This document shows positions 1 through 64,000 of a DNA stretch of 64,000 nucleotides, one piece after another (positions within the stretch are counted from its first letter, which is position 1; each line of letters opens with the position of its first letter). Under the pieces are notes generated by a model. The model saw only the letters and a list, made by a program, of their open reading frames with translations, had not been told where the DNA came from and ran no database searches. The translations under genes and the position numbers were made by a program. The stretch lies in the NCBI RefSeq assembly GCF_006345805.1, contig NC_043003.1, positions 7,254,001-7,318,000 on the forward strand. The letters run 5' to 3'. The DNA is from Octopus sinensis. Taxonomy: Eukaryota.

Positions 1-232
1 GAAATACCTATTTCTGTTTCTTTACTACCCACAAGGGGCTAAACACAGAGAGGACAAACAAGGACAAACAAACGGATTAAGTCGATTATATCGACCCCAG
101 TGCGTAACTGGTACTTAATTTATCGACCCCGAAAGGGTGAAAGGCAAAGTCGACCTCGGCTGAATTTGAACTCAGAACGTAACGGCAGAGGAAATACTGC
201 TAAGCATTTCGCCCGGCGTTCTAACGTTTCTG
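1..232 (-). mobile_element. SINE-A (head AAGGCGGCGAGCTGGCAG, body CCTTTCATCCTTTCGGGGTCGATAAA)
   Basis: Roughly 20 copies across the window, e.g. 2280-2822, 3090-3312, 13080-13245, 19850-20045, 45715-46315, 53989-54068 and 54330-54500. Confidence 0.85.
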
Positions 233-513
233 GGGTCGATGTAATCGACTTAATCCGTTTGTTTGTATTTCTTTGTCAATAATAAGCATGTAATGTAACC
301 ATTCAAATATCATTACTAAATTTCCAACTCCTGTTGCATTTCACGTGGAATTTTTGGTTCTCCACAGTCACCTTGGTGCATAAGTCAAACTATCGTATTT
401 TTTTGGCTGTATATTTTGGTCTTAAAGAAAATTTGACTCGTATGCCTGAAAATATGGTATTGCACTGCAAGTTTACAACGTCTTAAGTCCGTCAAATTTC
501 AGCATTTCATCTA

Positions 514-771
514 TTGGGTTGTCCGGAAAGCAATTTTTGTCTGGTTCCCAAAACATCAAGTACCGAAAATGAAATTTCTTATCTTCCATTTTAAAGGGTT
601 ACAGAATTAAGACAGGTTATAGGAACATAAACCTTCTTCCACGAAAAGATAGCTTAAACTGTGCTCTAAATGGAGGTGTAGTCAAATCCTATTTTATGAA
701 CTCAACCATGTTCTAAAATAAGTCGAAAGGTAAGCTACTATAAATTGGCACGAACTTTCCGGACAACCCAA
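514..771. mobile_element. Mariner-type MITE
   Basis: 17-bp TIR TTGGGTTGTCCGGAAAG / CTTTCCGGACAACCCAA, flanked by TA on both sides. Confidence 0.85.
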
Positions 772-1849
772 TACATTCTATAAAACTGTTAGATCCAACT
801 CCCAACATTTAAGTGATATTCTGACTGTCAAGTTATACCGGACGAAAATCTTACTAAAAAGAAAGCGCAAGCCTCAAGCAGAGTAACCTTCCAAACTTGG
901 CGCAAGGCCAGCAACTTTTTTCACAGAATGGAGGAAGTTGATTATATCGACATCAGTATTTAGCTGGTACTTATTTTATCGACCATGAAAGGATGAAAGA
1001 TAAAGTAGATCTCGGTGGGATTTGACCTTAGATCGTAAAACCCAGAAGAAATTCTGCAAAGAATTTTATCCGACCTGCCAACGATTCTTTCGCCATTGTA
1101 ATATTGAAATAATGGTCAAGTGTCTAAAGTTTGATTTCCAGGAGGAAGAGGATGAGGAAGATGATTAGGAGGGGAGGAGGAAGAGGAACCATTTTTACTT
1201 GAGTAACATGTCATTCCATCCTTGAATGGTTACGATTTCAGTAACAGAGGTGAAGCCGGAGGAGAGGTGGTCACCTATTGAAAAGTTGTAAAGGTTCACG
1301 CAGTAAAGTGTATAATGAAACGAATGTCAGCTCTTACCAAATGCATAACTGTCAAATAAATGGCGGCTGTAAATGAAGTGAAGGGCTTCGTCTTCAGAAT
1401 GGATGTTGTCTAAACATTGGTTGATACAAGCAGCATTCTCCTGAATGAAAAGATGCACAGTATTAGTGAATCAAATTTGCATTATTTCTCTCCTTTTTAC
1501 TTCTTCTCATCCATCTTTCTTTGTTTTTCTCTGTCTCTTTCTCTACCCCCACCCCAGGAGTGCGCATACACACTCATGTAAGCATAGATACTTTCACATA
1601 TACGCATATATATATACATATATATAACACATGTGCATCTGTGTGTGTGTGGTCTGCATTTTATGACAAAGAATGACGTGCATAATATTTTGCAGACGTG
1701 GCTGTGTGGTAAGATGTTTGATTTCCAACCACATGGATCCAGGTTCAGTCCCACTGCGTGACACTTTGGGCAAGTGTCTTCTACGATACCCTCGAACCGA
1801 CCAAAGCCTTCTGAGTGGATTTGGTAGACGGAAACTGAAAGAAGCCTAT

Positions 1850-1881
<32 letters not shown>

Positions 1882-4709
1882 ATATATATATATATATATG
1901 CATGTGTATGTGTGCGTGTGTATGTTTGTGTGTGTGCTTGCGTTTGTCTCCGTAAATTAGCGGTTCGGCAAATGAAAGCGATAGAATAAGTAGCAGGCTT
2001 AACAAAAAAAAAAAAGAAAAGAAAAGAAAACAGCATCGATTTATTCGACTAAAAATTCTTCAAGGCGGTGCTCCAGCATGGCCGCAGACTAATGCCTCAA
2101 ACAGGCAAAAGATAGAAAAAAATAAGTCATTCGTTGCAGAATATTTCTGGCGCCAAATCAAAGAGCTGAACATCTAAGTGCTTGTGTACTCAATGCAACA
2201 TGGTCAATGCTTGAAGAATCGACATTGAAAGACAAACCGTTGTTTTCTCTAAGCAAGCCACAAGAGATAATCCTTTCTACTACAAGGGGGGGGGAATCGA
2301 TTATATCTACCCCAGTACGCAACTGGTACTTAATTTATCGATCCCGAAAGGATGAAAGGCAAAGTTGACCTCGGCAGAATTTGAACTCAGAACGTGAAGA
2401 CGGACAAAATACCGTCTAGCTTGGGGGAGGTGATTAAGTCGATTACATCAACCCAATGCGTAACTGGTACTTATTTAATCGACCCCAAAAGGATGAAAAG
2501 CAAAGTCGACATCGGCGGACATTTTAAACTCAAAACGTAGCGGCAGACGAAATACTGCTAAGCATTTCTCCCGCCTGGACGTGCTAACGATTCTTATTTC
2601 TTTATTGCCCACAAGGGGCTAAACATAGAGGGGACAAACAAGGGTATTAAGTCGATTACATCGACTCCAGTGCGTAACTGGTACTTAATTTATCGACCCC
2701 GAAAAGATGAAAGGCAAAGTCGACCTCGGTGGACTTTTTAAACTCAGAACATAGCGGCAGATGAAATACTGGTAAGCATTTCGCCCGCCTGGGCGTGCTA
2801 ACAATTCTGGCAGCTCCCCTCGTTACAATTAGAGTATAATAATTATTATTATTACGGATACGAAATAGACTCTTCTATTCACAAGAGGTAAACACAAACG
2901 GACCACAAACTGACTTGTAAAAGTAAATCTCTCTCTTTTCTAAAACTTACACTTTGTACCTGCTTGGAAAATACGACGTATAACCACTTTCGTATGCTCC
3001 TTTAATATTGGTTTCAAGGTTTCGGTATTTTGGTACAAGGCTGGCAAGTTCGAGGTGTGGGGCTAATCGATTACATTGATTCCGGCGAGCTGATAGAAAC
3101 GTTAGCACACCGGCCGAAATGCTTAGCGGTATTGCGTCTGTCGTTGCGTTCTGAGTTCAAATTCCGCCCAGGTCGACTTTGCCTTTCATCCTTTCGGGGT
3201 CGATAAATTAAGTACCAGTTACGCACTGATGTCGATGTAATCGACTTAATCCGTTTGTCTGTCCTTGTTTGTCCCCTCTATGTTTAGCCCCTTGTGGGCA
3301 ATAAAGAAACAGATTACATTGATTCCAATATTAAACTGCCGCTTATTTTATCGGCTCCGAAAGGATGAAATGAAATGTAAAGTCGATCTCGGTGGAATTT
3401 GAACCCAGAACCTAAAAAATGGACGAAATGCCACTTAGCTTTTTGTCCAGCGCGGTAACGATTCTGCCAATTCACCGACTTATATACTTTTTTTTATTCA
3501 ATATCATAGAAGAAGCTACATTAAGGTCTCAATGGTTAACCAAAACATATTTCAGTTCCCAATAGTTGCTAACATTAAAATGCTCTCCGCCCCGAGATGA
3601 TGTCATTGCTGTATACCCTGTCATACTAATTAGCATAAAAATGTCATCCGAATGGTTGGTACAGAGTTTCTAATCATCACACACAACACTAAAGTCCACA
3701 AATCTGCTTTCTCTTCCATTTTCCTTTCCATTTTTCCCTACACTGGGCCCTGTTCCTTGGAACTGGCTGATGTCCTGTTGCTCTCACTCAATCTGACCTG
3801 ATTCACTCGTCTCCCTTCATTTCGTCAGTCATATTTCATCTGCCATCTTATGCCCCTGCACTAGACACACCAACCACTCCGTTCTTTTCAGAATGTCATT
3901 CATCTGGAATTCATTCTCTGCTCATGAATGGTTGTTGTTTAAGAAGAACATCAGCTACACCAACTTCCTTTAGTCTCAGAGATCCTATGGTGGCTAAGAG
4001 TACAGGCTCTGCATTGAGTTCAGGCCCTTCCATTACAAAGATATTAAAAACAAAAATGAATCTCTATTGACCAAGTCGATAGTATAATGGACTACTGACG
4101 ACAGATTGTATACAGTCGCCATCTTTGTCCTTAATAAAGATACTCGCTGGATCACTCACCAGAGTACATGCAGTTGTTGCTTAGCCCAAGTAAGCTCTCA
4201 CCGAATAGACCTATGATCAGAGACATTCTAGCCGTAACCATCCAGGCATAATATACTCTGGTTACATTATCCAATATGTCTTTTCTTTAAGACGGTAGGG
4301 TATGATTCGAGACTAAATTGACTGCTATTTCTTAGCAAGTCGTGCAGCCACGTAGATGGCTCCTTATTTGAATATAAGCATATATTATGGATAGGCACAA
4401 CTCATGCTTGAAAGCAGTGAGAGCACTACAGAATCAACGAGGACCTCGTTAGCTTGCCCTGCTGAGTTCTTCCCCTCCTGTATATCCTTCTGATTATTTA
4501 GAAAGACAATAGAAAACATCTCCTACAGATAACCTTGGGATACTAGCACCGAACGGAGTTAGGTTCTGATATATATTACAATGCTTGTATTATTTGATGT
4601 CCAGCCGTTCAACAAAGCATAAACGAGTGGGATATCGAACTCAATTGCCGGGGAACTTCGTTTGTAATTTTTTATGAACGAAAAAAAAAAGTGCAGTTTC
4701 TCTTGTATA

Positions 4710-5498
4710 CATGTAGCCTCGTTTATCACTGATTTATTCATCGCTGGTCTGAGATAACACGGTACGCTCAAATTTGAACCATGTTACGTTTGTCACGGAT
4801 TGATCTATGATAACATGGGTCAGCTATCAGTCAAATATTTTACTTGTACCCCAAACGCGCCTCACTGACCATCGACAATGTTCAGCTGCCCAGAATACAT
4901 TGACTATCGCTTATGTTTACACCGTCATGCTGCGAGGTTGCGTATTTTTTGAACGGACTTATGCACTCTTGCTCTTCGACATAAAACCGAAGAAAAAAAT
5001 ACGAAGGCGCCTAACCCTAACAGACGACACAGACAAGTGTATTCTGGTGTATTCTCTACAGGAAAAGATAGAAATGATTAAGAAAATATGTAAGGGTGGA
5101 AGCTTCGCTGCTGTGATCAGTGAATCTACTATTCGTTTTCGTTTACAGTGTGCAGGGAGGCGGCTCATTTATCACTGATCTATTCATCACCGTTTTTTAA
5201 AGACAGAATCCCGTGATAAACGAAGGTAGATGTATAATGAATAAATGGCCGTAATAAAAAAAAAAATTATGATTACTTACAGGAGAGAGTTGCTCATAAA
5301 CCACAGCCATTGCAGGTTTATTGAAACAACAGAAGTTAACACTGAAAGAAGAAAGATGAAGAATAAAAAGATTGCAACGAATATCAAGCAAAACGTTAAT
5401 GTGTTGGACAAAAGAAAAAAATAGTGACCGCCTTAGTCATTGAGCTTCTAATGCAGAACGATCGGATATCTTTATCACTTCGGTGAATCGAGGTCAGA
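4710..5498 (+). mobile_element. pogo/Tigger-like transposon relic
   Basis: SLQEKIEMIKKICKGGS..SESTIR resembles the CENP-B/pogo N-terminal HTH. Tigger-like end CAGTCTGACCTCGATT on the minus strand at 5498. Confidence 0.45.
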
Positions 5499-5568
5499 CT
5501 GATAATACAAACAAATATAAACTTTATGGATATTTTTTTCTGTCTGCCTATCTGTTTACATCTGTCTG

Positions 5569-5671
<103 letters not shown>

Positions 5672-6666
5672 CTTCTACCATATAAATGCGAATCTATGTG
5701 GTTATGTATCCGTTTTAAGCCCCAAAAGGCTCTAAAACTATGCATCCTCTAGAAAAACGAATTTGATTTTCGAAATCTGTATCCAAAAGGGAATGTTGTC
5801 CGTAAATAATAATAATAATAAGAATTTTCTACGAGAAGCAACTCAACTTTTAGATCTACAAATCTCACACTCTCTATCTGTCAACATCTCACTCTCTGTA
5901 TATATATATATTAACTCTCATGCACTACTTTCATTTTGTTTAAAATCTCGTCTGCTAATGCTTACTTTCATTTTATGACGTACAAATTCTGTTTTCTGAT
6001 TGGGTAAAAATTATTAAACTGTAAACCTTTGTAAAATGATCAAACTTTAAACCTCTTTCTAAAATCACAAACTCAGATTCAGCATGAAAAAGCACATCAA
6101 TATACCAAATTTGAAAATTTTCGCATAATTTCAAAATTTCAAAATCTGTGACAGTAACAGAAAAGATCTCTCTCTATTTGTCTATCTCTTTCATTTTCTA
6201 ATGGTAAAAGTTCTCATTCTCTATAAAAATATATCGCTCACGCTGTGTGTGTGTGCACGTCTGCATTTGTGCGTATGCACGTGTGTAAAGAATTTCATTA
6301 GAGCGGCAGAATGGTTTTGAAAAGGTATGTAAAAGAATTCATTTTAATAGCATTCTTTTCTGTTAGTAAATATGTTTTTTAATTACACATACACGCGCGC
6401 GCACTAACACACATACGTACTCGTTCGGAAGGGGGTGGGGTGTTGAAAATTAAAATTACAAATTTTTGATTTTGTTTTTAAATTCCAGCAATGGCCCACC
6501 GAATCATCATTCCATAAATTGTATTTACGGAGAGAAAAATAGTGAAAAGCATCAATACATATCATCAGAGTGACAAAGAAACGAGGAAAGTACCAGGTGG
6601 TCGTGGGCTGTGCTACAAACAACAACTAAATCTTTTCGTCAGAAAATTATTTTGAAATTATAAACA

Positions 6667-6831
6667 GGCGCAGGAGTGGCTGTGTGGTAAGTAGCTTGCT
6701 AACCAGCCTCATGGTTCCGGGTTCAGTCCCACTGCATGGCATCTTGGGCAAGTGTCTTCTGCTATAGCCTCGGGCCGACCAAAACCTTGTGAGTGGATTT
6801 GGTAGACGGAAACTGAAAGAAGCCTGTCGTA

Positions 6832-6907
<76 letters not shown>

Positions 6908-7115
6908 ATGTATGTGTGTGTATATGTTTGTGTGTCTGTGTTTGTCCCTCTAGCATTGCTTGTGTGTTTACGTCCCCGTCACTTAGCGGTTCGGCAAAAG
7001 AGACCGATAGAATAAGTACTGGGCTTACAAAGAATAAGTCCCGGGGTCGATTTGCTCGACCAAAGGTGGTGCTCCAGCATGGCCGCAGTCAAATGACTGA
7101 AACAAGTAAAAGAGT
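6667..7115 (+). mobile_element. SINE-B full length (tRNA-like head GGCGCAGGAGTGGCTGTGTGGTAAG, internal TA/TG microsatellite)
   Basis: A/B-box-like head (GGTTCAGTCCC). Further copies at 1695-2110, 9428-9592, 11795-12165, 24975-25600, 37955-38265, 41170-41580, 48297-48706 and 56515-56850. Confidence 0.85.
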
Positions 7116-7793
7116 AAAGAAACAAATTGTAGATTCGAACTGTCCATATTTTGAAATTATGATAAAAAAAATTCGCCCCTCCCCCGAAATTTTAGGAGGG
7201 GTTGTGAAAAAATTTTTTAAATTTCACTTTTGTTTTTGAAAATAAAGGCAGTGGGGATTGTGATGGCGGTCACTGATAGAGTAATCGATTAAGTAAACAA
7301 GACGGAATTGGTATAACTCTTTATTTTGTACAACGTTTCGATCCATCTTACAACTGTCCTTTAGCAAATTGCCCCAACTGCGGATGGCATCAGGTAGCCC
7401 GAACAGTGCCAGTGGTTTACTCAACACACCAGCACACTAACTGACATATACTCATTAGTCCAAAATATTACATGCACGCACACACACACACACATACGCA
7501 CACATACGCACGCTCATATACATAAACATACATTCATATACATATACTTACATCTCTTTCCATATATAATAAAATGAGATGGTAAAGGAATAAACGGTTA
7601 TCTTATGAATTTCATTAGCTTACAGCTGTTTCTACAATAATATGCAGCGCACTCATATTTGGGTGCCCGAGTAACACCCTATAGCTTCCTCGGAGTCTCG
7701 AATATGAAGTGTAATTTATTCTGGGAAAGAATTACATTTATACATACATACATATATATAGAAATTGTAAATTAGGGTATCTACGAGTTTTAA

Positions 7794-7838
<45 letters not shown>

Positions 7839-8129
7839 TATATATATATAGTGGAGGTGCAATGGCCCAGTGGTTAGGGCAGCGGACTCGCGGTTTCGAT
7901 TCCCAGACGAGGGCGTTGTGAGTGTTTATTGAGCGAAAACACCTAAAGCTCCACGAGGTGGTTGCGATCCCTGCTGTACTCTTTCGCCACAACTTTCTCT
8001 CATTCTTTCTTCTGTTGGCCTGCTCGCTTAGCCAGCGAGGTGGCGTCATTTGAAGGCTAAAACAATGCGAAGCGCATTGTGACCAGCGATGTGTAGCAAC
8101 ATCTGATTGCCTGGTCGGAAAAGAAAGAC

Positions 8130-8179
<50 letters not shown>

Positions 8180-8192
<13 letters not shown>

Positions 8193-8475
8193 GAAATGAA
8201 GAAAATGCTGACAAAATAATTTAAGTAAGGGAGAGTGTATTTAATTAGGTGAAAGTTCTTTTTACCGGTTGCGCATTTATTATGCTTATCAAAAGATATA
8301 TTGAGTAAGATAGAGTTCCTTTCTGCAATCAGAAAGGAACTCTATCTTACTCAAAATATCTTTTGATAAGCATAATAAATGCGCAACCGGTAAAAAGAAC
8401 TTTCACCTAATTAAATACACTCTCCCTTACTTAAATTATTTTGTCAGCATTTTCTTAATTTCCTTTTATATATAT
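8180..8475. repeat. 296-bp near-perfect palindrome (fold-back element) in (TA)n
   Basis: About 146-bp arms, CAAT loop at 8326-8329, 2 mismatches found by eye. Confidence 0.95.
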
Positions 8476-8506
8476 CACAACTCGTGTTCCACATCTCCTT
8501 TTTTAA

Positions 8507-8575
<69 letters not shown>

Positions 8576-8578
<3 letters not shown>

Positions 8579-8806
8579 AGATGTACTTGCATAGCAAGTG
8601 ACCTGATTTGAGATCGTGTGCTGGAACGAAAACAATTGCAGCGTGGAAGGTGTTTATAAGCCATTTAAGAAACACACAAAAACCGTTAGATTCACTTCAA
8701 CATTTAAATTTAATTTGTCAAATTAAATTTAAATGTCGAAGGGAATCTAACGGTTTTTGTGTGTTTCTTAAATGGCTTATAAACACATTCCACGCTGCAA
8801 TTGTTT
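8576..8806. mobile_element. Fold-back MITE: palindrome 8630-8806 centred at 8718; partial copy at about 45410-45556
   Basis: About 88-bp arms with a 1-nt loop. The left end GGAGATGTACTTGCATAGCAAGTGAC reappears reverse-complemented at about 45530-45556, followed by TA. Confidence 0.8.
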
Positions 8807-9592
8807 ATATATATATATATATATATATACATATATATAAATCATTACGAATGAGAAAGCCAACGTGCGTGTATGTGTATGAGTGTGTGTGTGTGCGTGC
8901 GTGCATGTACATATGTATGCATATGCTCAACATGTTCTCTGCGTTTCCTTCAGGAAGAGAACTATTTTCCTAGGGGTAAAACAAAAGGTATAGATCCCTT
9001 CGGTCATGGATGACAATGGGATTACACCTAGAAACTTCCCTTCAGAGGCTCGGACCTCCTCTCTTCACGCCACCGATGTTACCCTAGGGAAAGGCAAAGG
9101 CCAATACAGCTTGGCGCTAGTGACATCACAACTCATTCCTACAACTGAATGAACTGGAACGAGTCTAGGACATTTACCCCAATTGACAACAACTCAGTTG
9201 GACAATTACGCCTAAGCAGTTAATCCTCGATGTGTACCGTATTTTCCGGTGTATAAGCCGCTTTTTTTTTTACCAGTGCCATTAATTTACGCTCTGTTAC
9301 CTGATAAAAGCCAAACTACTCACACAAATTTTCTGGAACAACTAAAATCATTGAAACAAGATTTAGCACCCAAGACTATCATGGCAGATTTTGAAAAGGC
9401 CGTGATTAATAGTTTACATTTACATTAGGCGCAGGAGTGGCTGTGTGGTAAGTAGCTTGCTTACTTACCACATAGTTCCGGGTTCAGCCCCACTGCGTAG
9501 CACCTTGGGCAAGTGCCTTCTACTATAGCCTCGGGTCGACCAAAGCCTTATGAGTGGATTTGGTAGACGGAAACTGATAGAAGCCCGTCGTA

Positions 9593-10051
9593 AATAGTTT
9601 GAAGGAGGGAGGCGTGACAATATTGACGATAGACTCAGCTGATAAACCGACTCGTCCCACACGTGACAGCAGTTGTTCGACATAAACCCACAGGTCGGAA
9701 ATTGTTGGACACTGCACGAGTGCGTGCAGAACGGTTTCGTCGCTCTGACCGCATCTCGGGCAGGTCGGCCCCGTGTTTCTCGAGCCGTGTCTGTAGAGCT
9801 TATCCCGAACGGGTAGCGCTTCTCGGTAGCACTGCCAGGCCAGGGATCTCTGGAAGTTGTCCATGGGCCCTGGCCCGAAAGTCGTCCCGAACAGGCGGGT
9901 CAGGTATTCCTCGTCGACGTCCAGGTTCGCCCCAAGATCGTCGTCGTACCTCCTCTCCACTAACCCCCTATAGAATGCTTTGGTTGTGATGGAGTCACTC
10001 AAGGTTGACCCAGGACGGCAGAGTTGCTTGAGAGCAACGCGACACTCGCGG
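9593..10051 (-). mobile_element. L1/Tx1-clade LINE ORF2 C-terminal fragment (CCHC zinc finger)
   Basis: WQCYREALPVRDKL..CPRCGQSDETVLHALVQCP. GC-rich island abutting (TATC)n and a truncated SINE-B. Confidence 0.8.
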
Positions 10052-10112
10052 TATAGATAGATGGATAGATAGAGATAAATAGATAGATAGATAGATAGAT
10101 AGAGATAGATAA

Positions 10113-10155
<43 letters not shown>

Positions 10156-10594
10156 GATAGATAGATAGGTAGATAGATAGATAGATAGATAGGAAAATGT
10201 AAGATCCAAGGATCAAGATGTAGGAAGTTAGTAAGTCTCAAGCAGTCTGTAGAAGGTATAAAATAACAACTTTCAGGAAGAATAATGGTTTATTGACGCA
10301 GAAGGTTGAGAATTCTTCCCGTCTCGAAGTACGATAAACAGAAAAAAGTTAATTTTATAGTTGACGGTTAGCAACAGAAGTTGTTGTATATGCGAATAAA
10401 CACCCCAAAAATTAGGAAATGAATTGGATAAAATCCAGGCCACATATGTTTCATAGCTAACGGAACCTCGGATGTAATAAATTATCCAAGCGAGGGGTGG
10501 ACCGCCAGCTACACTCCAGGCCAAAGTTACCCTAACTATATGAAGACTCGTTAGGGATTCTTACCATATTTTTTGGGATATATATATATATATA

Positions 10595-11695
10595 CTAGCA
10601 TTAAAGACCCGTTGTTGCCGGGTCATAGTGCTAGTGCATGTATATATGTGTATATATATGTGTACATATTACATGTACATCTATATATATATACATCTAC
10701 ACATAAAATACAAAATACAAAGTTATATCTTGATATCGCTAGTGATAACAATACTCAAAATATATAACAGACTAGAATTGTTAGCCCGTCTCTTGTAATT
10801 TCGATCAATTGTATCTTGTCCTCCCTCTTGTATAGAAGTGTGGCTACAATCCAGCCTACCTCTACTTCTGGGGGGAGGGGGGCATTTTAAATTTTTCCGG
10901 GACGTCCTACGTCCCAGATACAAAGATAAAAATAAAATATTTCCACTTTGCAAGTTCGAGTCGAGTACTCCCTTGCTTCTATTGTGGCGAATTTACCGCC
11001 TCTGATTAGATACCTTTCATAGTCGCACCAAGACACTTTTCGAAGGTGCTTTCCTCCATGTTTTCAAATCTTTTTTCTCTACATTGTATATTTTATAGAC
11101 AATAGTCTTTTCTTTAATTCAATTTTTTATTATCTATCTGGACTATTCCATTTCTGCACGCTAATTTTATTTTTAATTTATTCCCATTCATGTGAAACCA
11201 CTTACTCAAGTTCAAGTCATTGATGCAATTTTATACCAATTGCTATTTTTACTTTTGTTATGTTACGATTATATTATACTTTAGTTTGATTTTAATTATT
11301 ACTTACTACATATAATTCAATTGTTATTATTATTTTTATTGTTAAAGTGAAAGTATCTGACATAAAACAGAGAAATGTTTTTGTTTCACTTTTAACACGT
11401 AATACTGAAATAGTGGAGAAGATATGATATTGCTATAGGCAAGAAGTTGAACATTTTTTTGCCCATGAAACTACACGGACCCTAAGTAAGGCATGTGTAA
11501 AATTTGAATGGAATTGGTTGTGTAGTTCTCAAGTTTTAGGGAATCGTAGTGGAGAAGATATGATATTGCTATGGGCTCGCCCTAGGCAAAAAGTTAAAAA
11601 AGTTTTTTGCCGATGACACTCCCCGGACCCTAAGTAAGGCATGTGTGTAATTTGAATGAAATTGGTTGCGTAGTTCTCAAGTTTTAGGGAAACAC

Positions 11696-11730
<35 letters not shown>

Positions 11731-11780
11731 CACACACACACACACACACACACACATTCTCAGTTTTATATATATAAAGA
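10595..11780 (-). mobile_element. Non-autonomous Helitron with internal ~138-bp tandem duplication
   Basis: A|TC 5' end at 11780, GACCCG-GCAACAA-CGGGTC hairpin and CTAG|T at 10595. Duplicated block at about 11410-11690. Confidence 0.7.
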
Positions 11781-12439
11781 TATATATATATCTTTAATCT
11801 TTTAGTTGTTTCAGTCATTTGACTGCGGCCATGCTGGAGCACCGCCTTTTAGTCGAGCAAATCAACCGCAGGACTTATTCTTTGTAAGCCTAGTACTTAT
11901 TTTATCGGTCTCTTTTGCCGAACCGCCAAGTTACGGGGATGTAAACACACCGGCATCGGTTCTTAAGCGATGTTGGGGACAAACACAGACATACAAACAC
12001 ACATGCATATACATATACGTATATATGGCGGGCTTCTTTCAGTTTCCGTCTAACAAATCCACTTATAAGGCTTTGGTCGGCCCGAGGCTATAGTAGAAGA
12101 TACCTTGCCCAAGGTGCCACGCAGTGGGACTGAAACCGGAACCATGTGGCTGGTAAGCAAGCTATTTTATTTCAAAATTTTGCCATAAAGGCATGACACA
12201 GAGTAGCTTGCGGGCTGGACAGAAACATTATTGAGATGAATGATGAAGAAAGATGATATTGATGGAAGAAGACAAAAAACGCCCCCCGATTTTTGCTTCT
12301 CTAACACATTATTCTTTTTTTTTAAAAAAAAACAAAATGAGGTTTTAAACCTCTTACTTTAGTTTTTATAATTGTTCCATTACAATTTTTTTTTTGTCAT
12401 TTTACAAAAAAAAATACACAAAAATGAGGTAATAAATCT

Positions 12440-12995
12440 CTCACACAGACTGAGACACCAAGTCACTTCAATCATCCCCTATCAATTCTCTTGCCGCCTG
12501 CAGGCAATCCCTCAGTCGCAAGTCGGGGCCCCAAAACATATAATTGTAATATTTCTTCCAACAGGACTCCGTTATTCGAAAGAAATCTCTTTCTTTCACC
12601 ACCAGCGCAGCCAGCTGCGGAGGCCAATGCTGACTATCAGAACAGGCCGACTCCATCAGGTCCTGACCTTCAAGACAACTCTCTACAAAGTTGTCAACAA
12701 CCTCTCCCCTAAGATAGAAAACCACATATTCTTTACTTTCACTGGGAGAGGTCACAGCTTCCTCTGTCGGCGGCACGATTCCCACCGAAGAGGCCTCGGG
12801 ACATGCCGGCAGTACATTGCACACCTCCGGCACTGTCCCATTCTTCTTTTCTTTTTCTTTTTTAACTTTGGTGCGGGAGGGGTTGGCTCCTTCGCCATAA
12901 CCGTAGGAACCTCGTTTCCTCGCGCAACCTTGGGATCCCTCGGAGAGCAACCATTGTTGCTCCCCTTCTTCCTTTTTCCGGGGTAGGTCACTCCC
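12440..12995 (-). mobile_element. GC-rich ORF fragment, probably retroelement ORF1-derived
   Basis: 160-codon frame in a GC-rich island that starts abruptly at (TA)n. No recognisable catalytic motif and no clear splice signals. Confidence 0.35.
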
Positions 12996-13769
12996 TCCTA
13001 TATATATATATATGTGTATCCAACATTATGAAAACTTCCAAATTTTGGCACAAGGCCCGTAATTTTAGGGAAGGGATAAGTAGATTCAGTCGACCCTAGT
13101 ATTCAACTGGTACTTTATTTTATCGACTCTTAGAGGATGAATGGCAAAGTCGACTTCTGCGGAATTTAAACTTAGAACGTAATCAGCCGGAAGAAATACC
13201 ACTAACCATTTTATACACAGCGTTAACGATTCAGCCAGCTTTGACAGGCCTGTATATATATATATATATATATATATGTATTTATATGTGCACACCTCAC
13301 ATACATTTATATATACGTGTGCATATGTGTGTGTAGGTTACGATTTTTTATGTCAAGTGTGAATAAAGTCAATTTAATATTAAAGTGAAGAATCTTTTCT
13401 GCTCTAGGCACAAGGCCCAAAATTTTGGGGGAGGGGGCCAGTCGATTAGATCGATACCAGTACGTAACTGGTACTTAATTCATTGGCCCCGAAAGGATGA
13501 AAAGCAAAGTCGATCTCGGTGGAATTTGAACTCAGAACCTAAAGACAAACGAAATACCTCTAAGCATTTCGTCCGGCGTACTAGTAAAGAAAAAAGAAAC
13601 GTTAGTACACCGGACGAAATGCTTAGAGGTATTTCGTCTGTCTTTAGGTTCTGAGTTCAAATTCCACCGAGATCGACTTTGCTTTTCCTCCTTTCGGGGC
13701 CAATGAATTAAGTATCAGCTTAATAATGAGCAAATGCCTTTTGTATGTATATATATATATATATATATA

Positions 13770-14652
13770 GTAGCTGAAGGTGACCCGCTCTACGCGCGGG
13801 TAAGAGTGTGGTTGTTACTTTCTGTTGCTTCCTTTCAGCACGTAAAAAGCACCATCCGAACGTGGCCGATTGCAGCGCCGCCTTGACTTGCTTCTGTGCC
13901 GGTGGCACGTAAAAAGCACCAACCGATCGTTGCCGCAGCGAGCCCCCCTGGCACCTGTGCCGGCGGCACGAAAAAAGCACCCACTACACTCACAGAGTGG
14001 TTGGCGTTAGGAAGGTCATCCACCTGTAGAAACACTGCCAGATCAGACTGGAGCCTGGTGCAGCCTCCTGGCTTCCCAGACCCCGGTCACACTGTCTAAC
14101 CCGTGCTAGCACGGAAAACGGACGTTAAACGATGATGATGATGATGATTCTCCGTCCTTGTTTCTCTCTCCTTTCTCCCTCACTTTCCCACCCTCTTACT
14201 TTTCTTTTCTCTCGGACTCTCCCTCGCTTTCTCTTACTCTCTATCTTTATCTATCTCTCTCCCATTTATAAACAACAGAAGATCTTGAGTAAGTTGAGAA
14301 ATAAAATATTTAGAAAGATCAATCATAAATATCAGGCAGTGGCAACGGAAAGGTCTGCCTCAAGGCAGACAGCAAACCGCTAACATTTAAAAGGGACAGA
14401 CGAACTTGCGAGCTGAATAAAAATAATAAAATATTGGAAACCAAAGTTTGAAGGGATAGAATCTGAGGATAGTAGAGTCACCATGGCTGGCATTTCTTAA
14501 CGACGGACAGCAACGTATTGACAGTTTAACGGCTGGCGTAAAATTTTGAACTTGATGTAAAAGAAAATTCGTAAACACCAAGTAACGAAAGGGTTCATAG
14601 GTGTGCATATTTTCAGCTGAACCGACCGACCACATAATGCATACATTATATT

Positions 14653-14723
<71 letters not shown>

Positions 14724-15446
14724 ACGCATTATATATACAAATTATATATATATGTATAAATTAAATTAGAGATAAAACCACTAATAGGCAAAAAAACAAA
14801 AACAAAAACATAAAAATAAAAATATAATATAGAAAATATATAAAATTGAAAAATTTGAATTATTTAAATTTAAAATAAAAATTATTGAATTATATTTATA
14901 ATTTGTTTAAAAATATATATAACTATCAAAAAGTATTAAAAAGTTTAATATACATAAATACAGATATATACACTTTGTATATATACATTATATATACATA
15001 TTTATATATCGAACACACACACACACACACACATATAAATGAACGCAATGAATATCTGATTCATAATATTTGTTCTTATGATTGTGTGTTGTTAGTAGCG
15101 ATGATAATTCTCCCTATGAATGCAGACAAATACATCAAAGAAAGCCGTCTGACGAACTTATAAAGGGAAAGTGAAAGGGAGTTGAGGGGAATACATTAAA
15201 TAACGGTAGTGGACATTCTCAAAGTTATAAATGAAAGGGAGTAAGAGAGGGAAAGGAGGAAATAGCGTGAGTGAGGAAGATGGCCCCTAGCAACCACACC
15301 TTTCAAGATAGGGATTTCTAAGGTAGCCCACGAGCTTCGTCACCTCATTCTACATGTCCCTGTAAATTTTGGAGCGAATCGGACGGGATGTAGTGGCACT
15401 GAAAGCGATTCAAGCGGTAAAAACGCATTTCAGTTTTATATATAGA
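13770..15446 (-). mobile_element. Non-autonomous Helitron, same family as 15447-19235
   Basis: Shares the 5' ~250 bp (TCTATATATAAAACTGAAATGCG...) and the 3' ACCCGC..GCGGGT hairpin. The terminal CTAG is degenerate. Confidence 0.75.
13811..14148 (+). mobile_element. LINE/SINE 3' end with internal GGCACGTAAAAAGCACC repeats and (GAT)n tail, nested in a Helitron
   Basis: Three internal repeat units, ending ...GGACGTTAAACGATGATGATG. Confidence 0.7.
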
Positions 15447-18400
15447 CTAGCTGAAGGTGACCCGCTCTACGCGCGGATAAGAGCGTGGTATATATATATA
15501 AATGTATACAAATTATATATATATATAATATATATATATATATAATATATATATATATAATATATATATATATAATATATATATATATAAATACAGATAT
15601 ATGCACTTTGTATATATAAAAATTATTATATATACATATTTATATATAGATACACACACATATATAAATTAACCCAATAAATATCTGATTCATAATATTT
15701 GTTGTCATGATTGAGTGGTGGTTGTGGCGATGATAATTCTCTCTATGAATGCAGACAGACGTAGAGAGTGAGAGTGTGTGAAAGCGCTGTGGAAGGCAGG
15801 GAGGGTGGATAACGGACGCTGTGAAACGACGTTATAAAGAGAAAGTGAATGTAAGGGAGGTAGACGCTGTGAAACGACGTTATAGATAGAAAGTGAAAGG
15901 AAGGGAGAAAAGTGAGTGAGTGATGGAGGAAGACAGATACATAAAAGAATGAGAGTGCTGGATGTTTTGTTTGTTGGACCAATGTATTAAGGTAGTATTG
16001 TTTTATTGTTTTAAAACGAAAGAGGCAATGTGTTTGTTTCAAAAATAAAAAAATCCGTAATAGTGAATGAAGTTAGAATTCACACCCAGCTCAGTTTTGT
16101 AGAAAGAGTATCACGACGTGAACTCATGAGTTGGGAGTTTGACTGAGAGAGTTTATATCGTGACACATGCCAGTCCTTTCGACACCACCTAAACAATGGA
16201 ATAGTGTATAAAATGTAATCAACAACTCATTCACTTTATGAATGTCTTATGTTAGCGAAGAAACAATAACTTGACAAAACCGTTTAATGGAGACGTAGAA
16301 GGAATCGGAAAATGAGGAATAAAGAGAATGAGTTGGATCAAATGTTTGCAAACATCTGAACTCAATGTTCTTTATGAACCATGTTCTTTTTAATGTCTTT
16401 ATTTTCAAGAATGAAGAGATAATGAAGAGGTGCAAAATAAAAAATCAAGCAAAATTTCATGACTTACAATCAGTTTTCTTTTGTCAGAGCCTCCTGATAA
16501 ACCACGTTCTTTGTGCGCTCATGATTGCCAAGAATGAAGAGTTTATGTGGATTTCCAACTCGAGAACAGGCTACGTACAATTGACCATGACTGAAAACCG
16601 GTTTGTGACAGGTTAATGCCTACAATGTCCAGTGATTGTCCCTGTGATTTGTTGATTGTCATCGCGAAGCATAGTTTTTATCGGAAATTGAAAGCGTTTA
16701 AACTGAATGGGAACATCAGAGGGTGAAATACTCATTTTTATGTATCATCTTGATTGTTCCTACAAATGGTCCACTCAAAATTTCAGCAGTTATAACATGG
16801 CTTTGAATCCTCCTTATAACCATTCGGGTTCCATTGCATATTTTCAGCGTTTCCATATTTCTGAGCACCATGATTGGAGTACCAACTTTCAAACACAAAT
16901 GATGAGGTGGAAGTCCCGGAGGTGTTAGCTTGTTGAGTAGCTCGGGTGGATATTTGACTGCATCATTCTCATCTTTATTTGTATCGATGGACATGAAAGA
17001 AACTATCTCACCAGGAATCATATCAAGTACTTGTTTATTTGTAGCATCAGCTGTTGTATTATGAGGCGATAGAATAGCTCTTGCTCTTAGCCAATCGAGA
17101 TCCTGGAAGTTGGTTTCGACGTCAGGTAAAACGGCTCTTATAAGTTCCTCTACATTTGGAACGAAATTCCCAAAAGGCAACCGAATATGCTCATCATCAA
17201 CGAAAGGCAAAACTCCATCACCAAGATCTAATAGGTGTTCTGCGAAAGCCTCAGACTCCACATCACCATGTAGGTGGACTCTCATGTTTGTTTGAAGATG
17301 GCGACTGATAACACTGTGCCACACATAAGAATGCTTTATACATGCATTAACCTCATCGGCTCTAGTGCCTGCTCTGACAACAGGAAGAGTTTGTCGAAAA
17401 TCTTCTGCCATGAGAAACGTAGCTCCACCCATTATTTTTTTATTGTGACACAAATCTTGGAGAGTTCTGTCAAGAGCCTCAAACATGGCCTTATTACTCA
17501 TTGTAGCCTCATCCCAAATAAAAAGACTGCATTCATGAAGAAGTCTTGCTCTTGAGGAACTACGATCTATATTACATATAGGATTATCTTTCTTTCCAAT
17601 GTCCATGGGCAATTTGAATGCACTTGAAGCAGTGTCGCTGCAATACCACTTGAGGCACATGCAATGGCAATTCGACGTTCAGCGCGCAGCTTTGCGAGAA
17701 TCAAATTGATAACAAAAGTTTTACCAGTACCACCTGGAGCATTCAAAAAGAAAAGCTTTCCTTGGTTCAATCTAACGCTGTCAATAATTTCATTATAAAT
17801 CTCTCTTTGTTCAGGCAAAAGTCTTGGTTCATCTCGTGTAATTGTTTCCGTCAATTCGGCAATGTTGTAGTTTTTTTGTGACATGTATTCAACATCCAAA
17901 GGCGCTTCATGATGGACAGGTGTTGGCAGATGGAATTCACTTAAACCGCGTATAACATAGCGTCTGATGTGTCTGTCCATGTCGATTAATGCCTCATTAT
18001 AAACATCGTCGTTGCCATCACGTAGCGCTAAATTAGCCTGTATGTCCTTTGATAGGCTCTGTCTGAACGATACCCAAAGGTTAAGAGGGTTGCTGGATTA
18101 CAGTGGATTAATGCTACAAAACAATCGACGCATTTGCCATGGCAGTTTACAATTTGAGGCCTCTGCTAATGTCCTGTGTAAGTGGTCGTCATTGAGAAGA
18201 AGTCCGCGCCTCAAACATGCTTCCCTGTAAGTGGCGCAGATGATACCATCAACCGTGCGAAGATCAGCAAAAGACTTCGGTCCAGTAACTACATGAAGTA
18301 GCATTCTCAAAAGAAGATTTCCTGTTTGTAGGATGAATATTATACATACACGTCCAATGACGTTCTTCTATAAACACCGGGCGCGAAAAAAGAGAGAGCT

Positions 18401-19235
18401 CGAGAAGAAAAGGTGATATATGAAAGAGAGGACGGGAAAAGAAATATTTGCAATTAAACATGATTTGTTTTAAGAGAAAGATTGCCATGATTGTGTGTTT
18501 GGTGGTGCGATGATAATTATCATTAGGAAAAAGAGTGAGTGAGTGAGGAAGACATAAGAATACATAAGTTTGTGCGATGATAATGTAGACTCCTTTTACA
18601 TTTTGATGAAGAGAACCCGATTTCATTCGGGTGTACTGGGGCCACATATAGGTGTGTGTGTGTGTGTGTGTGTGTTGTGTGTGTGTGTGTGTGTGTGGCA
18701 CGCTGTAGAAATTAAATTAGCGATAAAACCACTAATAGGGAAATGAAACAGTAAAAAACCGAAAACAAAAACATAAAAATAAAAATATAATATTAGATAT
18801 ATGTATATGTGTGTGTGTGTGTGTGTTGACAGGTAGACAATAGAATGCGATGGCGATGGCGATGTAATATGTGTTTCTGTCTATGAACGCAGATAGATAC
18901 ATGAGTAAAATGTATGGGAAGCTAAGAATTAAGAGTGAGTGAAAATGTTCTTGGAAGAGAGGAAATATCGAGAGAGTGATGTGAGGAAGACTTTACATTA
19001 AATAACCGTAGTGGACTTGTGAAATGAAGAGGAGTGAGAGGGTACTGGAGGAAATAGGGTGAGTGAGGAAGATGGCCCCTAGCAACCACACCTTTTAAGA
19101 TAGGGATTTCTAAGGTAGCCCACGAGCATCGTCACCTCATTCTACATTTCCCTGTAAATTTTGGAGCGAATCGGACGGGACTAGTGGCATTGAAAGCGAT
19201 CCAAGCGGTAAAAACGCATTCAGTTTATATATAGA
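15447..19235 (-). mobile_element. Helitron, defective, carrying a helicase fragment
   Basis: 5' TC end (TCTATATATAAACTG at 19235). 3' hairpin plus CTAG at 15450-15447. Internal RepHel fragments. Confidence 0.88.
16716..18340 (-). pseudogene. Helitron RepHel Pif1-family (SF1B) helicase fragment, frameshifted and truncated
   Basis: Motifs LRMLLHVVTGPKSFADLRTV, APGGTGKT (Walker A), ASSGIAATLL, IWDEATM, EDFRQTLPV, PPGLPPHHLCLKVGTPIMVLRN, NGTR spread over three frames. GGRTAH is deleted, and the last helicase motifs and the HUH Rep domain are absent. Confidence 0.95.
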
Positions 19236-19241
19236 GATAGA

Positions 19242-19397
19242 CTAACTGAAGGTGACCCGCTCTACGCGTGGGTAAGAGCGTGGTATATATATATAAATGG
19301 ATACAAATTCATATATAATATATAATATATATATATATATATAATGCATTGAAAGCGATCCAAGCGGTAAAAAACGCATTTCAGTTTTATATATAGA
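19242..19397 (-). mobile_element. 156-bp mini-Helitron (termini only)
   Basis: 3' end ctaactgaaggtgacccgctctacgcgtgggt joined through TA-rich filler to the 5' end gcggtaaaaaacgcatttcagttttatatataga. Confidence 0.75.
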
Positions 19398-19415
19398 GAA
19401 TATATATATACACAT

Positions 19416-19446
<31 letters not shown>

Positions 19447-20988
19447 GAGAGAGAGAGGGGTGAGAGAGAGAGAGAGTGAGGCGTAGAAACATACATTCAA
19501 ACACGTTTGCCCTAGTTACGCTATATTTTCATTGATAATATACTCTGTTTGTGTTATTGCTTTGCTTGGTACAATAATGTCCAAAGTTTCGTTGCACTTT
19601 TCATAGTTATCTTGTTAATCAGCCGTATTTTTAACTGTTTGAAGCACTGGATATGAATTTTAACAAATAGTAATTTACTTATTGTTATGCTGATGATTGG
19701 GATATATAAATTAATAGGAAATTTTGAGGACGGTTTTAATTTTGATCAATTTAACATTTTTTTTTAATACACTGCTTTTTGTTTCAAATAATTTTAATGA
19801 AATAACTTAGTCATTATTAAGCTGATGTTTGGCATATTTAGTGTTTTAAATTTTGGCACAATGCCAGCAATTTCGGAAAAGGGGTAAGTCGGTTTCATCG
19901 ACCCCATTAATCAATTGGTACTTATTTTATCGACCCCAAACGGACGAGAGGCAAAAGTCGGCGGCGTTTAAACTCAAAACGTAAAGAGCTGGGAGAAATG
20001 TTAAGCATTTTGGCCGACGTGCTAACGATTCTGCCAGCTCGCTTTTTTATTTGACGCTTATATTAACATGAAAATTTGACGGAGGATTTTTATTTCGATC
20101 AAATTTACCCTTCGACATTGTCGTTCTAAGTATGTATCCTTAAAGTAATCTTGCAAGGGATATGTTTCTGGTGGGAGTAAGTCACTTAGGGTTTCAACAG
20201 TCTCTTCGGCATCTCAAATAGGAACAAAAGTCAAAACAGCTGTCATTGAAAAGAGGATAAAGAGATTGAAAACTCTTTATCCTCTTGGTATCGCGGTTGG
20301 AATCCGTGAAATTGAGTATTCCTGTCGATGTTTTGGCTAAAGTAAAACAAAAAAAAAAAAAAAACGTTTATCTTGGCTCTTTTACTCTTTTACTTGTTTC
20401 AGTCATTTGACTGCGGCCATGCTGGAGTACCGCATTTAGTCGAGCAAATCGACCCCAGGACTTATTCTTTGTAAGCCTAGTACTTATTCTATCGGTCTCT
20501 TTGGCCGAACCGCTAAGTTACGGAGACGTACACACACCAGCAGCGGTTGTCAAGCGATGTTGGGGGGGGGGTGACAAACACAGACATACTAGCACACATA
20601 TACATATATATATATCACGTGATCACGTGACCGACCAGACCATCAGATGTTGCTACACATCGCTGGTCACAATGCGTTCGCATTGTTTTAGCCTTGGAAT
20701 GACGCCACCCCGCTGGCTAAGCGAGCAGGCCAACAGAAGAAAGAGTGGGAGAAAGAGTGGTGAAAGAGTACAGCAGGGATCACCACCCCCCGCCGGAGCC
20801 TCGTGGAGCTTTTATGTGTTTTCGCTCAATAAACACTCACAACGCCCGGTCTAGGAATCGAAACCGCGAGTCCGCTGCCCTAACCACTAGGCCATTGCGC
20901 CTATATATATATATACACACATATATATATATATATACATATATATATTTACAACTTTCTCTCACTCTTTCTGGATAAACAGACAGGC

Positions 20989-21033
<45 letters not shown>

Positions 21034-21034
21034 T

Positions 21035-21067
<33 letters not shown>

Positions 21068-21190
21068 GATAAATAGATAGATAGATAGATAGGTAGATAG
21101 ATAGATAGATAGATATAATAATAATGATAACAATAATAATAATAATAACAATAATAATAATATGATAATAATAATAACGATAATAATAAA

Positions 21191-21745
21191 TGCCTTGATG
21201 CAGTACCAGGCAGAGGCTCTCATGGCTTCTGATCTAAACTGATTGGAAGTGTTATCATGTACATTGTTTTGTCTTGGTATAAAAGATGGGCTACAGCAAA
21301 TATTCTGCTCAATACCACAGATTTGCTTGTCAGTTGTTTGACCTTAACCAGTTGAGCATGTCCCATAGTGGCTGACGATATGTGCATCTCTGATCACGAG
21401 CAGAAGTAGTGGGGGAGCATCATAGCCATGTGTTGAGAGGGATTCTTTGGGATTTGAATAGTTCACCTCTGGAAACATGGGTGGTTCTTTCAACATCCTT
21501 AAACAACCCTTATTCAGGTACCGTTTGAGCGGGATGGGCTACTCAACCTGAAGAAAATTCTAACTGGGCCCCACCTGCAAGGTCATGTGCTGTTTATCTT
21601 GATATGAGATCACCATGTCGCGCACATATGGTTGTGATGCATGTGCCTGGTGTACCTTTATCAGACGGGTAGTCATGATGGGTATATTGGGCTTCGTATA
21701 CTTTACCCCAGTGTCACTTTGATGGCATGAACTGCTCTCTCACTC
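21191..21745. mobile_element. 555-bp non-coding element embedded in (AAT)n, copy 1
   Basis: Near-identical to 22813-23367, flanked on both sides by (AAT)n. Truncated copies at 29987, 30895 and 31375. Confidence 0.85.
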
Positions 21746-21777
<32 letters not shown>

Positions 21778-21782
21778 TAATA

Positions 21783-21852
<70 letters not shown>

Positions 21853-21853
<1 letters not shown>

Positions 21854-22385
21854 CTTGCCCAGGACATTAATCGTCTGGAAACCGTTCAGCGAGGTGCAAC
21901 CGAGAAAATACCCTCCATCAGGCATTTGCCATATTCTGAACGCCTTACTTCCCTGGGCATTGAAACTCTGACGTCTGGCAGCTGACTTGGCAGACACTCA
22001 TAAAATTATTAACCATCTTACAAACAATAACTCTGAGCACCTTTTCAAACTCCACCTGTCTAACACTCGTGGACATGTTTACAAATCAGAAAACAGCACA
22101 GCTCCTTCCATGACTTTCGGAAACATTTTTTCACGCTAAGTGTTGCTGAAGCATGGAACAAACTGCCGCCGTCAGTTGCTAGTTGTCGGAGCACTGCATC
22201 CTTCAAAACTTCCATGCTTCCTGAGATTCGCCAACACTACACCTGATTTTCTCCCCTCCATACACACGCAAGCATGTATCTGACTCATACACTGTTCGCT
22301 TTCCAGACATTTGTACATTACTGCATATGCTTCATACGCACTTTTGACAAGTCGTGGTGCACCTGAGCACTGTATACAATAATTT
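21853..22385 (+). mobile_element. CR1/L2-clade LINE 3' end
   Basis: Translates DINRLETVQRGAT..LPYSERL..LG..AADL..HKII..NTRGH..FFTL..AWNKLP, followed by a 3' UTR running into (AAT)n. Confidence 0.85.
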
Positions 22386-22389
22386 CATT

Positions 22390-22652
22390 ATTATATATAA
22401 TAAAAATAATAATGATAATAATAATAATAATAATATTAATAATAATAATAATGATAATAATGATAATAATAATAATAATAATAATAATGATAATAATAAT
22501 AATAATGTTAATAATAATAATAATAATAATATAATAATAATAATAATAATAATGATAAAAATAATGATAATATTAATAATAATAATAATAATTATAATAA
22601 TAATGATAATAATAATAATAATGATGATAATAATATAATGATAATAATAATA

Positions 22653-22702
<50 letters not shown>

Positions 22703-22770
22703 TTAATAATAATGATAATTATAATAATAATAATGATGATAATAATAATAATAATATAATAATAATAATA

Positions 22771-22812
<42 letters not shown>
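22390..22812. repeat. (AAT)n microsatellite
   Basis: Direct reading. One of many; (TATC)n tracts lie at about 5570-5670, 10055-10190, 34345-34530 and 63552-63628. Confidence 0.95.
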
Positions 22813-23367
22813 TGCCCTGATGCAATACCAGGCAGTGGCTCTCATGGCTTCTGATCTTAACTGATTGGAAGTGTTATCATGTACATTGTTTTGTCTTGGT
22901 ATAAAAGATGGGCTACAGCAAATATTCTGCTCAATACCACAGATTTGCTTGTCAGTTGTTTGACCTTAACCAGTTAAGCATGTCCCTTAGTGGCTGACGA
23001 TATGTGCATCTCTGATCACGAGCAGAAGTAGTGGGGGAGCATCATAGCCATGTGTTGAGAGGGATTCTTTGGGATTTGAATAGTTCACCTCTGGAAACAT
23101 GGGTGGTTCTTTCAACATCCTTAAACAACCCTTATTCAGGGACCGTTTGAGCGGGATGGGCTACTCAAACTGAAGAAAATTCTAACTGGGCCCCACCTGC
23201 AAGGTCATGTGCTGTTTATCTTAATATGAGATCACCATGTCGCGCACATATGGTTGTGATGCATGTGCCTGGTGTACCTTTATCAGACGGGTAGTCATGA
23301 TGGGTATATTGGGCTTCGTATATTTTACCCCAGTGCCACTTTGATGGCATGCACTGCTCTCTCACTC
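22813..23367. mobile_element. 555-bp non-coding element embedded in (AAT)n, copy 2
   Basis: Same length, same ends and same orientation as 21191-21745. Confidence 0.85.
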
Positions 23368-23419
<52 letters not shown>

Positions 23420-23835
23420 GTAATAAAATCCCATAGCACTGAATTCTTTTTAGGAATCCAGACAGTCTTAATTGTGAAAGAAAACAAACTATGCTGGATC
23501 ATAGACACAGCATGCCCAGCTGACAACAAGGTATGCGATAAGGAAGAAAGAAAAGTTGAGAGATATGACAGGTTAGCTTGAGAAGTTAAGCAGTTGTGGT
23601 CGCTGAAAAAGGTAGCAGTAGTACCAATAATTGCCGGAGCCCTGGGAACCGTGAGCAAATATATCGAGAAGTACGTGGAACAAATAGGGGCTGCAATAAG
23701 GGTGGAGAACTTGCAGAAAACAGCACTGCTTGGAACCGATCGAATACTCCGCATGGTGCTCGAAAAATAAGAGGTGTTACCTTAGTTTACGGGTAGTGAA
23801 CAGCTGACACTGTAGTACATCTCCAGCGTTAAAAG
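23420..23835 (+). mobile_element. R4/Dong-like LINE 3' end (restriction-like endonuclease), in (AAT)n
   Basis: Translates CWIIDTACPADNKV..KVERYDRL..VVPIIAGALGTV..LQKTALLGTDRILR, a typical RLE C-terminus. Confidence 0.85.
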
Positions 23836-23873
23836 GCAATGATAATAGAAGCAAAGGCAATGAAAATAATAAA

Positions 23874-23929
<56 letters not shown>

Positions 23930-23930
<1 letters not shown>

Positions 23931-24700
23931 CTTTTCTAATAAAGGCACAATACAGAAGGGACAAACAAGGACAGACAAAGGGATTAAGTCGATTACATCG
24001 ACCCCAGTGCGTAACTGGTACTTAATTTATCGACCTCGAAAGGATGAAAGGTAAAGTCGACCTCGGCGGAAGTTGAACTCAGAATGTAGCGGCAGACGAA
24101 ATACCTATTTCTTTACTACCCACAAGGGGCTAAACACAGAGAGGACAAACAAGGACAGACAAAGGGATTAAGTCGATTACATCGACCCCAGTGCGTAACT
24201 GGTACTTAATTTATCGACCTCGAAAGGATGAAAGGTAAAGTCGACCTCGGCGGAAGTTGAACTCAGAATGTAGCGGCAGACGAAATACCTATTTCTTTAT
24301 TACCCACAAGGGGCAAAACACAGAGAGGACAAACAAGGACAGACAAAGGGATTAAGTCGATTACATCGACCCCAGTGCGTAACTGGTACTTAATTTATCG
24401 ACCTCGAAAGGATGAAAGGTAAAGTCGACCTCGGCGGAAGTTGAACTCAGAATGTAGCGGCAGACGAAATACCTATTTCTTTATTACCCACCAGGGGCTA
24501 AACACAGAGAGGACAAACAAGGACAGACAAAGGAATTAAGTCGATTACATCGACCCCAGTGCGTAACTGGTACTTAATTTATCGACCCCGAAAGGATGAA
24601 AGGTAAAGTCGACCTCGGCGGAAGTTGAACTCAGAATGTAGCGGCAGACGAAATACTGCTAAGCATTTCACCCGGTGTGCTAACGTTTCTGCCAGTTTCC
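23930..24700 (-). repeat. Tandem tetramer of SINE-A, 184-bp period
   Basis: Junction GAAATACC|TATTTC at 24105, 24289 and 24473. All units share variants such as GGAAGTTGAAC and AATGTAGC. Confidence 0.95.
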
Positions 24701-25719
24701 CTGCCTTAGTATTAGATAGAATATTGCTACTATATGAAGAATTCTTTGCAAAAAAACTTTTTAACACACACACACACATTACTATTAAGCAGAAGCATTT
24801 AAATGACATAAGGTCCGAGAGTTTCGTACCTGATATATATATATAGGCTCGAAACTTTTGGCCATGATTGTATATCTATCGAAACGTTTTACTGAATGCT
24901 TGTAGTATGGTGAAGAGGAAATTCCTCGGAGGAACGTTTATGATGCTAAGTACAAGTATGAATGGTTTTATATAGGCGTGGCTGTGTGCTAAGAAGCTTT
25001 CTTCTCAGCTACATGGTCCCGGGTTCAGTCCCACTGCCTGGCAATCTGGGCAAGTGTCTTCTACTATAGCCTTAGTCCGACCAAAGCCTCGTGAGTGGAT
25101 TTGGTAGACGGAAACTGAAAGAAATCTGTCGTATATACATATATATATATATATAAATAGATGAGTGTATTTTACCTTGTTAACAATTAACACGGAAAAA
25201 AAAATAGTTACCAGGGCAGCAAAAATTTCACAAGTAAAGGTGTTGTAACTCCTTGTTTATAAAGCTAGAAACTTCGTGTTTACGTTGAATATTTTGAATA
25301 ATGTGAATAAAAAAATGGAGTTAACGCAGGTAAAAATATTTGATTACACCTGCGTTAACTCCATTTTTTAAAATTCATATATATATATATATATCTTGTG
25401 TGCCTGTGTTTGTCCCCCCACTATCATTTGACAACCGATGCTGGTGTATTTAGATTCCTGTAACTTAGCGGTTCGGCAAAAAATACCGATAGAATAAGCG
25501 CTAGGCTTACAAAAATTAAGTCCTTTGGTCGATTTCTTCGACTAAAACCCTTTAAGGTCGCAGTCAAATGACTGAAACAAGTAAAAGAATAAAAGAATGA
25601 AAGAATAAAAGAATATATTGTAATACAGGGAACCTAAAAACCTAATTTGCTGAGTAGACAAAGGAAAAAATACTACCGCTCTCTACTTGAATGACCACAA
25701 CACCATAATATATATATAT

Positions 25720-25777
<58 letters not shown>

Positions 25778-25781
<4 letters not shown>

Positions 25782-25990
25782 ATCCAAACAAGAAAGCACA
25801 AAAAAAAAAAACACAACAACGCGAGGACGTGGAACAAATATAGTATTATTGGACGCTCAGGAAAGAAGGAAAGAAGGCGGGTTTAACGTTTCGAGCGGAG
25901 CTCTTCGTCGGAAACATAGGAGAAGGAAAGATCCAGAGAAGGGAAGACAGAGGAAAACAAAATCGTCAACGGTACACACGAGGTCACATT

Positions 25991-25995
<5 letters not shown>
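25778..25995 (-). mobile_element. Penelope-like pLTR fragment in (TA)n with hammerhead-like motif (25881-25915)
   Basis: GTTT-CCGACGA-A-GAG(CTCCG)CTC-GAAACGTT-AAAC. Confidence 0.6.
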
Positions 25996-26040
<45 letters not shown>

Positions 26041-28519
26041 TATATATTCGTTTACTTGTTTCAAGTCATTTGACTGCGGCAATGCTGGGGCACCACCTTT
26101 AGTCGAACAAATCGAACCTAGGACTATTCTTAGTAAGCCTGGTACTTATTCTATCGGTCTCTTTTGCCGAACCGCGGAGATACAGGAACGTAAACACACC
26201 ACTATCGGTTGTCAAGCGGTGGTGGAGGGACAAACACACAACCACACACGCACACACGCAGGCACACACACACAGACACACGCACAGACAGACACATATG
26301 CACATACGACAAGCTTCTTTCAGTTTCCGCATATATATATTGTAATTCATTGAACCGGAAAAAAAATACTTCAGCTCTCTAACGGACCACGCCACAGCAA
26401 AACTTGACATAAAAATAGCTTAACGTAGTCTATCAGAGTGGAGACATAAGGCCTAGTGGTTAGAGCAGCGGACTCGCAGTCGAGGGATCGCGGGTTTAAA
26501 TTTCAGACAGGGCGATGTGTGTGTTATTGAGCGGAACACCTAAGCTCCACGCGGCCCCGGGAGAAGTTAATGGCGAACTTCTGCTGACCCTTTCGCCACA
26601 ACTTTCTCTGACTCTTTCCTCCTGCATCTCGCAGCTCACCTGCGATGGACTGGTGCCTCGTCCAGGTGCGGAACCTATACTCCAATGAGACCGAGGAAAC
26701 CGACCCTTATGAATCACGCCTGGCTCGAGAAGGAACAAACAACAACAACAACAACTCTATCAAGTGCTGCTATTGATTCAGAAGCGGTCTCGGCCATTTT
26801 TGGTCGTCTGCTGGGACCGTGATGCAGTCTGAGTTACAGGAAATTGAGAGAATGTGAGAATTTCGAATAAGTAAGAGTGTTTAAAAAAATGTACTGGGCT
26901 CGATCCATTTGTCTAAAATTCCTCAAATCGATGCCCCAGCTTGGCCGCAGTCCAGTTTATGTATCTATGAAAGTGTATACTTTTTGGAACAGCTAATCAA
27001 AGAGATAACTCTAATAAGTTAGATTATTTGAAATTATGGAATATATCAAAATTGTATTTCGTTTTTGGACTTGGTTTGCAAGATTCTTTATATGAAAAGA
27101 TTGCAAGACGCAACGAAAATTTTAGAAAATAAAAATAAGTGGAAATTTTACCGGTGAGTGTGTTACATTATAAGGCACAAAAAGAAAATGACTCTCCCCA
27201 GACACAACAGAATCAAAATTGTAATGTGGGTATAATCTAGTCTTCATGTCTGTTACCATTAAATCACCTCAACAAACAAACAAACAAACAAACACAAATT
27301 TAAGAATGACAATATTAATTTCGTTTTAAGATTGTGACCTAATTGAAAAGAAAAAAGAAAACAGAATCTCAAGATCCAAGGTTGTTGCACAAACCTGTTA
27401 TGATGTCTTCTTTCTGACTTTTTCTTTCGTTTCTCCTGTTTTGTTTTTTCTTCTGGTAAATGTCTTATCCGAGAATGCGTTACGACCTAAGCGCTTTCAT
27501 CGATAGCTTCCTGTTAATTCTTTCAGTCAGTGAAGCATGTCCATGTTTTTCAAGTTTTTCTTTAAGTTATGTATAGACATATATTAGTATTTATTTGCAT
27601 TTGTTGCTATTTCTTATTACTGCTTCAACTCAAGCCTTCATTAGCTGCCATTCATATTGCGGCTGTTGACCTTTATACATGTTGCTGCTGATGTTGCCAT
27701 TACTGCTGCTGCTGAGCTGCTGTTGTTGTTGACACATTTATTGCTGCTGTAGAGGTATGTTAAAGTCTTTTATAGAATGGAGATAGTAAACTATTTGAAA
27801 GGGTGCATTTGTGTATGTACGCCCCTCTGTGTGTGTGTATGTGTGTGTGTGTGTGTGGTGTGTGTGTGTGTGTATGTGTGCGTGCGCGCGTGTGTGTGTG
27901 TGTGTGTGCAAGAGTTCATGCATGCACATCTATGCAATGCAACGACGCTTTGCAGTATAATGCAGCGTATTGTTGGTGGTGTTCGTATGAAGGTCAACAC
28001 GGATTGAACATATCTATATCTAAGACGATTCAACCGTGACCATCCGATCTAATTTTTCAGCTATTGTCTATCCCGGATTACATTATCCGATGATCACATT
28101 ATCCGATGATTACATTATCCGATGTGTCTTTTAATATAATAGAGTGTAATTTGCTGTTACTTCTAACAAGTTGAACCGCCACGTAGAGGTGCACCGCATG
28201 GTACTCTATAATGCTGCAAAGGCCTTCACTGGATGTACTCTACCAACTCCTTTACAAGTCTTCATACTGCCTTTTTTTGGTAACAGTTCTAACACCCGAA
28301 GACCTATTACACCATCGCCACTGTTGATGTTGTTGGTGTTGTTGTTATTGTTGTTGTTTATTAACAACGCTGTTGCTCTGAAGATCGAAAGATCTGAGGA
28401 CTGCATTGACTGAAGAGCAAATTTGAAATGGAGCTGAAAGAAAAGAAAAGAAAAGAAAAAAACACACGCACTGCCCTATATTAAAGCTAATAATAAAGCA
28501 GCAATTAATGTTGTTTTGT

Positions 28520-28563
<44 letters not shown>

Positions 28564-28824
28564 CGCGCACATCCGCACCCCACCTCAACGTACATACACG
28601 CACACACATCTACACACCCTATATTGGGTTTCTTTCACTCACCCAACATTATTAGAGATAACTATTCTTCCTCTTCAATGTGTGTGCTTTACACACACAC
28701 ACACACATACAATAGCTTATTTTTGTTTGTCTGTTCAACTGTCTGTCATACATACACATTCACACGTACTCCACCACACATGCACCCACAATTATCCTCG
28801 GCTAATCAATGCATTTATTTCTTA

Positions 28825-29221
28825 CTAGCAGTATCGCCCGGCGTTACTCGGGTTTGTAAGGGAAATAACTATATAAGCATTTTTAGAGAGTTATAGCCAA
28901 AAAATAGCAAAAAATGCATTACAAATGGAAAAAAAAATGGTGGTAAATTTTTTTTTTAATCGTTGACTCATCGTAGACATTTATAGAGAGTTACTTCCCT
29001 TATATAATAGCGAAAAAATGCATTAAAATGGAAAAAGATGATGGTAAATTTTTTTTAAATCGTAGACTCATCGTAGACGCGCGCTAATACCCAGAAAGGC
29101 TCGATATGAATCACGACTATAAGATACCCGGTTTTGGTTAAACTGCACCGCAAAATGTGGGAGTAGTTAGGAATCTAAATCGTAGGAGACAGACACACAA
29201 CTTCTCTTTTATATATAAAGA
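28825..29221 (-). mobile_element. ~400-bp non-autonomous Helitron (second family)
   Basis: A|TCTTTATATATAAAAG ... CCCGAGTAACGCCGGGCGATACTGCTAG|T: insertion between A and T, no TSD. Confidence 0.85.
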
Positions 29222-29302
29222 TTATGTACAACTGCAAACTTTTGAAATCTGTGAAATAAAATCTAGATTGGCGTTCACAATATGAGTTACGACTGTAAAT
29301 CT

Positions 29303-29371
29303 TCTTCTCCTTCTCCTTCTTCTTCTTCTTCTCCTCCTCCTTCTTCTCCTCCTCCTCCTCCTTCTTCTTCT

Positions 29372-29418
<47 letters not shown>

Positions 29419-29467
29419 TTCTTCTTCTTCTTCTTCTCTTCTTCTTCTTCTTCTTCTTCTTCTTCTT
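29303..29467. repeat. (CTT)n/(CCT)n trinucleotide microsatellite
   Basis: Direct reading. Confidence 0.95.
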
Positions 29468-29469
29468 CG

Positions 29470-29905
29470 CCCAGAGACCTCAAGAGACAACAAGTTAGAA
29501 GTTCATTTTAGTGTTATGCCTATCGTGCAATATATTTGGGTTTGTACATAGTATTGTTCTAGAGAATGTTTAAGAAAACAAGAAAATTGAGTTTGTTTTA
29601 TAATTTAAGATCACATAGAAAATATTTTACGTATAATATGGGCAGTCCCCATGAGCACTATCTTTTGAATTTCTGCCATTTTGGAGTTTCTTGGTGTCTA
29701 AGCTAGGTAGGAATCAGCCCCTTTTGCTATCATTCATAGGGCACCTATGACAACAGGTATTGTTTTAGTCTTCAGGTTCCACATTTTGCCAATTTCTATT
29801 TCAAGATCTTTGTACTTGCTCCGTTTTTGGTTGGTCTTGACAGATACATTTATGTCGATTGGGACAGTCATATCAATGAGGAGCATGATTTTTGCTTGAA
29901 GTCTT
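29470..29905 (-). mobile_element. R4/Dong-like LINE 3' end, second family
   Basis: Translates LLIDMTVPIDINVSVK..SKYKDLEIEIGKMWNLKTKTIPVVIGAL..AEIQKIVLMGTAHILRK. Confidence 0.85.
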
Positions 29906-29935
29906 TCAATATAATGTCTGGCCTATTCGCATATA

Positions 29936-29967
<32 letters not shown>

Positions 29968-29986
29968 TATTATTATTATTATTATT

Positions 29987-30527
29987 GAGTGAGAGAGCAG
30001 TGCATGCCATCAAAGTGACACTGGGATACAAATATACGAAGCCTAGTATACCCATCATGACTACCCGTCTGATAAGGGTACACCAGGCACATGCATCACA
30101 ACCATATGTGCATATTATTATATTATTATTATTATTATTATTATTTTTTATGATTATTATTATTATTATTATTGTTTGTTATTATTATTATTATTATTAT
30201 TGTTGTTGTTGTTGTTGTTGTGTTGTTATTATTATTATTATATTATTATTATTATTATTATTCTATGTTTGACTTTTGCTTTATATTTGTATAAGTTGGC
30301 TCCAAGTCTCACACAGAGAGCTCAAGAAACAAGTTAGAAGTTCATGTGGTGTTATGCTAGGGTGCCATATATTGGTTTTGTACTTAGTGTGTACTAGTAA
30401 ATGTCTAAAAAACCATAAGAAAATTGTGTCGTTTTAAAACATGAGATTACATAGAAAGTATTTTGCGTAGGATATGGGAAGTTCCCATGAGCACTACCTT
30501 TTGAATTTCTGCCATTTTGGGGTTTCC

Positions 30528-30592
<65 letters not shown>

Positions 30593-31018
30593 CATTATTA
30601 AGAAAGCAGTGAGCTGGCAGAGTCGTTAGCACGCTGGATGAAATGCTTAGCGGTATTTCGCCCGTCACTACGTTCTGAGTTCAAATTCCGCCGAGGTTGA
30701 CTTTGCCTTTCATCCTTTCGTTAAGTACCAGTGAAACACTGGGGTGTCAATGTAATCTACTAGTCCCCTCCCCACAAATTTGAGGCCTTGTGCCTCCAGT
30801 AGAAAGGATTATTATTATTATTATTATTATTATTGTTATTATTATTATTTATTATTATTATTATTATTATTATTTATTATTATTATATTATATTGAGTGA
30901 GAGAGCAGTGCATGCATCAAAGTGACACTGGATACAAATATACGAAGCCTAGTATACCCATCATGACTACCCGTCTGATAAGGGTACACCAGGCACATGC
31001 ATCACAACCATATGTGCA

Positions 31019-31052
<34 letters not shown>

Positions 31053-31324
31053 TTATTATTATTATTATTATTATTATCATTATTAAGAAAGCAGTGAGCT
31101 GGCAGAGTCGTTAGCACGCTGGATGAATGCTTAGCGGTATTTCGCCCGTCACTACGTTCTGAGTTCAAATTCCGCCGAGTTGACTTTGCCTTCATCCTTT
31201 CGTTAAGTACCAGTGAAACACTGGGGTGTCATGTAATCTACTAGTCCCCTCCCCACAAATTTGAGGCCTTGTGCCTCCAGTAGAAAGGATTATTATTATT
31301 ATATTATTATTATTATTGTTATTA

Positions 31325-31374
<50 letters not shown>

Positions 31375-31500
31375 GAGTGAGAGAGCAGTGCATGCCATCA
31401 AAGTGACACTGGGATACAAATATACGAAGCCTAGTATACCCATCATGACTACCCGTCTGATAAGGGTACACCAGGCACATGCATCACAACCATATGTGCA

Positions 31501-31531
<31 letters not shown>

Positions 31532-31541
31532 GTTGTTGTTG

Positions 31542-31576
<35 letters not shown>

Positions 31577-31592
31577 GTTGTTGTTGTTGTTG

Positions 31593-31634
<42 letters not shown>

Positions 31635-32170
31635 TATGTTTGACTTTTGCTTTATATTTGTATAAGTTGGCTCCAAGTCTCACACAGAGAGCTCAAGAAA
31701 CAAGTTAGAAGTTCATGTTGGTGTTATGCCTAGGGTGCCATATATTTGGTTTTGTACTTAGTGTTGTACTAGTAAATGTCTAAAAAACCATAAGAAAATT
31801 GTGTTCGTTTTAAAACATGAGATTACATAGAAAGTATTTTGCGTAGGATATGGGAAGTTCCCATGAGCACTACCTTTTGAATTTCTGCCATTTTGGGGTT
31901 TCCTATTATTATTATTATTATTATTATTATATTATTATTATTATTATTATTATTATCATTATTAAGAAAGCAGTGAGCTGGCAGAGTCGTTAGCACGCTG
32001 ATGAATGCTTAGCGGTATTTCGCCCGCCGCACTACGTTCTGAGTTCAAATTCCGCCGAGGTTGACTTTGCCTTTCATCCTTTCGTTAAGTACCAGTGAAA
32101 CACTGGGGTGTCAATGTAATCTACTAGTCCCCTCCCCACAAATTTGAGGCCTTGTGCCTCCAGTAGAAAG
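29987..32170. repeat. Composite tandem duplication of three TE fragments separated by (ATT)n
   Basis: Order X-R-K-X-K-X-R-K. X = 555-bp element end (29987, 30895, 31375), R = R4 3' end (30263, 31634), K = SINE-A variant (30601, 31086, 31965). Confidence 0.9.
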
Positions 32171-32199
32171 GATTATTATTATTATTATTATTATTATTA

Positions 32200-32264
<65 letters not shown>

Positions 32265-32529
32265 GTTTATGGGTTTTTCTTCTTCTTTCAAATTTGCTTC
32301 CATTTCTTGCCGAGTGTCTTCCCGACTCCTAGGGCAAAGAAATTCATTGTATACATTGGTAGGCCATTAAACTAAACTCACCAGTTCGTTAATTTTTTTT
32401 TTGTTAGAAATAAAGTGAAATTAAAATATTATTATATTTTTGATAGAAATAAAGTTAAATTAAAATATTATTATTATTATTACTATTATTATTGTTGTTG
32501 TTGTTGTTGTTGTTGTTTTTATTATTATT

Positions 32530-32945
32530 GTTATTATTATTTTTACTTTTAATCTGCATGTTTGTTACAAGCACTTGCCTAGACACACCCAGTGTCCTGG
32601 GGTGAGTGAATAATAAGAGATTTTACAGCATGACTGAAAGCTTGGGGAGGGTAAGTAGCGAAATATCCCCACGTAATACAACACAGACATTTAAATGGCT
32701 AGGGTTTTTCAAAGGATGTGGGCGGTACTTGTCGGTACAATCTTTTGGTTTTCTCTTGAGGCATGGTTCTCTTGTGGTCTTATCTAAATGTTTCTGACAT
32801 CCCGTTTTTTGTCATACCTAGGGCACCTACAATAACAGGATTTAAGATGACACATCTTTTGTATTTCAATTTCCAGGTTCTTATATTTACTTAGTTTGTC
32901 AAATTCCTTGACAGATATATATTTATAAGTGGGAACACTTACATT
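32530..32945 (-). mobile_element. R4/Dong-like LINE 3' end, third family, degenerate
   Basis: Translates VSVP..ISVKEFDKLSKYKNLEIEIQKM..PVIVGALGM, adjacent to (ATT)n. Confidence 0.7.
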
Positions 32946-33881
32946 TAAAAAATACCTTTAAAGGTTAAATTTATAAACAACTCATAAACAAGGGCAAAAG
33001 AAAAATATTTCTAATGCTAAATATGCCGAAAATAGACACATCGTCAATAACCATATAATTCATCACTATAAGCACGCGTCTCGAAGATGAAGAGAAGGTT
33101 CTTATGAATTACCTCTGAAATCAGGTCCGATATGATAATAACGGAATTTTTTAGAAATTTCTGTCGGCTTTATGGTTATTGACGATGTGTCTATTTTCAG
33201 CATATTTGGCGTTAGAAATTTTTTTCTTTTGCCCTTGTTTATAAGTTGTTTATAAATTTAACCTTTAAAGGTATTTTTTAATATGCTGGCCATTGATAAA
33301 ATGTTTTTCGAAAAATTTTATCCTATATTAGATATATATATATATAATCTTTAAAGGTATTTTTTAATATGCTGGCCATTGATAGAATTTTTTTCGAAAA
33401 ATTTTATCCTATATTAGATGTAAATTTAATAGTGTTCACTTCTGGACTCTCTCTCTCTATGAAAGTTTTCAGTTCGATCGTACGTGTCTCGAGGTGTGCT
33501 GGAGAATTTCTATTTTGGATATATTTGGGGTACTTAATTGTGCTCATGGCTTAGTGTTTGCTTCTTCCATGGGTATGAGTAAGTATTTCATTTATTTCTT
33601 TGCCGCATTTATCACTGACGAAGAGAAGGTTCTTCTGAATTAATTCTGAAATCGGGTCCGATATGATAATAACGGAATTTTTAGAAATTTCTGTCGGCTT
33701 TCTTCGAGACGCGTGCTTATAGTGATGAATTATATGGTTATTGACGATGTGTCTATTTTCGGCATATTTGGCATTAGAAATTTTTTTCTTTTGCCCTTGT
33801 TTATAAATTTAACTTTAAAGGTATTTTTTAATATGCTGGCCATTGATAATTTTTTTTCCGAAAAATTTTATCCTATATTAG

Positions 33882-33890
<9 letters not shown>
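32945..33890 (+). mobile_element. Penelope-like relic with direct and inverted pseudo-LTR segments
   Basis: Block 32945-33090 is the reverse complement of about 33700-33840. About 33090-33335 is directly repeated at about 33620-33890. CTGACGAAGAG...GAAATCGGGTC motif at 33615. Confidence 0.55.
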
Positions 33891-33916
<26 letters not shown>

Positions 33917-34342
33917 ACAAGCACAAAACATACAAACACACATACACCTCCACACATATATGCATACATTCACAAAAATATACATACGACGGGCTTCTTT
34001 CAGTTTCGGTCTCCCAAATCCACTTACAAGGCCTTCGTTAACCTAAGGCTATAAGTAGAAGACACTTGCCCAAGGTGACACGTGGTTGGTAAGTAAGCTA
34101 CAATGTGTAGTGGCTTGGTTTTTCAGAATCCTTACAGCGTCGATAAAATACCTAACGGTATTTAGTGGCGGCTACGAATATTTTACGTTCAAACCCCGCC
34201 TTGACTAACATCGCTTCTTATTCTTCCGCATTTGATAGAATAATCTAATGTATGGCCTCCGCCACCCGTCAACGTTCGATAAGCACTATTATACAAATAA
34301 GTGACGTCAGCATAGAAAATCGTAAAAGTGGTTCAAGGAAGC

Positions 34343-34430
<88 letters not shown>

Positions 34431-34436
34431 ACTTTA

Positions 34437-34529
<93 letters not shown>

Positions 34530-35045
34530 GATGGCACGTATGAATGACGAAGCCACCTTGAGCATAATCCTATGAACCCAGAAATTGAAAACAGAGGGTT
34601 ACCCACTTGCAAACAAATGTGGTAACATATAACAATATTGACCAAGGTTACCGTGGTCTTTTTCGTAGGCTTTTCTTCCCACGGATAAACCTTACTTGCT
34701 TTCCCCTTTACACCATATATCATAACACTGTGATACACGATCCCTATTGATCGTTCTTTTTTTTCCTCTTCCCCTTTTTTCTTCTTTTTTCATTTCCCTT
34801 TTCTTTTGTTCCTTTTCCTTTTCTTTTTTTTCTTTTTATTCTTTTTATTTTTTATTTTATTTATTTATTTTTTTTTTTTACTTTATTTTTTTGTTCTTTT
34901 CTTCCCTTTTACGATCCCTCTTGATCGAAAACCTACGCCACCCCCTTTTTTTCTTTTGTTTTTTGTTTTTTCATCCCCCAAAAGAAAAGCTCCACCTTGT
35001 AACTTGTCCCATCTGTGTGCAGCCCTGTGTGGCCAATAAAGAAAC

Positions 35046-35144
<99 letters not shown>

Positions 35145-35245
35145 TCTATCTAATACAAAAACACTATTATACAAACCAAGTACAATATAATATAATATAA
35201 TATAATATAATATAATATAATAAAAAAACAATATTGTACAGATAT

Positions 35246-35301
<56 letters not shown>

Positions 35302-36171
35302 CATGCATATAAACACACACACATAAATGTATTTATAAATGTAAATGTATGTGTGTATATACATACATGTATGTGTGTGTACAACGGTGTATACCACACA
35401 CACACACACACACACACACAAACATACACAAAAGAATACAGACAGCTACCCCCTTCTCCTCCAACCACTCCCATACACGCAATCACACATTCATGCGCCC
35501 ATACCTACCTCCCCATTCTCCCATATACTACTTACACCTGTCCAGGAACGAAAATCTACAAATCAACGAAGAAAACACGATATGAAATACAATCCATATA
35601 AAGCCCCACCCACTCGAGTACAATAGTGGAAGCACTCCGTCGGTTACGACGACGAGGGTTCCGGTTGATCCGAATCAACGGAACAGCCTGCTCGTGAAAT
35701 TAACGTGTAAGTGGCTGAGCACTCCACAGACACGTGTACCCTTAACGTAGTTCTCGGGGTTATTCAGCGTGAAACAGAGTGTGACAAGGCCGGCCCCTTG
35801 AAATACAGGTACAACAGAAACAGGAAGAAAGAGTGAGAGAAAGTTGTGGTGAAAGAGTACAGCAGGGATCACCACCATCCCCTGTCGGAGCCTCGTGGAG
35901 CTTTAGGTGTTTTCGCTCAATAAACACTCACAACGCCCGGTCTGGGAATCGAAACCGCGATCCTACGACCGCGAGTCCGCTGCCCTAACCACTGGGCCAT
36001 TGCGCCTCCAACTCGAGTACAATACTCCGACTGAGAAACACTAAATATTCTCCATGGTTGTTTGTTTTCCCGCTCTTTCAAGCCAAACATTTTCAAATGC
36101 ACCATTGCGTTTGGTTTGCTCTCCATTCTTCCTGCTCAACGTCTTGCTTCTGTCTATCTCTTTAACTCTTA

Positions 36172-37955
36172 GCATTTACTTGTTTCGCTCATTGGACTGC
36201 AGCCATGCTGGGGGCATCGCCTTGAAGGATTTTAGTCCCACGAATCTACCACAGTCTCTCTCTCTTTTTTTTACTTGTTTCAGTCATTTGACTGTGGCCA
36301 TGCTGGAGCACCGCCTTTAGTCGAGCAAATCGACCCCAGGACTTATTTCGCTCATTGGACTGCAGCCATGCTGGGGGCATCGCCTTGAAGGATTTTAGTC
36401 CCACGAATCGACCACAGTCTCTCTCTCTTTTTTTTACTTGTTTCAGTCATTTGACTGTGGCCATGCTGGAGCACTGCCTTTAGTCGAGCAAATCGACCCC
36501 AGGACTTATTTCGCTCATTGGACTGCAGCCATGCTGGGGGCATCGCCTTGAAGGATTTTAGTCCCACGAATCGACCACAGTCTCTCTCTTTTTTTTACTT
36601 GTTTCAGTCATTTGACTGTGGCCATGCTGGAGCACCGCCTTTAGTCGAGCAATCGACCCCAGGACTTATTTCGCTCATTGGACTGCAGCCATGCTGGGGG
36701 CATCGCCTTGAAGGATTTTAGTCCCACGAATCGACCACAGTCTCTCTCTTTTTTTTACTTGTTTCAGTCATTTGACTGGGCCATGGGGAGCACCGCTTTA
36801 GTCGAGCAAATCGACCCCAGGACTTATTTCGCTCATTAGACTGCAGCCATGCTGGGGGCATCGCCTTGAAGGATTTTAGTCCCACGAATCGACCACAGTC
36901 TCTCTCTTTTTTTTACTTTTTCAGTCATTTGACTGTGGCCATGCTGGAGCACCGCCTTTAGTCGAGCAAATCGACCCCAGGACCTATTTCACTCATTGGA
37001 CTGCAGCCATGCTGGGGGCATCGCCTTGAAGGATTTTAGTCCCACGAATCGACCACAGTCTCTCTCTTTTTTTTTTACTTGTTTCTGTCATTTGACTGTG
37101 GCCATGGTGGAGCACCGCCTTTAGTCGAGCAAATCGACCCCAGGACTTATTTCGCTCATTGGACTGCAGCCATGCTGGGGGCATCGCCTTGAAGGATTTT
37201 AGTCCCACGCATCGACCACAGTCTCTCTCTTTTTTTTACTTGTTTCAGTCATTTGACTGTGGCCATGCTAGAGCACCGCCTTTAGTCGAGCAAATCGACC
37301 CCAGGACTTATTTCGCTCATTGGACTGCAGCCATGCTGGGGGCATCGCCTTGAAGGATTTTAGTCCCACGAATCGACCACAGTCTCTCTCTTTTTTTTTA
37401 CTTGTTTCAGTCATTTGACTGTGGCCATGCTGGAGCACCGCCTTAGTCGAGCAAATCGACCCCAGACTTATTTCGCTCATTGGACTGCAGCCATGCTGGG
37501 GGCATCGCCTTGAAGGATTTTAGTCCCACGAATCGACCACAGTCTCTCTCTTTTTTTTTACTTGTTTCAGTCATTTGACTGTGGCCATGCTGGAGCACCA
37601 CCTTTAGTCGAGCAAATCGACCCCAGGACTTATTTCGCTCATTGGACTGCAGCCATGCTGGGGGCATCGCCTTGAAGGATTTTAGTCCCACGAATCGACC
37701 ACAGTCTCTCTCTTTTTTTTTACTTGTTTCAGTCATTTGACTGTGGCCATGCTGGAGCACCGCCTTTAGTCGAGCAAATCGACCCCAGGACTTATTTCGC
37801 TCATTGGACTGCAGCCATGCTGGGGGCATCGCCTTGAAGGATTTTAGTCCCACGAATCGACCACAGTCTCTCTCTTTTTTTTTTACTTGTTTCAGTCATT
37901 TGACTGTGGCCATGCTGGAGCACCGCCTTTAGTCGAGCAAATCGACCCCGGGACT
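36172..37955 (-). repeat. 11 x ~161-bp tandem array built from two diverged SINE-B 3' tails
   Basis: Unit starts at about 36185, 36347, 36511, 36671, 36829, 36989, 37152, 37313, 37473, 37635 and 37797. The array runs into an intact SINE-B body at 37955-38265. Confidence 0.95.
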
Positions 37956-39305
37956 TATTCTTTGTAAGCCCAGTACTTATTCTGTCGGTCTCTTTTGCCG
38001 AACCGCAAAGTTACGGGGACGTAAACACACCAGCATCGGTTGTCAAGCGATGTTAGGGGGACAAACAAAGACACATGAACATATATACACATATACATAC
38101 ATATATACGACGGGCTTCTTTCAGTTTCCGTCTACCAAATCCACTCACAAGGCTTTGGTCGGCCCGAGGCTATAGTAGCAGACACTTGCCCAAGGTGCCA
38201 CGCAGTGAGACTGAACCCGGAACCATGTGGTTAGTAAGCAAGCTACTTACCACACAACCACTCATTCTATCAACCACTCTTTGCCGAACCGTTAATTTAC
38301 TGGGACGGAAGCGTACCAACACCGGCTGCCAAGCGGTGTTGAGGTAAAAACACAATATCGCACACACACACACCACACACACACGACTCCAATATTTTTT
38401 TAAAAACCAAGTCCTAATTCTGTCGTTCCATTTTGCCGAACTGCTATGTTACGGATACGTAAACACACACGCATATACGACGAGCTTCTTACCATCTCCG
38501 CCTACCAAATCCATTCATGCGGCTTTGGTCGGCCAGAGGCCATAGCAAGACACAAAAGGCCAAGGTGTCACACAGAGGGTTTCATCTAGGAAGCTGGAGG
38601 CACATGGCCTAATAGTTAGAGCAGCATACTCGCGGTCGAGGGATCGCCGGTTCGAATCTCAGACCGGGCGATGTTTGTGTTTATGAGCGAAACACCTAAG
38701 CTCCACGCGGCTCCGGCAGAAGATAATGACGAAACTTCTGCTGACTCTTTCGCCACAACTTTCTCTCACTCTTTCCTCCTGCATCTCGCAGCTCACCTGC
38801 GACGAACCGGCATCCCGTCCAGGTGAGGAACCTATACACCAAGAAACCGGGAAACCGGCCCTTATGAGCCAGGCATGGCTCGAGAAGGAACAAACAAACA
38901 ACCTAGGAAGTATGTGGTTGGTAAAGAAACATCTTATTATACAACCGTTTTAATGGACACGACTCAATGCCATTTGTGATCTAAAGATCAAAAAATCGAA
39001 ATTGCCGAGGTATGCGTAGAATTTATTCCTTTAGAGATTTATTGGCGGTTTCGGTGCGCAAGGCTTCCCGTTTTGAAATAATTAACTATTTTTGAATGAA
39101 AAGCATTCCGAATAAAATATGTTAAGATTTCTTCCAATCAAAAAATTAATTTTATTGTAGATTTAATATAAAACGCGCTGGCGTGGCTATGTGGTAGGAA
39201 GATTGGTTCCTAACCACATGATCCTGGGTTCAGTTCCACTGAGAGGCAGCTTCTGCAAGTGTTTTGACTATGGCTTCGGGTCAACCAAGGCCTTGTGAGT
39301 GGATT

Positions 39306-39807
39306 TAGTATCGCCCGGCGTTGCTCGGGTTTGTAAGGGAAATAACTATATAAGCATTTTTAGAGAGTTACTTCCCTTATAAATTCGGGCTTTCTTAGCC
39401 ATTTTTGTTTTGGTGTCTTCAAGCCATGAAGTCGTTGTTCTAAAAGAACGCTGGTTTCCTTCACAACGCATTACGACGTTGATTTCTTTACACTCCCTTC
39501 CCCACAGCTTCACGAGGGAGGGAAGGGGGAGAAGCAAACAGGTGCAGCTGTGAGCGTGGACGCCAACTCCGCCGCCATCGACACACGATGCATTTTATGC
39601 ATTAAAATGGAATAAAAAATGATGTTAAATTATTTTTAAAATCGTACACTCATCGTTGAGGCGCGCTAATAGCCAGACGGGCTCGATATGAATCACGACT
39701 ATAAGATACCCGAATTTGGTTAAACTGCACCGCAAAATGTGGGAGGAGTTAGGAATCTAAATCGAAGGGGACAGACACTCACACAACTAGAGTTTTATAT
39801 ATATAGA
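39306..39807 (-). mobile_element. Non-autonomous Helitron, second family, 3' CTAG lost
   Basis: Homologous to 28825-29221 at both ends. Confidence 0.75.
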
Positions 39808-39880
39808 TATATACATACTTACATATATATATATATATACATACATATATATACATATATATATACATACACACACTCAC

Positions 39881-39966
<86 letters not shown>

Positions 39967-39972
39967 TATATA

Positions 39973-40361
39973 CTAGCAGTGTCGCCCGGCGTTGCTTGGG
40001 TTTGTAAGGGAAATAACTATACAGCATTTTTAGAGAGTTATAGCCAAAAAGTAGCAAAAAATGCATTAAAAATGGAAAAAAAATTATGGTAAATTTTTTT
40101 AAAATTGTTGACTCATCGTAGACGTTTTTAGAGAGTTACTTCCCTTTAAAAAAATATGCATGAAAATGGAAAAAAATGATGGTAAATTATTTTTAAAATC
40201 GTAGACTCATCGTAGACGAACGCTAATACCCAGAAGTGCTCGATATGAATCACGACTATAAGATACCCGCTTTTGGTTAAACTGCACTGCAAAATGTGGG
40301 AGTAGTTAGGAATCTAAATCGAATGGGACAGACACTCACACAACTACAGTTTTATATATAA

Positions 40362-40364
<3 letters not shown>
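39973..40364 (-). mobile_element. Non-autonomous Helitron, second family
   Basis: TC...CTAG termini; homologous to 28825-29221. Confidence 0.85.
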
Positions 40365-40454
<90 letters not shown>

Positions 40455-40479
40455 CATATATATATATATATTATATATA

Positions 40480-40670
40480 GCCTCTGCACGCATTTTTTTC
40501 TCTCCTTGTTTCTTTCTGTGTTTCTTTTCTGTGTATCTTTCTGTTGAAGAGCGTAGGCTCGAAACGTAAAAGACTTGTTTTATTTATATTCCTGAGCGCC
40601 ATACTAATACAATTGTTTGTTTGTATTCCACCTGCCTTCGTCTTTTGTTTATTTTCATAAAGCTTCCCGT
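40480..40670 (+). mobile_element. Penelope-like pLTR fragment in (TA)n with minimal hammerhead motif (40536-40573)
   Basis: TCTTT-CTGTTGA-A-GAGC(GTAG)GCTC-GAAACGTA-AAAGA. Homologous copy at 63367-63551. Confidence 0.7.
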
Positions 40671-40905
40671 TATATATATATATATATTTATGTGTGTGTG
40701 TCTTTGTGTCCGTGTTTTTCTCCCCACCATCGCTTGACAACCGATGTTGGTGTGTTTACGTCCCCGTAACTTAGTGGTTCAGCAAAAGAGACCGATAGGA
40801 TAAGTACTAGGCTTACAAAGAATAAGTTCTGGGGTAATGTCTTCAACTATGACCCTTTAAGGCAGTGCTCCAAGTAAAAGAATATATATATATATATAAT
40901 ATATA

Positions 40906-40948
<43 letters not shown>

Positions 40949-42994
40949 TGTAATGTGTGTGTGTGTGCTTGTATCTGTGTTTCCCACTACTGCTTGACAA
41001 CTGGTATTGATGTGTTTACGTCCCTGTAATATAACCATTCGGCAAATAGAGACCGATAGAATATGTCGTGGGGTCGATTCATTCGAATGAAAATTCTTCA
41101 AGGCGATGCCCCAGCATGGCCGCAGTCTATTGACTGAAACAAATAATTGATAAAAGTAAAAGATATAGACGCAGTCATAGCTATGTGGTTAGGAAGTTCG
41201 CTTTGTAACCACATGGTTTTGGGTTCAGTCCCACAGTACGGCACCTAGGATAAGAGTCTTCTACTAGAGCTGGCCAATGCCTTGTGAGTGAAGTTGGTAG
41301 ATGGAAACTGTATGGAAGCCCGTCATATATATATGTGTGTGTGTATGTGTGTGTGTGTATGTGTGTGTGTGTGTGCCTGCGTTTTTGTGTTTGTGTCTCA
41401 TTACTGCTTTATAACCGGTGCTCGTTTGTTTATGTCCTCGTAACCTTGTTGTTTAGCAAAGGAGATTCGATAGGATAAGTACTAGACTTAAAAATGAAAG
41501 AAAGAAAAAAAGTACTGAAGTCTCTTTGGTCGACTAAAACTCCACGAGTAGTGCCCCAGCTTGGCCGCAGTCCATTGACTGAGTCAAAGAAAATGACGAA
41601 AGGAAATATTTCTTCTGTGATATTTGAAGCTGGTGAATTCAATATTTCCTGTCCCTGGCGCGGTGCCGTGTAAAACTAGTGAATAGTGAAGAAATCAATC
41701 GACCAGGATATCTCTTCCATGGTCCTTTTATATGACATGACAGGAAACGTTGTCAGTGATATCATATCTATGTTGGCACTCCGTCGGTTGTGGAGGCGCA
41801 ATGGCGAAGTGGTTACTCTTTCTTCCTGTTTCTGTTGTACCTGTATTTCAAATGGCCAGCCTTGTCACAGTCTGTGTCACGCTGAATCTCACCCCAGCAA
41901 ACTATGTTAAGGGGTACGCGTGTCTGTGGAGTGCTCAGCCACTTACACGTGAATTTCACGAGCAGGCTGTTCCGTTCGTCGGATCAACTGGAACCTTCGT
42001 CGTCGTAACCGACGAAGTGCCACGATATATACATACATATGTGGAGGGGCAATGGCTCATTGGTTAGGACAGCAGACTCGCGTCGTGGGTTTGCGGTTTC
42101 GATTCCCAGACCGGGCGTTTTGAGTGCTTATTGAGCGAAAACGCCTAAAGCTCTACAGGACTCCAACAGAGGGTGGTGGCGAACCCTGATGTACTCCTTC
42201 ACTACAAATTTCTCTCACTCTTTCTTCCAGTTTCTGTTATACCTATATTTCAAAGGGGTCAGCCTTGTCGCACTCTGTGTCACGCTGAATCTCATCCTCG
42301 AGAACTACGTTAAGGGGTACACGTGACTGTAGAGTGCTCAGCCACTTGCACGTTAATTTCACGAGCAGGCTGTTCCGTTGATCGGATCAACAGGAACCCT
42401 CGTCGTCGCAAGCGACGGAGTGCCATGACGACTCTGTCGGTTACAACAAGAAGGGTTCGAGTTGATCCGCTCAACGGAACAGCCTGCTCGTGAAATTAAC
42501 GTGCAAGTGGCTGAGCACTCCACAGTCACATGGTTCTCTGGGAGACTCAGTGTGACGATGAAGGTGACAAAACTGGCCCTTTGAAATGCAGGTACAACTC
42601 ATTTTTGCCAGGTGAGTGGAATTGAGCAATGTGAAATAAAGTGTCTTGCTCAAGAGCACAATATACCGTTAGGGAATTGAACTCACGACCGTAAGTCGAA
42701 TATCCGAACCGCTAAGCCACGCGGTGTGATATCATGATAATCCAATGCGTTACAATCTTTTATCACTTATATTTTACCTGTTTCAGTCTGATGAAGAGCA
42801 ATTACCCTGGAACTAGTCCCTGAGTGCTGGCTTTGTTGGGTAGAGGTGCTTATCTGCCTCGTTTGAAAACCTGAGGACACTGAACGCATGTGTCTCGTAG
42901 CCAGCTAGAAACGGTGTTTCTCGGGGCTAAATAGCAGTAGCATTCTTCCCTTTCCTGGGACTGTAGCATTAAGTTGGCAACAAACCATCACCTT

Positions 42995-43014
42995 AATATT
43001 ATATATATATATAT

Positions 43015-43082
<68 letters not shown>

Positions 43083-43496
43083 ATATAATATATATATATA
43101 TATATATATAGATATAAGATATATAGAGTATATAATGGATATATATACTATATAGATATATATGTATAGATATATATATATAATATATATGATATATATA
43201 TATGCTATATATAGATATATATATATATATGATCTGAATATAGATATATATATATATAGTATATATATATAATATTTACATGCATATATGTTTGTATATA
43301 TATGCATATATATACATATACATAGGTATGTATATTATACATACATAAAAATTTATACATACATGTACATAGATACATATATATATGCATATGAATATTA
43401 TATATATATATATACACACCACACATATATATATAATATTTATATGCATATATATATTTATATGCATATATACATATATACACACACACACACATG

Positions 43497-43537
<41 letters not shown>

Positions 43538-43684
43538 ATTTGAAAACCCCACTAGAATGGGAGAAAGCGATAATGATCTGAATGATATTATCTGAATGAT
43601 ATGATATATATGTAAAAAATGTAATATATAAATAAATACTGTAAATATGAACCATCCGATCTTCTGATTACCTCATTTCTTCTA

Positions 43685-43736
<52 letters not shown>

Positions 43737-43926
43737 TAAACATTTAACATACATGACATAGATAAATATATATATGCATATGAATATTATTTATATATAT
43801 ATATAATATATAGAATACACATATATAAATATACACATACATATATATATACACATACATACATATATATATATATACCACACACAACACACATATATGT
43901 ATATATATATGTATATATAATATATA

Positions 43927-43966
<40 letters not shown>

Positions 43967-44190
43967 TATATATGATATATATATGCATATAAATATATAT
44001 ATGCATATGAATATTATAATATATATATATATACATATATATATATACATACATATATATACACACATATATATATATTATATATACTTACATATATATA
44101 ATATACACATATATATACAATATGTATGTAAATATATATATATATATATATATATAGATATATATATATATTATATATATATATATATAA
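42995..44190. repeat. ~1.2-kb degenerate (TA)n low-complexity tract
   Basis: Almost pure A/T dinucleotide sequence with scattered C/G and one short non-repetitive interruption at about 43540-43685. Confidence 0.95.
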
Positions 44191-44324
44191 AGTGATGGTT
44201 TGTTGCCAACTTAATGTCGCAGTCTATTATACTATAATGGAGAACGCTACTTATTTATTAGTTATGTAACAATTACTAAAAGCACTAAAAGAAAGCAATT
44301 ATTTAAGGGTTGACCATCTGGAAA

Positions 44325-44715
44325 TCTATATATATAAAACTGTAGTTGTGTGAGTGTCTGTCCCCTTCGATTTAGATTCCTAAATACTCCCACATTTTGC
44401 AGTGCAGTTTAACCAAAACCGGGTATCTTATAGTCGTGATTCATATCGAGCCCTTCTGGGTATTAGTGCGCGTGTACGATGAGTCTACAATTTTAAAAAT
44501 AATTTACCATCATTTTTTTCCATTTTCATGCATATTTTTTTAAAGGGAAGTAACTCTCTAAAAATGTCTACGAAGTGTCGATTTAAAAAAAATTTACCAT
44601 AATATTTTTTCCATTTTTAATGCATTTTTTTTGCTATCTTTTGGCTATAACTCTCTAAAAATGCTGTATAGTTATTTCCCTTAGAAACCCGAGCAACGCC
44701 GTGCGATACTGCTAG
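44325..44715 (+). mobile_element. Non-autonomous Helitron, second family
   Basis: A|TCTATATATATAAAACTG ... CCCGAGCAACGCCGTGCGATACTGCTAG|T. Confidence 0.85.
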
Positions 44716-45135
44716 TATTTTTATAAATTCATGTTCTAAGAAATTTCCTATAATTTTGATTTCTCAAGTTAATTGAATTTTTTAACTCTAATTTCTCGCA
44801 AATTTAAATATTTACGGCGTCCAATTCATCACAAATTTAAATATTCATTGCATTTACTATGGAGTATTTCATTTTCATTTGAAAAGCCTCTCGCTTTCTC
44901 TTTTAAGTTTTAATTCGCTATTAATGTATATCTAATGTAAAAGCATTATTTATTGAATTAAATTTTTTTTAAATACCCGTATAATTTTTGAACGCTGGAT
45001 AGCTGCGAGAAGAGCCTAGAAAGTTGGGTAATTTCTATTAGAAGACGAGGAGAAAAAAGAAAGAAAACAAAAAGTTACCGACAAGTACTCGAAACTTGCA
45101 CCTTATTCACTGTTTCCAAATACAACTTCAACAGT

Positions 45136-45171
<36 letters not shown>

Positions 45172-45288
45172 CACACCACTACACACTCGTGCACGCTCAT
45201 AGATACACATACACACAAATGGAAGGCAATGAATGTGTATGCGTGTGTGCGTGTGCGTGTGCGCGTGCGCGTGCGCGTGTGCGTGTGC

Positions 45289-45320
<32 letters not shown>

Positions 45321-47487
45321 ATTGCTCACTGACAAAACTTCGTGCCGCATCACTTTTGTGAAGTTTTGTCAGTGAAAACAGGTCGCGGTTTCAAAGCGAC
45401 GGAAATATTTTGACACAAATGAAATTTAAATGATGAAGTGAAACAAACTGTTTTCGTGTGTTCTTCAATGGCTTACAAACATCTTCCACGCTGCAATTGT
45501 TTTTGCTTCAGCACACGATCTCAGATCAAGTCACTTGCTATGCAAGTACATCTCCGTAATTTTTAAAAATCACTGCGGATAGGTGCCAGCAATGACCTTC
45601 TCAGGCTCTCCAATGTTTTAATTTCTAAACAGAAACAATTGCAAAAAATTCATAATTTCTCATATTTTCTTTTTTTTATACCATACAAATGTATTTATGG
45701 GGGGGGATTATATTCTATTCTAGACACAAGGCCTGAAATTTTTGGGGGTGGGGACCAGTATAGATCGACCCCAGTATACAACTAGTACTTAATTTATCGA
45801 CCCCGAAAGAATGAAAAGTAAAGTCGACCTCGGCGGAATTTGAACTCAGAACGTATCGGCAGACAAAATACCGCTAAGCATTCCGCGCGGCATGCTACGT
45901 TTCTGCCAGTTTGCATAAGCTGTAAATATTCTCTTCTACTCTAGGTACAAGGTCCGAAATTTTGGGGGAGGGAGCCAGTCGATTAGATCGATCCCAGTAC
46001 ACAACTGGTACTTAATCTATTGACCCGAAAGGATGAAAGGTAAAGTCGACCTCGGCGGAATTTGAAATCAGAACGTAGCGGCAGACGAAATACCTATTTC
46101 TTTACTGACCACAAGGGGACTAAACACAGAGAGGACAAACAGATTAAGTCGATTATATCGACCCCAGTGCGTAACTGGTACTTATTTCATCGACCCCTAA
46201 AGGATGAAAGGCAAAGTCGACCTCTGTGGAATTTGAACTCAGAACGTATCGGCAAACGAAATACCGCTAAGCATTTTGCCCAGCGTGTTAACAGTTGTGC
46301 CAGCTCGCCGCCTTATTATCGTTTCTCTCCGTATATATGTACTAGCAGCTAAGCCCGGTTTCACCCGGTCTGTTCGGATGATGTGGCTGTGATCGTTTTC
46401 GGCTAGGCATAATCTATAACAGCGTTTCTCAACCTTATCATTTCGGGTCCCCTGTTTCTGTTAGAGCTTCCAGCTGTATGAAAATTTCCTGACCCCCGCC
46501 CCACTGTCAGAAAAATAGCTTCAGGAGTTGTGAAGAACGAATTTGTACGTAGTCTGTTTCTGAAAGCTATTCTGTTGAACCTCTGTCTAATCATTAAAAC
46601 ATTGGGCGATCTTTCGATATGGGAACACACGACTTTCACTTACAAACCACTTATAAATCACGTGTGTTTGGTGGTGGAAGCACTCCGTCGGTTACTACGA
46701 CGAGGGTTCCGGTTGATCCGATCAACGGAACAGCCTGCTCGTGGAATTAACGTGTAAGTGGCTGAGCACTCCACAGACACGTGTACCCTTAATGTAGTTC
46801 TCGGGGATATTCAGCGTGACACCGAGAGTGACAAGGCCGGCCCTTTGAAATACAGGTACAACAGAAACAGGAAGTAAGAGTGAGAGAAAGTTGTGGTAAA
46901 AGAGTACAGCAGGGATCACCACCATCCCCTGCCACGTGTGTCTAATTACATTTTTGAAGATGATCATCGGTTTCTGTAAAAAAAAATTTTTAATATGGGG
47001 TTGGGTGGAAATGGGATCTTTTGAAGTCGGCGTGAAAGCGAAAGAGACAGAGAGAGCGCCATTGTATGAGTAAAGTCCTTTTGAAGTTGGCGTGAAGCGG
47101 AAGAATTGATATGAGTGCGCGCGTGTGAGTGTGTGAGTGTGTGTGTTTGATGGGGGGGGGTGCGAGACAGAATGTGTGGTGTGTATGTGAATTGTTTTTG
47201 TTAGTGTGTGTGAAGAGGCAGAGAAGGTAATGTTGCTGGTGTGTGGTGTGTGTGTGTATGTGTGTGTGAGAGAGAAAGAGAGAAAGAGACATGTATGTAT
47301 GTATAAATGGCTTCAGTGACACACACACACACACACGCACACACACGCACGCACGCACGCACGCACGCACGCAGGTTGTTATGTATGTATGGCTTTGGCT
47401 GACTGTCATCCTGTACTCCCCTTGCTGCTAACGAAATGGTATATGCCGGCTGTGTGAGCAACTGGTTGTTTTCATAGCGGAACATTG

Positions 47488-47870
47488 TGGAGGCGCAATG
47501 GCCCAGTGGTTAGGGCAGCGGACTCGCGGTCATAGGATCGCGGTTTCGATTCCCAGACCGGGCGTTGTGAGTGTTTATTGAGCGAAAACACCTAAAGCTC
47601 CACGAGTCTCCGGCAGGGATGGTGGTGATCCCTGCTGTACTCTTTCACCACAACTTTCTCTCACTCTTTCTTCCTGTTTCAGTTGTACCTGTATTTCAAA
47701 GGGCCAGCCTTGTCACTCTCTGTGTCACGCTGAATATCCCCGAGAACTACGTTAAGGGTACACGTGTCTGTGGAGTGCTCAGCCACTTACACATTAATTT
47801 CATGAGCAGGCTGTTCCGTTGATTCGGATCAACCGGAACCCTCGTCGTCGTAACCGACGGAGTGCTTCCA
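47488..47870 (+). mobile_element. SINE-C full length (tRNA-derived head GGAGGCGCAATGGCCCAGTGG..GGTTTCGATTCCC)
   Basis: Clear A and B boxes. Copies at 35628-36010 (-), 42043-42425 (+) and 46676-46932 (-). Tail variants at 7852, 20605, 26445 and 38600. Confidence 0.85.
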
Positions 47871-48125
47871 CCATCCATCATAGCGGAACAAACAGGGGAA
47901 TTTCATTAGAAAAAAGTTTTCATCGATTTTCCCAGTAACTATGGGGGTTAGGAAAAAAATACAAACCGCATTGCAATCTATGCACCCGTCTCCACTTATG
48001 TGCCGCTTTTCATGCGAATCCACCCAGCCGTTTGGCTGTGAACCTCAAGACAAGGAAGAATACAACGATCGCCCATGTCCAATTTATATTATAGAATATT
48101 GAGCGAATATGTCATTCATTTTAAG

Positions 48126-48892
48126 CAGGAGTTCTTAACCACTTTTAAAAAAATCTCTGGACCCCTTTGATTGCTGTTCTGTTTTGGTGGACCCCCATAG
48201 TCATTCGATGCTTATAAACTAGTTTATAAGATATTGCTTTCGAAATTCCTATTTTGTTTTTCTCACATTGACTTGTGCAGATTGAACTCTTTTCTCTTTC
48301 TCTCTTTTACTTGTTTCAGTCATTTGACTGCTGCCATGCTGGAGCACCGCCTTTAGTCGAGCAAATCGACCCCGGGACCCACTCCTTGTAAGCCCAGTAC
48401 TTATTCTATCGGTCTCTTTTGCCGAACCGCTAAGTGACGGGGACGTAAACACACCAGCATCGGTTGTCAAGCAATGCTAGGGGGACAAACACAGACACAC
48501 ACACACACACACATACATACATATATATATATACATATATACGAGAGGCTTCTTTCAGTTTCCGTCTACCAAATCCACTCACAAGGCATTGATCGGCCCG
48601 GGGCTATAGCAGAAGACACTTGCCCAAGATGCCATGCAGTGGGACTGAACCCGGAACCATGTGGTTAGTTAGCAAGCTACTTACCACACAGCCACTCCTG
48701 CGCCTATGTAAAATATTAGAGAAACAAACTCAGCTGTTTCTTGCAATAAATCTAAAGTCAAATGTTTTCATGGGACCTTAAAATACTATTTGGGAATCCC
48801 CAATTTACTTTATTGTTGCGTGCCCCCCCCCCATCGACCAAAATCTTATATGGACCATCAAGGGCCATACAGTGCCCGGTTGAAAACCACTG
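48126..48892. mobile_element. Probable older hAT MITE interrupted by a SINE-B
   Basis: CAGGAGTTCTTAACC ... GGTTGAAAACCACTG. Flanks attttaag / atctaaag match at 6 of 8 positions. Confidence 0.45.
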
Positions 48893-48937
48893 ATCTAAAG
48901 ATTACTACAAGGTGCGCAACTCTTCTTCCCTTTAAAC

Positions 48938-49647
48938 CAGTGATTCTCAACTGGGGTCGAAATGACCCAGGGGCGGGGGCACCTGACCATTGACGGGGCG
49001 GGGGGGGGGGGGATTTAAGATTTTGCTGTTAAAATTTGAGCAATAAATTGGTTATATAAAATATTTTTTATACAATGCCTTATGATATTTTGATATAAAA
49101 ATGATAGGGCTTTGAAACCTCAAATGGCTATGGGGGTGGAGTCCACTCGAGTAAAATATAAATCTAAGGCAGTGACGGACTGGCCGGGTTGCCAGGTTGC
49201 CCGATGGCAAGTGGGCCCCTGCGCCTTTAGAATCCATATATAGGGGCCAATGTTAGTATCTAAGGGGCCTATCCCTTCAAGTCTGAGAATTTTTAATTCA
49301 CTCCTGGAAGAATGTATTAATTATTTCAGCCTGGCTGTGTTTGTAGACAGTTGAAAAGAATACTTAACAAAAAAAATTAATAAATTGTAATTGCGGGTGG
49401 ACCCTTTTTGCAGTTGCGGGTGGGCTCCCTTGTAGTTGCGGGTGGGTCCCCTTGTAGTTGCCGGTGGGCCCCCTTGTAGTTGCGGGTGGGCTACCTTGTA
49501 GTTGCGGGTGGGCTACCTTGTAGTTGCGGGTGGGCCACCTTGTAGTTGCGGGTGGGCTCCCTTAGTCTCTTGGCAACCAATATTTTCAGACCCAGTCCGC
49601 TACTGATCTGAGGGGTCCTTAGACCAAAAAATGGTTAAGAACCACTG
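48938..49647. mobile_element. hAT-type MITE (outer element of a nested pair)
   Basis: TIR CAGTGATTCTCAAC / GTTAAGAACCACTG. 8-bp TSD ctttaaac / cttgaaac. Confidence 0.8.
49170..49605. mobile_element. hAT-type MITE (inner) carrying a 22-bp minisatellite
   Basis: TIR CAGTGACGGACTGG / CCAGTCCGCTACTG. TSD atctaagg / atctgagg. About 8 units of TTGTAGTTGCGGGTGGGCTMCC at about 49392-49562. Confidence 0.8.
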
Positions 49648-51293
49648 CTTGAAACAAAGTTATCGAGCAAGAACAAAGATTAAACAACAAAGATTAAATG
49701 AAGCAACCAATGGTTTTCTTTCTGATCATTTATTAAAGTAGAAGGTAATGGTAACTTGAGGGTGAATGGGAAGGAAGAACATTTCCTCTGGGTAGCATGC
49801 TGGATCGAATTCTCAAAATGTGTGAGTCTCATCTGGCAGTGATGTAGTATAAAAGACGAGGAAGTGTAATAAAATATAAAATGTAATCAAAATACCATGT
49901 AAAAAATATAACTAAAAAAATATATATATTTAAAAGATGTTTAAAAAATATATATATTATATAAGAAAAATATATAAACAATATTATGTAAGTAAAATAA
50001 ATCTAAAAAAAAGTAAACAACATTAAGTAAAATATATATAAAACATGCAAAAAAATATACAATTAAACAAATAACGCACGATATTATCTAAAAAATGAAA
50101 AATATTTTGGAATATTCTTCTGGTTCCAACATTTTTGACGGAAGACATTGTTTTCAGTTCATAAGATTTTTGTATAACAAATGTACTCAATACACGTGTC
50201 ATTATTTGTTTAATTAGTGTAATAAATTTAAAAAATAAGAGTAAAATGTGAATATTCTACACAAACACACACGCATATGCATGCACCGCACACATACACA
50301 CACATACACTCACACACGCATCATTATCAGAACTTAAAGAAACGTCCAAATGGCAGCTCGACCAACAAGGAATTGCCAGCAATTTTTCCTCAAATTGTGC
50401 CTCCCGTACAAACACGTCTCTCAACACGTGTTAATGCAATCGAAGAATGACAGAAGCTACCCCTACTTCAAAAAATATGTACGGAGTGCGCTAAAACCTC
50501 TACATAGAAAAATGATTTATAAAGTCGGTACATTTCGGTTATCTTACCTCCATTAAAAAAATTGGGTTATCTCCCCCCGTTTTACGAGAAATAACGGTAA
50601 ATATGAAAACTAAAAGAAAAAAAAACAAAAAATAATGAACATGAAAAGTGAAAAGATTAAACATCTTATCTGAATCTGATAACATTTTTATAACAAATCC
50701 TACCATTCCTATTGAGGAAGCCAGACGTCAACAATGTGTTTAAGTATTGAATCAAAAGGATTTAAAATCTTTTAATCCAATCTCTTGTCGCCATATTAAC
50801 TCGATTTTTTAGTGGGGAGATAACCCAGTTTTTTAATGGCAATTTTTTTAATGGGGGTGAGATTGCCAAAAAGTACCATAAAGTCTACAAAATACTCACA
50901 TGGACTCTACCAAACAACATTTACAAATATTCCAGAAAAAACAACATACGACTTACAAGTACAAAAAACTCAAAACAGAAACATCTACAATAGAACCAGG
51001 AAGAATGTTATCCTTTGCAACTTTACATGTCTGTACAGAATAAATTGAACAAGTAAACGTAGTTTATTAAAAAATAAACTATGCAAATATGATATAGAAA
51101 CTTGAAAAATTCACGGACGGCATTCGAAACATCTTTATAAGTAACTAAAGGTTTTTTTTTATCATTACTCATAACATTTATGTAGCAATGTTTTAGGAAA
51201 TATCTTTAATATTAGAACACCGGAAAACTCACCGTTCTAAACTACTCTCAAAATGGGGCCGACGGACCCTTTCACAACAATGGTGGTCTTATA

Positions 51294-51527
51294 TATTTCT
51301 TTATTGCCCACGAGGGGCTAAACATAGAGGGGACAAACAAGGACAGACAAACGGATTAAGTCGATTATATCGACCCCAGTGCGTAACTGGTACTTATTCA
51401 ATCGACCCCCGAAAGGATGAAAGGCAAAGTCGACCTCGGCGGAATTTGAACTCAGAACGTAACGGCAGACGAAATACGGCTACGCATTTCGCCCGGCGTG
51501 CTAACGTTTCTGGCAGCTCGCCGCCAT
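51294..51527 (-). mobile_element. Full-length SINE-A flanked by a 94-bp direct repeat
   Basis: Complete head to tail. Flanks 51200-51293 and 51530-51623. Confidence 0.9.
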
Positions 51528-52179
51528 AGATATCTTTAATACTAGAACACCGGAAAACTCACCATTCTAAACTACTCTCAAAATGGGGCCGACAGACCCT
51601 TTTGCAACAATGATGGTCTTATAGGGTACGCAAACACTTGCGCTCAACGCAAATGATACAGAGAATGACACTAAAAGTGCTGGATGAAAACAATACAAGC
51701 CACTATAACTCTTCTCTTGTCATCAACTTCTGCTCCTCACAAACATATTCAGAGCAATTCCTAGTTTTATATTTTGTTAAAAACAACAACAAAGACAATA
51801 CTGTATAAACAATACAATAAATTATTTATGGATTATGCCGGACCAGCCTAGGCTCCAGTTTCTTTATCAAACTACAATAAACTACAAAGAAACCCAAAAA
51901 AGATAAACAGCGCCCTGCGCTTTCGCTGTGGGTTATACACAGACCCCCACCCCACCACGTACTACTAACAGAACAAAACAAAAAAAAAGACTGAAAACGA
52001 AAGACTACTGGGTATAGGAAGGGATCAGGTTTGTGACCGCAGCAACTTCATGTCCCGCAATTTCTGTTACCACGTGAACCCCACCCCTCCAAATACCCGG
52101 GTACGGACACCACGTTCCAGACACTAGTACAAAATTAAAACAAACAAAAACACTCTCTCCCCGACACTGCATAGGGAAT

Positions 52180-52230
<51 letters not shown>

Positions 52231-52782
52231 TAGTTGCAGCATCAATAATTCTCCTGATATGAACACTGTGTTAGGATGCACAGCATCAACACTGTGCGTG
52301 GAAAGAAACAGCAACTGTCCAGCTCTGACCAGTCTACATTTCCCGCCTCTTTTGTGGCCAGCACTATAACATATGGGCGTACATAAATAGGGCAGACTGT
52401 AGAGAGAGTGCTATGTTTCTAAACTTCCATGCTGCACGTCTTGCTGTAGGATGCAGCATGGCTCTTGGCTAGATAACGATGTTATGTAACGGGAAGACGG
52501 ATTTCTAGATCATACCTCATCGTTCGACCAACGACCTGCGTGTTATAAGGCTGTTCGATTAGGATTGACATTTACTATTAAACAATAACAATATAAAATA
52601 TATTTCCTGAAAAATAGGATACCAAACCACTCGCTTTTTTTTTTTTCGATGGCCTTCCTCATCGGAATATCCATCTAGCAAATGGGAAAATATAAATACA
52701 TATATATATTATATTACTATATATATACATATCAGACAATGAAGTCATAACTTGACTTGTGTTTATGAATGATTGTGAAGTT

Positions 52783-53445
52783 CTATGCATTGTTTAGGAA
52801 CTGTAGCTCTTTGTGGAGATCTTCGAGGAGAGATTGGAAATTAGAGCTCATGTCAACATCGTAAGACCCATTCTCCTCGCTGTAATCGAAGCGAACAGAC
52901 GGAAAATGATTCGAGTCGGGGGATAAATCCTTGTAACTTTGTAACCCTGTGTCAGGCACAATGTATTGATCGTGCCAGTCGTCATTGAGGAGATCTGTAA
53001 CCTTCTGAGAGTTTGAGAAATCGCTGTCACTGAAAGTGATATTCTGAGCTGTTTCGGGACAGTATCGCTTATTCGGCAGAGAATCAGGCAGACATATTTC
53101 AGAACTGGAACGTTTTATTTTCAAACTAATATCCGAAGTGTCTGACAGCAAGGAGTCATTGGGCGACAAAGAGCTACAGTTGTCTGAAGCCGATGAACTA
53201 TTAAAATTTTCTAAGATGGGAATGTCAATATTCGAACTGTATATGCTATCCGAGCTGTTTACGTTGACCAATTTTTTATAAATTGTCTTATCACAATACC
53301 ACGATTCAAACGATTTCGAACCCGTTGCTTCAGGGATTTCGTGTTGAGTGCAACATACATCATAATTGATCGACTCACTACCAACGAAAACCGGTGGGGG
53401 ATTAAAGATGTCCCCGCTGCGTGTGCTCTCATCGATGATGCTCAA
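52783..53445 (-). CDS. 220-codon Ser/Asp-rich ORF, probable frameshifted C-terminal tail of the ETS protein
   Basis: Long stop-free frame in AT-rich DNA with a composition typical of transcription-factor low-complexity tails. It starts at TTG, has no ATG of its own at the 5' end, and overlaps the ETS stop by a 1-nt frame offset next to a G4 run (53447-53450). Confidence 0.65.
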   Translation of the reverse strand: MSIIDESTRSGDIFNPPPVFVGSESINYDVCCTQHEIPEATGSKSFESWYCDKTIYKKLVNVNSSDSIYSSNIDIPILENFNSSSASDNCSSLSPNDSLLSDTSDISLKIKRSSSEICLPDSLPNKRYCPETAQNITFSDSDFSNSQKVTDLLNDDWHDQYIVPDTGLQSYKDLSPDSNHFPSVRFDYSEENGSYDVDMSSNFQSLLEDLHKELQFLNNA

Positions 53446-53610
53446 AGGGGAGTTTCGTCGCTGTTGAAAGTTTCTCTATATTTACTTGGGTATTCAAACG
53501 ATGATTGGTGATGACTGCTCGACTTCATGAATTTGCTATCTTTAAAATCTGTGGTAAACTTATAGAGATGTCTGTCAACTTTCAACAATTTGCCTTTGTC
53601 GATGTAATAC
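53442..53610 (-). CDS. ETS-domain gene, last exon: ETS C-terminal strands (YYIDKGKLLKVDRHLYKF) to in-frame TGA
   Basis: Acceptor tttctcttctgcAG at 53611. The phase 2 junction gives RRAL-G-YYIDKG..LYKF, matching ETS RALRYYY..LVYKF. TGA at 53444-53442 gives 179 aa as assembled. Confidence 0.88.
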
Positions 53611-54739
53611 CTGCAGAAGAGAAATATATAATATTACTATTATTGTTTTTGTCGTTGAAAAGAAGTGAATATACTTCAAGGATAAAACTCTCGGAGAATA
53701 CGTGCAAATGCAAACAAGGAAAGTAATTGCGAGTCAACGAGGGAAGCCTGTACATGGTTTCTCGAACTGCTAGGAACAACAGCAAAATCTCCCTCAAGTT
53801 ACACCATATCATCATAAAAAAAGGAAGAGCATATTGGGGTATGTAGACCTAGAGATATGCCCGAAAATATAATAACTTGCTCAGGTGCTGCGCTGTGGGA
53901 ATGAACTCCAAACCACATGGTTACAAAGTAAGCTTCTTAACCACACAGCCATGCGTGCGTCTGCGCATGTAAAGTAATGTAAAGATCAAAGGCGGCGAGC
54001 TGGCAGAAATGTTAGCACGCCGGGCGAAATGCTTAGCAGTTATTTCGTCTGCCGTTACGTTCTGAGTAATATAGCGCAGGTAGCAAGATACACAACGTTG
54101 GAAAACCGGTACCCACCCGATACAACCGGCTGCAATCGTCAATAACCTGACTTAAGTTTCTTGTGGTATACGTTACTTTTGCTCTTAGGAACACCTAAAC
54201 CTCATCCAAGCTCTTTGCCTGCCTTTTCTTTTTTTTAATTTTTAATGTGAGGTATTGTACTTATATAGCAAATCATATACAAATAACGAAAATCAAAGAG
54301 ACATCAATTATTTAATATCATTAGTTTGACAGAATCGTTAGCAATGTTTCTTCTAGCTTTACGTTCTAAGTGCAAATCCCGCCGAGGTCAACTTTGCCTT
54401 ATATCCTTTCGGGGTCGATAAAATAAATACCAGTTGTGTACTGGGGTTGATGCATTCGACTAACCCCCTCCCACAAAATTTTAGGCTTTGTATTTATAGC
54501 ACAGACGGTTATTATGTTGATACTCAAAAAAGGAAAAAATAGAAAAAAAGTATAACGTTTCAGACATAGTCATTCGTCAGATATTAGAAGACAGTCCAAG
54601 GGGAGATAAGAAAGAGAGGAAAGGAAACGAGACTGAAAGGAGAGAGTCAACAAAAAGCAAACGGGTTAAGTTCACATAATCTAAATTTACAAAAGAAATT
54701 GATTAACAAGTAATGAGATTAACAATAAGCACAACTCAC

Positions 54740-54941
54740 CCTAAAGCCCTTCTTAATTTGTTATGATCCATGCTGAAGTTGTTCTTTTCTCTGCCCCATA
54801 AAGTAGCGAGAGTGCTTAAGCAACAAATACGGAACAATCCTTCACTGCGGTTCTCCCATCTGATTATCGCGTTGTTGTCTCTATTATTATCAAGGAGATG
54901 CAAGAGAAAGTGAAAGAGTCGCTTCCCATGGCCAGAACCAC
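54740..54941 (-). CDS. ETS DNA-binding domain exon, ESE/ELF (ELF3/EHF/ELF5-like) subtype
   Basis: LFHFLLHLL..IIRWENRSEGLFRI..LATLWGREKNNFSMDHNKLRRAL aligns by eye with EHF-type LWEFIRDIL..IKWEDRSEGVFRF..VAQLWGKKKNNSSMTYEKLSRAM. Acceptor gttttgtttttAG, donor GG|GTGAGT, 202 nt, phase 1 to phase 2. Confidence 0.92.
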
Positions 54942-55275
54942 CTAAAAACAAAACAAAAAAACCCCGATTATATGGATTGATGTGGTTTTTGTCAACACTG
55001 TTTCTGGGCATGTGTGTGTAATTATGAGGAATTATGATAAACACGCGTGTATGTGATTTGTTCTCTGCGTACGTTTCACCATTGTGGATGCTGAGCCACA
55101 ACGGATCATTAGGGGAGCACTTTGTTGCATTATGTTATACAGATCCAACGCACTGTGTTACAACGATCATAATTTCTTCTAGAGGAAGCAAAGTGGACGG
55201 AAAAACATTGTATGGAATTCTAAACTGATTAGTAGCAGTCGTACATCTAACTATACACACAAGATACACTATGAT

Positions 55276-55373
<98 letters not shown>

Positions 55374-55380
55374 GTATATG

Positions 55381-55428
<48 letters not shown>

Positions 55429-55441
55429 CATATACATATAC

Positions 55442-55472
<31 letters not shown>

Positions 55473-55676
55473 TATATATATATATATGTATATATATATG
55501 CTTGGACTCTGGTCAACTGAGGATGCGCATTTTATGCAAGCTGTTCTTGGAGCATATTAATACAATATTGCATGTAATCTATGCAGCATTCAGCAATTAA
55601 GAGATGAGAATGATGCGTTGAAACAATTGCAGTATATTCATATATACATACACACACACACCACACACACACACAC

Positions 55677-55727
<51 letters not shown>

Positions 55728-56090
55728 CATAATGTCGAACAATAAGAATGAGTGCTCAACACTGCATTGGTGAAAAGTCAAACCCAAGGGAAGTAATCAC
55801 TCAAACGGTGCCATCTAAGAGTACTGCCCCTTGATCTATTGTTTTCTTTACGCGACTTTGTGAATTCTCGAAATTTTTCTCGAGATATTTCGTGTTTTCA
55901 TCCAAAATGGTGACGAACACAATTCCTCCATTCGATCGGCTTGAAAAATGGTTAATATATTTAGGTATTTTTTTTTAACATGAAACCAATGGTAGCCTTA
56001 ATACACACACACACACACACACACATCGATTGTGTTGCTAATTATGTAATTATTAAAATACGGAAAGGGTTAAGTAATGATATAACTTAC

Positions 56091-56225
56091 TAGTTTCATA
56101 ATCTGAAATGGCCGAGGACATTAGGCAATCATTGTGATCGTTGTTATTCTCAAGTAAAAGAGACAATTCTGGGATAGCGACTTCACGTGTGCTGTTTTCT
56201 TCCTCTTGTTCTTCCCGCTTTTCAA
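56091..56225 (-). CDS. ETS-domain gene, acidic exon (EKREEQEEENSTREVAIPELSLLLENNNDHNDCLMSSAISDYET)
   Basis: Acceptor tgtctttacAG, donor ACTA|GTAAGT. 135 nt, phase 1 to phase 1, no stops, joins in frame to the ETS exon. Too short for the ORF track. Confidence 0.8.
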
Positions 56226-57449
56226 CTGTAAAGACAAACAGTTCATGCTTATTTCTTAAAGTGTACCTTTGTATAGCTCTATAGAACTATCAAGATCTAG
56301 AGTGAAAGAGAGGGAGAGTGAGAAAGGTAGAGAAAGAGAGGGAGAGGGAGAGAGAGAGAGAGCGGTGGAAGAAAAGAGAGAGAAAGTTGTGACGTTCATG
56401 ATTTTTCTAAAGGGACAAACTTTTAACTTTTGAAATGACTTATTGTTAAATTTGTATGAGATTCTGAAAAATGACCAAAATCCTTCCTGTTTTTTTCTTC
56501 CCCAAATGAAGGCGCATGTATGGCTGTGTGGTTAAGAAGCCCGTTTTGAAACCATGTGGTTTCAGGTTCAATCCCACTGTGCGGCACCTTGAGCAAGTGT
56601 CTCCCACTATAACATAAGGCTGAATAATGCCTTTTTGGAAACTATGTGGAAACCCGTGGTATATGTGTGTGTGCATGTGTATTTTTGTATGTGTGTTTGA
56701 GTGCCTTTGCTTGACAACCGTTGTTGGTTGTAATCTAATGGTTCGGCAAATTAATCCGATGGAATAGTACTACACTTAGAAAGAAAATACTAGGTGGTGC
56801 TCTAGCATGGCCGTAGTCCAATGACTGAAACAAGTAAACGAAAAGATAAAAGGCATAAAAGATATGATTTAGAATTAAGGCCAAACTTCCAATCCTAACA
56901 CCAGGATATGGATTTAATATGCATTTCGTCTCTAGCACAGTTCTCTCCCCTTGTTTAGCACTCTTCTTATCATGTCCATTTATACGCCATGTTTTCTTTT
57001 GCACCAGCGTTCACATTTTGCCACAAATTATGCGTTTAAAAACTTTTTTTGAAACCAGGTATTTATTTCAGCTCACTATATAAACTACCGCATTGATTTA
57101 TGACATAAATATCGTCGGTGACCCCCAAAGAAGGCAAAGTGTTAAATACTTATAAACTCTTTCACGTTCGTTAATAGGTGATGCATTTACTGAGGTACAA
57201 TCTGAATATTTTGATAGCGTAAAGTACTGATTCTCGATTTTGTATGTATGTGTAAGGAATGTACCACATTTTTCATTGCTACGTGAAAAATAATAAGACA
57301 TTTGAGATCCACTAAAGTTTCTTTGGGAAAGGAAGCATACACAATTTTATTTGCTAGTCGGGTGATAAAATTGTCAGTATATTCATATTTCATTCTCTGT
57401 TTAAATGTTGAATATTACAATAATTTATTACTATTTTGCACTTATCCTC

Positions 57450-58925
57450 ATGGCTACCTCATGCTGTCGAGAATGATTGTCTTCCCTGCTCAGTTGTGCA
57501 TTCGTTGATAGAATAACGCAGATATTTCCATAATGAACGTAAATAGTGGTTTGTATTAGACGACAAGCACCAGTATCACTTTCTTTCGCTTGATTTCTTT
57601 CAAGATGTTCAGGTCTTCCTTATTCACAGTTTCAGCTCCTTGATGCACAAATAGTTTTTCCCTTAAAGGTCCGCTACTGGCAGCTTTTACAATTTTATCA
57701 AGGTTCTGTTTCATCAGATCCGGAAAGCGTTTTTTTTCTTTTCTAGCTCTGATAATTTTTCTTCTATCAGCTGAAAGTAGAAGACTTGTTTTGGAAGGGC
57801 TTATAACCACCTGGAAGAGAGGACCAGTACATCTGAGTTGGATTTTTTTAAATGACAATTACTTCACAGCTGATCGTTTTTGTTTCACTGAGGACATTGA
57901 AGTTTGTTCGATAGTCCTTCCAACTAATTTCAAGAAGGTTTTGAAGTCCAGTGCTGGAGAAAATATTTCAAGCTTTCAATAAGTAGTCCATCTTTCAGAT
58001 CTATAGAGAAGAACTGGCACAACTACGGAACAGATTACAACTCGACGTTTCTGAAATCTCGAAAGCAACCGAAAGCTGCACCAGCACAGGGAAGTGTGCA
58101 CTGGATCCATGTTAACATTAAAAGACAATTCATTTACGAGATATAGGAAATGGTAAACGTTTTTGAGAACCTTTTCATATAGTTCAGATGGGGGAACTTG
58201 AAAGTTGATGTGGTGAGGAGAAGATTGTAAAAAACCTGTCTTCTTCAAACTGATGTTTAGTACAAAGTAGATATCCGCGCGATTAATTACTTAGATGTTA
58301 GTTTGTAGGTTCCTCTCTGCGCTCGTTTATGAAGCAATATTAATATTCGTATATCGAAAGTCTAGCAGTGAGATTGTAGCCATATTCTTGAATTTGAATC
58401 TGCAGAAGTTGAAGAGATTTTCACCGACTCGGTAGACAATATCTATGCAATAAGTGATAACTTGGCCCTGGTGAGATGCATGATTGCGGGGGATGAATGA
58501 ATAGAACAAAGAGGCTTGGTGCAAGGATGGTCTCTGCGATACTCCGTTACTGCCATTACCAAGTCTCGAAATTTTGAATTTCTTTGCACAACCAACCGTT
58601 TCAAGAATGCAGCAGAAAAGACCGCGAATGACAATATTGAATCCCTCCGTGACATCAACAATGATCAACTACTATGGATGCTACTGTTTTTGAATTTGTA
58701 TAAATGCCGTCCATCTTCACAGCCATTGGATTGCAATGCTTACCTTCTTCCGCCCATTTCACCATTGAAGTCCTGGTTCATGGATCGTACTTAGTCTGGA
58801 ACCTCCCCCACAACCTTTCCGCCATGGGTGACCCTGCCAGGAACATGAAGCTCCCTGCGGCATAGCTTGTGAGGTCATTGGAACACGCAAGCCCTCTCAC
58901 CACGACAAGGTGACGATCCGAGAGG
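57450..58925 (-). mobile_element. Internally deleted RTE-clade LINE relic inside ETS intron 1
   Basis: RTE/Expander-like 5' UTR (TCACCTTGTCGTGGTGAGAGGGCTTGCGTG) joined to degenerate RT (IVDVTEGFN, NGV, YRVGENLFN, LLDFRYTN, VVVPVLLYRSERWTTY, QLRCTG, KKRFPDLMKQNL). Many stops and frameshifts. The 3' boundary is approximate. Confidence 0.82.
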
Positions 58926-59426
58926 GTACCCTGCACTTACTGATTATCGTATTTGATGGCATAAAAGACACATAAGTATATTAGATGCAACGCTATTTCA
59001 ACAGCGCATATTCAGGAAAAATTTTAAGTGTATTAAAGCTTATGGGAAATACAATTCAGGGTAGGACTCAGGGTAATTTTTTAAAAACACTTTTTGAAGA
59101 AAGAAGTGTGTCGTACATACCATAAAAAGCGATAATTATAATTAAAATAGAAATCAATCACACAGAATTTCTCCGAAGGACGAAAAATTCAACGCAAGTC
59201 AATCGGAAGTTAGTTCTATTATCACCCAACTTAATTTTTAAGATCACCCAAAATTTAAAGAATCATTTGCCATGTATTATTGTGAACTATCTTCAACAGC
59301 TGTTTCATCAAGAATAAACAGCATTCGTAATTTATGGAAAATGTTAGTGTAGGATCTGGAGAAATAAAATCCTATGTGCTACTATATTCAATACAACAAT
59401 CACTGCATACACAGATATCTACTTAC

Positions 59427-59460
59427 CAAAACAATCCCAGGGAAAAGCAAAATCCTCCAT
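59427..59460 (-). CDS. ETS-domain gene, first identified coding exon (MEDFAFPWDCF; whole exon 59479-59427)
   Basis: Acceptor tcatctctcaacAG at 59480, donor TTTG|GTAAGT at 59426, ATG in aatatcATGG context. Ends in phase 1, matching the next exon. The frame is open back to the acceptor, so a further upstream coding exon is possible. Confidence 0.7.
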
Positions 59461-59533
59461 GATATTGTTTAAACCAAACCTGTTGAGAGATGAATAAAGA
59501 GTAATTATTGTATTTGCATTTCATATATGTATA

Positions 59534-59641
<108 letters not shown>

Positions 59642-59829
59642 ATATAAATTATGCAATTCAAACAGTGATAGATATAAACCAAAACATAAAAAACAAATAA
59701 AATATATTTTTATAAAACATATAACTTATAACAAGCGGTAATTAAGAGTTCAATTTTGTAATTAAGATACATGATATAAATGTATTTCACTTAAATAAAT
59801 ACACACACATCTATACACGTAGACATACA

Positions 59830-59865
<36 letters not shown>

Positions 59866-60057
59866 TAATATATATATAAATATATATATGCGTATATACA
59901 TATATACGTCCGATCCGTACTACAAAGACACGGACACACTCGAACGCTTAGATTTTAGATCATACAGTCAATCCCTAATTAAAAGGAGCATCCTATTTAA
60001 TATGACAAGACGTATATAATCAATGGTTACGGACACAAAAAGACGAGAGAGGGAAAG

Positions 60058-60088
<31 letters not shown>

Positions 60089-60406
60089 GGGAGAGAGAGA
60101 GAGGGGGGGGAGAGAGATGACGGGTAGAATTAAAAATATATGCCTTCAGAAACAAAAATATTCGAAAAACAATAAATCATGGCATAATCAAGGCTAATTA
60201 GATCCCAATCTCTGTCTGACTTAGAAACTCTCACAAGGAGGCGAAAAACGAAAGTAAAAATATAAATATTCCATTTGTAGTCAACCATAATTCTAGAGAC
60301 CGTAGCATCACATGTTTGGCTAACCGATATCTTCCAATCCTAAACCCGTCATCAAATCTCAGAAAAATAATTAAAGAATCACAAATTAATAACAGCCGAA
60401 GACAAC

Positions 60407-61177
60407 CAGCTGAATTCAAAAAGCGAGATATTCCGCATTTGCCTCCCTGATCGGAAATTCATTTTGACAACGTGGTCGTCATCTTTATCGGGCCAGTGAC
60501 CGACGGTTAGGGTTTGTGTGATTGATTTCTATTTCAATTATAATTATCGTTTTTTATGGCATTTACGACACACTTCTTTCTTCATAAAATGTTTCAAAAA
60601 CGACACTTAACAAAGAGTAAATTCACATCAAAAGGAGACAGAATGTGTATAACAAAAAGCGGAGACCTTCGTTGAGGGACATTTGACATAATTGAACAAA
60701 CAAAACCAACGTACTGGAGAACTGGAAGGAATTGAAGCATAATGATAATATTGATTGCACACAAAAAATCTCATTTACAGCATTATATATCTTCGTAGTA
60801 TTATTGGCTATGGTATATAACTGGTCAGTAAGTTACCAACAGTTTCGCATCGACTATTGTGCTTGGCAAGTTTACTGACTCTTCAGACATGCAAGCCAGA
60901 AGCGCATAACCTATTTTATGGGGTAGGTATATAAATATTTCAAATTGGTGGTGGTAGAAAGAGGACAGAAAATATGGCAACAAGTGTAACATTTTTTGCT
61001 AGGGAAAGAAGGATTGCCTCCCATGGCTCGATGCAATCGGTCGACGAATAGTATCAGCTATGTGCGTGTATGTGTGCCCGTCGGTCACTGGCCTGATAAA
61101 GATGACGACCACGTTGTCAAAATGAATTTCCTATCAGGGAGGCAAAAGCGGAATATCTCGCTTTTTGAATTCAGGTG
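60407..61177. mobile_element. Element bounded by 100-bp inverted repeats (MITE-like)
   Basis: 60407-60506 is the reverse complement of 61078-61177 with about 4-5 mismatches. No TSD found. Confidence 0.75.
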
Positions 61178-61579
61178 AGCACCCGGCTTGAGTGTATTTT
61201 TAGAACGATTCGCTTGTCGGCTAAACAAGGCTTGCAATATCTACTTTCACTCAGATATGGCCAACATCGTCCAAGCAGTTTCCAATTGCTTTTTTACGGT
61301 GGTGATTCCATTTTTAATAGCTGGTTAACGTTGTAACATAGTTAAAAGAGAATCTGTGATTACTTAGCCTGGCTGTTGTCTCAAAAAATCTCTGTGTCTT
61401 TTACCCCGTTGTTGTTGGACGGCACAACCTGTTTCGTTGACCAGTGACTATGCTGCATTGACTGTTAACTGGGCACTCACTGTTAACCCAAAATATGAAT
61501 TCCGCTTTTTAAGGGGGCTTTAGGGGTATTCACCAATGTTTCTTAATAACAGATGCACAGCTGAAGTAGACCATACATA

Positions 61580-61636
<57 letters not shown>

Positions 61637-63301
61637 CTGAATGCGCGCGCGTTTGACTAGAAGCGCTAAAGAAGCTCTCCATTGAGCAAAGCCACTCATC
61701 GTCAATGGCGTTTCTGATGCGGACCGGAAGCAGCTGTTCGACCTAGAATTTGGCACTACTTATGACACCCACCACTGAGTCCACAATGTCAACCTTCCCT
61801 CTTCTAGAAATTTTAGCACTCAGTACTGATGCTGACTAATATTGTTTGTTTTCTCTAGAACAATACAGAAAAACATTTTAAAGGATTGCTCAGCCTAATT
61901 TTGTTGTCTCACACATCTCTTTCAAGCTTTCAAACCTCCGCTTCCCACTAAATTTGAACAAATTTTGAAGATACATATATTTTCCTTTCAAACTTCCGCT
62001 TCTGCAAAGGTGAATAACTCCTACACGAATGAGGAGAAATTATCTCACTTCAACTATTAAGAAAGAGTTTTTGCTGATGGGTTAAGACGGGTCCCTATCT
62101 TACAAGTATATTTTCTGGGAAACAAAACAAATCTAATATGTTTCATTATACACTATTTCAAAGTGGCTTTGTGGTTTTGTAGGGGGCAATGTATGATCGT
62201 CTGCATGTAAATACAAAACTGTGACAATAAACTGGAATAAAATACGAAACTAAAGATTAATTATATATAAACTACATTATACGGCTGGCTGCAGTATTTC
62301 AATTTTATCTTCTTTCACATCAACTGTATATTTGTATATAATTTGATGGATAGAATTGCCATACAAAACATAAAACTTGTATTCCTGGTTGTGATGCTTT
62401 GTGTTACTGCGATCCACTGCCAGGGTCGCACAACACTGCTATGGTTTTGTTATCATCCACTCATTACAAATGGCTGACAGGTAGATGAAAGTTTGTTAAC
62501 ATTTCTTTCATTATTCTAGGAGAATTAAAAAAAAAATTTTTGTGATTAGGAAAATGTTTCTTAAAGGTATTAAGACACATATCAAGTGTGTGTTATGTAT
62601 GATGGGGTAGGATGTAGAAAGAGAGGTATAAAGAAATGATGGGACTTCTCCACATAACTTTCGACGTACCGTAAGCGATCTTCTGCAAGTTTGTGCTAGT
62701 GGTCTGTGATGTTTTGGATTGTTTTCAATATTTTATTATTAGTAATCATATTTGTGCCTATCGATCTTATGCTTATCCGACTCCCTCCCTACGATATCCA
62801 GTCTCCAGTCCACAATACGGCCACATGAGACTGAGGGCAATTTTTTGATACATTTAGAAATGGAGCAAACCGCCATCTTATAAACCGGCAAATACTGTAG
62901 TTAAAAATCACAGCAAGACAATGCATGATGTGGGATTAATACGTCTGGGCGTAAGGAGGAGGATGGGGAGAAAAGACCACAAGGAAGATGAACTGTGCAT
63001 TTCAAGAAAGCACTTAGATGGATAAGAGAAAGTAGGAGGTAGGTAGAGGGAAGAGGTTAAGAATGGAAGTATCCAAGGGAGGTAATTCTAAACATTTGTA
63101 CTGCAATAATACTATATATGATCTTGAGTTCGTAAGCTAATATATATATATATATATATAATATATATATATATATCTATATATATATATATATAATATA
63201 TATATAATTAAATAAGGGTAGAAATTGATTGATATTAATCAATTAAAACCGTGGCTTAGGATATTTAAAAAATCCGAAGATTAAAAATTGTATGTAACAC
63301 A

Positions 63302-63366
<65 letters not shown>

Positions 63367-63369
<3 letters not shown>

Positions 63370-63550
63370 GGGAGAGTTTACGAAAAAAACAAAACAACAA
63401 AAGACGAAGACAGGTGATGTAGAAAAAAAACAGATGTATTAGTATAACGCTCAGGAATAGTAAAAGTCTTTTACGTTTCGAGCCTACGCTCTTCTACAGA
63501 AAGGGAGACAGAAAAAACAAGGAGAGAAAAAATATGTGTAGTAGCTAACG

Positions 63551-63551
<1 letters not shown>
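63367..63551 (-). mobile_element. Penelope-like pLTR fragment with minimal hammerhead motif (63468-63503)
   Basis: CTTT-CTGTAGA-A-GAGC(GTAG)GCTC-GAAACGTA-AAAG. Flanked by (TA)n and (TATC)n. Confidence 0.7.
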
Positions 63552-63628
<77 letters not shown>

Positions 63629-63707
63629 ATATATATATATAGTGTAGTGACCAAAGATCTATATATACATATACATATATATATATATATGTATATATAT
63701 ATGTGTA

Positions 63708-63787
<80 letters not shown>

Positions 63788-64000
63788 TGAGAGAGTATCG
63801 AGACGAATTTATAGTATTCGCGTAATGACGTAATAGCTAAGGACGACAGAACGATTACACTTTATTTCAAATCCAGCCAAATAATTTCTCTGAACAAATC
63901 GTCAAATCACAAAGTCCGTCTCTTATGGCAGCAATCAAAATAACTGTCACGGCTCACCATAGATCTTTGCTGGTCTTCTGAGCATGCGCACTAGAGTGCT

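What the first reader, a model, noticed from the sequence alone, without database searches (positions are those of the whole stretch)
53560..54941. ETS domain lacking an invariant DNA-reading arginine: possible pseudo-ETS or altered-specificity factor
Seen: after splicing, the recognition helix reads KLRRALGYYI, against canonical KLSRALRYYY. The second invariant Arg is Gly (split codon GG|G), the first signature Trp is Phe (LFHFL), and the MxY motif is MDH. Known: the two Args of helix 3 (Ets-1 R391/R394) contact the GGA core. Inference: the protein binds GGAA poorly or differently and could be a lineage-specific dominant-negative or protein-interaction ETS paralog. Intact splice sites and open frames in all four exons argue against an old pseudogene. 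The change is AGG to GGG, the same outcome A-to-I editing would produce, which is notable in a cephalopod but speculative.
Basis: partly seen in the sequence, partly recalled or inferred. Interest (0 to 1): 0.72.

Follow-up and report, generated by a model that had tools for sequence, protein, structure and literature searches.

The report
Octopus ETS gene missing DNA-reading arginine
This is a real, octopus-only member of the ETS transcription-factor family. In Octopus sinensis and O. vulgaris, a genuine DNA change has replaced one of the two arginines that read the GGA core with glycine, so the protein probably binds its usual target poorly or differently. It is a curiosity rather than a new kind of system.

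Summary
On the minus strand, the spliced exons 54941-54740 and 53610-53442 encode a full-length ETS domain (Pfam PF00178, 73 bits). Its recognition helix reads KLRRALGYYI, with split codon GG|G, LFHFL and MDH.

The window is Octopus sinensis, gene XP_029639090.1 ('Elf-5-like', 179 aa).

- **The Gly is not an assembly error.** An independent O. vulgaris assembly has the same GG|G. O. bimaculoides has AG|G (Arg). So this is a genomic A-to-G change in the vulgaris/sinensis lineage.
- **Three other deviations are older.** W-to-F, Y-to-H and YYY-to-YYI are shared by all three octopuses.
- **The gene is restricted and divergent.** It is known only from octopuses, looks ESE-like (ELF5/EHF/ELF3), has no PNT domain, and has no relative above about 46% identity.
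- **It is constrained.** dN/dS for the ETS domain is about 0.13.
The O. sinensis sequence has a 1-nt deletion near 53456 that removes a conserved tail of about 220 aa. The tail is intact in O. vulgaris, O. bimaculoides and a fourth octopod. I cannot tell whether the deletion is real or an assembly error.

The most likely reading is a functional but DNA-binding-weakened or altered ETS factor (Etv1 R394A loses about 1000-fold affinity). Early pseudogenisation is the main rival. Nothing supports RNA editing.

The parts
59427..59460 (-). Coding part of exon 1 (isoform X1): MEDFAFPWDCF plus the first base of a split Val codon. Donor G|gtaagt.
   Evidence: tblastn of P0153 against the window; exon coordinates and splice context
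58744..58765 (-). Alternative first coding exon of isoform X2 (MVKWAEE, donor G|gtaagc)
   Evidence: Six-frame search for the P0154 N-terminus; P0154 sequence
56091..56225 (-). Exon 2: acidic N-terminal region VEKREEQEEENSTREVAIPELSLLLENNNDHNDCLMSSAISDYET(S)
54740..54941 (-). Exon 3: ETS domain helix 1, helix 2 and most of recognition helix 3 (GSGHGKRLFHFLL...KLRRALG). Ends with GG of the split Gly codon.
54741..54741 (-). The derived base. It is G in O. sinensis and O. vulgaris and A in O. bimaculoides. It is the first base of the split codon (AG|G Arg to GG|G Gly) and also position -2 of the 5' splice site.
   Evidence: DNA alignment of exon 3; O. vulgaris exon end AAGGGCTTTAGG|GTGAGT
53611..54739 (-). 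Intron 3 (gtgagt...ctgcag). It contains a tRNA-derived SINE-like element, also present at the orthologous place in the fourth octopod.
53442..53610 (-). Exon 4 as annotated: third base of the Gly codon, end of helix 3, the beta-hairpin wing (YYIDKGKLLKVDRHLYKF), a linker and a premature stop TGA at 53444-53442
53452..53456 (-). Frameshift site: one base missing relative to O. vulgaris, O. bimaculoides and the Logan octopod (GACG-AAAC against GACGGAAAC, GAAGAAAAC and GAAGAAAAT)
52783..53451 (-). Out-of-frame continuation of exon 4: a 222-codon Ser/Asp-rich tail ending ...LLEDLHKELQFLNNA, plus its stop. It is in frame with the ETS domain in the orthologues. It differs from the O. vulgaris tail at 3 of 666 nucleotides (about 98.6% protein identity).

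Best explanation
This is a genuine protein-coding gene of Octopus sinensis (RefSeq 'ETS-related transcription factor Elf-5-like'). It is known only from octopuses. It encodes a short acidic N-terminus, one divergent ETS domain closest to the ELF5/EHF/ELF3 group, no PNT domain, and, in the orthologues, a tail of about 220 residues that is conserved in blocks.

Shown:
- The domain is predicted to keep the ETS winged-helix fold.
- It evolves under purifying selection.
- An A-to-G transition in genomic DNA replaced the second GGA-reading arginine of helix 3 (Ets-1/Etv1 R394) with glycine. This happened in the lineage leading to O. vulgaris and O. sinensis, after the split from O. bimaculoides.
- Three other near-invariant positions (W338F, Y386H, Y397I) and an unusual extra Arg at position 390 were already present in the common ancestor of the three octopuses.

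Inferred:
- The ancestral protein already had a non-canonical DNA-contact surface, so loss of R394 was tolerated.
- The present protein has greatly reduced affinity for canonical GGA(A/T) sites. It either reads a relaxed or different core using R391, Y395 and the retained backbone contacts (K379, K388, K399, K404), or acts mainly through protein contacts of the ETS fold and the conserved tail.

The copy in this window also has a 1-nt deletion that ends the protein 34 residues after the domain. It sits in the last exon, so the transcript would escape nonsense-mediated decay. This is either a very recent O. sinensis change or an assembly error.
For: - Pfam Ets 73 bits, full profile length. Best solved relatives are ELF5, EHF and ELF3.
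- AlphaFold2 model: pLDDT 83-97 over residues 61-150, with helix 3 spanning 116-129 and including G124. Foldseek matches ETS domains at TM 0.79-0.88 and rmsd 1.1-1.5 A.
- Species and gene identity.
- O. vulgaris has GG|G and an intact 399-aa ORF. O. bimaculoides has AG|G and an intact 402-aa ORF.
- dN/dS between O. sinensis and O. bimaculoides: ETS domain 0.12-0.135, tail 0.25-0.37, whole gene 0.24-0.33. All are significantly below neutral.
- The ETS domain is identical in O. sinensis and O. vulgaris, with 1 synonymous change.
- In the nearest 155 ETS domains the column is R in 153.
- Etv1 mutants: R394A raises Kd 1021-fold and R391A 44-fold. Y397F, K379A and K404A give no detectable binding (PMC4447949).
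- An exhaustive HMMER search of 1.84 billion representatives found nothing closer than 38-46% identity outside the octopus cluster.
- No PNT or other Pfam domain.
Against: - No expression or binding data could be reached. No assembled transcript of this gene appeared in the protein collections, and no paper mentions it.
- The purifying selection is averaged over both lineages since the bimaculoides split. It does not prove constraint after the Arg was lost.
- O. sinensis and O. vulgaris differ by only 9 coding substitutions (4 synonymous, 5 non-synonymous). That is too few to test.
- In exon 4, the vulgaris branch has 21 non-synonymous to 11 synonymous changes. This is not distinguishable from neutral (p=0.12).
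- The frameshift in O. sinensis, if real, fits decay.
- Gly in the middle of a recognition helix, together with Y397I, could mean no DNA binding at all.
Confidence: 0.55

Rival explanations
1. Early pseudogenisation in the vulgaris/sinensis lineage. Arg-to-Gly killed DNA binding, constraint relaxed, and the O. sinensis frameshift is the next step of decay. The open frames are simply not yet eroded.
For: - Loss of a residue that is R in 153 of 155 related domains and whose Ala mutant loses about 1000-fold affinity.
- A frameshift in O. sinensis removes a conserved tail.
- The vulgaris-branch exon 4 has 21 non-synonymous to 11 synonymous changes plus a 3-codon deletion, not different from neutral (p=0.12). 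The O. bimaculoides branch has 9 to 13 (p=0.0005).
- No transcripts were found in the collections searched.
Against: - O. vulgaris keeps a complete 399-codon ORF and all splice sites.
- The ETS domain has no amino-acid difference between O. sinensis and O. vulgaris.
- The tail differs at 3 of 666 nt between those two species, against about 1.5% in flanking non-coding DNA.
- ETS-domain dN/dS is 0.13, which leaves little room for a long neutral phase.
- The branch difference is not significant (Fisher p=0.097). The fourth octopod's branch is just as fast (45 non-synonymous to 17 synonymous), so a fast tail is not specific to the Gly lineage.
Confidence: 0.25
2. DNA binding is largely preserved because the unusual arginine at position 390 (KLRRALG, where other ETS domains have Ser, Gly or Ala) takes over part of the lost contact. 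It lies one helical turn before the lost Arg and on nearly the same face. The gene would then be an ordinary activator with slightly shifted specificity.
For: - R at this column occurs in only 1 of 155 other domains. That one (P0112, KLRRSLN) also lacks the second Arg.
- R390 predates the loss, since it is present in O. bimaculoides. That order fits a permissive-then-loss sequence.
- Most backbone-contact residues are retained.
Against: - This rests on helix geometry alone. No model with DNA was made.
- Y397I and Y386H also hit phosphate contacts whose conservative mutation abolishes Etv1 binding.
- Glycine lowers helix stability.
Confidence: 0.12
3. The A-to-G change hard-wires an A-to-I recoding event. 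The Arg codon is edited to Gly in octopus RNA, and the vulgaris/sinensis genome fixed the edited state.
For: - The change is A-to-G at the first base of AGG. O. bimaculoides still has A.
- Exchange between edited A and genomic G is discussed for coleoids (PMC6881472 and PMC8382921, listed; only their titles and abstracts were seen).
Against: - No editing data for this site could be reached.
- 251 nt of pre-mRNA around the site fold no better than shuffled sequence in either species (z=-0.04 and +2.33).
- A-to-G is simply the commonest kind of point mutation.
Confidence: 0.03
4. The Gly is an assembly or annotation artefact of the O. sinensis genome.
For: O. bimaculoides has Arg. The same O. 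sinensis exon carries a suspicious 1-nt deletion.
Against: - The independent O. vulgaris assembly GCA_951406725.2 has the same GG|G, in a locus that differs from the window by about 1.5% elsewhere.
- No alternative splice site restores Arg.
Confidence: 0.02

Closest known systems
ESE subgroup of ETS factors (ELF5, EHF, ELF3)
   Same: They are the best-scoring solved relatives (62, 61.5 and 55 bits). Shared motifs include RWE(N/D)RSEG(L/V)FR, WG..KNN.SM and (K/R)VD.R. RefSeq and ENA name the octopus proteins 'Elf-5-like' and 'ETS homologous factor'.
   Different: - Only about 40-46% identity.
- No PNT domain.
- The ETS domain is not C-terminal. It is followed by a tail of about 250 residues in the orthologues.
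- W338F, Y386H, S390R, Y397I and, in two species, R394G.
- The tree does not place it inside any subgroup with support.
Laboratory and disease mutants of the ETS DNA-binding domain (Etv1 R394A; human ETV6 R399C)
   Same: - Etv1 R394A hits the same residue as the octopus change. Its Kd rises 1021-fold (PMC4447949).
- ETV6 R399C lies in the ETS domain and shows reduced repression of ETS-site reporters (PMC4477877). That R399 is the second helix-3 Arg is my own reading of the numbering, not tested here.
   Different: Those are single changes in otherwise canonical domains and are deleterious. The ETV6 mutant interferes through its PNT oligomerisation domain, which the octopus protein lacks. Here the change sits in an already divergent domain, and both reference genomes of the vulgaris/sinensis pair carry it.
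Tara metagenome ETS-like protein P0112 (315 aa, encoded without introns)
   Same: It is the only other domain among the 155 that lacks the second Arg (KLRRSLNYQV). It shares the rare Arg at position 390 and the WGREKN and H-F-hydrophobic helix-1 motifs. It also has an ETS domain followed by a Ser/Asn/Asp-rich tail of about 230 aa. It groups with the octopus clade (support 0.91).
   Different: Only 41% identity in the domain. The tail is not detectably similar. There is no intron at the split-codon position. The source organism is unknown, and the grouping may be long-branch attraction.
Id/Emc-type paralogues of DNA-binding families that lost base-contacting residues (functional analogy, from general knowledge)
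   Same: A folded family domain is retained under selection while DNA-reading residues are missing.
   Different: Id proteins act through a defined dimerisation interface. No partner or interface is known here, and the analogy was not tested.

Membership tests
ETS-domain transcription factors (Pfam PF00178) | Sequence match to the ETS-domain profile above the curated threshold, over the full domain length | tested here: met
   73 bits against a cut-off of 26.9, profile positions 1-80 of 81. Orthologues score 69.6-72.5 bits.
ETS-domain transcription factors (Pfam PF00178) | Winged helix-turn-helix fold (three helices, four-stranded sheet) | tested here: met
   Prediction only. AF2 pLDDT 83-97 with the order H-H-E-E-H-H-E-E. 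Foldseek to ETS structures gives TM 0.79-0.88 and rmsd 1.1-1.5 A.
ETS-domain transcription factors (Pfam PF00178) | Two invariant arginines in helix 3 that read the two G of GGA (R391, R394) | tested here: not met
   R391 is present. R394 is Gly in O. sinensis and O. vulgaris and Arg in O. bimaculoides. The column is R in 153 of 155 relatives.
ETS-domain transcription factors (Pfam PF00178) | Three conserved tryptophans and the conserved tyrosines of M-x-Y and R-Y-Y-Y | tested here: not met
   Two of three Trp are kept (RWEN, LWGR). The first is Phe. MDH replaces M-x-Y, and GYYI replaces RYYY.
ETS-domain transcription factors (Pfam PF00178) | Sequence-specific binding to a GGA(A/T) core | not testable with these tools
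   Needs EMSA, PBM or SELEX. The Etv1 mutant data predict a large loss.
ESE subgroup (ELF3/ELF5/EHF) | ETS domain closest to ESE members | tested here: inconclusive
   The top three solved hits are ELF5, EHF and ELF3, but by a margin of only about 10 bits over ELK1 and ERG. The tree gives no supported placement.
ESE subgroup (ELF3/ELF5/EHF) | N-terminal PNT (SAM_PNT) domain | tested here: not met
   No Pfam hit other than Ets in the 399-, 402- and 464-aa orthologues at E up to 1.
ESE subgroup (ELF3/ELF5/EHF) | ETS domain at the extreme C-terminus | tested here: not met
   The orthologues carry about 250 residues after the domain. Only the frameshifted O. sinensis model ends soon after it.
Processed or unitary pseudogene | Disabling mutations (frameshift, stop, lost splice sites) | tested here: inconclusive
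   One 1-nt deletion, found in O. sinensis only, truncates the tail. All GT-AG sites are intact. O. vulgaris and O. bimaculoides are intact. Whether the deletion is an assembly error is undecided.
Processed or unitary pseudogene | Neutral evolution (dN/dS about 1) | tested here: not met
   ETS domain 0.12-0.135 and whole gene 0.24-0.33. p=0.0009 and 1e-6 against neutrality. Power is lacking for the time since the Arg loss.

The most novel reading that the evidence does not exclude
A naturally occurring ETS domain that stays under purifying selection after losing the second GGA-reading arginine. It would have moved to a new DNA specificity or a DNA-independent role. The pre-existing Arg at position 390 would be the permissive change. 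A second, unrelated lineage (the Tara protein with KLRRSLN) shows the same pair of changes.
Probability: 0.25. Interest if true: 0.6.

Novelty: new variant of a known kind. Interest (0 to 1): 0.38.

Why it matters
The two helix-3 arginines are treated as invariant across the ETS family. A constrained natural domain without one of them would be useful for two reasons. First, it comes with a built-in comparison: the O. bimaculoides orthologue keeps Arg and differs at only 7 of 88 domain residues. That pair is a ready-made experiment on how a deeply conserved DNA-reading surface can drift. Second, it would show whether ETS folds can be reused for something other than GGA recognition. If the gene is instead decaying, it is an ordinary example of the turnover of a young, lineage-restricted transcription-factor paralogue. 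Either way, the RefSeq model of 179 aa in O. sinensis is probably not the full protein of this gene family.

Tried and rejected
- **Exon-3 search in other species.** A search with the exon-3 peptide, meant to read the codon in more species, found no candidate. The fourth octopod (Logan runs SRR11869385 and SRR11869390) is therefore known only for exon 4. Its species could not be identified from the literature.
- **Literature.** The gene and protein accessions appear in no paper searched.
- **RNA structure as a proxy for an ADAR substrate.** No signal.
- **Branch-specific relaxation.** The three-taxon counts hint at faster protein change on the vulgaris branch. The contrast with O. bimaculoides is not significant (p=0.097), and the fourth octopod is equally fast. 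I do not use it as evidence for decay.
- **Assembly quality.** I counted isolated 1-bp indels between O. sinensis and O. vulgaris. There are about 10-12 per 10.5 kb, against 165 substitutions. That ratio is ordinary, and the frameshift lies in a GG rather than a long homopolymer. Error and real change cannot be separated this way.
- **A 10-nt 'intron' (A|GTAAATATAG) or any other intron linking the two frames of exon 4.** Rejected, because the orthologues read straight through.
- **A second ETS copy or a PNT exon in the window.** None found.
- **The locus of P0088,** the next neighbour in the tree, is not on record.
Full report
**What is in the sequence.** The feature lies on the minus strand. 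Exon 3 (54941-54740) begins after a ttttag acceptor and ends GCT TTA GG|gtgagt. Exon 4 begins at 53610 after ctgcag. Spliced, they read GSGHGKRLFHFLLHLLDNNRDNNAIIRWENRSEGLFRICCLSTLATLWGREKNNFSMDHNKLRRALG|YYIDKGKLLKVDRHLYKF. The Gly codon is GG (54741-54740) plus G (53610). No nearby alternative donor or acceptor would give Arg.

The peptide matches Pfam Ets (PF00178) at E=2.6e-20 and 73 bits, against a cut-off of 26.9, over profile positions 1-80 of 81. Its best solved relatives are ELF5, EHF and ELF3. In those alignments G faces the second Arg of RALRYY, F faces the Trp of LWEF, and H faces the Tyr of MTY.

**How unusual it is.** An exhaustive HMMER search of 1.84 billion cluster representatives gave 2680 ETS hits. 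I examined the 155 domains of the nearest 150 proteins:

| Position (Ets-1/Etv1 numbering) | Residue here | Residue in the 155 relatives |
|---|---|---|
| R394 | G | R in 153, gap in 1, N in 1 |
| W338 | F | W in 143 |
| Y386 | H | Y in 144 |
| Y397 | I (of GYYI) | Y in 144 |
| S390 | R (of KLRRALG) | R in only 1 (S 134, G 11, A 6) |

The domain is therefore atypical at five positions, not one.

**Identity of the gene.** An exact look-up places the window in Octopus sinensis GCA_006345805.1, chromosome CM016865.1. The gene is XP_029639090.1, 'ETS-related transcription factor Elf-5-like isoform X1', 179 aa. It has four coding exons:
- 59460-59427;
- 56225-56091;
- 54941-54740;
- 53610-53442.

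Isoform X2 uses an alternative first exon at 58765-58744. All introns are GT-AG. The window holds no second ETS copy. The full-length orthologues have no PNT or other Pfam domain.

**Orthologues settle the question of error.**
- *O. bimaculoides* XP_014787929.1 (402 aa) reads KLRRALRYYIEKG. Its exon 3 ends GCA TTA AG|gtgagt, so the codon is AG|G.
- *O. vulgaris* CAI9725215.1 (399 aa) comes from an independent assembly (GCA_951406725.2). It reads KLRRALGYYIDKG, with exon 3 ending TTA GG|GTGAGT and exon 4 starting G TAT.

The two loci differ by about 1.5% in non-coding sequence, so they are independent sequences. The Gly is therefore a real genomic A-to-G transition at 54741. It arose in the vulgaris/sinensis lineage after the split from O. 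bimaculoides. LFHFL, MDH, YYI and the extra Arg at 390 are shared by all three species and are older.

Directly after the annotated stop (53444-53442), a 222-codon ORF follows in another frame, down to 52786 with its stop at 52785-52783. It is the conserved C-terminal tail of the gene. In O. vulgaris, O. bimaculoides and a fourth octopod (Logan genomic contigs L001 and L002), exon 4 is one continuous ORF from YYI(D/E)KGK to the end.

The window lacks one base at about 53456: AGCGACG-AAAC against AGCGACGGAAAC in O. vulgaris. The tail is conserved in blocks. Examples are SKS(F/Y)ESWYCDK, LK(I/L)KRS.SEICLPD.LPNKR.CPET, DDWH and the terminal LLEDLHK(E/D)LQFLN(N/D)A. It has dN/dS 0.25-0.37.

Between O. 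sinensis and O. vulgaris the tail differs at only 3 of 666 nt, less than the 1.5% seen in flanking DNA. So the frameshift is either very recent or an assembly error. The background of isolated 1-bp indels between the two assemblies is ordinary, and the site is a GG rather than a long homopolymer. I cannot decide between the two.

**Is the gene alive?**

| Comparison | dN/dS | Non-synonymous / synonymous codon changes | p vs neutral |
|---|---|---|---|
| ETS domain, O. sinensis vs O. bimaculoides | 0.12-0.135 | 7 / 11 | 0.0009 |
| Whole gene, O. sinensis vs O. bimaculoides | 0.24-0.33 | 58 / 48 | 1e-6 |

They exclude an old pseudogene.

They do not prove constraint since the Arg loss. O. sinensis and O. 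vulgaris differ by only 9 coding substitutions, 4 synonymous and 5 non-synonymous, with none non-synonymous in the ETS domain.

A three-taxon count for exon 4 gave these branch totals:
- vulgaris branch: 21 non-synonymous to 11 synonymous;
- O. bimaculoides branch: 9 to 13;
- fourth octopod: 45 to 17.

The vulgaris/bimaculoides contrast is not significant (p=0.097). The tail is simply fast-evolving in two of the three lineages.

**Fold.** An AlphaFold2 model built with 88 aligned sequences gives pLDDT 83-97 across the domain. Helix 3 spans residues 116-129 and includes G124, and both termini are disordered. Foldseek matches ETS-domain structures at TM 0.79-0.88 and rmsd 1.1-1.5 A. This is a prediction and is insensitive to point changes.

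**Likely consequence.** Cooper et al. [quoted passage not shown] They measured the following:

| Etv1 mutant | Effect on DNA binding |
|---|---|
| R394A | Kd raised 1021-fold |
| R391A | Kd raised 44-fold |
| Y396F | Kd raised about 9800-fold |
| Y397F, K379A, K404A | no detectable binding |

By position, the octopus protein keeps W375, K379, K388, R391, Y395, Y396, K399, K404 and the wing Arg. It has H at 386 and I at 397 in all species, and G at 394 in two.

My inference is that canonical binding was probably already compromised or re-tuned in the common ancestor. That would explain why losing R394 was tolerated. The present protein would then bind GGA(A/T) weakly, read a relaxed core, or work through protein contacts. 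The ETS fold is a known interaction module (abstract of PMC3901394).

The Arg at 390 lies one turn before 394 on nearly the same helical face and could partly compensate. This is geometry only and was not tested. A dominant-negative mechanism like that of ETV6 mutants lacks its prerequisite, because there is no oligomerisation domain.

**Editing.** The G is in genomic DNA of two species, so editing is not needed to explain it. Only O. bimaculoides could edit this A. The surrounding pre-mRNA shows no unusual structure in either species (z=-0.04 and +2.33). I rate a hard-wired editing site at about 3%.

**Relatives.** Outside the octopus cluster, nothing exceeds about 46% identity. In a domain tree, the octopus clade joins P0112 with support 0.91. 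P0112 is an intron-less 315-aa ETS protein from Tara metagenome scaffolds that also lacks the second Arg (KLRRSLNYQV). Deeper nodes are weak and long-branch attraction is possible.

**Verdict.**
- It is a new variant of a known family, already annotated but uncharacterised.
- Interest is moderate to low. It would rise if binding assays showed a selected, altered function.

Noticed in passing
window 16719-18097 (-): Two overlapping ORFs together encode a PIF1-like helicase (PF05970 at E=9e-19 and 2e-35, plus the Pif1 2B domain). A frameshift near 17570-17678 splits them. This looks like a decayed Helitron-type transposon helicase.
   Followed up: partly
window 9526-10212 (-): ORF with a zf-RVT domain (PF13966, E=3e-8), a remnant of a retrotransposon reverse transcriptase.
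   Followed up: partly
window 53860-54120 (intron 3) and about 20 other places, e.g. 170-232, 2528-3156, 13530-13656, 24629-24695, 30603-32044, 45844-46314, 51450-51538, 56510-56598: A SINE-like repeat is scattered through the window (76-94% identity). Its look suggests a tRNA origin, which I did not check. The intron-3 copy is also present at the orthologous place in the fourth octopod's contig (L001 1-60), so it predates that split.
   Followed up: partly
L006 6001-6948 and L007 7-954 (Tara metagenome scaffolds): P0112/P0156 is an intron-less 315-aa ETS-domain protein of unknown eukaryotic source with KLRRSLNYQV. It was the only other domain among the 155 examined that lacks the second helix-3 Arg, and it shares the rare Arg at position 390.
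   Followed up: partly
P0004 and its cluster (ENA and JGI metagenome contigs, 764 aa): A single uninterrupted ORF combines C2H2 zinc fingers with two complete canonical ETS domains. This architecture is unusual, and the organism is unknown.
   Followed up: no
P0003 (Solemya velum KAL5006673.1, 601 aa): It contains three identical tandem copies of an SPDEF-like ETS half-domain segment. This is probably an assembly or annotation artefact. It inflated the protein's rank in the search.
   Followed up: no
L005 3001-14478 (O. vulgaris): The 464-aa O. vulgaris model (CAI9725214.1) adds 65 N-terminal residues with no counterpart in the other species' models. This is probably an over-extended annotation.
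   Followed up: no
window 21700-24100 and 42900-44300, 55250-55520: Long AT-rich trinucleotide and dinucleotide microsatellite arrays, (TA)n and (CA)n. They give long spurious ORFs of Ile, Leu or Tyr runs. Most alignment gaps between O. sinensis and O. vulgaris fall in such arrays.
   Followed up: no
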